In this document: positions 1 to 64,000 of the stretch, piece by piece
How positions within the stretch are numbered: position 1 is the stretch's first letter
How the letters are laid out: each line of letters starts with the position of its first letter
Origin: Eledone cirrhosa
Lineage: Eukaryota
Reading direction: 5' to 3'
Assembly: GCA_964016885.1 (NCBI GenBank)
Contig: OZ024741.1
Coordinates: 163,866,001-163,930,000 of the forward strand
DNA length: 64,000 nt
Made by a program: the position numbers and the translations under genes
The notes under the pieces: model-generated
Told to the model about the DNA's origin: nothing
Databases searched by the model: none
The model's input: the letters and a program-made list of their open reading frames with translations, nothing else

Positions 1-459
1 CGTCTCCTCCGCTTTATGCTCTGGTGCACGCGCCTTCCTTCTGTTCCGTTTATGTATAGCTAAACGCCGATTGGGGGGCGTTGGTAATAGGCCATCGCTA
101 TTGCTAATCTTATAGTTAGAGAATAATTCTAGTAGGCTACAGCAGCTACCGTTACCAGTATGGTGACCCTTATAGTGCGGTAGGTTTTCTACACCATCAC
201 TCATGTAATTAACAGTGCGACTGTGTTCCTTAGTGCGATTCTCTATACTATAGTTCATGACTCTGTCTTGGCCGCTGCGTACTCGGTTATAGGTATGGCT
301 TACTATAACATTAGTCCTGTGATGGGGTGGTTTCTAGAGCTAGCGTTAAGGATGTAGGAGATTCTTCGGTTAAATCCGGCATTTAGCAAGGCCTTTGATG
401 TAACTGTAACCTTAAAAACCCTCCTGGGTCATATACTGAACACCTTTTAGTTTTCTATG

Positions 460-497
460 CCCTTGAGAAGCCCTTTTCGGGCAAAACGTACGTAGGG
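460..497 (+). ncRNA. Degenerate minimal type I hammerhead motif (U3-A8 core, G12->A)
   Basis: CCC-TTGAGAA-GCCC ttttc GGGC-AAA-ACGTACGT-A-GGG. Stems I, II and palindromic III are present but catalytic G12 is replaced by A, so probably inactive. Confidence 0.5.
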
Positions 498-550
498 GCT
501 TTTATATAAACATGTTTTAACGGTTTATTCTCCTTTGTAATCATTTCACT

Positions 551-829
551 TATTAGGAACTTAAAGATGAGTTAAGCGATGAAACATGAATGTCTTCTCA
601 TCTAATTTAGAAATGTTATGATTGTCTCTTAAGCTATATAAAATTACTAGGGAAATATTGGGATTGGCTGTTGAACAATATAAGATCACCGGAGGACGAT
701 TCGGTCCTCAATACCTCTCTTTGGTTTAATGGAACATAAATCTATTCTGGAAAGGTTTGTCAGTATTAAGATAAAATAAGCACCTCCATGCAAAGCAGAC
801 TATTTCTGGCATTTCAATATGATGAGACT

Positions 830-871
<42 letters not shown>

Positions 872-1500
872 CATGTATATATGTGTGTGTCCGCATGTAT
901 CTGTGTGTTTCTAAATATAATAACTCCCTCTGGTCGAGCAATCTTTGAAGTGTGGGGACAACTGGAAAGCTTCCATTACTCATACTTCTCGCCTTCTTCA
1001 CCACCTCTTCTGCGGCCTCGATATGAATACCCCCTCCGCCTCCGTGGTATTTTCTTCGTGGTTATAGGAGGCTTAGCTCTGTTTCTCGACTGTTATATCG
1101 CGTGACTATCTCCCCCTCCGCCTTTTGGGATTCTTTCTCACGTCGTGTAGACGCGTTCTTGAGACTAGTAAAATGAGGTATCCTCTTGATAAGTCGGCAG
1201 ACCTCGCAGGGACTCTATGTCTTTATGATATATTGTTTTTGTTTATGCCACGAAACTACGTAGTCGAGGAATTTAGGAGCAGTTTAGGTATGATACATTT
1301 TATTACTAATTATATCTAAATGTTTCTTCTCTCTTCATAATGTATTTTTAACTCTGATACTGGTTCAGTCTAGTTCAACTGAATTGGTCTGTCCCAGTCA
1401 TTCATTGAGCAACATCGGTGAAGTTGGCACCCTTAACTCACAGTTGGGTGCGGATGCATTCATGTATATATGTGTGTGTCCGCATGTATCTGTGTGTTTC

Positions 1501-1549
<49 letters not shown>

Positions 1550-1566
1550 GTATATATATATACATA

Positions 1567-1618
<52 letters not shown>

Positions 1619-1936
1619 TTATATATATATATATATATATAATATATATATATATGGAGTCTCATTATATTGAAATGCCAGAAATAGTCTGCTTTGCATG
1701 GAGGTGCTTATTTTATCTTAATACTGACAAACCTTATCAGATTAGATTTATGTTCCATTAAACCAAAGAGAGGTATTGAGGACCGAATCGTCCTCCGGTG
1801 ATCTTATATTGTTCAACAGCCAATCCCAATATTTCCCTAGTAATTTTATATAGCTTAAGAGACAATCATAACATTTCTAAATTAGATGAGAAGACATTCA
1901 TGTTTCATCGCTTAACTCATCTTTAAGTTCCTAATA
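551..1936. repeat. Inverted repeat of about 280 bp (551-831 vs 1656-1936) with (TA)n inner borders
   Basis: tattaggaacttaaag...gagactcc is the reverse complement of ggagtctc...ctttaagttcctaata with only a few mismatches. A 50-bp direct repeat lies inside (about 869-917 vs 1458-1508). Confidence 0.92.
1181..1270 (+). ncRNA. Type I hammerhead ribozyme, U3-A8 variant with extended stem II
   Basis: TCCTC-TTGATAA-GT.GGCA...TGCC-AC-GAA-ACTACGTAGT-C-GAGGA: 5-bp stem I, palindromic stem III, GUC triplet. Confidence 0.8.
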
Positions 1937-2470
1937 TTTTATCGGTAAAGCATTTATTTCAGAAAATTGTTATCAGCTTCGATAATTTAATCTTTGTCAG
2001 AAGAATATGGTAGAGAAATATTAACTGGGCGTCATTGGAGTAGTAATATGAAAGGAAGGGCAGATTTCTATTGTAACAGTGTAGCAAGATAAAAATAAAA
2101 CAATTTTTTTATTGTAATATCAAAAAACGCAGCACATATTAAGTATTATTTGAAAAACTTAGTTGAATTATTCACGGCGCCATTTTTACTTTTTCTCTCC
2201 GCCAAATCATATTCAATCATTTCAAAATTTATGTTAGGTTTTATCATTTTTGCTATTATTTTCATTTGAGAATAGGAACTATAGACAGTGAATATGGACA
2301 TAAAGTTAAAATAATTTATTTTACTGTAAAATTACTTAATTAGCGTGAGCTCCTCTTCTACAATTACACTGTTATCACTTTCTGATTTATTTTTCTAACA
2401 TTCTTCCTTTTTTCCCGTTCCTCATCTCCTTCTTCCCCCATCACAGCCCTATCTCTCCCTCTTTCTCTGC

Positions 2471-2611
2471 CTACATACATACATACATACATACATACAT
2501 ACATACATACATACATACATACATACATACATGCATATATGCATACATACATACATATATGCATACATACATGCATGCATACATACATACATACATACAC
2601 ACACACATACA

Positions 2612-2642
<31 letters not shown>

Positions 2643-2854
2643 TTGCATACATACATACATATATACATACATACATACATACATACATGCATGCATGCAT
2701 ACATACATACATACATACATACATACATGCAGACATACATACATACATGCAGACATACATACAGCATACAAACATACATACAGACATACATGCATACATA
2801 CATACATACATACATACATACATACATACATACATACATACACACACACATACA

Positions 2855-2885
<31 letters not shown>

Positions 2886-3153
2886 TTGCATACATACATA
2901 CATATATACATACATACATACATACATACATGCATGCATGCATACATACATACATACATACATACATACATGCAGACATACATACATACATGCAGACATA
3001 CATACAGCATACAAACATACATACAGACATACATGCATACATACATACATACATACATACATACATACATACATACATACACACACACATACATGCATAC
3101 ATACATACATATTTGTATACATACACACATACCTACATACATACATACATACA

Positions 3154-3184
<31 letters not shown>

Positions 3185-3265
3185 TTGCATACATACATAC
3201 ATATATACATACATACATACATACATAAATACATACATACATGCATGCATGCATGCATACATACA

Positions 3266-3296
<31 letters not shown>

Positions 3297-3341
3297 TTGC
3301 ATACATACATACATACATACATACATACATGCATGCATACA

Positions 3342-3372
<31 letters not shown>

Positions 3373-3622
3373 TTGCATGCATACATACATACACACATAC
3401 ATACATACATACATACATACATACATACATACATACACACACACATACATACATACATACATACATACATACATACATACATACATACATACATACATAC
3501 ATGCATACATGCATACATACATACATACATACATATTTGCATACATACATACATACATACATACATACATACATACATACATACATACATACATACATAC
3601 ATACATACATGCAGACATACAT
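2471..3622. repeat. (TACA)n microsatellite with a 243-bp higher-order duplication
   Basis: Variant landmarks recur exactly 243 bp apart (atttgca 2641/2884; acagcat 2761/3004). Confidence 0.95.
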
Positions 3623-3786
3623 AGGCGCGTACTTTCAGACAAACATATGATAAACTATATGCATTTAAACCATCATTATAGTTGTTATCGTAACTGATTT
3701 ATCTCTCCCAGTTTCATTTTGCCGTAATTTACCTTCGACATATAGTTTGATTAGCATGCTATTGATCTTTATTATAATAACTATAA

Positions 3787-3978
3787 GAGCGGTGGATTGG
3801 CAGTATCGGTAGAGGGTCGGACGCCATGCTTTCCAGCATAGTTACGTCCCTTTACGATCTCAGTTCAAATCCCGCCGAGGTTGACTTTGCCTTTCATCCT
3901 TACGGGGTCGATAAAATAAAGTACCAGTAATGCACTGGGTATTTGCTGGCCTTGTGCTTAAAGTAGAAACAATTATTA
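3787..3978 (+). mobile_element. tRNA-derived SINE (Nin/Deu-domain-like body)
   Basis: A-box-like TGGCAGTATCGGT, B-box-like GTTCAAATCC, conserved GCCTTTCATCCTTACGGGGTCGATAAAATAAAGTACCAG body and (ATT)n tail. About 10 copies in the window. Confidence 0.88.
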
Positions 3979-3990
3979 TTGTTGTTGTTG

Positions 3991-4170
3991 TTGGCAGTAT
4001 CAGTAGAGCATCAGACGCTATGCGTTGCTGTACAGAGTTACGGCCTTTTACGGTCTGAGTTCAAATCCCGCCGAGGTTAACTTTGCCTTTCATCCTTACG
4101 GGGTCGATAAAATAAAGTATTAGTAATGCACTGGGTAATTGCTGGCCTTGTGCCTAAAGTAGAGACAATT
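3991..4170 (+). mobile_element. tRNA-derived SINE, tandem second copy
   Basis: Same head, body and tail as 3787-3978. Confidence 0.88.
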
Positions 4171-4368
4171 ATAATAACTATAACTCCTTTCTGTATGTTA
4201 ATCAAAGGAAGTCTAAATTCTCTCAAAGATGTTCGTATCCCTATATGTCTATCTGTCTATTTCTCTGCATGTCTAACTACCTACCTATTTGTCTATAGGT
4301 CTATCTGTTTGGCTATCTAGCACTCCTCTGTCTCTCTCTGTCTCTTTGTCTCTCTGTCTGTCTATCTA

Positions 4369-4410
<42 letters not shown>

Positions 4411-4977
4411 ACCTCTCTCTCTAGTGCTCTTTCTATATCTACCTCTCTGTTTATTTAACTGGTTTTTATCTGGTCTCTTTGCCAATCTCTTTACCTATCT
4501 CTTTATATATCCACTTACTTATCTATCTCTCTATGTATCCATATATTTATGTATATTAACAATTGGCAACAAAAACAACAACAAAGCACGAAAGACAATA
4601 ACAGGCCGAAGATAGATAGATGTATACATAAAACAAAGTGATCGTACTTTAGTGGATATGTGATATTGCTTAAAGAAAATATGGAAGAAAATTATTGTAA
4701 TTCAGTTAAATATAAAATGACAATCAGCAAATGCCTGAATGATTACCATTTTTCAGATGCGAAGCTGAAACAGCCCAAGATAAAACAAACGAATGATTTG
4801 AGCTTTTTTCTGTGACAGAGAAAAGAGGGTAATAGCCCTGAAATATCATGCCATAATACACTCGGTAAAACATTACTTTACTTTGTTTTGTTTTGATTCA
4901 TTTACCATCATTAGCCCTTCGTATTTTTTACTGCATTGTACCAGCTTTTAAAAATCTTATCGGTCATTTAATATATA

Positions 4978-5014
4978 CTAGCAGAAAAACCGCTTTCATG
5001 CGGTTTTCTGCTGG
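4978..5014. repeat. Mini palindrome CTAGCAGAAAA(A)CCGC...GCGGTTTTCTGCTRG
   Basis: Related to the palindrome at 16833-16869; resembles Helitron 3' ends. Confidence 0.6.
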
Positions 5015-5099
5015 CATATGTAGTGTGTATATTGGTATTATACGCAAATATATATGCGTATATATATATGTAAATTGAAAAGTAGATTGACAATATCTT

Positions 5100-5745
5100 C
5101 TTCACCCACTTATTTCTGAGAGGGTCGTGGGGGCAGAGTCCTTCTCAAACACTCCTTCCAGTGAGTCTGTCAGTAGCAAACATCTTTAACTGATCCAGCT
5201 GGATCCCAAAGCGTGATCAGCCAAGCTCATGGATGTTATTCAACTATCTTCCTCAGGGTCTACCTCTGGGTCTCTTGCCGGTTGGTTTTGCCTTTAAAAT
5301 GTGTCCAGCGATTCTTTACTGTGACATTCTAACCACATGCTCATAATATCGGAGTTGTGCTATCTCAATTCGGAGAAGTAGCGGCTCTACCAGGAGAGAC
5401 TCTCTGGTCTCTGAGCTATGCACCTTATCGAGTAACGTTACTCCAAAGACTCTTCGGAGGAATCCCATTTCTGCCGCTTTTATTTGCAAGTGTATTCTTT
5501 TGGTCATTACTCAAGATTCATGATCCTCGGTAAGAGTTGGCAGGAATACCAGGAAGACAGCGAGCTTGGCTTTTACACCTACCCCCTTCTTCTGATTGCT
5601 GAATGCCGAAGCTGGCGCATTACTGCATCAGCGTTTGCAGTTCTTGCACTTAATTCAGTCTCCTGCGTTCCATCACTCATGAACATGGTTCCAAGATACT
5701 TGTACTTCTCTAACTGCTTCAGTAGAACTCCATTCACATGTATAT
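5100..5745 (-). mobile_element. RTE-clade LINE 3' fragment (decayed)
   Basis: Peptides KYKYLGTMFMSDG...ARTANADAVMRQL and AAEMGFLRRVFGVTLLDKV...IEIAQLRYYEHVVRM match the RTE post-RT region; frameshifted. Confidence 0.82.
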
Positions 5746-5944
5746 AAATTTGAGGGACTTCTGTCCAGCCGTCCATTACGCAATGTGTATGTGTGTTTGT
5801 GTGAATGTATGTGTGTGTAAAAGGAAGGAAAGGGATACACACATATGTCTAACTTAAAAACAGTGACACACACACGTGTCTCTAATTTAAGGAAACCGAC
5901 AAACTCACGCGCGCGTACATACACACACTGTCCCATTACCACTT

Positions 5945-6590
5945 AAGAGCTTTGGGCCGGGCAAACATCCCCTCAATTTTGGAACCGTCTGGGTTGTCCA
6001 GAATTGATGGGAAAAGACTTGACGGTCTTACTCTGTGCTCCTGGTCAAGCGGCAGGTGCCTTACATGGGACATCACAGTTAGTGATTCTTTTGCTTCTTC
6101 CCACATCCTGGAGGCAGCGGTAAGGGCGAGAGCTACAGCATCCGCAGCTGAACAAAACAAAATCCTAAAATACCGTCTTCTGTCAGCTAACTACATTATC
6201 CAGCCTGTGTCGTCAGCGGGATTCCTATCTTCATTGGCGGCTCGCCAAACAGAGGTAACTGGTGATGCTCGTGTGGGCACTTGGTTGTTCCAGCACCTCA
6301 GCCTCGCCATCACCCCAGGTAACGCTGCGATCGCGTTGGCTTGCTTCAAAAATTATTAGAGAGGTTTCCCAGTTCTCCTCGCTATATTGCTATCTTTTGC
6401 TCTGGTAGCGGCTCGTTTTTCCACTCTTTCGACTGCATTTTGTTATATGTGTGTATTACGTGATTGTGTATTTTTTCTCTTTTTTTTTTTTCCTTTCCCT
6501 TTCCTTTGTATATATTTTATTTGTTAGTGTTTTCGTTCTGTAACCATTATATTAAATTTTTATACAAATGAGCTTTTAAGAAAAAAAAGT
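5945..6590 (+). mobile_element. CRE-like non-LTR retrotransposon 3' end (restriction-like endonuclease remnant)
   Basis: ORF 5952-6359, EPSGLSRIDGKRLDGLT..WSSGRCLTWDITVSDSF...AAEQNKILKY, fits the RPDG..W..G..WD.T...K..KY RLE motif. T-rich 3' UTR and A tail follow. Confidence 0.78.
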
Positions 6591-7662
6591 TAAACTGTGT
6601 TGTTAATATATAAATAAAAAGTTGTACATTATATTCTCCCATTTCCAATTCACCGAACGCTATCATGACTGTATGTGTGTGTTTGTGTAAATGTATATGT
6701 GTGAATGTATGTATGTGTTTGTGTAAAAGTATGTGTATTTGTGTGAATGTATGTCCGGGAGCATGTATTTTTGTAAGTTTGTGTTTGCGCGATTATAGTT
6801 ATATTCTCATAATAGTTATATACTCATACATATAGATGTATGTATGTGTACATACATACGCGTCAGCGCGTGTTGAAAATCACAATCACTCTATTAGTAT
6901 CTCTCTCATCACACACTCTCTCTTTCTATATATATATATGGTAGTTGAAGTGGTGGTGGTGGTGGTGGTGGCGGCGGCGATATACCTGAAGTGTAGAAAT
7001 TTGAAACTTTGAACAGAAGTCAATTTTAAATAAGCAATAAAATTATTTATATTAAATTTAATCAAAACTTAGTACATAAATTACGTAATATTCATTCATT
7101 ATTTATTCAAATTAATGAGAGTGTGAGTGATAGAAAATGCGGCATTCATTTTAATACTAGACGCAAGCACGCAATGTTGCAGTTGCTGTATTATGTTACT
7201 GCGATGGTACAGCTGCTGTTGTTGATGTTGTTCTTGGCTTTCTTGATGTCAGCCGTGGTTAATCCTGACTGATCAACACATTGAATAACATTTTCCTGCC
7301 ATGAACCTTATGGTTATTCTCCAGAAGAATAGCATCCTCTTCATGACGGTGTTATTATTTTTAAGAGATTTGGCTGTTATCTCTAGGACCACTAGTAAAT
7401 ACGTAGAAGCCTCCGTTGTCTCATATATATTTAAGTCATGTATATAAACATTAAATATATTCAGAAGCTGAAATCCAATTGTAAGTTTATGGGAGAGGAT
7501 ACAATCAGTCTGTTTGTATCATTGCGTGGTTCGAGGAAGGGAAAACTTTATTAAGTTGTTTAAACTAAATTATGGATTATTTGAAATAGAAATCTAAAAG
7601 CTCAATAGTATAATGAAGTACTCACGCACACACAAATACACGTGTATATAATGTGTGTGTGC

Positions 7663-7774
<112 letters not shown>

Positions 7775-8051
7775 ATGTATGTACGTATACACAATGTCAC
7801 GTGCATGCGAATGTCGAGAAAGGTCCAGAGTATCTCCTGGAAAGAAGATATAACGAATAAATCGTTCTACAGTTCATATCCCTGCCTTTCTGACATCATA
7901 AAATGACAGACGCTTGCATTAGCTGGAAAAAGTGAAACCTTAAAGCTGTTACCTATAAAGAAAAGATAATCTATATTAGAAAATGTTATTCTATCTGCTC
8001 AACGCTTTTATATATATATATATGCGTGTGTGTGTGTGTATATATATATAA

Positions 8052-8198
<147 letters not shown>

Positions 8199-8350
8199 CC
8201 ACTTTTATAGAAAATATATCATACACAAAACGCCACCACCAACAGTTTTGCAAGAGATGTCAACATGAATGGAACTGTTATTTTTATCTACAGACATTTT
8301 TTCCAATTCAAACCCGCCCGTCCCCTCAATCTATCTTATTTCTCATTCTT

Positions 8351-8386
8351 TCTTCTGATGAAGGACTAGCGTCCGAAACGTTAAGA
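8351..8386 (+). ncRNA. Minimal type I hammerhead ribozyme in a 270-bp island between (TA)n tracts (8193-8465)
   Basis: TCTT-CTGATGA-A-GGAC tagc GTCC-GAA-ACGT-T-AAGA: canonical core, 4-bp stems I and II, palindromic ACGT stem III typical of PLE minimal HHRs. Confidence 0.85.
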
Positions 8387-8480
8387 CCCTCGTCCTGCTA
8401 TATCAAGCGTTAACCTAATATATCCCTTCCATGTACTGTACCGATTGTGTTTACGCTTTACATATGTATATATATATATA

Positions 8481-9031
8481 TGGTGGCTGCCAACTCGTTT
8501 TCGAGTACGGCCACTACTTTATATCCATGTAGGAGAACCCTACCGATGCGCTGAACGAGTGTGGCTTTTTAGTCCAGCCAGCGACTTGAAAACTCTGGTA
8601 CAAACACTACACTTGTGACAATTATTGACACATAGAGCTGGGCCCATGGTACCATGTGACGACAAGTGCAGAGAGATCTCCAGATATAAAGCAATGCCTG
8701 TGCTGTGAAGCAAAGGCACTGCACAAAGCCAGTCTCACTCTCTTAACCAAGATGATATTTACCAAAAAGAAGAACAAGTCAACATCATTGGATACCATCA
8801 GAGTTGCAGGTGTTATATCAGAGTTTTCCTTCTCCTAGAATTCTGCCTTGACAAAAGCTAAGGGGTCATCTCTCCCGGTGATTTTGGATGGCCATTCACT
8901 CTTAAGAGCTCCTTTGCCCTTTGACAGGTTTTGTTTTTAGTCCTGCAGGATGTCCAAAGTCACCCTCCTCACCAAGAAACCTTGGTGGGGTTGCCAGTTT
9001 AGTCGCCAACGACCCGACCATGGGACAGGTT
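8481..9031 (-). mobile_element. Bipartite non-autonomous RTE derivative (5'-truncated copy)
   Basis: Homologous to 47302-47910 and 47984-48501. Minus strand 8620-8540 reads CHKCSVCTRVFKSLAGLKSHTRSAHR* (C2H2 finger like an RTE ORF end), followed by a CTCG-AAAA-CGAG stem-loop and microsatellite tail. Confidence 0.78.
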
Positions 9032-9138
9032 GTATATATATATATATACATATATATATACATGTATATATACATAATCAAGGTTTAGCAAATAAGAAAA
9101 AGTTACAAAATAAATTTTAAAAAATTCACTGTACTCAC

Positions 9139-9205
9139 TATGGTTACCTTTACCGAATCGGTTTCGAGGCTCAAAAATAAATGGACAGTCCTTGCGGCCT
9201 TCCAT
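9139..9205 (-). CDS. Candidate first coding exon of an unidentified host gene (MEGRKDCPFIFEPRNRFGKGNH, phase 1)
   Basis: AAAATGG start context and GTGAGT donor at 9138-9133 in unique sequence; no homology recognised. Confidence 0.3.
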
Positions 9206-9421
9206 TTTAAAGATAAACTATCGTCAGAAGGTTCTTTTCACTCGGAGAATATAAAATTCCCGAGTTCAAATTACGAACTGGCGCTATTCAAAATTGTTCC
9301 CGAGAGGAGAATGAATGATGTGGAAGCAATTCTATCCAGTGCCGTGTGTAAAGATAGAAGCAGAGGCAGGGAGGTCAGTCTACTACCACTATAAATAGCA
9401 GCAGTCAAAACGACCAAATTT

Positions 9422-9502
<81 letters not shown>

Positions 9503-9678
9503 GCAAACATCACGGACGCTCTATCTCAAAATGATTTTTGAAAAGCATTAGAAATGCGCAACCGGTAAAACTTAAAACCAAAACTGAATACTAACCAATA
9601 CTATTACTAATTCTCACTTATTCCTAATTAAACTATTTTTCACTGTGAACAATTTGTCAGCATTTTCTTTTCCGTTTA

Positions 9679-9736
<58 letters not shown>

Positions 9737-9772
9737 TATATAAATATATATATATATTTATATATATATATA

Positions 9773-9810
<38 letters not shown>

Positions 9811-9836
9811 TATATATATATTTATATATATATATA

Positions 9837-9920
<84 letters not shown>

Positions 9921-10183
9921 AGAGGCGGTAAGTCTGAAGAGATTGGAGTGATTGTGCATATATTTCCGAGTGTCTCTCCAATTTATTTGTATTTATACCT
10001 TATTATATGCGGTATTCTTCTAAAGTTTATATTTTACCTTTCATTGAGCGCCCTCTCTAAGTCAATTTGCGCGGAGAAATATTTTTGCTACACTGGCGTA
10101 GTAATTCATTCGTATGAAATGAAAACTATAACTATGCACATACATACATACAAACATACAAAATACACAGTCACATACACACA

Positions 10184-10219
<36 letters not shown>

Positions 10220-10376
10220 CATATATATATATATACACATACATTTATATATATATATATATACATATTTATATAAATATATGTATATATATGTGTGTGA
10301 CTGTGTGTCTGTATGTGTTTGTGTATATGTGTCTGTATGTATGTGTGTATGTATATAAACTGGAACGACCGGTCAA

Positions 10377-10389
10377 CAAAATGGCCGCC
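10377..10389 (+). promoter_or_regulatory. YY1-type motif CAAAATGGCCGCC overlapping a candidate start codon
   Basis: Matches the AAAATGGC(G/C)GC YY1 consensus often found just downstream of transcription starts. Confidence 0.3.
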
Positions 10390-10417
10390 CCATATTTAAC
10401 AATTCGAATCATGCAAG
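10381..10417 (+). CDS. Candidate first coding exon (MAAPYLTIRIMQ, phase 1)
   Basis: ATGGCCGCC start and strong CAAG|GTAAGC donor at 10418; phase-compatible with the candidate exon at 31362-31392. Confidence 0.3.
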
Positions 10418-10844
10418 GTAAGCAATGAGAAGTTTTAAAACAACTGACAGGTGAAAAAAATCTATTCATAGCTTTTGTATTCGTTTTTTAATACTCATTG
10501 TTTTTTCGTTTAATTCTTTTAGGGGTGCGGAGGTGAGCATTTTTTTTTTTTTTTTTTCAACTTATTCTCTTTTGTGTGTGGAAGGAGGGAGTGTTCTCGA
10601 ATATATCTTTTAGGTAGAAAGACATAGAGTGTGGCCAGGAAATCTACTTAATGTGGTGGTGAAAGACACAGAAAGCAGAGCTTAGCACACTCAAATATAA
10701 TTGAATTGTAGGGATAGAATAAATCAATAGCTTATGCCTATTTGCATCTAATTTAATATGCAATTCTCTAGCTATAATAAATGTCGCAGAAGAAGAGTAA
10801 GAAACAAACTGGTTCATTTTACACACACACACATACACGCACGA

Positions 10845-10947
<103 letters not shown>

Positions 10948-11052
10948 TAGATATATAGATATATACATATAAATATGTATAGACGCACACACACACACAC
11001 ACATATATGTATAGATATATAGATATATAGATATATGTGTGTGAATATTTGA

Positions 11053-11091
<39 letters not shown>

Positions 11092-11357
11092 GAACTAAAA
11101 GAAACCAGTGGGCGAATCGATTACATCTTGTATCATTGTGTATGATACCTACGTATAGGTAGATGCTTGTGTATGGAAACTATTTTGTGGAAGTAAATTC
11201 ATACACAGTACACAGATTGTCATGCGCAGGTTGAAGCATATATCTTTTTATTGTGTTTGTATGCGCACGCGTGACTGCGTGTGCATGTGAAGACATATTA
11301 GCTTATCCCTCGATAGAGAGGTGAGACATAGTGTATATGCCATAATATGGTGTGTAT

Positions 11358-11437
<80 letters not shown>

Positions 11438-11440
11438 GTA

Positions 11441-11495
<55 letters not shown>

Positions 11496-11628
11496 AAAGT
11501 GAGGTTTTTTTACAAAATGAAAAATAACCGAGGTGTGCTACACGAGTGAAAGTATAAAGAAAATAAGATGAAATCGAAAATGCAACTGGAGTCTTATTTT
11601 TAAAAAAATATATATATTTATTTGGTTC

Positions 11629-11664
11629 CTTTACCGGTTTCGCAGTTCTTCTGCTTTTCAAAAG
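11629..11664 (-). ncRNA. Minimal type I hammerhead ribozyme, U3-A8 variant, in island 11493-11743
   Basis: Minus strand CTT-TTGAAAA-GCAG aagaa CTGC-GAA-ACCGGT-A-AAG: palindromic stem III and GUA triplet. Confidence 0.75.
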
Positions 11665-11740
11665 TAGAGTTGAGATGGAGGGTCTGTGGTTTTTCTCATG
11701 TATGTAAAGGGTAAACAGAAATAACAACACAATCGGTACA

Positions 11741-11805
<65 letters not shown>

Positions 11806-11849
11806 ATAAATGTGTGTACGTATGTGTGTGTATTATATATAATGTATTT

Positions 11850-13308
11850 TTCTAGGGCGGGTAAAATTCCCGAGATCCATGGACGAGTTCTCTCCAGCGG
11901 TCTCTGTCCCTCATTATTGCTGCCATGTCCTGCATCTCCAACAGACCAATGTCTGTCCTTAGGGTATCAACATACGTTAACCTTGGTCTTCCTCTTCCAG
12001 TGTGTCCATGTAGAGGTTCCCACAGGAGCACTGAGTGCAATGTCAACTCTGGATATCGGTGAGCATGTCCAGCTAACCTCAGTCTCCTCTGTGTTACTTT
12101 TGAGCTGACTTTTGGGAGGCTCCCATACAGCTCTGAGTTTTTCATCCTCAGTGTATACTGATTAATATTCACAGCCATCCTCAGCATTCTAGTGTAGTAC
12201 CCATCCACCATCTGAGTGAGTTTCTTGGTCAGTGTCCAAGTCTCAGACCTGTACAGCAGCACAGACTCAACTACAGCAATGAAGAGCCGGATTTTAAGGT
12301 CTTTACGAAGGTCCGACTTCCACACCGATCTCAAGCTGTGGCGCGCCGCCCAGGCTTTGCTCTTCCTCTCAACCACATCATCTTCCGTATTCCCAATCTT
12401 TACTGCCAAATACAGGAAGTCCTCAACCAATTCCAGTGGCTTCCCGCCTACATTAGTGATCCCCTCTGGCTTCTCAACATTCTCTACCAGATATTTTGTT
12501 TTAGTCTCATTCATTCTCAGCCCCACACTCATCAACACAGTCTCAACCTCCCGCATCAAATCCTCTGCCTCCTTCACTGTATTTGTCACCAAAACTATAT
12601 CGTCGGCAAATTCAGCATCTGATATCTTTTTCGCCTTACCTCTCCTGCTCTGAGCCGGTGCTACAGTAAAGCCAGAGTCCTGGTGTTTCTCCAGTACAAG
12701 GCGCATACAACAGTCCACTACGATTATAAAAAAGTAGGGAGCCAATGTATCTCCCTGTAGCACTCCAGCCAGTATCTCAAAGAACTCTGTCATCCCGTCA
12801 GGTGTAATGACTTGGGCTTTGGTGTTGGTGTAGAGCAGTGATATCAGGTCCACTATCTTCTTGGGGATTCCATAAGCCTGTAAGATCTTCATCAGGCAGT
12901 AACGGTCCACAAAATCAAAGGCCTTCCTAAAGTCAATGAAAACCATGACCGCAGGAAGGTACTTTGCTCTAGCTCACTCTAATATCCTCCTCAGCATCAG
13001 GATGTGACTGGTGATTGATCTTCCCTCTCTGAAGCCGTTCTGGTTGTCCCTGAGCTTCTTCTCCATCTCAGGCTGGATCCTGTTATGAATCATCCTGTTG
13101 AGGGTATTTGCCACAAGTGACGTCAGTGAGATCCCCTGTAGTTGTTGGTGTTAGAGATATCTCCCTTCTTTGGCACTGGGACGATGTTACTGATCCTCCA
13201 CTGATTCGGGGCAACTCCTTTCTCCAGTGCTTGGTTACAGAACCCCAGATATGATATCATCAAAATCACACGTCTTCATCACCTCTGATGCCACTCCATC
13301 TTCTCCAT
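11850..13308 (-). mobile_element. RTE-group (RTE-X-like) LINE reverse transcriptase fragment
   Basis: ORF 11852-12946 has FIDFRKAFD, GVLQGDTLAP, EFADD, FLYL and RRLRLAGH. Upstream QNGFREGRS-like motif with a stop codon; 5'-truncated. Confidence 0.9.
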
Positions 13309-13656
13309 GAAACACATTATATAATGTATGTCACCATTATATAATGTGTTTTTGTGTGCCTATTGACGTAAGCTTTGGGTTTTATTTGAAAAAATCCTAA
13401 CCAATAAAGAATTAACCGGACTTTAACCTACAAAAAAGGTAGTCGTTTATGTGAGTATGTATTTATGTGTCTATATATGTATGTATTTAATTATCTATGT
13501 ATATATGTATGCATGTATGTATGTATGTACGTATACATGCATGTATATATGTACGTAGGTAGGTAGGTACTTATATATAATTTATTATAACGATAGATGT
13601 GAGATGTTTAGTCTTTCCAAGTAACAAAATATCACTCGTATGCGCACACATACATA

Positions 13657-13734
13657 CCCCCACACACATACAGATACACCCCACTCACATAAAGATACAC
13701 CCCACACACATACAGATACACCCCACACACATAC
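13657..13734. repeat. 21-bp tandem repeat (ccccacacacatacagataca), about 3.6 copies
   Basis: Direct reading. Confidence 0.85.
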
Positions 13735-14114
13735 ACTCACATTTATGCACACTCATATATTTTCTATTTGGTGTTGCTCGATCTACTAATCGGATATTAT
13801 ATGCTTGAATATCAATATGTGGTAATATATATTATAATAAGCACTTGGCAAAGTGACGACGCCTTTGAGCTAGATTTGGTAAGTAATAATTTGAAATATT
13901 CCTCACTATCTCTCTCTCACACATAGTTGATCAGTGGTAGAATAGTACCTATCTATCTTTGTTCAGACAATAAAACCATAATTTATCTATATATATAACA
14001 CCTGTCTCACTGTTTAGCTATATGTGTGTCTGTCTATACATTTATATATCTATCTTGCTACCTGCATGTGTATCTATCTGTGTATCTAATTATCTATCTA
14101 TCCCCCTATCTATT

Positions 14115-15368
14115 GAGCTATTGCAGGGCATCCCTCTGGAACCGGGACTGCGGAAAGCGGCGTCGGCCTACGCCGACGACGTTACAATGATGGTGTCGAG
14201 CACCTCGCAAATCGAGGAAGTCGGCACCTTACTGAAGGAATACGAAAGGTTCACAGGAGCGAAGCTGAACCGGGACAAGTCCAACGGTTTGCAACTCGGA
14301 TCGTGGAGAGGCAACCCGATGCCTTCCGATGGAAGGACCGGTAAAGCTGCTCGGGGTGTGGTTTGGTCTGGACCTCCAGGTGGAGAAGAACTGGAACGAG
14401 GTGACGGCCAAGGTGTTTGCACACACCCAGAAGTGGGCCGAGTGCAAACTATCCTTGAAAAGTCGAGCGGAGGTGGCGAACACTATTATAGTGTCCGCCA
14501 TCTACTACCGCTTGACCGTCGTGCCTTGTCCAGCCAAAACGCTCACCAAAATGGAGCGCGCGCTCTTCCAATTCCTTTGGAAGAAGCGGGCTCCTTTGGT
14601 GAGAAGATCCATCTGCTGCCAACACCCTTCCAACGGAGGGCTGGGGATGCCGTGGCTGACGATGCGCAAACACGCGCTCAGGCTGCGGCATCTCTACGTA
14701 TTCCTCACCGGACAACCGGTGTGAGCTCCGATCGTGAGGCGAGCCTTCCCACGACTCGTTTCACTGACCGAGCTGCAGTTCTGGGTCAAGCAAAGACCGA
14801 GGAAAATGGGCGACTGGCACATCGAATGTGCTCAGGCACTTACAGTCTCTGGTAGGCGGACCCGGCGACCAGTGGAGACTCCACTTCGTCATTCTATAGA
14901 GGGTTGATCCGCAGCAAGTGCGACGATGCGCTCGGAGAAACTCTAGGCGTAGAGGGAGACGAACTGGCCAGTCTGTTCGGTAGGAACTTCCGCCAGGGAC
15001 CGATGGACAACTTCCAAAAGTCCCTGGCCTGGCAGTGCTACCGAGGAGCTCTACCAGTTCGAGACAAGGTCTACAGACATGGGCGCCCGGGCAGGGACCC
15101 TTCGAAAAAGATCTGTCCGAGATGCCTGTAAGTTGAGAAAAAAGAATAGGAGAGGAAAGGGGTACAAAGTCTTCGTACTCCTGGAGATGAGGGTTGCACA
15201 TTTTTTCGGGGGTATGTGTTACCCATATGTAATGTCTCCCCCTATTGGGGAAAATCGATTAACTTTTAAATTGTATTTGTGATAGTATTTTACACGTTTT
15301 TATTGTATGTAAACTTCCCCCTTTGTATTTGTCCCCTTCTTTTCTGCCCCTGTGGCTAATAAAGAAAC
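14115..15368 (+). mobile_element. Tx1/L1-clade LINE 3' fragment
   Basis: SAYADDVT, GAKLNRDKS, PVKLLGVWFG, GGLGMP and a C-terminal ICPRC spread over frameshifted ORFs; AATAAA near 15358. Confidence 0.88.
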
Positions 15369-15835
15369 ATATCTATTTCATTGTCTATAAATCTACCTTT
15401 CTGTTTATTTATGTGTCTGTCTACCTACCCGCTGATCTCTCTATCTGCTACCCAATTGTCTATCTATAGCTACATATACATGTATATTTACCAACGTATC
15501 AATCTTCGGACAAGACAGTAACAACAGTAACATCGACAAAAGATCACGAATCCAAATAGCATTTCAAACATAGGTTAGGAAAATACATAGGTAGAACTAC
15601 TACATCATAATTTAGTGGAGACGTGTTTGTTAATGTTTAAATAAATGATAGATTTTAAACCGGCTGCTATATGTGTGACCATCCACCTGACCTAAGAAAC
15701 ATTGGTTAAGAAGGTGTACTTTAACCAAATATTTTAACCATTTTCCGATCGATTATCACTATAGTTATTTACACTGCGATGACTATATTTCAAATTTCAA
15801 ATTTTCTCAGAGTTTCTAAAGAGAACGCTATATGC

Positions 15836-15867
<32 letters not shown>

Positions 15868-15911
15868 TTGTGTGTGTGTGTGGGGGGGGGTGTCTGTGTG
15901 TATGTCTGTGT

Positions 15912-16056
15912 CTAATGGTAGCTAAGATGCTTCCATAAGCGGTATGCCGGCTGAGCACTCTGAGAAAGAGGACATGATCCGAAATCAATAGACGTGTCCG
16001 AGGAACCTGCGAGTCTAGAGTCAGGTAGATCCACACACACGTCGCACCTCGAGCTG
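15912..16056 (+). mobile_element. Fragment of an HHR-bearing repeat related to 21116-21348; 5' half of a hammerhead (CCGAGGA core at 15998-16004) cut off by (TA)n
   Basis: gacgtgtccgaggaacctgcga..agagtcagg..cctcgagctg aligns to the reverse complement of 21272-21340. Confidence 0.6.
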
Positions 16057-16110
<54 letters not shown>

Positions 16111-16133
16111 TGTGTATGTACGTATATATATGC

Positions 16134-16180
<47 letters not shown>

Positions 16181-16183
<3 letters not shown>

Positions 16184-16231
16184 CGGAGGAAATGTGGTAA
16201 GGAACCAGGTGGACCATAACGCACCAAAGTA

Positions 16232-16236
<5 letters not shown>
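16181..16236 (-). mobile_element. Solo 3' tail of the fold-back element family at 52314-52746
   Basis: Approximate reverse complement of 52692-52746; flanked on both sides by (TA)n. Confidence 0.7.
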
Positions 16237-16302
<66 letters not shown>

Positions 16303-16314
16303 TTATATATATAA

Positions 16315-16832
16315 CCAGCAATTTCTCTGTCTGTCTGTCCGACAGTGGAAACACGTGCGTAGAGAAACAGTGAGAGTGAAAGAAAGAGACAGACTACGAG
16401 AGGGGGGTAGCGGGAGGGAGAGAGAGAGAGTGAATAGACGCTAAAACACGTGCTACAGAAACATTACCTTCCCCTCTCCTCTGACTTTGGTCACTGAGGC
16501 CGAGGGAATCGCGCTGAGCGCGTCATAATGACGTAATGCAGACAGCTATTATATGATACAGACAGATATTATAAGATACAGACAGATATTATAAGGGCGC
16601 AACGTTATATCTATGTATCTATCTAAAAAGAAAGACTATGAATTATATAGAGAGAACGCTAAATCGCCTAATGCGGTCCCTAGGGCATTAAAAATTTGAA
16701 ATAAATTTTGCTCAAAACACTCACAGGACCATAAGTATTACATGTCTAAAGTTTGAAAACAATCGGTTGGATGGTTCTCAAGTTTTAGTGAGCTGACAGA
16801 CAGACAGACATTCTCTGTTTTAGATATATAGA
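16315..16832 (-). mobile_element. Non-autonomous Helitron (minus strand)
   Basis: Starts TCTATATATCTAAAAC...(GTCT)n and ends CTGG-T; about 300 bp is inverted-homologous to the neighbouring plus copy. Confidence 0.6.
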
Positions 16833-16869
16833 CTAGCAGAAAACCGCCCCACGGGTGGTTTTCTGCTAG

Positions 16870-17744
16870 TATATATATATAAAACTGAGGATGTCTGTCT
16901 GTGTGTGTGTGAGTTTGAATCCCTAAAACTAGAGAAGCACCCTACCCACTGTTTTCAAACTTTACACGTGTAATACTTATGTTTCAGTGAGTGTTTTGAG
17001 CAAAAGAAGCTTCAAATTTTCAATGCCTTAGGGACCGCATTAGGTGATTTAGCGATCTCTCTATATAATTCTTAGTCTTTCTCCTTTTAGATAGATACAT
17101 ACATATAACGTCGCGCCCTTATAATATCTGTCTGTATGTCTGGCTGTCTGCATTACATCACTTCCGTGAAGATGTCTGTCTGTGTGTGTGTCTGTGAGTT
17201 TGAATCCCTAAAACTCGAGAAGTACCAAACCGATTTTTTTCAAACTTTACACGTGTATTACTTATGTTTCCGGGAGTGTTATGCACATACAAAAATTATC
17301 ATTTTATCTCCTAGCGCCCCCATTAGGTGAAAACCTACATTTTCTAAGCTTTTTATGGGGGGTTTTTTTAGGCGTTACGTCAGACCGATTTCCTTGAAAT
17401 TCATACCGTGAGAAAAGAAAATCCAACTTTTTCATGGCATTAGGTGAAAAACTTCATTTTTTCAGCCTTTTAGGGCTTTTCGGAGGCGTTACGTCTAGCC
17501 GATTTTCCAGAAATTTCAAGGCATGTTATGCACATAAAAAAAATTTCTTTTCTTGATCTCCTAGGTGAAATCCTGCATTTTTCCTGCTTCATCGAGGAAA
17601 ATCTTAAAGATTATCCAGCCATCAGAGTATTCGGTTTACTTTCTTTACATATTGTCCAAGCATGCAGTTTTTCCACGATTAGGTCCTTTGGCGGCTCGCA
17701 TTCCAAAATACCTTATCTCGTGAAACGCCGGGTACCACTGCTAG
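16870..17744 (+). mobile_element. Non-autonomous Helitron (plus strand) with duplicated 5' module
   Basis: TATATATAAAA-(GTCT/GT)n 5' end; 3' CGTGAAACGCCGGG...CTAG-T end; 5' module repeated near 17170. Confidence 0.72.
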
Positions 17745-17784
17745 TATACATATATATGTGCGTGTGTGTGTCCGTGTGTGTGTG

Positions 17785-20590
17785 TTGATTGCTACTTCTT
17801 GTCGGATGGAGCCAGCCCTTCATGGAACATTGTACGATCAAGTTCATATGGTGACATTTTGGGACTACCGGCTGATTTGTGTCTTCGTGTGTTTTGCCAT
17901 GTCTGGTCAGTCCCCTTGTTAATTTGCAAATTAAGCCACACTCATTGTAAATGTACCATGGAGGGCATGATGATAGAACCATCTCACAAGTAGCTCGATT
18001 TCTCCCTTGCCCGATTATCCTTGTGTTGATATCTCCCTGGCACGTGTGTCTTTCGATGGTTGACAAATTCAGCTCTTGGTAGAAGAAATCGTGCACAGAC
18101 ATTGCACCACAATTCCTGCTGGATTTTTGCAGGAATTGCACCTGGGTCCTGCTTACGGAGTGAATGCTCTAAAGCAACATGCTCCACTCGCTTTTGCTCA
18201 AAGGCATCGCATTCATATTTGATGATCACGCCTCCCAGCTCTGCATATCAATCTTCAGAGCTTTAAAATTGTCTTTTATGACATCTCTAAACGGCTTCGT
18301 TGATTTATGCTGTGACCTTTTACTTCTGGCCAACACCCCATAAAATAACTGTTTAGGCAGCTTTCGATATTCCAACTTGACCATATGATCAGTCAAATGC
18401 ATCTGTTGCATAATAATCCTTTTCTCAATACAAATTCTGCCTGCTCTCTCAAGTACAGCAGCACCAAATGTGTCAGAGGACCACTTGATGTTCAGGATGC
18501 GTCGGATACAAAGCTGATGAAATCTTTCCAACTACTTGATATTATGCCTGTAAGTTGTTCGCGTTTTGCATCCGTATAGCAGGGTTGTAAGAACACAGGC
18601 CTCATACATAGAAAGTTTGTGTCTCTCGTGATACCCCAAATAAATTAAACTCGTTTCTCAATCTTCCCGAAAGCAAGACCTGCTTTAGCAATCCTGTGAT
18701 TTATTTCAGTATCCAGGGTACCATCTCTACTTAGTGTACATCTGAGATACACAAAGCTGTTCACCACCTCGAGTATTTTTCCTCCCACAAGAATGTCTGA
18801 CTTTACATGCACTTCACTAACTGATGGATTGTGAAAGGACTTTGTCTTGTTATGCTAATATTTAACCCCAATACAGTGCATTCATTGGAGGTATCCAATA
18901 TCAACTACATGTCCTTTACCGTGTGAGCCAAAAATTCTGCATCATCGGCATACAAGTGTGCCAAGTGTGCCAAATGTTTTGGACTTCGTCTTCAAGTGTC
19001 GTAGATTAAAGACTTTTCCAGAGGCTCTAAATCGCAAATATACATCAATTTTGAGGTCTTGGACGGCATATGTGAGAGGAAAGGTGACGTAAAAAGGAGA
19101 ACAAAATGGGCGCAGGTATATCGTCCTGCTTGACACCATTTTTCTCTGAAATTGGCTCTGAAAGTCTCCAATTGAAGTTGACTTTTGTCTTCATATTCCG
19201 GTGGAGTTTTTAAATATTTCAACACAAAATCAGGATCGCATCAAAGTTTCCCAATATGACACACATTACACTACGATTAACAGTACCGAAAGCTTTAGTA
19301 AGGTCCACAAATACTTGACACAGTGGCACTCGCTGCTTAACACATTTCTCCATAAGCTGGAGTGCTGAAAAAATCATGTCCATTGTACCCCGCCAGCTCT
19401 GAATCTACACTGGATCTCAGGTATAGCACCAGGGCAGGTCTATTTTATTGGACTATTCAGCAGGACATTGGATAAAACTTTCACAACCGATTCGAGTAGA
19501 CTTATACCACGATGATCACTGCATTCAGAATTGGCGTCCTTGCCCTTGTAATTCGACAGCAAAATTCCATCTAACCAGTCTTGTGAGACAGGCTCATCAA
19601 TACATACAGATAAAACTAGATCATGAATGACCATACAACATTGTCTCCTCCATAGCGAATCAGCTCAACGGGTATCCTCTCCAAACCTGGAGCTTTCCCT
19701 ATGTTTATCTCTTTGATCGAAGACTTTATCTCATCAATGGTTGGAATATTCATCACCTATCTCAGTCTCCTTTTACGCGGTAGTCTATAAATAATTTCCT
19801 CATGAACTACAGAGCTTTAAGGTGTTCAGTCCACCGATTCGTGATTCTTGCTGGCTCTTGATGGGAAAGTTCCTATCCTTTGACTTGTTTCCACTTTTGA
19901 TGGCTGTGAGTCAAAAACATGCCTTATTGTGCTGTATGATACACCCAGGTCTCTGCAGTTATAAGCTCTCTGAATCTCTGCTGAAACTTCAGTACATTAG
20001 TTATTCTTCATCTTTCGAGTACATCAATTTCAAAACTGTTCCCAAGTTCCAGCATAGACATCGTCGCTAAGTGTATTGTGAAGAGCATCTTGCATTTCTA
20101 AACTTTGCAGTTTGTACCCCCGCTGTCCTCATTTTCCCTCTGATCTACACTTTCATCTTACCATATACACGCTCGTGGTCTGGACCACGTTGTGTTCCAT
20201 GCATTACAATTACAGAGTAGATATCGTAGTGGTCTCTCTTCCTGGTGATGATATAATCCGAGATATGCCCATGTTTGGATCTCATTTGTATCCATGTTGC
20301 CTGATAGATCTGATTTACTGCAAAAATATATTGCACAAGACCAGCTCAAACTTAGTGCATAATTGCATTCATCTATTACATGTTGTGGCATCCTAAAACA
20401 CCTCAGATGCAGTCACCCTTTTTCATACGTGCATTGAAATCTCCATGAAGCAAGATCTTGTCCTAATGTAGAATCGATGTCATATACCCTCGTAAATCTT
20501 AGTAAAAAGCCATGATAGATTCCTGGCTATTATCCAGAGTAGGGGACTACACAGAAATTAAAGTCTTGAAACGTTATACACAACACTGGA
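17785..20590 (-). mobile_element. Heavily decayed RTE (BovB-like) LINE with APE, RT and C-terminal Zn-finger remnants
   Basis: GDFNAR-like, SDYIITRKRD, CSDHRGISLLE, FVDLTKAF, KVFNLRHLK, YADDA-like, ERFHQLCIRRILNIKW, KLPKQLFYG and CGLICK..GLTRH motifs; many stops and frameshifts. Confidence 0.85.
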
Positions 20591-20646
20591 TCGGTAAGTA
20601 TTAATTCAATTTACTAAAAGGTAAATACTATTTTACACTCTCAATA

Positions 20647-20840
20647 GGGTGGTGGATTGGCAGTATGGGTAGAGCGTCAGATATCATGCTTTGCAGCATA
20701 GAGTTATGGCTCTTTACGTTCTCAGTTCAAATCCCGCCGAGGTTAACTTTGCCTTTCATCCTTACGGGGTCAATAGAATAAAGTACCAGTAATGCACTTG
20801 GGTAGTTGCTAGCCTTGTGTCAAAAGTAGAAACAATTATT
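20647..20840 (+). mobile_element. tRNA-derived SINE
   Basis: Same family as 3787-3978. Confidence 0.88.
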
Positions 20841-21047
20841 TAACACTTTCAAGAAGTACACTCTGAAGAGATAATCTTCTTCCAGTATTTCCTGTTATAA
20901 CTTATTGAGATGGCCAATCCTGTTTTTTGATAATCGAAATTGCAGTAAGGGAGAGCTGTCTCATTTTAGGTTGCCTTACAAAGACTGTGCCCGTCAGTTA
21001 TTTTGAATAAGTTATTCTCTTTCTCTCTCTATATATATCTATATATA

Positions 21048-21118
<71 letters not shown>

Positions 21119-21243
21119 GGTATTGGATGCTTAAAGCGTCCGTATGCATGCGGTAGGCCGTATGAGCACTCGATGCCCTCGTGGAGCAGAGTATGATATC
21201 ACAGAAGAAAGAGAATCAGTGTTGCGACGAAAGGAATTTATTG

Positions 21244-21338
21244 GACATATTACAATTGTTTCTCGCGCGACCAGCTCGAGGCACGATCGATATGGTGATC
21301 AAACCTGACTCTGAAATCGCGCGGTCCTTGGATACGTC
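21244..21338 (-). ncRNA. Hammerhead motif with branched long stem II (core CCAAGGA: U4C, G5A) in island 21116-21348
   Basis: Minus strand GACGTAT-CCAAGGA-c-CGCGCGA...TCGCGCG-a-GAA-ACAATTGT-A-ATATGTC: 7-bp stem I, 7-bp stem II, palindromic stem III. The sister copy at 15998 retains G5. Confidence 0.65.
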
Positions 21339-21345
21339 TCGATTC

Positions 21346-21440
<95 letters not shown>

Positions 21441-21850
21441 GATGTAACCTGAAGTAAGAACATCCCTTCAACACCAGGTATATCTAAAATCTAACAACAA
21501 AAATAAAACTTTGTTTACATTTTCAACACCTGTTTGTCGACAACGCATTAAATAACTACGTATTACTTTTGAAATGTAGAAAAAGTGTGTTGTAAGTCAA
21601 TATACTGAAGTGTAGTATGGAAAACCATCTATTCTTCTTCGTCTTCTTTTTCTCACACACACACACATACATTCACACACACAAACAGACACACACACAC
21701 AGACACATACACACACACACATATACATATATATATATATATAGTTTCGTTGACAAATATATTAATATGCCGAGACACGCAGATATATTGCCCTTGGCAT
21801 GACAGTGTGGTTTTAGCTCAATGTAGGATAACTAGTATACTACAGAGCCG

Positions 21851-22103
21851 TTATAGTTATAGGAATAACCAAAGAGTGCTTAGAAATACATTGTCTTATT
21901 AGCTAACAGTGTTAGGGGGGCCTCGGGACTCCTCTGCTGGTATTTAACCTTGTCCTGGTGACGCAGCTCGATGGAGCATGCAACTATTGATATACTCTTG
22001 CTAATAGGCTCTGATGATTCCTACCATGGGGTATGGATGAAACACTGTTAGCTAATAAGACAATGTATTTCTAAGCACTCTTTGGTTATTCCTATAACTA
22101 TAA
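21851..22103. mobile_element. Fold-back element: 63-bp inverted arms (21851-21913 / 22041-22103) carrying a hammerhead
   Basis: ttatagttatagg...agctaacagtgtt is the exact reverse complement of aacactgttagct...cctataactataa. Confidence 0.82.
22007..22053 (+). ncRNA. Type I hammerhead ribozyme
   Basis: GGCT-CTGATGA-tTCC-TACC atgg GGTA-t-GGA-t-GAA-ACACTGT-T-AGCT. Confidence 0.75.
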
Positions 22104-22602
<499 letters not shown>

Positions 22603-22917
22603 CAAAATATTATTTATTTTGGCAAGTCATATTACTCTCAAGATTCACCTTCGTACTCAAACAAAAGTGATGATCCTGTGAGTACCCATGTGAAACTCCA
22701 CAGTAACAAAACTAAGATATTGAGACATATACGATGAAACACGTGTCTGACGTTTTCAGACAGCTACTAAGATAACTCGGACACGATGACAGAATCAAAT
22801 ATTTATAGCGAGACTTGTATTTGTTTATGCCTTCGTAAATGCCTTTATATAAACCTCTATTATTATTATTCACTCTAGTGATATATATTCACTCTAGTAA
22901 TATATATTTAGGCGCAT

Positions 22918-23096
<179 letters not shown>

Positions 23097-24563
23097 CACA
23101 TGTATTTATGTGTATATATATATACATAAATATGGTGTGTATATGTGTCTGTGTGTGTGTGTATGTGTTTATGATATGGATATATGTACATGTATCTGTG
23201 TGTCTGTACGTTGTCTCAGTGTTTTACTAAATACAGTGAAAATATCATCTGAACAGCTATTGTTATCCTTTGGAAGGCAACTAAATGCCAGCACAAAACT
23301 AGATCGCTTTTTTAACTTTGATGTTCTTAGATTTAAAATTCAAAAAGAGAAGCATTAACCGACCTTTCGGTGAAATCTGACTTACCTTATTCCATATATA
23401 TGTTTCATTATGTAGACAAAAATAGGAGAATACAATTGTAGTCACTATCATCTTTCTTTAGAGTTTGCTCTTAGAAAATCCTCTAAACTATTCAGTCTAA
23501 TTTCAAAATATTACTCGATAGTTTTTTAGCATTTTGTAACTCACCCCTACTTATAATGGTGTTTTTTACCCTATTTATTTATGGCTATAAGTTCTACTGT
23601 TTACAGAATATCTTTTCGCCGAGTTATGAAAGCAACTAATGGCTTCAATAATCTAAAATTGAGCGACCTTTGGTGGGTAGGGTGATATACCTAGATATTT
23701 CACTGAGATACAACACATTTTTTTATGTGAAGTCCGATCTCAAAGGTGAATGATGTCTGGAAAAATATTTAACTAATATCCATTCATATTTTCTTTTCAT
23801 AAAGTTATCTTTCAACTGGTGAAGAAATACTAACATCATATCGTGAGTCATATAAACAAGTAGCTGACATGATGCTTATTATATAGATATCAGATGAAAT
23901 ATTCAAAGGGAGAATAGAGCTAATAATTTTAACAAGACAAAGAAACACAAATAAAACAAAATTATCAGTTTTTTTACGGAGATATGACAATGATATATAT
24001 TATTTAGAGAAAGAAGATTATGGAAATATCCATAAGAGTAATATTTTATATTTCTATATTAGTTCATATTCGTGGAAAATGGACAATGACTATTGCTTTT
24101 CAGACCTCTCCAGCCTGGGGATGATGAAGCAGTTGATGTTTAGCTTGAAATTCTATAGATAGGAAAAGTGTGGATGGGCGACAGTTCCAGAGCACTGATC
24201 TTTGAAGGGAGAATTTGGATGAAATATTTAGTATTGACTTTGTGAATGAAACTCAGTTATTATATCGGAGGAAAGAAAATCTGTACGTAGAATTATATGC
24301 AGCTTGCTCGTTCAGAGAAATAGAAACCGATATATTAAAAGTAGAATAGATGGAAACAGAACACAGCACACTGTTACGTTAGTGGTCACAGGGTGTTGGT
24401 GAATGTTAGTATGTGTTGTTCACAAATAAGGAAGGCGAAATATGTTTTCTTTATATGTATGGTGACTAACTCATAATGATATTAAATGAGAGTATCAATT
24501 TGAAAATAGAATGAGCTAAGGTAAATAACAAAAGTGAGCCAATGACATTAATTTAGATAAAGA

Positions 24564-24746
24564 GGGCGGTGGATTGGCAGTATCGGTAGAGTCGGACACC
24601 ATGCTTTGAAGCATAGAGTTACGTCCCTTTATGATCTGAGTTCAAATCCCGCCGAGGTTAACTTTGCCTTTCATCCTTACGAGGTCGATAAAATAAAGTA
24701 CCAGTAATGTACTGGGTAATTGCTGGCCTTGTGCCAAAAATAGAAA
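24564..24746 (+). mobile_element. tRNA-derived SINE
   Basis: Same family as 3787-3978. Confidence 0.88.
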
Positions 24747-25080
24747 TGAATGAAGGGATAAAAAGATGATGTAATAAAGGACATACGCAAATGTTTTCAA
24801 TTAATTGAGATCTTCCCATATAAGCAGTTTATTTGTTCAAACGTGTTAAAAGAATTTCCCTTTTTCTTCAAATTATTATAAACAAGTAACTCCAAATGGT
24901 ATAACGTTTATACATTTAATATTTCATATTGCATATGTATTCCATATCTATAGACAGCATGAATTTGAAATTATATGAACTTGTTTTCATTTCAAACCAA
25001 GCTGGAAGATAGAGAGATAGACCAAGGAAAGAAAAAGAGGATGAGTTAGAACCACACATAGTGGTTGAGATAACGATTGC

Positions 25081-25220
25081 TTTTACATTTGGAACAAGGA
25101 CAGCAATTTTGAAAGAGAGGCAAGTCGATTACATCGACTCCAGTTCATTACTGGTACTTTATTTTATCGACCTCGTAAGGATGAAAGGCAAAGTTAAGTC
25201 CGGCGGTATTTCAACTCAGA
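25081..25220 (-). mobile_element. SINE 3' portion, longer subfamily, minus strand
   Basis: ctggtactttattttatcgacctcgtaaggatgaaaggcaaag is the reverse complement of the conserved body. Confidence 0.8.
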
Positions 25221-26955
25221 AAAAATATTGGGTGTACTCAATTCATTTTTTTATTTTTGCTTTTTTTTTTGTTGCTATGGCAATATGAAATATAAAGTAT
25301 ATTAAATCTATAAAGAATATAAGATTTTGAGTCGCTTGTGTGTGATTATTTTCAAGAATAAAATGAAATAATTTTCACATTCTTTCCTTTCAGTTACATA
25401 CAAAAATGGATGAACCAATAATTAAAAATTTTAAAGAAATAAAAATATGTCAACTACTATAATGATAGGCTTCAATTTGCTCAACGGTATTCAGTGTATT
25501 CATATAAGTTCGCCCTTACACAATACAAGGTAATAACGTATATATATTTTGCTATTCTTTCCGGAATATATACATGCGTGAAATATATCTTCTAACAAAG
25601 TCGAACATGAATTTTTTTCTCATGGTTGGAGGAAAAATAGCAGTAATTCGTGGCGACTCTCAAAGAAAAAAAAAGAGATAATTTTAAGAAATTAAGAATT
25701 AATTTCACAAAATTTATTTATTCAGAGGGGACTCTGATATTAGAAGGAAACTAATAAAGAAAACTAGTGGTAATTGTTAAAGACACCTGAGAGTAGATAT
25801 TCCTGCTAGTTAAGAATATTTTCAAAGTTTTACAAGAATTGATATATTACGATACCCAGCTTCGGATTTTGATGCTCAAATTCCACCTAATTTAACTTTT
25901 GAGCTATTTTCTTTTCTTTTTCCGAGATCAAAGACTAAATACTACTGATACCATTGATTCCTTCAATTAAAACTCTTGTTTCATCAAAGGGAACACTATT
26001 CTTTGATAAAACAAATCCTTGATGTGTAAAGTGAATATATGTTAAGGATAACTTCAGTATAGAACGGCAAACCAATTATTTCTGTTATTTCAATATTTAG
26101 AATTTCAAATTTCTTTTAGAGACCTTCGTTTTTCATATCACTGGAATAAATTAAATACACGCGCTGCAATATACTAATTTGGATAAATTGATAATACAAC
26201 TTTGGAATATTCTGTATCATATTAGATCATACAGTTTTGTCTTTAGGGAAAGTTTCATAGTGTTGACTAATGGACAAACTTCATCCATTCCAAATGCACA
26301 ATCTACTTCAGTTTCGCCATACTGTAAAGTTTGAAGGTGTGGAAGTTGGGTTTTTTTCAAAACAGGATTGGCAATATATGCAAAATGAGATATCTACGAG
26401 TATCGAAAATTAATACGAGTATCAACAATAGAGAAATAAGAAATACTTGCTAGAGAAATAAGAAATACTTGATAGATCCATGAATATAACTAGTATATTA
26501 TCGATCCACATTGGCTATATATTTCATATAAAATAATATTTAACATAGAAAGAGGGTCACACAATTTAGTATTCATTTTATCAAACTGGAACAGAAGACA
26601 AATTTAAAATCCACAGAATATAAAATTATATAAAGGAAAGACGAACCCAAATACTGCTGACCAATCTGTTTCTCACATTACCGTTTGTCTCACCTGGCCT
26701 TACTCTACAATGATATAAAACCAAACATTGTAGTTAGTTTGTATGATCAACTGAATTGACTTCCACTTTACTTATTTTATTGATTTTCCGTGAGATGAAA
26801 TGTAAAGTTGCCCTAAATGTGGTGTGAACTCAAACCTAATAAAGACGTACTGTACTGTTGTGCAATCTGTTGTGCAATCAACAACGATTAAGTACCGTTT
26901 CTGACATACTACTAAGATCTTCCACTAAACAAAACCATTCGTTAGTATATTATTT

Positions 26956-27119
26956 GGGTGGATTGGCAGTATCGGTAGAGGGTCGGACGCCATGCTTTGC
27001 AGCAAAGAGTTACGGCCCTTTATGGTCTGAGTTCAAATCCTTATGGGGTCGATGAAATAAAGTACCAGTAATGCACTGGATCAATTGCTGGCCTTGTGCC
27101 AAAAGTAGAAATAATTATT
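26956..27119 (+). mobile_element. tRNA-derived SINE with internal deletion
   Basis: Head joins directly to ttatggggtcgat; about 29 bp lost between two atcc microhomologies. Confidence 0.85.
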
Positions 27120-27475
27120 TGGTTGTTATTTCATCACGCCTTAGAGTGAAGAAAATCAAAATCAAGCTCTTTGTGGTTTCAAATCAGAATATAAATCTAC
27201 GTAATTAATTACTTTAAAGCATTTCCATCGGTATTCTATCAATTCTATGATCTACCATCTTTTTCCTAGCCGAAAATAATTGATATTTTACATTAGCACT
27301 AGTTCATAAATGTATGGGAGATATAATCAATCTTAACTTCTTACCGGACAATACTTACACATTTTTATCAACACTTCCTGTGTTGATAAAATGTAAATGA
27401 ACATATTTTATAAATGTAATATAAGAATGCAATTTTTATAATACTATTATAACGTCATTAGTAATGTATTACTTA

Positions 27476-27677
27476 TTGGCAGTATTGGTAGAGCGTCGGA
27501 TAACATGCTTCGTCGCATAATTACGACCCTTTATATTCTGAATTCAAATCCTGCCAAGGTTAGCTTTGCCTTTCATCCTTACGGGGTCGATGAAATAATG
27601 CACCGGTAATGCACCGGGGTCGATTTAATTAACTTTCCCCGCCCCTAAAATTGTTGGATTTGTGCCAATTACTAGAA
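27476..27677 (+). mobile_element. tRNA-derived SINE (longer subfamily)
   Basis: Conserved head and body plus a ggggtcgatttaatt...ccc insert before the tail. Confidence 0.8.
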
Positions 27678-29298
27678 GTAAACACGACAGGTCATTTCAT
27701 TCAAGGCTCTATGAATCTTCTAAAAATATTAACTATTACCCATATCATAAAGAAATAATACACTGCACCATTTCATCTTTTCGTATGCCTCATGTTATAA
27801 ACGTGTGGTTTTGCAACTAGTCGAACGAAATTCTGATGATGTCGAGTAAAATTGATGGACAGGAGAAAATAAAACCATTTCAACACATCGTTTTTGTTTT
27901 GATTTTTCTTTGATTTTGATTTGTCCAGTAATTATATGTAGCTCACGAAAGTACAGTAATTTTTAAAAATTATAAGTAACCAACTTTTTTCAAAATCATA
28001 TTTATTTACCACTGATTGAACATTTATTTTTATCTGTAAAATGTAATTCAGTATATATTTTGCCATCTAAAATTAAAAATGCGGAATGTTTCCTAAAAAA
28101 TACAATTTAATTTCAAATAGCCTATTTAGTTACTCAATTTGATATATTCAATTTCAAACCAAACACAGTTTCCTTTCCTATTTTCATGTAGAAAAAGAAA
28201 TCTAATTTGCCAAATTGGTTATTTTTTCTATCTTTTCATTGAAATATTTAACTCTTCTGACACATGTCAGCAGCTTGTTATTGAGTTGAATAGTCACGTA
28301 AAAAACACTGCATAGTGAATAAATCCATGGAAATCATATATAGAAAATTTACGAAACTGCTTTATAATAAAATATTACACTGGAGAGAATTTTCTAACAA
28401 TAAATTTGACACTGCTTTATGAGAGCACTGATAAAAAACAAACAAAGCTTCGTATTATTGTAAATTCAACCACCACGTCTCAAACTAAAGTCTACTTTGA
28501 CAGAAAAGAAATCATATGAAATACAGTAATAAGAAACATTGTAATTCAAGCAGTTGTTTGTGAGATAAGACATTTAAATGTTGTGTCAATACGTAGATAA
28601 TATACAACTGTATGTAAGCAGTATGGTTGTCAGCCATAGACACTTCAATCATGCACCCAAGCAACTCCCGAGTTAATGCTGTTTATTTATTTTTGATATA
28701 CTTATTCAGCGTTGTATATTCTCAGACAATTGTATTTATAAAGTTTAAGCAACGATATTTTACTACTAATTGATTCAACTCTACTCAGAGTGTTTGTATA
28801 TCAGTATATAATGTGCTTTGTTCAGATTAATATTTTACTGGATTTTCGTCAGTTTCAACGATGAGTGTTCAGTTGTTATATCAACTAATCTGCCTATTCA
28901 TTGAATGTAAGAAATCGGTTAATCCATAGACCCATGTACCATTAATCTAATCAGTGAGGCAGAATCACTGTGATACAATTTCACAAAGCTGGACGTTTGA
29001 ATTACAGATACAATCCATCCGACGGGTTTTTGCATAGTTTACGTCTACCCAGTTCAACTCACAAATATTGGATCGACCCAAGGCTATGGTAAAAGATTCT
29101 TTCCTAAGCGAATCATCATGGAAAATTCCTGTTTTTATATGAATTATGTCAGATACAGCGTACCTTCCTGTTGTGTTAGTACCAGGTTTGTTCTTCATTT
29201 TTTCATTTTTTTTTTCATGAATCCCACAATTTCTTGACACAAGGATCCCAGAATACTGGAGAGGCATGCTTTTTTTAATTTTCTATCTAGCAGTGTAA

Positions 29299-29430
29299 GG
29301 CGGCGAATTGGCAGAGTCATTAGAGAGTGGAATTAATAGGGTTCAGGACATTCTTTTTCAGATTTCTGTGTTCAGAGGTAGACTTTGCTTTTCATCTTTT
29401 CAGTTTTCCTAAAAAAAACTACCAGTCCAA
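29299..29430 (+). mobile_element. Old diverged SINE copy
   Basis: ggcggcgaattggcagag head and gactttgcttttcatc body. Confidence 0.55.
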
Positions 29431-31361
29431 ACTGTTGAATTCGCAAAACTATAAGAATGTTGGACTAAATAACTTGTATCGCTTTCGGCCCTTTCTGTTC
29501 TGAGTTCTGTATCGGCTTTTGTCTTTCACTTAGACATCGGTTTCATAGAGTGAGAAGTCTTGCACGGGCAAATGTTGGTCTTCCACAAAACATATTACCC
29601 AAGAGAAACTTTCCAGATACAAACTCATCAGCCGTGACCGAAGGGAACATTTTAACAGTGTGTATGTATTTCTGTGTCTAATTCTGGTCTTTTATAACTG
29701 TCTTGTTTATCAGTCGTTGGTCTTTAGAGCCAGATGAACCACTTCAGCAACCCTTCTGTTTTTCGAATAGAAAATTATCACTATCGACATTGATAAATCT
29801 TTTTGCCTAGTTTCAATATCAGCGCATTGTCTAATTTAGAGAAACATATATAATAATTAGCTTATAGATCTTAAGGTCATTCGCCTCTGTGGTTTGAGGG
29901 AGATGATTATTTTTATCTGTGTTAGCTATTCTGCTATTTGGGTTGCATATAATTTTTGTAAGGAAGTATTCCCGTATATACATGTCAGTCGTTTATCCAG
30001 AAATGTTGAAGTTTTGTCTTTTCATGGTTTCTCTTGCTGTATACCTTTGGATTTTTGTAGAGTGACATTGTTGTACTCCTGTTTTCTTTATTTCAGATGT
30101 TTTAATTTCTCTTGTGATTCATCGACGCACCAGATTTTCCAGTTCTTTTTCTTATATCAGTATATGTGGTTGTGGTTACACTTTTGCGTACATTATTGAG
30201 TTTATTTTCTCTATAGCATTGAAAATCAGCGCGAAAAAGTAATATTAGTAAAGACTAATTCCCAAACATTTACGGAGTTTTAGTCTTATTTCATCAGCGA
30301 AGCATATACTCCATTGTACCTGACGAAGTAGAGATAAAAATATCACTAAGCAAATGTACAAAATTCACCATTGATTGATTTAATATGTATGTGTGTGTAC
30401 GCTATTATATGTGTTTATCTGTGCTCGTCTTTGCATCTGTGTGTCTAAATACATACAATGTATGTGTGTCTCTAAATACATACAAATCTGTAAATATACT
30501 ATGGCTTCTCTAAGCAAAATATTACAGATTATTTCGTATTTTGCTATAATATAATTGTAACATTTGTAAACGCATCATAACTTCGAGGCTTAGGGAGAAT
30601 AATACTGAAGGAAGGTACTATGCAACAGATAAAACGTATTAAAAATAACTTCTTCACCAACCTTTTAGATCCTAGATTAAATCTATTTTGCTTTGAATAC
30701 CTAATTGTATACAATACCGTGTGTATCATTTTCTCTGTGCGATATATTGGGTCTCATCATTTGGGAAAAATACGTCAATTAGGATCACCACATTTAAGAA
30801 GATATGAATACGCAAGTCACACAAAGAATTGCTCGTAGACAGAAACTGTCAACTGAAGCCAGACAAGCAGTCGCTTGATTTTGTTGATAGACGGGTTTGA
30901 GGGGATACGTTATTTGAACCTCAACAAAAGGCGGCATCATGGAATTCCCCCAATTGTCAAGGAATGTTCAGTTGAGTGAATTATCGAAATCACAATGTAA
31001 CACAATCAAAAGTGTGCAAACTTTCTCAAAAATAATTCATACACGGTGAAATCGATTAAACATCGAGGTTTCCGAAAAAAAAAAAAAAATCAAGCATCAC
31101 ATTAAAGAAGCCTTTTTTTTATATACATGAGACACTACAAATGTATTGGTATTTTAACCTTTGGTATTTAGCCCAAAATTCGAAATATTTAATGGAGGTT
31201 ATTAATCCACCAAGTATTAACTAATATCTTAGATTCAAACACTTTTAAAACAACTTACATATTTCGAAGTAACATTCGCGCAGTGATTCTCTATTATCAG
31301 GAACCTTCTCGGAGTGTTGTTACTGTGCTCTTCTTTTAGTTTTTTTTTTGTTTTTTCACAG

Positions 31362-31392
31362 GTCTACTTAGCTGGAAGCCTTTTACTGTCAC
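31362..31392 (+). CDS. Candidate 31-nt internal exon (GLLSWKPFTVT if joined to 10381-10417)
   Basis: Long poly-T tract plus CACAG acceptor and GTGAGT donor; open in phase 1. Confidence 0.3.
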
Positions 31393-32014
31393 GTGAGTAA
31401 CAGTGGGAATTTCTACCTTGAACGATTAGTCTAACGCTTATCTTTTAGCATACATGAAGTCCGGAATTTTAAATTTTCGGCTTGTGGGGTCATGAGGAAT
31501 TTGTATATCTATAGACACTACACTAGGCAACCATGAGCCAGACGTCAACTTCATTACCGATGGCTTTTAGTGTGCCCCTCGTGTGGCTTCGACACAGCTA
31601 ATGTGGAATTACTTTATGGGCTAAACGAGTTTCTTCACCCGATCCTCTATCTTAAAAGTAGTACATATAGTGTCATATACTTTCCCACAGTCAATGTATC
31701 AGCGAAAGCTGCTACGAAATGTTCTTTGGAAGGCACAAAGAAGGTATCAGTTATTTTGATAATTCATGGGTATGTTACCTTTTTTAACTCACACGCCTGT
31801 ATGACGACTTCAGGCAGAAACACCTGTTATCACATGATACGTCCATGCTTTCTCTACGCTAAGTGCTGCATGTGTAAAGCTTGTCTGTTGAAATTTATAT
31901 ATGCAAAAGGTAACACCGGTCTTCCATTCAAATTCCTATTGTTTTGTTCATTTGGTAAAGTTTATGTGTTTGACTATTTTATTGTTTGTGCAGTTATTAT
32001 TGCTACGATTTGCT

Positions 32015-32245
32015 AGAATTTTCCATTCTATTGCCATTATTGGTCAGGGCCACTGTGGTCTTTTAATGGGCTTTCTCCACAAATGTCCCTCGGAAGTCTC
32101 CCCCCTATTGGGGAATTTTTCTTTGTTATTTTATTTCAACCTCTGTTTTTTTACACGCAGAAATGCCCATTTGTACCGTCCTGTATTGTCCTGTACTGTC
32201 CTTAATGTCTACTTTATGTAAACCCTTGTGGTTAATAAAGAAAAC
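32015..32245 (+). mobile_element. Tx1-family 3' UTR fragment
   Basis: Shares gtctccccctattgggga and ccctgtgg(c/t)taataaagaaa with 15230-15368; nearly identical to 35470-35627. Confidence 0.7.
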
Positions 32246-32584
32246 ATTATTGATTCCAAAATCTCATTATGCTTTTCTTTTTTTTTTAAACCATTTGTGT
32301 TTTGTTGAACAATGTTTTTGTTAATTTTTTACTGTTTTGAATGAAGTTGTCTCCATTTTCCGTTTTCTTTATTTCAAGGAATGTTACTGCTAGTGATGTA
32401 GCCAGTTTGTATACACGTATGCAGTCAAATACTTTTGTATATAATTCGTCGAAAAACGAATCGTATTTTTCCTCAGAAATCTGTGTGGGCAAGCTTCCGA
32501 GTTATCCGAAATCTCTGTATATGGAAATAAACTACAGAAATTTAACATTCCATGCGCTTTGAAGAGCAATATCAAAATACATCT

Positions 32585-33225
32585 GAAAGATCAGCAGCGA
32601 ATATTATGTCTTTCTAACATTGGCGAGGCGAAATTCGATTAAATCGGACAAGGCATGACGGTCAGGTGGTTGTAGATGACAGATGCGATGTACGAGTCGT
32701 TCGCCACCTCTGCCCGACCTAACAGGGATAGCTGCCTCCCGGCCCATTTCTGTGTAAGAATGACTACCCTGCTCATTACTTCGTCGCAAATTTTGTTCAT
32801 CTCTAGGTCTGGACCAAATCAGGCCCAGAATAACTTAACCGATCTGTCCGCCCAGCACCTGGTGGTGCTGTTTGATGGCATGTACCTGCCTCTCCAGGTG
32901 GTGCCGAGCCGCACGCCCACCGACTTTTCCTGCTTAATTGTTTCTCCTGTTACCACTTCGTAATCCTTGGCCCGATCATCTCAACATGCTTGGTGTTCGA
33001 CACCACAACGGTGATATCATCGGCATAATCTGACACGCATTTCCCACGTTCGTCTCCAATTTATGTAGTCGCCCCTTGACGTCTTCAATTTATGTAGTCG
33101 TGGCTCGAGAGTCAATACACAAAATAGGGATGAGGGGAGACATCTTTGACAGAACAAGTGCATGATGCTGAAGGGTTCCAAGAGGTGGCCGTTCACTCCG
33201 ACCACTGTGCATTGCAACCAGCGAT
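32585..33225 (-). mobile_element. Decayed Tx1/L1 RT fragment
   Basis: VGVNGHLLEPFSI..CQRCLPSSLFCVLTLEP (QGCPLSP-like), VSDYADDIT and a decayed VKL..FGPDL-like motif. Confidence 0.7.
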
Positions 33226-33829
33226 CCCCCCCTCTGAAAGGTTTACAGGTACAGATAAACTAACTGGTTCTCGAATATACTGGTTAGTTTATCTGCAAAC
33301 AGTAACAAAAGTTCAATAAGATAGGTTGGATAACAGTGTAAAAATGGAACAAACTTATGGAGTGATTTAAGACATTGTGTGGAAACACGAAGCAATAATA
33401 ATACTACTAATAATAATTACAGTTGCTGAACCATTTATGCTTGTATCAATAAATTACTTGGTCGTGCAGGCGGGGATGTGGTTTCTAGTGCATACCTGCG
33501 ATGTTTCCTTTTTGGTTTCTTGGTTTTCTTGTTTTCATTTTCCTTCAACAAAATAAATGTTCGAATGAACGTGGAAGGATCGCATCACATCACACCGTAT
33601 TGTGTTTCATTCTTCTTCGATAAGAGCAGAAAGTATTTGATTTTACACTATTGTGATTTTTTTGCCTAATTAAGCAGCATCATTATTGCTATTATTCTTG
33701 TAATTACGGTAATTATTATTGTTCTTACTAATAATTTCTTGTTTTTATTTTCATATTTATATATTTTTGCTTTGTTTACGTTATCGCTAAATAGTTTGCT
33801 ACGGTTAACTGTAATGGTATTGGTTAGGT

Positions 33830-34745
33830 AATGTTGTTATTGTTGATGATGATGATGATGGTGTTGGTAGTTGTTATTGATATTTTAGTTTGTGGTGGAG
33901 GTGTTGTTGTTATTGTTGTTGTTGGGGATAGTTTCGGTCGTGGTGGAGGTGTTGTTGTTGTTATTGTTGTTGTTGGTGATAGTTTCGGTCGTGGTGGAGG
34001 TGTTGTTGTTGTTATTGTTGTTGTTGGTGATAGTTTCGGTCGTGGTGGAGGTGTTGTTGTTATTGTTGTTGTTGATACTTTTGGTTGCGGCGGCGGGTGT
34101 GCTGTTATTGTTGTTGTTGGTGGTGGTGGTGGTGATACTTTTGGTTGAGGCGGAGATGTTGTTATTGTTGTTGTTGTTATTGTTGTTGTTGTTGATACTT
34201 TCGGTTATGGCAGAGGTGTTGTTATTGTTGTTGTTGTTGCTGTTGTTATTGTTGTTGTTGTTTCTGTTGTTATTGTTGTTGTTGCTGTTGTTATTGTTGT
34301 TGATGTTGTTGATATTTTCAGTTGTGGTGATGTTGTTATTGTTGTTGTTGATAATTTCAGTTGTGGTGATGTTGTTATTGTTGTTGTTGCTGTTGATATT
34401 TTTAGTTGTGGTGATGTTGTTGTTGTTGTTCTTGTTGTCGTTGTTCTTCTTGTTGTTCTTGTTGTTGATATTTTCAGTTGCGGTGGAGGAGATGTTGTTA
34501 TTGTTGTTATTGGTGTTGTTGTTGTTGTTGTTGATACTTTCGATTGTGGCGGGGATGTTGTTCTTGTTGTTGTTATTGTTGCTGTTGTTGTTGCTGGTGG
34601 TGGTGGTGGTGGTGGGGGTGGGGGTGGTGGTAGTGGTACTTTCGGTTGTGGCGGAGGTGTTGTTATTGCTGTTGTTGTTGTTGTTGTTATTGTTGCTGTT
34701 GTTGATGATACTTGGCGGAGGTGTTGTTGTTGTTGTTGTTATTAG
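33830..34745. repeat. (GTT)n-based low-complexity array with a 51-bp unit repeated three times
   Basis: gatagtttcggtcgtggtggagg recurs at 33927, 33978 and 34029. Confidence 0.93.
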
Positions 34746-34935
34746 TGTCGTTTTTATTGTTAGTGTAATAATTTAAAGTGTGCTAATAAAGTGTAATTAC
34801 ATATTTTGCGGGTTTTGTTTTCTGCTTTTCGCATCATTAAAATGTGGAAGACGCAGGAAAATATACATCAGTGACTTAACAGCTAATATGGCTTCTTATT
34901 GTGTTTTTTATTATTTTTACTTTTATCATTACAAA

Positions 34936-34976
34936 TATTATCATCACCATCATCATCATCATCATCATCATCATCG

Positions 34977-35016
<40 letters not shown>

Positions 35017-35153
35017 TATCGTCATTATCGTCATTATCGTCATCATCATCATCATCATCGTCATCATTATCATCATCATCATCATCATCATCATCGTCAC
35101 GGTCATCGTCATCGTCATCATCATCATCATCATCATCATTATCATCGTTATCG

Positions 35154-35184
<31 letters not shown>

Positions 35185-35272
35185 TATCGTCCTCATCATC
35201 ATAATTACCATCGTCGTCATCATCATCACTATCATCATCACCATCATCATCATCATCATCATCGTCGTCATC

Positions 35273-35303
<31 letters not shown>

Positions 35304-35406
35304 TCATCATCATCATCACCATCATTATCGTCATCGTCATCATCACCATCATTATCAACGTCATCATCATCATCATCATCATTATCATCATCACTCGTCA
35401 TCATCA
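34936..35406. repeat. (CAT)n trinucleotide microsatellite
   Basis: Direct reading; source of the spurious poly-His/Asp/Met ORFs. Confidence 0.96.
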
Positions 35407-35469
35407 AACATCGTCGCCACCGTTGTTGTCATAATCGTTGAATGTTATTATCATTATTGATATTATTAT

Positions 35470-35627
35470 TATTGGGGAATTTTTCATTGTTATTTTCATT
35501 GGTATTTTTGTTACATCCTCTGTTTTTGTTTTTTACACGCAGAAATGCCCATTTGTACCGTCCTGCATTGTCCTGCACTGTCCTTAATGTCTACTTTATG
35601 TAAACCCTTGTGGTTAATAAAGAAATC
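35470..35627 (+). mobile_element. Tx1-family 3' UTR fragment
   Basis: Near-identical to 32106-32245. Confidence 0.7.
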
Positions 35628-35646
35628 ATTATTATTGTGTTTGTTG

Positions 35647-35684
<38 letters not shown>

Positions 35685-35875
35685 GGTGGTGATTGGCAGT
35701 ATCGGTAGAGGGTCGGACGCCATGCTTTTCAGCATAGAGTTGCGGCCTTTTATGATCTGAGTTCAAATCCCGCCGAGGTTAACTTTGCCTTTCATCCCCA
35801 CGGGGTCGATAAAATAAAGTACCAGTAATGCACTGGGTAATTGCTGGCCTTGTGCCTAAAGTAGAAACAATTATT
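35685..35875 (+). mobile_element. tRNA-derived SINE inserted in (TTA)n
   Basis: Same family as 3787-3978. Confidence 0.88.
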
Positions 35876-35898
35876 ATTATTATTATTATTATTGTTAT

Positions 35899-38130
35899 TT
35901 GAGTCTCAGTCATTGATGTTATTTAACTGGAAAGTTTGTTGAAATGACAGACATGTGATAGGTCCATAATTGGTAATATCATTACCCTTGGTTCGGTCTT
36001 TCATTACCAGAACTGTGGTACCTTTTGTCAACCACCCTGGTACCTCACCTGACATCAAGCAGTCATTGAACGTGGATGTCAATTTCGGGTGGAGGGATGT
36101 TTGTTGGTATGCTTGTTCACTAATCTCCTTTTGTACTGTCTCAATCCACACTGCCTAATCATTATGTTCAACATCCTCTCCAGAATGTCTTAGTCTGTTC
36201 CGCCTCAGGGACCAAGTCGTTGCCTCTTTCTTTCCCTTCAAGCTGTCCAAACATCTTCTGGCTGTTGTCAAACATGCGGTTCTGTCTATACTGACTGACT
36301 CTGCTCTCGTTTCGCCTAATCTTTGCACTCTTTGCTACAATGCGTTGCTTCAGCTCCTCTATGATAATATTTAGCTTTTTCCTCCTACTTTTGTACTTTA
36401 TTTCCAGTCTAATTTTAGTGTCTATGTTTTGTAGTGTCCCATTCAGTAGGGACTCAAGCTTTCCAATGTCATTTCTCATTTCCTTGATTTGACCATTCAG
36501 TCGTTTCCTCCACCAAGGTTCTGATCTTTCTTGTTTGTTGTTTCCTCTCGTTTTTATTCCAAGTAATTTCCTCGTCGCATTTGCTGTTGCTTTGAGGATA
36601 TTGTTGCACTGGTGAAGGCTCCTCGCCTCAAGGTATGGGAGGACTTTGTTTGCCTTAGCTGTTGTTTCTTTTAACTTTTTCCTGTCTACAAATCTTAGGT
36701 TCATAGGTTTCCCACTATCATTGTTCATTTCATCTACCACTAAGTTTAGGATATCTTGTCCTAGCCCGTCAGCATTCCTTTCCTCAATGGCCGTATCTTT
36801 GTTCCAGATGTTATTTATTGCAGCATTCAGATCATTGTCTGCTTCTGAGGCTTCCTCCGTTCTCTCAACCTCTTCAACTTCATTTCCCACTGGCTCGTTT
36901 GCCTGGCATTCTCCACTCTCCATTTCCAATCTAATCTATCTGTTGAGTGCCTCCAGTCCCAGCTCGCTTATCCACCCATTAGTTCTTATTACCCGAGCCT
37001 GCCCTGCCAATTTTTGTTCATCTAATTTAAATAGACCCATCTCGTTCCAGATGCTATTCATCCGTTTCCTATAGCCTTTTTCCTTGGGGTTACTCTTCAG
37101 GTAACATTGCATAACAGTTCTATTCAATTCTTTCGTCCAGTTGGTTCTGGTCCCTTTCCTTCTTCTTCCTCCAACACTAGCAGTATTTGGATGACAGCCA
37201 GGTCCCTGCTGCTGGGCCAGGGAACAACTGCTGGGTGAGAATCTGTCACATGACATTCCAGTCTCCACTTCACCGTTATTCGAACTGTTTAGGTTCGACA
37301 TTTAAACACTCATATCGAGGAATGGTGAATGTATGGTTACATAACCACCGGTCATTTAATCACTCCCAGTGATTTGATCATCCCCGGTGATTTTAACGTG
37401 GCACTATCACGCTGTAGACGAACATAAATAAACAAACAAACAAATAGGTAAAAACCTAAAAAAATAAGCATAAGTTTCATTGTAATGTAATGTTTGAATG
37501 TCTGACTTAGTTTTTTTGTTTGTTTGTTTGTTTTTCTTTTCTTTTTTCTTCTCTTTACGTTTTTCGTTGCTGCTGTGCTGTTTTGATTTTGATTTTTGAT
37601 TTTTTGATGTTTTGACCGGGTCATCAAATCAGTCTATTTATATCTTTTGATGCCTTCCTCGCTTAGTGGGAATACTACGATACCTCTGTCTTAGCAGGAG
37701 GTAGTGAGAGAGAATAGCGACGGTAGCGATAATGAGGCAGTGGTGGTGGTGGTGATGATGTGATCGTAGTACTGTAGTGATGGTGTTGAAGTTGAAGTAG
37801 AAATAGAAGTTGGAGTAACTTGGCTAGATTTTTTTGGTGTGGTAGTGGTAGTGGTGATGGTGGCGTTGGTGGTGTTGGTGCTGAAATTATTTGCCTGTCT
37901 GTCCACGTAGCCATTTTCCTCTTCTTTGACTATAACATTTCTGATCCAAAGTTAAATATTAAATATTGGGGCCCTATGTCATAATGTGATGCATTGTCGC
38001 TTGCTGAGAGTGAAAACTGAAATCTTATGTTTCATTTGTAATAAGAATTATTCTATCACAGTTGTTTTAAATATGTAAAAATCAAAAACTTACGGGAGCG
38101 ATTCCATCACGATATATCCACCATGTGCGT
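35899..38130 (-). mobile_element. Dong/R4-clade LINE copy 1: both ends present, about 1.9-kb internal deletion of RT/RLE
   Basis: Homologous to 38168-42441; the 3' terminal 50 bp joins directly to the NYxPITCL region; flanked by (TAA)n. Confidence 0.9.
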
Positions 38131-38167
38131 TTTTCTTCCCTATTATTATTATTATCATTATTGTTCT

Positions 38168-41100
38168 TTGAGTCTCAGTCATTGATGTTAGTTAACTGGA
38201 AAGTTTGTTGAAATGAATATCAAGCCACTACCTGCAGCCTCAGATATTCAGGACGTATCGGAGGGTTCTTGCTGTTCCCAGCAAGCATGCCTTTTGAAGC
38301 GTTCCAAAAAGCGTGGCGGGGCCAATTTTCTTTAACCATCCCTGGAAACCTTTTGAGATAGTACCTAGTGCGCCTATGACAATCGGGACCACTTTGACTT
38401 TATGGCAGTTTCAAATCCTTTTTACCTCCCACTTTAAGTCCTGGTATCGGTTAATTTTCTCCCTCTTCTTGTCTTGCACTCTCGTGTCGAATGGGCAGGC
38501 CACATCCACAATCAGGCACGATCTTTTTTCCTTGTCCAAAACCACCAGGTCAGGTCTATTGTGTTCCAGTTTCTTGTCCGTCTGTATCCTAAAATCCCAC
38601 AGCACCTTCACCTGATCGTTTTCTATCACCGACTCTGGCTTATGCTCATACCACTTCTCAGAATGTGGTAAATTGTTTACTTTGCATGGGTGCCAGTGGA
38701 TCACCCTGCCCATCACATCATGTCTCCAGCCCTTATAGTGAGACTGGGCTAGGTGTTTACACTCGGATACAATGTGAGCCACAGTCTCCTCTCTCCCTCC
38801 ACAGATCCTGCACAGTGGGCTAGCCTCCTCCTTGTAGGGCCTGCTCTTGCGCAGCCATTAGCATTCCTTCTGTAGCCTTTTTAAGGTCTCCTCTTTTCCA
38901 CCAGTTCCATGTCTGTGGATCTCTGAATTCAGTTTTCTCAAAGAAGGTACTATGAAGGGATTTTTCCTGAAGCCTGCTCTTTCTCCTTGATGTTATTTCC
39001 TCCTTGGACATCCCCTGGCCTATTGTCCCCTCCTTCAGTACAGTTCTGAGCATTGGCTCCCTACTATCAGTCACGTATTTGTGTAGGTTGTTTTTCTCCA
39101 TCTGAACAAAGTCATCTATGCTGATAAGACCTCTTCCACCTTCAGATCTCCGTAAGTAGAGTCTATCGACATCACTCCTCTTGTAGAACATGTTGTAGAT
39201 AGTCAATAGCTTCCTAGTTTTCCTATCCATTTCTTTTTGTTCAGCAACATTCCATCTCAGAATTCCCGCACTGTACCTAAAAATAGACACAGCTCGGGAA
39301 TTTACTGCACTTATGGCATTCCTACTGTTCAGGTTTGACTTTAATACGCTCCTTACTCTCCGAATGTATTCAGATCTTATGAATTCCTTCATGTTTTTGT
39401 TCTTGATGTCATCAGCCTCCAGAACACCCAAATACTTGTATCCTTCTTCAGTGTCAATTTCCTTTATCATCTCACCTGTTGGTACCTGGATTCCGTTGCT
39501 TCTGCTCAATTTACCCCTCTTCATCACAAGGACTCCACACTTACTAATACCAAATTGCATACATATATCATTGCTGAAAATACGGACAGTGTCAACAAGC
39601 ACATCCAACTCCTTCTCACTCTTCCCCAAGAGCTTAAGATCGTCCATGAAGAGGAGGTGATTGATGGTAAGCTCTCCCTTTCCCAACTTGTATCCTGCTC
39701 TCACTTTTCGCAGTATAATGGTCAGGGTCATCAGGGCAAGGACAAACAACAGAGGGGACAGACTATCTCCCTGGAAGATACCTCTCTTGATCTTCACGCC
39801 AAGGATTCTCCAGCTGATGTTAACTTTGTTTTCCAGGACTTCATATTTTTGCCCAACAACTGTCTGATGTTATCTGCTACCTTGAAGATCTCTAGGCTTT
39901 TGGTGATCCAAGAATGAGGCACCATGTCAAACGCCTTTTTGTAGTCTATCCATCCCATGGCAAGACCAGTGTGTCTCCTCTTGAAATTCCTCATTACCAT
40001 CTTATCAATAAGTAACTGGTCCTTTGTACCACGGGACTTCTTTCGGCATCCTTTCTGTTCGTCCGGTAACAAGTTGTTTATGTGGAGGTGATGGTAGATT
40101 TCCTCAGACATAATGCTTGTCAACAGTTTCCACATTACGGACAGACATGTGATAGGTCTATAGTTGGTAACATCATTACCCTTGATTCGGTCTTTCATTA
40201 CCAGAACTGTGGTACCTTTTATCAACCACTCTGGTACCTCACCTGACATCAAGCAGTCATTAAACATGGTTGTCAGTTTCGGGTGGAGGGATGTTATATT
40301 TTTAATCCAATACCCCTGCACACTATCTGGGGCTGGTAATTTCCAGTTGGTTAGTTTTTTAGCCTGCCCCTTAAGAGTTTCAACTGTGATACTCAAATCA
40401 GTTTGTTGGTGTGCCTGTTCACTAATCTCCTTTTGTACTGTCTCAATCCACAATGCCTAATCATTATGTTTAACATCCGGCTCCCATATTTCTCTCCAGA
40501 ATGTCTTAGTTTGTTCCGGCTCAGGGATCAAGTCGTTGCCTCTTTCTTTCCCTTCAAGCTGTCCAAACAGCATCTTCTGGTTGTTGTCAAACATGCGGTT
40601 CTGTTTATACTGACTGACTCTGCTCTCGTATCGACTAATTTTTGCACTCTTTGCTACAATGCGTTGCTTCAGTTCCTCTATGATAATATTTAGCTTTTTC
40701 CTCCTAATTTTGTACTTTATTTCCAGTCCATTTTTAGTGTCTATGTTTTTTAGTGTCCCATTCAGTAGGGACTCAAGCTTTCCAATGTCATTTCTCATTT
40801 CCCTGATTTGACCATTCAGTTGTTTCTTCCACCAAGGTTCTGATCTTTCTTGTTTGTTGTTTCCTCTCGCTTTTATGCCAAGTAATTTCCTCACCGCATT
40901 TGCTGTTGCTTTAAGGATATTGTTGCACTGGTGAAGGCTCCTCGCCTCAAAGTATGGGATGACTTTGTTTACTTTAGCTGTTGTTTCTTTTAACTTTTTC
41001 CTGTCTACAAATCTTAGTTTCATAGGTTTCCTACTATCATTGTTCAATTCATCTAATACTAAGTTTAGGATATCAACCAAATTTTGTCCTAGCCCGTCAG

Positions 41101-42440
41101 CATTCATCTCCTCAATGGCCGTATCTTTGTTCCAGATGTTATTTATTTCAGCATTCAGATCATTGTCTGCTTCGGATGGTTCCTCCGTTCTCTCAACCTC
41201 TTCACCTTCATTTCCCACTGGCTCGTTTGCCTGGCATACTCCACTCTCCATTTCCAACCTAATCTCTCTGCTCAGTTCCTCCAGTTCCAGCTCGCTTATC
41301 CACCCATTAGTTCTTATTACCCGAGCCTGCCCGGCCAATTTTTGTTCATCTAATTTAAATAGACCAATCTCGTTCCAGATGTTATTCATCCGTTTCCTAT
41401 AGCCTTTCTCCTTGGTGTTACTCTTCAGGTAACATTGCATAACAGTTCTATTCAATTCTTTCGTTCAGTTGGTTCTGGTCCCTTTCCTTCCTCTTCTTCC
41501 TCCGACACCAGCAGTATTTGGTTCACAGTCAGGTCCCTGCTGCTGAGCCAGGCAGCACCTGCTGGGTGAGAGTCTGTCACATGACATTCCAGTCTCCACT
41601 TCACCGTTATTCGAACTGTTTAGGTTCGACATTTAAACACTCTTATCGAGGATTGGTGAATGTATGGTTACATAACCACCGGTGATTTCATCACCCCCGG
41701 CGATTTTAGTGTGGCACTATCACGCTGTAGACGAACATAAATAAACAAACAAATAGGTAAAAAAAAAAAAAAAAAAGAATAAGCATAAGTTTCATTGTAA
41801 TGTAATGTTTGAATGTCTGACTTAGTTTTTTCTTTCCTCCTTCTCTGTCTGTCTGTTTGTTTTTCTTTTCATTTTTCTTTTCTTTACGATTTTCGTTGTT
41901 GCTGTGCCGTTTTGATTTTGATTTTTGGTTTTTTTATTTTTTGACCGGGTCATCAAATCAGTCTATTTATATCTTTGATGCCTTCCTCTTTTAGTGGGGG
42001 TACTACGATGCATGTCTTATCAGGAGGTAGTGGGAGAGAATAGCGGCGGTAGCGATAAGGAGGCAATGGTGGTGGTGATGTGTTCGTAGTACTGTAGTGA
42101 TGATGGTGTTGAAGTTGAAGTAGAAATAGAAGTTTAGGTAACTTGATTAGAGTTTTTGGCGTGGTAGTGGTGATGGTGCCGGTGGTGGTGTTGGTGGTGA
42201 AATTATTTAGCCATTTTGCCATTTTCCTCTTTTTCGACTGTAACATTTCTGATCCAAAATTAAATATTAAATATTGGGGCCATATGCCGTAGAGTGATGC
42301 GTTGTGGCTTGCTCAGCGTAAAAAAATGTAATCTTATACGTCATTTGTAATAAGAATTATTCTATCATAGTTGTTTTAAATAAGTAAAAATCAAAAACTT
42401 ACGGGAGCGATTCCATAACGATATATATCCACCATGTGCG

Positions 42441-42441
<1 letters not shown>
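38168..42441 (-). mobile_element. Dong/R4-clade LINE copy 2, near full length but disabled
   Basis: ORF from ATG 41632 to 38237 in pieces: NYRPITCL, IDYKKAFDMVPH, GIFQGDSLSP, FMDD, YKYLGV, CRIC..HIVSEC knuckle, RPDLV..D...K..RY RLE; (TAA)n flanks. Confidence 0.93.
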
Positions 42442-42472
<31 letters not shown>

Positions 42473-42483
42473 GTTATTACTCT

Positions 42484-42922
42484 TTGAGTCTCAGTTATTG
42501 ATGTTAGTTAACTGGAAAGTTTGTTGAGATGAATATCAAGCCACTACCTGCAGCCTCAGATATTCAGGACGTATCGGAGGGTTCTTGCTGTTCCCAGCAA
42601 GCATGCCTTTTGAAGCGTTCCAAAAAGCGTGGCGGGGCCAATTTTCTTTAACCATCCCTGGAAACTTTTTGAGATAGTCCCTAGTGTGCCTATGACAATC
42701 TGGATCACTTTGACTTCATGGCAGTTCCAAATCCTTTTTACCCCCCACTTTAAGTCCTGGTATCGGTTAATTTTCTCCCTCTTCTTGTCTTGCACTCTCG
42801 TGTCGAATGGGCAGGCCACATCCACAATCAGGCACGATCTATTTTCTTTGTCCAAAACCACCAGGTCAGGTCTATTGTGTTCCAGTTTCTTGTCCGTCTG
42901 TATCCCAAAATCCCACAGCAAC
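42484..42922 (-). mobile_element. Dong/R4 copy 3, 5'-truncated RLE end
   Basis: Near-identical to 38168-38603; bounded by (TAA)n on both sides. Confidence 0.92.
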
Positions 42923-42965
<43 letters not shown>

Positions 42966-43109
42966 AGTTGCATTTATCTTGCTTTATGTTCATACGAGTT
43001 ATCACCAAGTCACAACCAGTGGCCTCAAGAGACAACAAGGTCCGCCATGTTCAAGGAAGAACATACATACTCACACATTCATCTTTAGTGTTTAGACTTG
43101 TGATGTACT

Positions 43110-44217
43110 TATATTGACAGAATCTTCCTTAGTATATGGGCAGTTCCCATTAGTACTATCTTTTGTATTTCTCCTATACGCGGGTTTCCTGGGATCTGCT
43201 ATAAGTAATCATTAGACCCCTTAGGTATCATTCCCAGAGCGCCTACAACCACTGGTATTGTTTTAGTTCTCAATTTCCACATTTTTCCAATTTCTATCTC
43301 CAGGTCCTTATACTTGCTCAATTTTTCAAATGTTTTTATAGATACATTCTTGTCTATTGGAACAGACATATCAATTAACAGGCATACCCTCTTTTTAAAG
43401 TCCTTCAATATTATATCAGGTCTATTTGCATCTATTTTTCGGTCTCTTTGGATGCTAAAGTTCCACAAGATTGAGATGTGATCTTTTTCAAGTATGGGAG
43501 GTGGTTGATGCTCCTACCAATTCTTTTGATGGGGCAGGTCAAAATGCTTACACATTATCCAATGTATGTATTGTGCAACTCTGTCATGCCTGTTTAGGTA
43601 TTCGGTTGGAGCTATAGGACTGCACATTGAAATTATATGGTCAATGGTCTCCGGTTGTTTTTTGCATACACGGCATAATGGGCTGCATCCATTTTTTATT
43701 ATGTTGGCTTGGTAATTTTTTGTTGGCAGACACTGATCTTGTGCTGATATAATCAGTCCTTCAGTCTCCGATTTCAGTCCAGAGGATGCCAACCACTGAT
43801 GGGTTAAAGTTTTGTCAACATCAGGATTGTTAGCTCGCTCTGGGTATTTTCCATACAGAGGCTTTTCTTGCCATTTCTTAGCCAGTTTCTGTAGCAGTTC
43901 TTTCTTTGCAGTTACTTTTACCTGCTTTGCTTTTTCTGTGTTTTCCATTTCAGCAGTAAATGGGACTTCTGAAATTTGTAGTCCATTACTGTATCTTTGT
44001 GCATCTTTTGTAATGGAATATGATCTTTTGATGCTTTCGTGTTTCAAAACGAGTTTGATCATCCAATCATGTGATTCCCTTAGATATGTAGATAATCCAA
44101 TTGTTGCATGTTGCAGTTTTCAACGCAATGTCTAACTGAATTAACCCACGTCCTCCTTCTTTCCTAGGGGGATATATTCTATCTATATCTGCCTTAGGGT
44201 GATGCATTCTGTGCATG
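43110..44217 (-). mobile_element. Second Dong/R4 family, 3' fragment (CCHC knuckle plus RLE)
   Basis: GGRGLI, ETEGLIISAQDQ, CRVC...HIISMC, RHDRV and RPDII..LIDMSVP..KLSKYKDL; abuts (TAA)n. Confidence 0.9.
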
Positions 44218-44273
<56 letters not shown>

Positions 44274-44292
44274 CATTACTATTACTTCATTT

Positions 44293-44323
<31 letters not shown>

Positions 44324-44592
44324 ACATCATCAACATCATCATTATCCCTATTGTTGTCGTTGTTAGTTATATTCCTACTACTTTAGTGTGTGGTTTCTAC
44401 CATCGTTAAATCGTGTACTCTAATTGACTGTTTTCTCTACATAACTAAATTAACTAAATTAAGTAGGCAGAGAAGTCGCAAACAGCATGCCTGCTCTTTA
44501 GTTGTATTAAGAATAATCGTTTTTATAACTAATCAAAAATCACAATAGTGTATAGGATTCTGAAATATATTAAATGTTATATATATATATAC

Positions 44593-44651
<59 letters not shown>

Positions 44652-44658
44652 CACACAC

Positions 44659-44797
<139 letters not shown>

Positions 44798-45135
44798 AAT
44801 GTGTGTATTACACGCACACACACACACGCAAACATACACACATATATACATACATTTATATATATATATATATATATATGATATAATGTAATACATAATG
44901 TAGTACATAATATATGATAATATAACGCGTTGCTAATGTGTGATTCCATTTTTGCAAGCGTATATACATGTGTATATATATGTGTATATATATGTGTGTG
45001 TGTGTGTATATTTATATATATGTGTGTGTATGTGTGTGTGTATATTTATATATATGTGTGTGTATACATACACACACACACACACATATATATAAATATA
45101 CACACATACATATATATACATATACATATATACAT

Positions 45136-45180
<45 letters not shown>

Positions 45181-45198
45181 CATACGTATATATATACG

Positions 45199-45232
<34 letters not shown>

Positions 45233-45407
45233 CATATATATACATATATATATGTACATATATATATGTACATATATATATATACATATACATATATATA
45301 TACATATATATATATATAAACATATACATATATATACATATATATATGTACATATATATATATACATATACATATATACATATATATATATATACATATA
45401 TATATAC

Positions 45408-45460
<53 letters not shown>

Positions 45461-45788
45461 CGTGTGTGCATGTGCGTGTACGCATGTATGTGCGTGTGTG
45501 TGTGTGTGTGTGTTCGTGTGTGCATGTGCGTGTACGCATGTATGTGCATGTGTGTGTTTGTGAATGTGTTTGTGTATCAGATCTTAGATTGTAGTTAGCT
45601 TCGCGTGTTAAAACTGCAAATAGACCAAATTTTCGTATGATATGTATGGAAAAATATTCATCTTTATTTTATCTAATTAAAACCTTTTAATTAGGAACAA
45701 CCATCGCCTACAGACACTCAAAAATGTACCACACATTATATTAGAGAGTTAATGTATACAAACGTACACTCAAAAATAAGTGCCCCCC

Positions 45789-45842
<54 letters not shown>

Positions 45843-46049
45843 GTATTAATTTAACAATGAAAATAATAACAATAAAGTCGAGTCATTTTACCTATTCATA
45901 TCATTGTTTTACGGTCGTTTCGGAGGGTTGATTATATTGACATATTGTCTGATCTATAGCAGTTACATAACTGTATACTATCAGACCTCGATCAGACCAA
46001 GGGTAGACCACACTGAAAAAAAAAATATATATATATATAAATATAAATT

Positions 46050-46086
<37 letters not shown>

Positions 46087-46132
46087 CTGTGTGTTATATA
46101 TAAATATATATATATACATATATATATACATA

Positions 46133-46163
<31 letters not shown>

Positions 46164-46203
46164 GATATTAATAAATGGAAACTATATTTATAAAACCATA
46201 TTT

Positions 46204-46266
46204 ATTTCATTATATATATTTCAAGGATACCAAGTTACATTATGGTATGCCTTCATCAGACAAAAT
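46204..46266 (-). ncRNA. Type I hammerhead ribozyme (intact core)
   Basis: ATTTTGT-CTGATGA-AGGcATACCA...TGGTAT-CCTt-GAA-ATATATAT-A-ATGAAAT. Confidence 0.78.
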
Positions 46267-46759
46267 ACAATATATAACAGTGTTATAAATAGACATTGAC
46301 GTACCCCTTTAAAAAAAATTGACCGTTGTTTTTGGAGGCCATCAGGATAGTGATTTGTTTACTTTAGTAAGTCATAGTGTTAAGAGTAAGGAAAAAGATG
46401 GAGAGAGAGAGAGAAACGTGGAAAAAAGAAAGGGAGAGATAGATAAAGAAAAAGAAGAAAACAAAAAGAAAAGAGAACAGAGGAAAAATAACGGGGAGAT
46501 ATCAAACCATCAGACAGAGTTTGATATCTCCCCGTTATTTTTCCTCTGTTCTCTTTTCTTTTTGTTTTCTTCTTTTTCTTTATCTATCTCTCCCTTTCTT
46601 TTCTCCACGTTTCTCTCTCTCTCTCCATCTTTTTACTTACTCTTAACACTATGACTTACTAAAGTAAACAAATCACTATCCTGATGGCCTCCAAAAACAA
46701 CGGTCAATTTTTTTTAAAGGGGTACGTCAATGTCTATTTATAACACTGTTATATATTGT

Positions 46760-46822
46760 ATTTTGACTGATGAAGGCATACCATAATGCCACTTGGTATC
46801 CTTGATATATATATAATGAAAT
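46760..46822 (+). ncRNA. Mirror hammerhead, mutated (GAAA->GATA)
   Basis: Same fold as 46204-46266 with an A14 substitution and a stem I mismatch next to the core. Confidence 0.6.
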
Positions 46823-47081
46823 AAATATGGTTTTATAAATATAGTTTCCATTTATTAATATCGTATATCTACTCCAAATATTTGTCGAGTGCTTTATATC
46901 AGTTATAAAAATATTTGCTTGTTGTATCCCAACAATTTAAATAAAACTTTTGCATATATATATATATGTATATATATATGTGTCTGTATATGTATGTATG
47001 AATGTATAATATAACATATATATATATGTGTGTCTGAAGGCGTATGGCTGAGTGGTTAAAGAATGATATAAATATGTAAGT

Positions 47082-47124
47082 GTCGAAACACTTTCGTCAC
47101 ACATTCTGTGACCTTCTCAATGAC
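47082..47124 (-). ncRNA. Degenerate U3-A8 hammerhead candidate
   Basis: GTCA-TTGAGAA-g-GTCAC agaatgt GTGAC-GAAA-GTGT-T-TcGAC; core and stem II are good, stem III is weak. Confidence 0.45.
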
Positions 47125-47301
47125 TACTTTTCCAAACACGAAGAAAAGACAGAGAAGAACAAAAATAGTCATTGTGAAAGTAACATAACATTTGACAATA
47201 GAGCTTTGAGAATTAATTAATATATATAGACACACATATACATACATACATACATACATACATACATACATACATACATACATACATACATACATACATA
47301 C

Positions 47302-47910
47302 ATGGTGGCTGCCAACTCGTTTTCGAGTACGGCCACTACTTTATATCCATGTAAGAGAACCCCTACCAATGCGCTGAACGAGTGCGACTATTTAGTCCAG
47401 CCAGCGACTTGAAAACTCTAGTACAAACACTACACTTGTGACAATTATTGACACATAGTGCTGGGCCCATGGTACCATGTGACGACAAGTGCAGAGAGAT
47501 CTCCAGATACAAAGCAATGCCTGTGCCGTGAAGCTTTTATAGTGAGCAAAGGCACTGCACAAAGCCAGTCCCACTCTCTTAACCAAGATGATATTTACCA
47601 AAAAGAAGAACAAGTCAACATCATTAGATACCATCAGGGTTGCAGGTGTTATATCATAGTTTTCCTTCTCCTAGAATTCTGCCTTGACAAAGGCTAAGGG
47701 GTCATCTCTCCCGGTGATTTTGGATGGCCATTGACTCTTAAGAGCTCCTTTGCCCTTTGACAGGTTTTGTTTTTAGTCCTGCAGGATGTCCAAAGTCACC
47801 CTACTCACCAAGAAACCTTGGTGGGGTTGCCAGTTTAGTCGCCAACGACCCGACCATGGGACAGGTTGAACTGGGATACATGTTGCCAGTAGCACCAACT
47901 GGTGACCTGA
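47302..47910 (-). mobile_element. Bipartite non-autonomous RTE derivative, longest copy, (TATG)n tail
   Basis: About 610 bp, homologous to 8481-9031; structured 5' part plus RTE-like Zn-finger end and 3' stem-loop. Confidence 0.8.
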
Positions 47911-47983
47911 CATACATACATACATACATACATACATACATACATACATACATACATACATACATACATACATACATACATAC

Positions 47984-48501
47984 ATGGTGTCTGCCAACTC
48001 GTTTTCGAGTACGGCCACTATTTTATATCCATGTAGGAGAACCCCTACTGATGCGCTGAGCGAGTGTGACTTTTTAGTCCAACAGGCGACTTGAAAACTC
48101 TGGTACAAACACTACACATGTGACAATTACTGACACATAGTGCTGGGCCCATTGTACCCTGTGATGACAAGTGCAGAGAGATCTCCAGATATAAAGCAAT
48201 GCCTGTGCCGTGAAGCTTTTATAGTGAGCAAAGGCACTGCACAAAGCCAGTCCCACTCTCTTAACGAAGATGATATTTACCAAAAAGAAGAACAAGTCAA
48301 CATCATTGGATACCATCAGGGTTGCAGGTGTTATATCAGAGTTTTCCTTCTCCTAGAATTCTGCCCTGACAAAGGCTAAGAGGTCATCTCTCCCGGTGAT
48401 TTTGGATGGCCATTGACTCTTAAGAGCTCCTTTGCCCTTTGACAGGTTTTGTTTTTAGTCCTGCAGGATGTCCAAAGTCAGCCTCCTCACCAAGAAACCT
48501 T
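47984..48501 (-). mobile_element. Bipartite RTE derivative, tandem 5'-truncated copy
   Basis: Direct repeat of 47302-47819, separated by (CATA)n. Confidence 0.8.
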
Positions 48502-48715
48502 AGATACATACATTTATATATATTGTACTGTTGTTTATCCAAGGCTTGCACGAATAAACTCTACGGCTTCATGAACCTAAAAATATTGGAGGACTCTTTC
48601 GATTGTTTTGGATCCCTAATTGCTGTATACCTAAGTTACGCATTCAACGTTTCCCACTTTGACAAATTTAATCGTCAAATGTTCCATTATAATCGCTTAT
48701 ATATATATATAATCG

Positions 48716-48788
<73 letters not shown>

Positions 48789-49294
48789 ATATCTTCGATG
48801 CTAATGCCAACTACTATAATAATGAGTTATCTAGGGCTGGATATCCAGACAAAATTAAATACACTAAGGATATATATCTTGGCAGAACTTATAGTAATGT
48901 AGCTAGTTATAAGCATACCAGTAACATAAAGAGTAGATCTAGATATAAGAATATACTTATTATTAATATCCCTAAATTATTTTTTAGGGCTTTAGATAAC
49001 ATCTTCCCCCCTTCACATATTTATACCAAGATTTTCAATAAACATACCATTAAATTCTCATATTCCACTACTTCCAACTTTTCAAAAATTATCTTTAGAC
49101 ATAATTCTAAAATATTAAATAATAACTCATATGCATCCAAGCATGAGAGTCATAATAATAACACTCTAAGGACCGACGTCAATGTAAACTCTAGGCAAAG
49201 TAACTTAAATATAAATATGACTTCAAACGTATCTTTGAGGAATGCTTCAAATAGTAACGTAAATCACCTCCTTTAGTGAATAGTATCTCCTTTA

Positions 49295-49798
49295 GTGAAT
49301 TCCACCACCCCAGTTCCTATTATTAATAATCCAGGGCCACTGGTAAATAACTCTGTTAATAATTTTAATCGTAAATGCCTTATTAGAACTAATTGTCCTC
49401 TTAGTAATTTCTGTCTCGATAAAAACTTAATATATGAATGTAAAGTGGTAACTTGTACTAATACCTATACCTACATTGGCTCTACTTCAACTTCTTTTAA
49501 AGCAAGACTCTATAACCATTCTTCTACATTTAAATATCCACTTAAAAGAACCAGCACTGCACTCTCAGAACTTATTTGGTCCTTAAAAGACAAAAACATT
49601 AATTACGAAATCTCTTGGCGTAAAATTTGCAACGCTTTACCTTACTCCAACGCTTCCATATCTAGGGTCTGTAATTTATGTCTAACTGAAAAATTTACCA
49701 TTATCTCGAATTTCAACTCTCTAATAAATAGACGTATGGACTTATTTGCTATCTGTATTCATAAATCTTTTAAGACCTTTCACAAAGTATACAGCTAA
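49295..49798 (+). pseudogene. GIY-YIG endonuclease domain of the PLE
   Basis: LIY/YIG motifs, conserved R, H, E and N, CxxC; out of frame with the upstream thumb. Confidence 0.88.
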
Positions 49799-50177
49799 TG
49801 TCCTATAACTTATTCTACGATTAACGGTTAATATTTTTTACACATATATAATTTACACATATATTTTCACATATTTTTCTCACATATTTCATTATATTCT
49901 ACAATCTATTAATCCACTTTTCTTTGCATTATTAAGCCTTTCCCCTTCTTTCTCTATTGACGTTAATTTTTTCGTTCAAACCTTCGTAGATTTTGTAAAC
50001 AATCTATGACGTCATATGTATTTTTACGTTTAAACCTTTCTAGCTATTTCCTTTACTTACTTGTTGATATAAAATATTAAATTAATAATCTAATAGTATA
50101 CCCCACATATATAAATTTTTAATAGTAATTTTTAATTTTGACATAGATGGACTATTCTTATTTTTATTTATTATTTT

Positions 50178-50361
50178 GGATTGGCAGTATCGGTAGAGGG
50201 TCGGACGCCATGCTTTCCAGCATAGTTACGTCCCTTTACGATCTGAGTTCAAATCCCGCCGAGGTTGACTTTGCCTTTCATCCTTATGGGGTCGATAAAA
50301 TAAAATACCAGTAATGCACTGGGTAATTGCTGGTCTTGTGCCTAAAGTAGAAACAATTATT
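50178..50361 (+). mobile_element. tRNA-derived SINE nested in the PLE 3' UTR
   Basis: Same family as 3787-3978. Confidence 0.88.
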
Positions 50362-50394
50362 TGTTTTATTCTAGTCTTTTTTATTCTAGTCTAT

Positions 50395-50790
50395 CTCATT
50401 TTATTTCATTTTATTTTATTTTACTTTATTTTATTTTATTTTATCTTATTTTATTTTATTTAAAAAAAAACTTTTTTTATAATTATTATTATTATTTTCA
50501 ATTTAATTTTAATTTTAATTTTAATTTTAATTTTTATTTTTATTTTTATTTTTATTTTTATTTTTATTTTTATTATTTTTATTTTTATTTTTATTTTTAT
50601 TTTTATTTTTATTTTTATTTTTATTTTTATTTTTATTTTTATTTTTATTTTTATTTTTATTTTTATTTTTATTTTTATTTTTATTTTTATTTTACTTTAT
50701 TTTATTTTATTTTATTTTATTTTATTTTATTTTACTTTATTTTATTTTATTTTTTATTTATTTTATTTTATTTTATTTTATTTATACATT
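50395..50790. repeat. (TTTTA)n/(TTTTTA)n array
   Basis: Direct reading. Confidence 0.95.
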
Positions 50791-50996
50791 TTTATACTTC
50801 TTAATCCAATGTTTAGTATTCAAACTCAATATTAAATAATATACCCTGTTTATATATTCTAGACATCTAATATTCGTTATATTGGCACATTCACCTCATT
50901 AATCTATTTATTTATTTATTTATTTTTATATTTATTTTATTTTTATTATATACATATTTTTTTAGACGTTATTCATTTTTGGACAGCGTTCCCGAT

Positions 50997-51063
<67 letters not shown>

Positions 51064-51246
51064 CTCTCTCTCTTTCTCTCTCCTCCTTCTTTCTTTCTTT
51101 TTCCTCTTCTATTTCGTTTTCCTTTTTCATTCTTCTTTCCTTTTCTTCATTTTTGCTATTTTTTTCTCTTCTCTTATACTTTTGTCATATGTTGACTGAA
51201 CACTTTCTTGTTCACAAGTGTTTTTAGGCCTCATATCATGTTACAT

Positions 51247-51316
51247 TATTTTATCTGATGAGAACACAATTTTTGTCCCAAGATGATGTTGTTTTCGAAA
51301 TGCGCATAATAAAATA
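51247..51316 (+). ncRNA. Type I hammerhead ribozyme at the PLE 3' end
   Basis: TATTTTAT-CTGATGA-GAA...TTC-GAA-ATGCGCAT-A-ATAAAATA: perfect 8-bp stem I and palindromic stem III. Confidence 0.85.
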
Positions 51317-51353
51317 TACGGAACTTTTTTAACCATCTTTTAATCTCTTCTTT

Positions 51354-51636
<283 letters not shown>

Positions 51637-51676
51637 TATATGTAAATATATATATATATATAAATGTGTGTGTATG

Positions 51677-51722
<46 letters not shown>

Positions 51723-52313
51723 AGGTAAGTATGTATGTATACGTACATACATATATGTATACAGACGTACAGTAGTATGTATATATATACATATATGCAC
51801 ACATATATATATGTACGTATCGGTTTACCGAACATTTATTATAATGTTCTGTTTGTTTCTTTGTAAACAAACAAACAGCCCGAATTACGCCGTATAGTGT
51901 TCAGGCAACCATCGTCGCCTTTTTGTTCAATACTGACACAGGAACGATGTACTAGTTTCAAGCTTATTAGCTATCGTCAGCATCGTATATCTTCCTGCCA
52001 GATGATTGAACGTCTGAACTGATATACTCTCCTTATGCATATTAATGGCTGAGCAGTCTAATTTGCATACGTCTGTATACATATATGTATGTACGTCTGT
52101 ATACATATATGTATGTACGTATACATACATACTTACATTTAAGTATCAGCCGTACTAAGAGTGAAAAATGAAATTTCGTTTCATTCTTTTCCATTTATCG
52201 TTTTCGGTGCGCCCAGCCGACTAACTCACTCGATATGCAAATTAGGCGGGTCAGCCGTTAATATGCTTTATACAAGAAGAATTACATACAGATATACTTG
52301 AATATATATATAT

Positions 52314-52743
52314 ATAGGAAAATGTTCAAGACCCCAACAGCAGAGCTCAAGCCGTTTCGACAGCTATTTCTAGACTAAATTAGAATTTTTAGCGTGGTAA
52401 TAGCCGAACTTTTCAAGGGGTAATTCCTTATATGGGAAGATTGTAGTTGTCAACAGGATTGGTCAAAATTTCTTGTAAACACAATTAAATCTTTCATGGC
52501 GTTGGGTGGGAGGTGGGGGTGACTGAACTTGCCTGAGAACAATGAGGGAGTGGGTGGACCCGCACAAGGAGTTACCCTTCAAAAGTTCGGCTAAAATTCT
52601 AATTTAGTCTAGAAATAGCCATCGAAACGGCTTGAGCTCTGCCGTCAGTGTCTTGAACATTTTCCTATTACCCACTCTACACCCTAAGTATTGAGTACTC
52701 CGGTGCGTTATGGTCCATCTAGTTCCCTACCACATTTCCTTCG

Positions 52744-52746
<3 letters not shown>
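52314..52746. mobile_element. Fold-back element: about 115-bp arms (52314-52436 / 52558-52668) plus tail; U3-A8 HHR-like core
   Basis: Arms are reverse-complementary. Minus strand TTGAAAA-g..CGGCTA...TAGCTG.c-GAAA; stems I and III are poor. Confidence 0.75.
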
Positions 52747-52820
<74 letters not shown>

Positions 52821-52822
<2 letters not shown>

Positions 52823-53012
52823 TTATTCCGGGTTGAATCGGGGGTAACCATAGTAAGTAAGGTACTCAATACTTAGCAGAGTATAAATGTTTTAATATAG
52901 AAGAGCTTCTACAGGACTAGAACTGTTTCATTCGTGAGAAATCATGAGGAAGCTGGCTCTGATGATTTCTAACGGATGAAACAGTTCTAGTCCTGCAGAA
53001 GCTCTTCTATAT
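52821..53012. mobile_element. Mini fold-back element: about 50-bp arms (52895-52945 / 52962-53012), tail, HHR-like core at 52959-52981
   Basis: GGCT-CTGATGA-tTTC taac GGAt-GAAA, similar to the 22007 motif; cleavage-site register imperfect. Confidence 0.72.
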
Positions 53013-53013
53013 G

Positions 53014-53085
<72 letters not shown>

Positions 53086-53282
53086 TGTAGATAAATCTAC
53101 CAAGAGTTTACGGTAGTGTCCAATCCGTATGAAGAACTCAATGTAATCCGGATATCATGGAAAGAAGAGATGCAATGAAAAATTACTTTCGGTGAAAGAT
53201 AAACGGAATACAGAGTCAAGATAAAATATTTAAAAAATAATGAATAAAACAATGAAACAGTTCCTTATATTAAACAAAAAAG

Positions 53283-53437
53283 TTCATTATTTAACGATCG
53301 TTTCTAGGATATATATGTGTTAGAATTGGCATGCATATTCAACAGATCTATGTACAAAATTATACAAAATTATACAAACTATCAAAATTAAATATACATA
53401 CCAAACACATATATATGCCGTCTTCAGAAATAATGAA
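53283..53437 (-). ncRNA. Type I hammerhead with very long stem II (left arm)
   Basis: Reverse complement of 62114-62268. Confidence 0.82.
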
Positions 53438-54197
53438 ATATATTTATTGATAATAACAACAATTCAAAATTTCAGGTCCGTTTGGGAACAGAGTTCAAAT
53501 TGACCAATGAAAATACAAAAAATTTTATGCAGTTTGGTGTGTGTATATACATGTAATTAATTTCTTACACATATTTACATGAAGATATATGTTCACATGC
53601 ATACGCATGCCAAAAAGATGTATGCAAATACAAAAATTCAAGGCTAATGTCTCTGTAAGTCTATAATCCACAGATAAAATGCGTATAGACACATAAATAT
53701 GAAATAAATGTATAGACACATTCATATACTCACACATATTCGTACACTCACACACACACGCGCGTATATGCATAAACATACACATAACTACGAACATACA
53801 TACACACACACACACCCACACACATATATATGTGCATATAGTATTATCATAAGCATATGGACATTAATGCACGCACATAAACACTGCCACACATATTTAG
53901 ATCAGGATACAGAAATTAGGTGGGAGGGGGGGAGAGGTCAGTATTCAACGGTTTCGGCAGACTGCTTATTTATAGATGTATCTATAAACTTAGAAATAAA
54001 AAGAAAAGAAAAAGAAAAAAGAAAAAAGAAATATATCAAGAAAATATATATATATATATATACATGTAAAGTTATATTTAAAATTGTTGGGTTACAACTA
54101 GTAAATATTTATAACTGATATAAAAGCACTCGACAAATATTTGGAGTATATTTACAATATTAAATAAATGGAAAACTATATTTATAAAACCATATTT

Positions 54198-54261
54198 ATT
54201 TCATTATATATATTTCGGGGCTATCATATTAACAATATGCTATGCCTTCATCAGACAAAAT
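54198..54261 (-). ncRNA. Type I hammerhead ribozyme
   Basis: Mirror of 54429-54492 with intact core. Confidence 0.75.
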
Positions 54262-54428
54262 ACAATATAAACAGTTTTATAGATAAATATATTCGACATA
54301 CCGTAATAAACATCAACTTCATTTGAAGAGGTTTAGTCTAGCAGTCTGCTAGACTAAACCTCTTCAAATGAAGTTGATGTTTATTACGGTATGTCGAATA
54401 TATTTATCTATAAAACTGTTTATATTGT

Positions 54429-54492
54429 ATTTTGTCTGATGAAGGCATAGCATATTGTTAATATGATATCCCCGAAATATATATAATGAAAT
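54429..54492 (+). ncRNA. Type I hammerhead ribozyme
   Basis: ATTTTGT-CTGATGA-aGG..CATATT gtt AATATG..CC-GAA-ATATATAT-A-ATGAAAT. Confidence 0.75.
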
Positions 54493-54526
54493 AAATATGG
54501 TTTTATAAATATAGTTTTCCATTTAT

Positions 54527-54559
<33 letters not shown>

Positions 54560-54969
54560 TCCACACATACACACACACACACACACACATATATATACAT
54601 ATACATATATATATACACACATATACACACATACATATATACATACACATACATATACACATATATACACACACATATACATACACACACATATATATAC
54701 ATACACATATACATACACACACATATATATATACAAACAAGTAAAATATAAAGTATACATCGATATACATACATATAGACATATAAATAAATACACACGC
54801 ATACACACACATACATATACATACATATACATACACATATATATAAACACATACATACACATACATATACATACACATACCATATAAATACACATACACA
54901 TACATAGACGCATACATATAGAGACACATACATATACACATATAAATACATAGACACATACACACATAA

Positions 54970-55026
<57 letters not shown>

Positions 55027-55082
55027 TTTTACACACATATACACATACACGCATACATATATATATATATACACATACATGC

Positions 55083-55133
<51 letters not shown>

Positions 55134-55205
55134 CATACATATATATATATACACTCACAACACTCGTATATATATACACACTCATACATATACACACATA
55201 TACAT

Positions 55206-55256
<51 letters not shown>

Positions 55257-55399
55257 CATATATATACAGTCACACCTACATACATATATATATATAAATA
55301 CACTCATATATATACACACATATACATACATACCCACATATAAATATATATATATACATAAATATATATATATATATACACACATACACACATACACAT

Positions 55400-55442
<43 letters not shown>

Positions 55443-55900
55443 TACATACACATACATACACATATACACACATACATATATACTCACACACACACACTTA
55501 CACATACATACACATACACATATATAAAGATATATATACACACACACACACACACATATATAATATAATAAATATATATATATATATATATACATATATA
55601 TACATATACATACATATATACATACATACATACATATACATACATATATATACACACATATACATACACACATACATACACACACACATACATACACACA
55701 CATACATACTCATACATAGACATAGATATATACTCACACACACATACACACTTACATATACGCATATATACAAATACATACACATCCATATATGCGTACA
55801 TACATACAAACACCACTACACGCTCACACAACTCAGACATACAAAGAAAAAGGTATTTACATATACATATATACACATATAAATAGAGATACATATACAC

Positions 55901-55939
<39 letters not shown>

Positions 55940-56039
55940 CCCACACACACGTACAACCATAAACACACATACAAACACATACATACACATATACATACAT
56001 ATATATACACACACACAAAGACACACATACATATATATA

Positions 56040-56091
<52 letters not shown>

Positions 56092-57403
56092 CATACACAT
56101 ACACACACACATATATAGACATGCACACACATACATATACATATATGTATATATATATATACACACACACACATACACACACACACATACATATATATAC
56201 ACACATACATACACACACACATATATATACATACATATACACACATCAACTACAAATATACAATATATATATATATATATATACACATGTATTTTTATAC
56301 TTACAAATAAACACCCAAACATATATACACCTACCTACATATACATACATACATACACGCTTACAAATACAAATAATAATAGTAGGGGGGGAAAGGGGGC
56401 GGGGAGAAGGGGATTATAGTAAATATATGTTTCAAGAAACATAGAATATTAATCTGTATTTGGATCTCAATATGCGTTTACATAGTTTCAGTATTAGGAA
56501 ATGCAAGAAAGAAGGCAAAATTATGCATTTCAATATAAGTATACCATTAATTATAGGTTAACTAAACTAAAGATAGTTAATATATTGATTTCTAAGGTGT
56601 AAATTACTTAGGTTTATAATATTTGAAGCAGAATATTGAAGTTAAATAGTAGTAGAGTATTAATTATAGTATAACTAAATTAAAATTATTAACGTTATGG
56701 TATCAATATTAGGAAATGAATTTAGTAATAGGGAAAAAACAAATAAAGTATTACATCGGTAGTAGAATATAAATTATGGGTTAACTAAATTAAAAATTAT
56801 ATATTAATTTCTATAGTATATGTTAATTAGGTATATAATAAATAAAACAGATATTGTATTTTATCAATAGTAGAATATAATTATATGTAAACAGAAATTA
56901 AAATTAATACATACACATATACATATACATACATATATATATACACATATATATACATACATACACATATATACATACATATACATATTTTTTCAAAAAT
57001 TGCAAAGAATATATTAACTAGGTATACATCCAAAACCCATCCCATTCTATGATTACATGACACTCTGCAATCCGTCTGTATTAGGATACTAATTTTAAGC
57101 CAATTAAATTAAATTTTTAGGTTGACCAAATTTAAAACCAAATTATAAATATATTTCTAAAATGTATATTAATTAGGTCTATAATACTAAAAATTATTTC
57201 TCTGTCATTGAATACACGATATTTTGTTATATTTTATCTGTAATTTCCCCCCCTACTATTATTATTTGTATTTGTAAGCGTGTATGTATGTATGTATATG
57301 TAGGTAGGTGTATATATGTTTGGGTGTTTATTTGTAAGTATAAAAATACATATATGCGCATGCAAATAAGGGTGTATGATTGTGTGTATATATATATATA
57401 TAT

Positions 57404-57457
<54 letters not shown>

Positions 57458-57692
57458 ATGTGTGTGTGTACGTGTATGTATATATATATATGTGTGTATG
57501 TATGTGTGTGTGTATATATGTGTATGTATATGTATGTCTCTCTATATATATGTGTATCTTTATATCTATGTGGGTATATGTGTGTATGTACATGTATGCA
57601 CATGTATATGTCTATGTGTATATGTGTGTATGTGTATATGTCTACGTATGTGCGCATATATATGTGAGTGTGTGTGCGTGTATATATATGTA

Positions 57693-57739
<47 letters not shown>

Positions 57740-57795
57740 TATTTATTATTATAATATAATATATGTATATATATATATATGTGAAAATATGTATA

Positions 57796-57828
<33 letters not shown>

Positions 57829-58087
57829 TGTATATTTGTAGTTGATGTGTGTATATGTATGTATATATATGTGTGTGTGTATGTATGTGTGTATATATAT
57901 GTATGTGTGTGTGTATGTGTGTGTGTGTATATATATATATACATATATGTATATGTATGTGTGTGCATATTTGTCTGACTGTGTCTATTAATTTTTTTTT
58001 TTTTTTTTTTTTTAATATATATGTATGTGTATGTATGTATGTATGTATGTGTGTGCATGTCTATATATATGTGTGTGTATGTGTATG

Positions 58088-58147
<60 letters not shown>

Positions 58148-58251
58148 TATATATATATATGTATGTGTGTCTTTGTGTGTGTGTATATATATGTATGTAT
58201 ATGTGTATGTATGTGTTTGTATGTGTGTTTATGGTTGTACGTGTGTGTGGG

Positions 58252-58290
<39 letters not shown>

Positions 58291-58596
58291 GTGTATATGT
58301 ATCTCTATTTATATGTGTATATATGTATATGTATATACCTTTTTCTTTGTATGTCTGAGTTGTGTGAGCGTGTAGTGGTGTTTGTATGTATGTACGCATA
58401 TATGGATGTGTATGTATTTGTATATATGCGTATATGTAAGTGTGTATGTGTGTGTGAGTATATATCTATGTCTATGTATGAGTATGTATGTGTGTGTATG
58501 TATGTGTGTGTGTATGTATGTATGTGTGTATGTATATGTGTGTATATATATGTATGTATATGTATGTATGTATGTATATATGTATGTATATGTATA

Positions 58597-58633
<37 letters not shown>

Positions 58634-58644
58634 TATATTATATA

Positions 58645-58675
<31 letters not shown>

Positions 58676-58760
58676 CTTTATATATGTGTATGTGTATGTA
58701 TGTGTAAGTGTGTGTGTGTGAGTATATATGTATGTGTGTATATGTGTATGTATGTGTATG

Positions 58761-58822
<62 letters not shown>

Positions 58823-58862
58823 ATGAAATATAAGAATCAAAGAACTGTTCAAAACATTATTG

Positions 58863-58909
58863 TGCTTACAGCTGTTTCCTCCAAACCGAGGTTTGGATTC
58901 TTCGGAGCA
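58863..58909 (-). ncRNA. Type I hammerhead (U4C variant), inverted pLTR copy
   Basis: Reverse complement of 60393-60439. Confidence 0.75.
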
Positions 58910-59188
58910 ATTTATTAATGCATGGACAGTTATATGACCTCCTTTTCAGCCGAGAGACATACCAATACATATTCAAACATTGATACATATTCAAACATTG
59001 TGGGTCAACATTCATTACAAAATTTAGAGTGGCAGTACACACTTCGAGATTACATTTATATTAATAGGTACAATCAAAAATCAAAGATATAGGTTAAAGT
59101 ACAACATGAAGATAAGTGGTTATATAGTGCAAATGTTATATGTGTGGCACGCATGTGCGTCTTGTTTATATAGTGTGGCAGAGAGATA

Positions 59189-59679
59189 GCAACGGCAGTA
59201 ACAATAGAAATAACACTAGTATAAGTAATAACACCAGGGTTGTCAACCTGAACACCCAAAATCCTATATCCACCACACAGACTTCCGCATTGCATTATAA
59301 CCAGCGGACTAACGCACAGAATAATTGTAACTGTAGAGCTAATAGAACCTGCCCTTTAGATAAAAAATGCCTAACCAAGGATGTCATATACTCATGCACA
59401 GTCACGACTAATAACTCTTCAGAAACCTATGTAGGCTCCACTTCTAACTGCTTCAAAATTAGATATAACTCGCACATCCACTCGTTCAAAAAGCACAGCC
59501 TAGCCAACTCCACCTCACTTTCTAGCTACATACACTATCTAAAATCTAAAAATAAACCATACACACTCAAATGGGAAGTGATAGGCAGCGCGACCTCGTA
59601 CAAACCACCTAATAAATTCTCTATAGTTAGTACACTTTATGCTTTAAAAGTCTCTCTTGGAAGGTGCACCTCACCATAG
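59189..59679 (+). pseudogene. GIY-YIG endonuclease remnant with CxCx5C linker
   Basis: CNCRANRTCPLDKKCL..DVIY...YVGST..FKIRY..H..SF...TSLSSYI..LK...LKW; the C-terminal CxxC/E/N part is missing. Confidence 0.86.
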
Positions 59680-60392
59680 AATTTAGGGTCCATATTGGGA
59701 CACATTTTAATGGCTAGATATAGAAACCCCAGAGTTACCTCCCCGCATGCATTAACTCCCCTTAGCCACACACACACTTCCGGTATTCAATGGCGTCTCT
59801 CGAAACGTAACAACCTCCTGTATCGAACTAAAGAACACCAGACTACGATCTCTAACTGGATTGTCGTGGATTATGTGAAAGGCATATAATCGAAATATAC
59901 ACTCCCTTGACCATGAAAATGCCGAAGTACATGAATTACTTGACATCCCTGCGTTGTGCATCTCCAATACTTATAACACTTTTAATGCTTGCACTATCTT
60001 TAATGCTTATAATATTTCTCCACACACAGACTACATCAATCATATAAAGACTTTGCCACCAGATCTACCAACCTAACACTCTTATTTACCTACCTAAGTG
60101 CCTCTACCACACATATCTCTCTGCCACACTATATAAACAAGACGCACATGCGTGCCACACATATAACATTTGCACTATATAACCACTTATCTTCATGTTG
60201 TACTTTAACCTATATCTTTGATTTTTGATTGTACCTATTAATATAAATGTAATCTCGAAGTGTGTACTGCCACTCTAAATTTTGTAATGAATGTTGACCC
60301 ACAATGTTTGAATATGTATCAATGTTTGAATATGTATTGGTATGTCTCTCGGCTGAAAAGGAGGTCATATAACTGTCCATGCATTAATAAAT

Positions 60393-60439
60393 TGCTCCGA
60401 AGAATCCAAACCTCGGTTTGGAGGAAACAGCTGTAAGCA
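60393..60439 (+). ncRNA. Type I hammerhead (U4C variant)
   Basis: TGCT-CCGAAGA-a-TCCAAACC tc GGTTTGGA-g-GAA-ACAGCTGT-A-AGCA. Confidence 0.78.
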
Positions 60440-60809
60440 CAATAATGTTTTGAACAGTTCTTTGATTCTTATATTTCATATAACTGCTCTGTAAATCATC
60501 TGATGTTTTTACATTGAGCTACTTAACTTACTGGTAATAAGGTAGTAATACATTACTGCCTACCACTATTTAGGGTGTGTGTAAAATACTTACAACTGCT
60601 TAAGGTTTTGTGTTTACATAACCATAAATAGTATAACTAATACTATATATATATATATGTGTGTGTATGTGTATGTGTGTATGTGTGTATATATATATAT
60701 ATATTTATGTATATATATATATTTATATGTGGGTATGTATGTATATGTGTGTATATATATGAGTGTATTTATATATATATATGTATGTAGGTGTGACTGT
60801 ATATATATG

Positions 60810-60862
<53 letters not shown>

Positions 60863-60934
60863 ATGTATATGTGTGTATATGTATGAGTGTGTATATATAT
60901 ACGAGTGTTGTGAGTGTATATATATATATGTATG

Positions 60935-60965
<31 letters not shown>

Positions 60966-61433
60966 GTATATATGCATGTATGTGTATATATATATATATG
61001 TATGCGTGTATGTGTATATGTGTGTAAAAAAAAAAAAATATATATATATATATATATGTGTTTATGTGTGTATGTGTCTATGTATTTATATGTGTATATG
61101 TATGTGTCTCTATATGTATGCGTCTATGTATGTGTATGTGTATTTATATGGTATGTGTATGTATATGTATGTGTATGTATGTGTTTATATATATGTGTAT
61201 GTATATGTATGTATATGTATGTGTGTGTATGCGTGTGTATTTATTTATATGTCTATATGTATGTATATCGATGTATACTTTATATTTTACTTGTTTGTAT
61301 ATATATATGTGTGTGTATGTATATGTGTATGTATATGTATGTGTGTGTATGTATATGTGTGTGTATATATGTGTATATGTATGTGTATGTATATATGTAT
61401 GTGTGTATATGTGTGTATATATATATGTATATG

Positions 61434-61464
<31 letters not shown>

Positions 61465-61471
61465 ATGTGTG

Positions 61472-61507
<36 letters not shown>

Positions 61508-62113
61508 CTTGATATATTTCTTTTTTCTTTTTTCTTTTTCTTTTCTTTTTATTTCTAAGTTTATAGATACATCTATAAATAAGCAGTCTGCCGAAACCGT
61601 TGAATACTGACCTCTCCCCCCCCCCTCCCACCTAATTTCTGTATCCTGATCTAAATATGTGTGGCAGTGTTTATGTGCGTGCATTAATGTCCATATGCTT
61701 ATGATAATACTATATGCACATATATATGTGTGTGGGGGTGTGTGTGTGTATGTATGTTCGTAGTTATGTGTATGTTTATGCATATACGCGCGTGTGTGTG
61801 TGAGTGTACGAATATGTGTGAGTATATGAATGTGTCTATACATTTATTTCATATTTATGTGTCTATACGCATTTTATCTGTGGATTATAGACTTACAGAG
61901 ACATTAGCCTTGAATTTTTGTATTTGCATACATCTTTTTGGCATGCGTATGCATGTGAACATATATCTTCATGTAAATATGTGTAAGAAATTAATTACAT
62001 GTATATACACACACCAAACTGCATAAAATTTTTTGTATTTTCATTGGTCAATTTGAACTCTGTTCCCAAACGGACCTGAAATTTTGAATTGTTGTTATTA
62101 TCAATAAATATAT

Positions 62114-62268
62114 TTCATTATTTCTGAAGACGGCATATATATGTGTTTGGTATGTATATTTAATTTTGATAGTTTGTATAATTTTGTATAATTTTGTACA
62201 TAGATCTGTTGAATATGCATGCCAATTCTAACACATATATATCCTAGAAACGATCGTTAAATAATGAA
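62114..62268 (+). ncRNA. Type I hammerhead with about 115-nt stem II domain (right arm)
   Basis: TTCATTATTT-CTGAAGA-cGGc-ATATATATGTGTT...AACACATATATAT-CCta-GAA-ACGATCGT-T-AAATAATGAA: perfect 10-bp stem I. Confidence 0.85.
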
Positions 62269-62322
62269 CTTTTTTTGTTTAATATAAGGAACTGTTTCAT
62301 TGTTTTATTCATTATTTTTTTA

Positions 62323-62410
<88 letters not shown>

Positions 62411-62417
62411 CATATTT

Positions 62418-62450
<33 letters not shown>

Positions 62451-62465
62451 TATATATACATACAT

Positions 62466-63231
62466 ATAATATAATTTAGAGTTTACACTCAAGGGGTCAT
62501 TTACAATTATTTTAGCTCTAAGAAAGAAGCATTTCTGAGCAGTACAATACAAGTTAATATAAATTAATATATGATAAACACTTACGTGTTTTTATTGTAA
62601 TTGACAATAAATTAGCTAGAATGAAATATCTTAATTCAAATACATATAGTCTGCCTGTATCGATCTAAAAAATAATAAATCAATACTCACAAACACATAT
62701 CGGCAAAAGGCCTTGGTACCTAGACAAGTTTAAATTTCAAAATTCAAACTGTTTCCGCAGATCAATCCGAACTTCAAAATGTAAACATGTTTCACAAAGT
62801 ATGGTATAATAGTGAAATAATTGATTAATAGTGAAATAATTAATTTTCTGTGTTTATTAATAGGTACCCAGAAAAATTAAGTACTTCACCTCGGAAAAAT
62901 ATCTAAGGTCTGGTTAACGTACGCGAAAATACACGAGGTTTTGCACACGAATTCTTCCAGCCCTCTAGCCATCTCATACTCATGGCGCTAGAAATAACAG
63001 CCGTTTATATGGGATTACAAATTCAGCTCGACCGAGGGAGCAGTAATATAATATAATTTAGAGTTTACACTCAAGGGGTTATTTACAATTATTTTAGCTC
63101 TAAGAAAGAAGCATTTCTGAGCAGTACAATACAAGTTAATATAAATTAATATATGATAAACACTTACGTGTTTTTATTGTAATTACAATAAAAACACGTA
63201 AGTGTTTATCATATATTAATTTATATTAACT

Positions 63232-63236
<5 letters not shown>
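62466..63236. repeat. 137-bp direct repeats (62466-62602 / 63048-63184) ending in a perfect 108-bp palindrome (63129-63236), between (TA)n tracts
   Basis: Direct reading; palindrome centre gtaa|ttac at 63182/63183. Confidence 0.9.
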
Positions 63237-63318
<82 letters not shown>

Positions 63319-64000
63319 CAATGACAGAGATAGTTTAAAGCTAAACTCTGACTGGTAACCATCTCACTCAACAAACATTAGGTTATATTAAAATATAAAC
63401 CCAATTTAAGTGTTTGGAGTGCTAACAATATGTATAATGTGGATAAACCAGTTGTATTATTTTATGAGATATAATTAAAGTTAAAGTATATCTCTCTTTC
63501 CAAACAATTGTTTCATTATAAGTTTTCTACAAGTTTGGGAGAATGTTTCCAGTTTATGTAGAAGCCTAATATATATTCATGTAAGAATATATTTAGGTGG
63601 GCACTTATAAATCGTCAGTGGAAGCCCATTAAACATTGATATAAGAAAACAAATTTCTTACCGCTGTCAAAAAACATGTTCGTACAGTAGCTCTCCCTCA
63701 CTTCGAATGACCGCCAAATTTGAAATTCCAGCAGTTCTTGACTGAGGAAGTATCATAGCGACACGAAGCGGGAAGGGGAGACAACCCACGAAATGAGGGA
63801 AAAAAATAATATACACGCGGGTTAATTAGTTTTTTTGAAAACATTATCAATCCGACGTGTTTAAGAACTCAATTGAAAATAAAAAAATAAATATATGCTT
63901 GTATAAATTACACACGCATATAGATATTTTCTTAGGCTAAATCAGAAGTTGCACCCGAATAAGAACCGCTTCTCATAACCGCAGTAAATGCAGAAAGTTA

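Follow-up and report, generated by a model that had tools for sequence, protein, structure and literature searches.

The closest described systems are Penelope-like elements (PLEs) of the Hydra clade, such as Hydra-1_Obim (Craig et al. 2021, PMC8557442). According to the sections of that paper cited here, they encode a single ORF with RW(K/R) and DKT motifs, a CxCX5C linker, a GIY-YIG domain and CxxC and CxH motifs, and they show a 3′-end hammerhead, insertion into (TA)n, a one-sided tail, an inverted 5′-truncated copy and partial tandems. The element described below shares these features, and its tail-plus-inversion layout is already published. The origin of the tandem and inverted structures of PLEs and of their microsatellite bias is treated in these sections as an open question. 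The same source characterizes Naiad by an N-terminal endonuclease and Neptune by a CX2-5CxxC linker and a CCHH finger. For a Poseidon PLE, the cited part of an in vitro study (PMC11167929) reports that both strands are cut and extended and that synthesis starts at two internal sites bounding the tail; a protein dimer is predicted.

The window, which is the whole 64,000-nt stretch of Eledone cirrhosa DNA analysed here, contains a 9-kb inverted repeat. The sequence-only reading had described its arms as mostly complex microsatellite with about 830 bp of unique sequence, and the global alignment of the arms recovered this structure. The left arm (53221-56393) and the reverse-complemented right arm (57245-62331) differ by 10 substitutions in 2649 paired columns, a count that leaves out 59 junk columns beyond the arms (raw output 2708 columns and 17 substitutions). 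The unique outer blocks, 53221-54068 and 62331-61480, are 99.1% identical. The left boundary had to be moved from 53087, as 53087-53220 is an unpaired tail outside the repeat. The spacer 56394-57244 belongs to the element. The inverted repeat is a single 5′-truncated insertion of an autonomous Hydra-clade PLE, referred to as the host element, and is organized as follows:

53008-53086, no strand: (TA)n target tract of the left flank; tailed ends adjoin (TA)n in other copies too
53087-53220, minus strand: 134-bp unpaired tail of the host PLE, identical to what immediately precedes the 5′ UTR in copies that are full-length or tandem
53221-54048, minus strand: unique 3′ block (pseudo-LTR, pLTR) of the tailed arm, with a hammerhead-like motif near 53283-53437
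54049-56393, minus strand: compound TA/CA microsatellite mosaic of the tailed arm, landmarks colinear with other copies
54062-54534, minus strand: putative nested non-coding hairpin element, an 85-bp tail (54062-54146) plus a palindrome
56394-57244, minus strand: unpaired spacer, AT-rich 3′ region of the element, covered by the longer (tailed) arm only
57244/57245, no strand: head-to-head arm junction with zero microhomology; the tailless arm ends within a G-tract
57245-61499, plus strand: microsatellite mosaic of the tailless arm, with the ancestral state at 57352-57810 and 57969-58058
58816-60645, plus strand: putative nested copy of a second, younger Hydra-type PLE, family members 99.3-100% identical
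61500-62331, plus strand: unique 3′ block of the tailless arm, with a hammerhead-like motif at 62114-62268
62332-62473, no strand: (TA)n target tract of the right flank; the ends of other copies likewise adjoin TA repeats

Full-length copies elsewhere carry an intact ORF of 812-813 aa, encoding a reverse transcriptase (RT) together with a GIY-YIG domain at the C terminus, upstream of the same 3′ region (812 aa in L051). Six intact ORFs were found among nine stretches fetched around full-length matches. Tandem units of 7008 bp and ~6650 bp, mosaic included, give a unit of 6.65-7.0 kb. The copy in the window ends before the ORF, the stop of which would fall ~210 bp beyond the spacer. The Hydra motifs RWR (at 37), DKT (115), YRDD, CxCx5C (673), YIG (707), CxxC (771) and CxH (799) were matched by eye to the clade criteria and alignment in the cited sections of PMC8557442. 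The predicted structure of the product (pLDDT 80) has telomerase RTs as its top seven fold matches. Motifs and fold matches thus predict a telomerase-like RT and a GIY-YIG endonuclease in a single ORF, as in endonuclease-bearing PLEs. Further PLE traits were found in 5′ truncation, partial tandems (pLTR), an inverted 5′ copy and a one-sided tail, and sequence and fold place a hammerhead motif in the pLTR. The traits of the Hydra clade itself are also present: an RWK-like motif, DKG changed to DKT, a CxCX5C linker, CxxC/CxH around E and N, a C-terminal endonuclease, and insertion into (TA)n, the outer ends adjoining TA repeats. The host element exceeds the usual clade length of <3 kb, a trait that is typical and not diagnostic. 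An initial assignment to Naiad or Neptune was wrong, as the endonuclease is C-terminal and the linker is CxCx5C. Pfam returned zero families in the 812-aa ORF, and searches of Rfam, Pfam and PDB sequences gave nothing useful for the hammerhead or the ORF; 119 homologues were found. No evidence of expression of the element was found in the sequencing runs examined.

Comparison of the copies shows that the microsatellite belongs to the 3′ region of the element itself as a constant component and is not flanking DNA picked up locally. The 2.3-kb compound microsatellite lies within the 3′ region, with identical landmarks in other copies and in tandem arrays. Across copies the mosaic measures 1.7-2.6 kb with ~27-30 (TA)5+ tracts, and the non-coding 3′ region is ~4.3 kb long. 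The 830-bp block had been expected to recur at other loci; it was found genome-wide (1837 first-look candidates), linked to the same mosaic and to the upstream RT-endonuclease ORF. The spacer gave 2029 first-look candidates, the best 40 at 97-100%. The suggestion that a PLE-type element carries and duplicates kilobases of microsatellite is therefore supported and can be refined to a fixed 3′ cargo combined with an ordinary two-armed PLE insertion. The carried microsatellite had also been proposed to create new targets. In agreement with this, nested inserts, including copies of the element itself, sit in the carried TA tracts; all 12 of 12 lie in the mosaic, which makes up 45% of the sampled arm length. 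In an unrooted ORF tree, the split between copies with a short mosaic and those with a long one is fully supported. A microsatellite cargo of this length seems to be new. Its young form is present in ~100 arms only, roughly 0.2 Mb of the 3.0-Gb genome, and this modest amount does not account for the microsatellite load of the genome. No description of carried cargo or of strict end pairing was found in a literature search that ran outside subscription journals, Repbase and Dfam.

The long-stem-II hammerhead ribozyme reported for the unique block is present as a motif with a significant fold. In the right arm it comprises stem I (62114-62123/62259-62268), the core (62124-62130), a stem II of ~115 nt and GAAAC at 62247, with z = -5.67 and 0 of 200 shuffles equally stable. 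The predicted cleavage triplet is GUU, and the predicted cut falls after 62258, 73 nt short of the arm end. The core is intact in 72 of 76 arms and stem III is identical in 74 of 76. Rfam at the gathering threshold gave no match within the window, this motif included. The folds of the hammerheads of both nested elements were not significant.

The alignment confirms the reciprocal inserts that had been noticed, a hairpin in the left arm facing plain (TA)n in the right arm and a PLE in the right arm facing plain (TA)n in the left. Both had been regarded as mobile units targeting TA, and both belong to multi-copy families with ends in (TA)n. By sequence comparison, the hairpin and the 1.8-kb insert are members of two other (TA)n-inserting families. 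The left-only alignment gap spans 54049-54533 (485 bp, ends ambiguous in TA) and the palindrome 54147-54543, with a hammerhead core at 54436 on the plus strand plus its mirror. The hairpin family comprises 26 near-full-length matches of 94-100%, window copy included, ending in (TA)n. It has 1384 exact tail ends genome-wide, for which reason a hairpin hot spot in the tract is not claimed. The hairpin's own arms differ at 1 of ~170 sites, so that this clock cannot place the hairpin later than the host insertion. Inheritance of the hairpin with the host element was considered and independent insertion preferred: the same tract holds the hairpin at three places genome-wide, yet as three variants in three host haplotypes, and the nearest host relatives are without it. 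The right-only gap, 58800-60660 (1861 bp), contains perfect 369-bp arms (58820-59188/60114-60482). The nested PLE consists of a tailless arm (58820-59188), an endonuclease fragment (59186-59620), which matches Pfam GIY-YIG at sub-threshold level only, and a tail (60483-60645). It has an ~800-bp internal deletion at 59619-59623 and a hammerhead-like motif with an altered core at 60397, and the RT of its family is 49-51% identical to that of the host element. Slippage in the length of TA tracts makes target-site duplications unreadable at the empty sites.

About 450 bp (57352-57800) had been reported as absent from the left arm; the arm alignment gives 453 bp (57352-57371 plus 57378-57810), and a second right-only segment of 90 bp (57969-58058) had been overlooked. 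Judged against other copies, in whose arms the segments exist, both differences are deletions in the left arm, at 56120/56121 (90 bp) and near 56280-56287 (453 bp). Their interpretation as insertions or subfamily polymorphisms was rejected: of 28 other arm rows, 27 contain the 90-bp segment, and the sole row without it (L041) has normal landmark spacing.

The outer ends of the family lie at two fixed positions 134 nt apart, one of each per insertion, and the inner junctions are variable. Genome-wide, 4376 exact tailed ends and 2295 exact tailless ends were found in TA, the search pattern for the latter missing variants. A tailed end is combined with a tailless one, and both lie in (TA)n, in 18/18 complete pairs and 6/6 further ones, that is at 24/24 fetched loci, the first samples being best-scoring matches and not random ones. 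In the unselected first 99.6 Mb of contig C1, tailed-tailless pairing holds for 30/30 inward-facing pairs, with 46% expected if the ends were independent. Among the 18 pairs the longer arm is the tailed one in nine and the tailless one in eight, and the arms are about equal in one. Single-arm copies comprise six tailless and five tailed, and the shortest arm measures 29 bp, the longest 6.7 kb. In 12 pairs the arms show 0-3 differences in 570-780 bp, compared with a median of 1.3% between loci, and private variants are common to both; an origin of the arms from different source copies was therefore rejected. At one exceptional locus (L049) the arms are 47 sites apart, the partner being a tandem unit for which no outer end was found. 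Judged by eye, the arms meet with an overlap of 0-3 nt, an overlap in TA or a short filler, and the ends share ~3 nt with the TA target. The fold of the tail region is not significant (z = -1.41).

We propose, with a probability of about three in four, that the 9-kb repeat represents a single truncated insertion of an autonomous Hydra-clade PLE with a 2.3-kb microsatellite in its 3′ region, and that it likely formed as reverse transcription of the element RNA was primed from the two strands of a cut (TA)n site. This is the best explanation of the observed family, ORF, cargo, end spacing, one end of each kind and variable inner junctions; the individual steps we infer. The GIY-YIG domain would cut both strands of the TA tract. 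From one 3′ end, cDNA synthesis would begin at the tail end, and from the other at a point 134 nt upstream, a dimeric protein probably allowing both to use the same RNA. The two cDNAs would extend toward the 5′ end of the element and halt independently, here ~4.2 and ~3.4 kb from the tail end, before being end-joined head to head. Later, two other (TA)n-targeting elements would have entered TA tracts delivered by the host element, and the left arm would have lost 90 + 453 bp. Two cDNAs from opposite strands joined head to head are favoured since either arm can be longer and private SNPs are common to both arms. Speaking against the mechanism, strict pairing needs a strand difference in the start site, and the cited part of PMC11167929 reports none. 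Gene conversion between the arms could also yield shared variants.

The second arm of the same element could instead have arisen by self-priming, with the cDNA folding back or switching template to copy its own 3′ part. The cited part of PMC3846280 suggested this from palindromes at PLE inversion junctions, and it accounts for the shared private SNPs and for a junction with a 33-nt inverted templated filler (L037). It is improbable, since a copy of the tailed cDNA cannot exceed that cDNA, yet the tailless arm is longer in 8/18 pairs, and copying a tailless cDNA cannot add a tail; both end types also occur alone, and most junctions have no palindrome. It is likewise unlikely that two primers used two separate RNAs, the arms owing their similarity to a single source dominating at any one time or to subsequent gene conversion. 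With several haplotypes of comparable age present, 12/12 clean pairs still match internally, and two free RNAs alone do not explain the 30/30 tailed-tailless pairs, even if tandem arrays could yield multimeric transcripts and a few one-arm-only variants recur at other loci.

Dispersed inverted pairs with precise outer ends in TA targets would also be expected from a DNA transposon of the foldback type whose long terminal inverted repeats are rich in microsatellite. Such an element is characterized by symmetric, fixed terminal inverted repeats and a transposase; in this family the ends are asymmetric, arms can be as short as 29 bp and as long as 6.7 kb, an RT-endonuclease is encoded by the internal ORF, units occur head to tail in tandem, and single-arm copies are common. 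This explanation is very improbable. Hardly credible, too, is that the sequence was duplicated locally in inverted orientation or that fold-back reads gave rise to an assembly artefact. Inserts, deletions and substitutions that are independent of each other set the two arms apart, the outer ends equal the two fixed ends of the family to the base, and 23 other fetched loci share the layout with different junctions; a contig set under another organism label (run X4, place 2079) shows the tailless end entering TA. In its favour, four runs of other samples, made up of short contigs or RAD reads, list no piece that crosses 57244/57245, and their family contigs carry on with normal sequence at the junction position; a gap of this kind proves nothing.

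The two-strand priming of a cargo-bearing PLE remains the preferred reading. As a tentative extension, to which we give somewhat less than even odds, a Hydra-clade lineage may have grown, in its own 3′ region, a multi-kb array of (TA)n sites targeted by itself and by other PLE families, each jump making at most two sets of landing pads in a self-feeding microsatellite-retroelement loop, and an asymmetric dimer may use both start sites of one RNA, one per cut strand. If the latter is true, the PLE tail and the inverted repeat are explained as a single step. The family offers a testable genomic rule: one tailed and one tailless end, either arm longer, a single haplotype. With arms that are identical at first and extend over kilobases, every pair also serves as a clock and control of its own for slippage of microsatellites and for nested insertions. 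A retroelement here copies kilobases of dinucleotide repeat, which then attract more elements, and such copies are liable to mis-annotation as foldback DNA transposons or to masking as simple repeats.

Compared by eye, the host element and Hydra-1_Obim belong to different families. The 27 Hydra families in the cited sections of PMC8557442 measure 1080-3045 bp, in contrast to the host unit of 6.65-7.0 kb, and their tails 30-40 nt, in contrast to 134 nt. The host element also differs from them in its ~4.3-kb non-coding 3′ region with the mosaic, its ~115-nt stem II and an N-rich insert of ~100 aa between RT and endonuclease. Poseidon_Ac of Anolis carolinensis (Frangieh et al. 2024, PMC11167929), studied in vitro, likewise has two fixed internal starts bounding the tail, neither at the hammerhead cut, and an AT-rich target with both strands extended. 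It belongs to another clade, and the cited part of the study reports no strand bias in the start site, end pairing and inverted arms being outside its scope; in the host element, the ends are strictly paired and have ~3 nt in common with the TA target. Penelope elements of Adineta vaga (Arkhipova et al. 2013, PMC3846280) likewise show inverted pLTRs that may bear a tail, long spacers ahead of the 3′ pLTR, N-rich inserts in the ORF and one PLE nested in the simple sequence of another. Their spacers are described in the cited part as varying between copies (host capture), with self-priming proposed, whereas the host element has one inherited microsatellite mosaic as its spacer and arm lengths that speak against self-priming. 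Retroelements and MITEs are discussed as sources of microsatellites in a review (PMC3812793) and in further papers (PMC2887409, PMC3879986, PMC4486113), and mature microsatellites are likewise delivered at insertion. The cases in the cited part of the review are poly(A) tails and short internal tracts, whereas the host element carries kilobases of dinucleotide mosaic of its own target type.

The sequence-only reading had placed a 9-kb inverted repeat in the window, and self-BLAST together with global alignment of the arms bore this out. The repeat is formed by a Penelope-like element (PLE) of the Hydra clade, the host element. Its parts are:

53087-53220, tail: unpaired 134-bp outward extension of the left arm, without partner in the right arm
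53221-56393, left (tailed) arm, from self-BLAST and global alignment
56394-57244, spacer
57245-62331, right (tailless) arm, from self-BLAST and global alignment

In the global alignment the arms differ by 10 substitutions in 2649 paired columns, plus numerous small slippage indels. The hairpin is an insert of 485 bp without counterpart in the right arm, the large insert of 1861 bp is found only in the right arm, and the partner arm carries plain (TA)n at both sites. The segment of about 450 bp said to be lacking on the left was recovered as 453 bp at 57352-57810, right arm only. These three differences had all been seen before; a further right-arm segment of 90 bp (57969-58058) had been overlooked. 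As both segments represent the normal state in the family, the left arm has lost them; the 90-bp loss site lies between 17-bp direct repeats. The expected type I hammerhead-like motif, with a stem II of 115 nt, is present near the outer end of both arms; Rfam did not detect it in the window. The junction between the arms is blunt by eye. Taken on its sequence, the 9-kb repeat appears real and well explained as a variant of exceptional length within a known clade.

The 830-bp block, the unique outer 3′ part of the arms, was predicted to recur with the same microsatellite mosaic and an upstream ORF, and it does. In the source genome of 3.0 Gb, its outer 500 bp gave 1837 first-look candidates and the spacer 2029; the best 40 of the 1837 are 98-100% identical, many of them inverted pairs. 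The first sample comprised the DNA around 38 of these best 40, the remaining two being the window itself; nine stretches at full-length matches and 11 diverged copies were added later. In all fetched arms that are long enough, the microsatellite landmarks have the same order and spacing. The mosaic, a compound TA/CA microsatellite, is therefore part of the element. Longer arms enter the ORF past the spacer. It is intact at locus L051 (812 aa from the first Met), where it has the motifs defining the Hydra clade, and the predicted structure of its product best matches telomerase RTs. Whole units also occur in head-to-tail arrays, with a unit of 7008 bp and with four units of about 6650 bp, each with a mosaic and an intact ORF. 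In the sense direction, a unit consists of the tail, a 153-bp 5′ UTR, the ORF, about 1.1 kb of AT-rich sequence partly made of decayed ORF-end copies, the mosaic, the 830-bp block with the hammerhead, and the tail again. These arrays of whole units lie at L126-L128 (G000:C6:49.52-49.55 Mb) and L124-L125. In the four-unit array the ORF is 99% identical to that of L051, while identity in the 3′ blocks is no more than 90-91%; the non-coding part is thus altered or exchanged far more quickly. Many host copies contain a 190-nt dispersed repeat, which we take to be SINE-like, directly 5′ of the hammerhead and flanked by duplicated 14-bp ends (L129:1540-1720 and further diverged copies, L137 and L143 among them). 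Nine relatives stand on their own in the window, for instance at 3786-3976 and 50177-50360.

There are two outer-end positions, separated by 134 nt and both adjoining (TA)n. Exact matches genome-wide number 4376 for tailed and at least 2295 for tailless ends. They lie 207 nt (tailed) and 73 nt (tailless) beyond the predicted ribozyme cut; their position is therefore not set by the ribozyme. One tailed and one tailless end make up each of the 18 complete pairs of the first sample, the window included, and each of six more pairs at later loci. An unselected test paired the first 100 tailed ends among the matches listed, which span 99.6 Mb of contig C1, with the 57 tailless ends of that stretch. 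Every one of the 30 inward-facing pairs no more than 20 kb apart was mixed, where independent ends would have given 46%; L025 is among these pairs. Single-arm copies (6 tailless, 5 tailed) terminate in TA-rich sequence, and for two tandem-type copies the outer end was not found. Four arms end at or just before two cDNA-strand G-tracts (window 57245; L028, L036, L046), for which a G-quadruplex stall is a possible, post hoc, explanation.

The end, arm-length and variant data fit two cDNAs made from both strands of one cut TA tract. Both strands would prime cDNA synthesis, the cDNAs would begin at two start sites on the RNA of a single haplotype, and they would be joined at their growing ends. 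By eye, the junctions have overlaps of 0-3 nt or of TA, or else short fillers. Self-priming, proposed in the part of the Adineta study considered (PMC3846280), would instead derive the second arm from the first, and it cannot yield a tailless arm exceeding the tailed one. Arms range from 29 bp to 6.7 kb, and the longer arm is tailed in 9 of the 18 pairs, tailless in 8 and about equal in 1. Twelve pairs have arms with 0-3 differing sites and with common variants absent from the rest of the sample; unrelated arms show a median difference of 1.3%. The thirteenth comparison, L049, is 47 sites apart, its partner being a tandem unit. We infer a single RNA rather than two as the template; gene conversion could also be the source of variants common to both arms. 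The host family gives a clean, testable rule for the formation of PLE inverted repeats: each insertion has a tailed and a tailless end, either arm may be the longer, and both come from one haplotype.

Both nested inserts have the tail-plus-inversion layout themselves. The hairpin family is non-coding and of fixed structure, with a turnaround point common to 26 near-full-length matches, ends within (TA)n, mostly mirror-symmetric arm variants and 1384 exact tail ends. Its centre is fixed, with T as the central base in a long-tail and A in a short-tail subfamily (L052-L075). The hairpin occupies the same host tract at three genome places, each with a different hairpin variant and host haplotype, which points to independent insertions. 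Two-ended priming might regenerate this family, which would then be a MITE-like derivative of a PLE. That the hairpin inserted after the host is an argument from parsimony, as the divergence between its arms is no lower than between those of the host. The 1.8-kb insert belongs to a second Hydra-type family, with members 99.3-100% identical and an RT about 50% identical to the host RT; the window copy has an 800-bp internal deletion and arms identical over 369 bp. In 7 of 15 tailless ends of this family, 1-3 extra copies of the first 7-9 nt are found (window 58816-58825; L088, L089, L092, L094, L095, L097). The repeated piece terminates in ATAT, as does the primer, a pattern suggestive of slippage and renewed priming at initiation of the kind seen in telomerase.

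By hand count over 47 arms, all 12 nested inserts lie in the mosaic. The mosaic accounts for 45% of the length sampled (P about 6e-5, or 3e-4 if the two in the window are left out). Two of the 12 (L025, L035) are copies of the host element itself. The proposal that the element creates new targets for itself stands to this extent: the counts show that the carried TA tracts are used, though not that they are preferred to other TA tracts. About 27-30 (TA)5+ tracts are present in a young mosaic, and the window outside the element already has 95 (TA)6+ tracts in 55 kb. The same-landmark interval is 0.9-1.4 kb in a diverged clade against 2.2-3.1 kb otherwise, and that clade has the older arms in three of four measurable pairs (1.5-2.3% apart versus 0.1-0.5%). 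Growth of the mosaic over time is likely from this unrooted comparison. One mosaic landmark has 100 exact matches genome-wide, so the young form contributes about 0.2 Mb.

Other elements in the window are:

551-1936, 16576-17137, 52882-53025 and 63129-63236, fold-back elements
46155-46871, fold-back element related to the nested hairpin at 87%, its arms being longer
36099-38608 and 40401-42924, two decayed LINE copies that form a direct repeat of 2.5 kb (90% identity) and whose minus-strand frames for a non-LTR RT are disrupted
48713-49798, a different Hydra-type PLE, represented by its endonuclease end, which has 40% identity to that of the host
8468-9032, 47229-47819 and 47909-48501, family of 590 bp ending in (TACA)n/TA, arranged in tandem here and nested in the host mosaic at L025 and L028

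In the literature searched, a PLE with kilobases of its own target repeat was not found, and strict tailed-tailless pairing was nowhere stated. Neither is mentioned in the parts consulted of PMC13282606, a 2026 paper on Octopus vulgaris repeats, and of a retrozyme preprint (10.64898/2026.07.22.740005). Retroelements are known microsatellite sources, chiefly via poly(A) tails, according to the portion consulted of PMC3812793. For PLEs and Hydra, the sections consulted of PMC8557442 record the tail, the inverted 5′ copy, partial tandems and (TA)n targeting; the 27 Hydra families in its supplement measure 1080-3045 bp, in contrast to the host unit of 7008 or about 6650 bp. Frangieh et al. describe, in the sections consulted of PMC11167929, a Poseidon PLE that cuts and extends both strands in vitro, with two internal start sites bounding the tail and a predicted dimer. 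Those sections do not report end pairing, and no strand bias was seen, whereas the complete pairs counted in the host family are all mixed.
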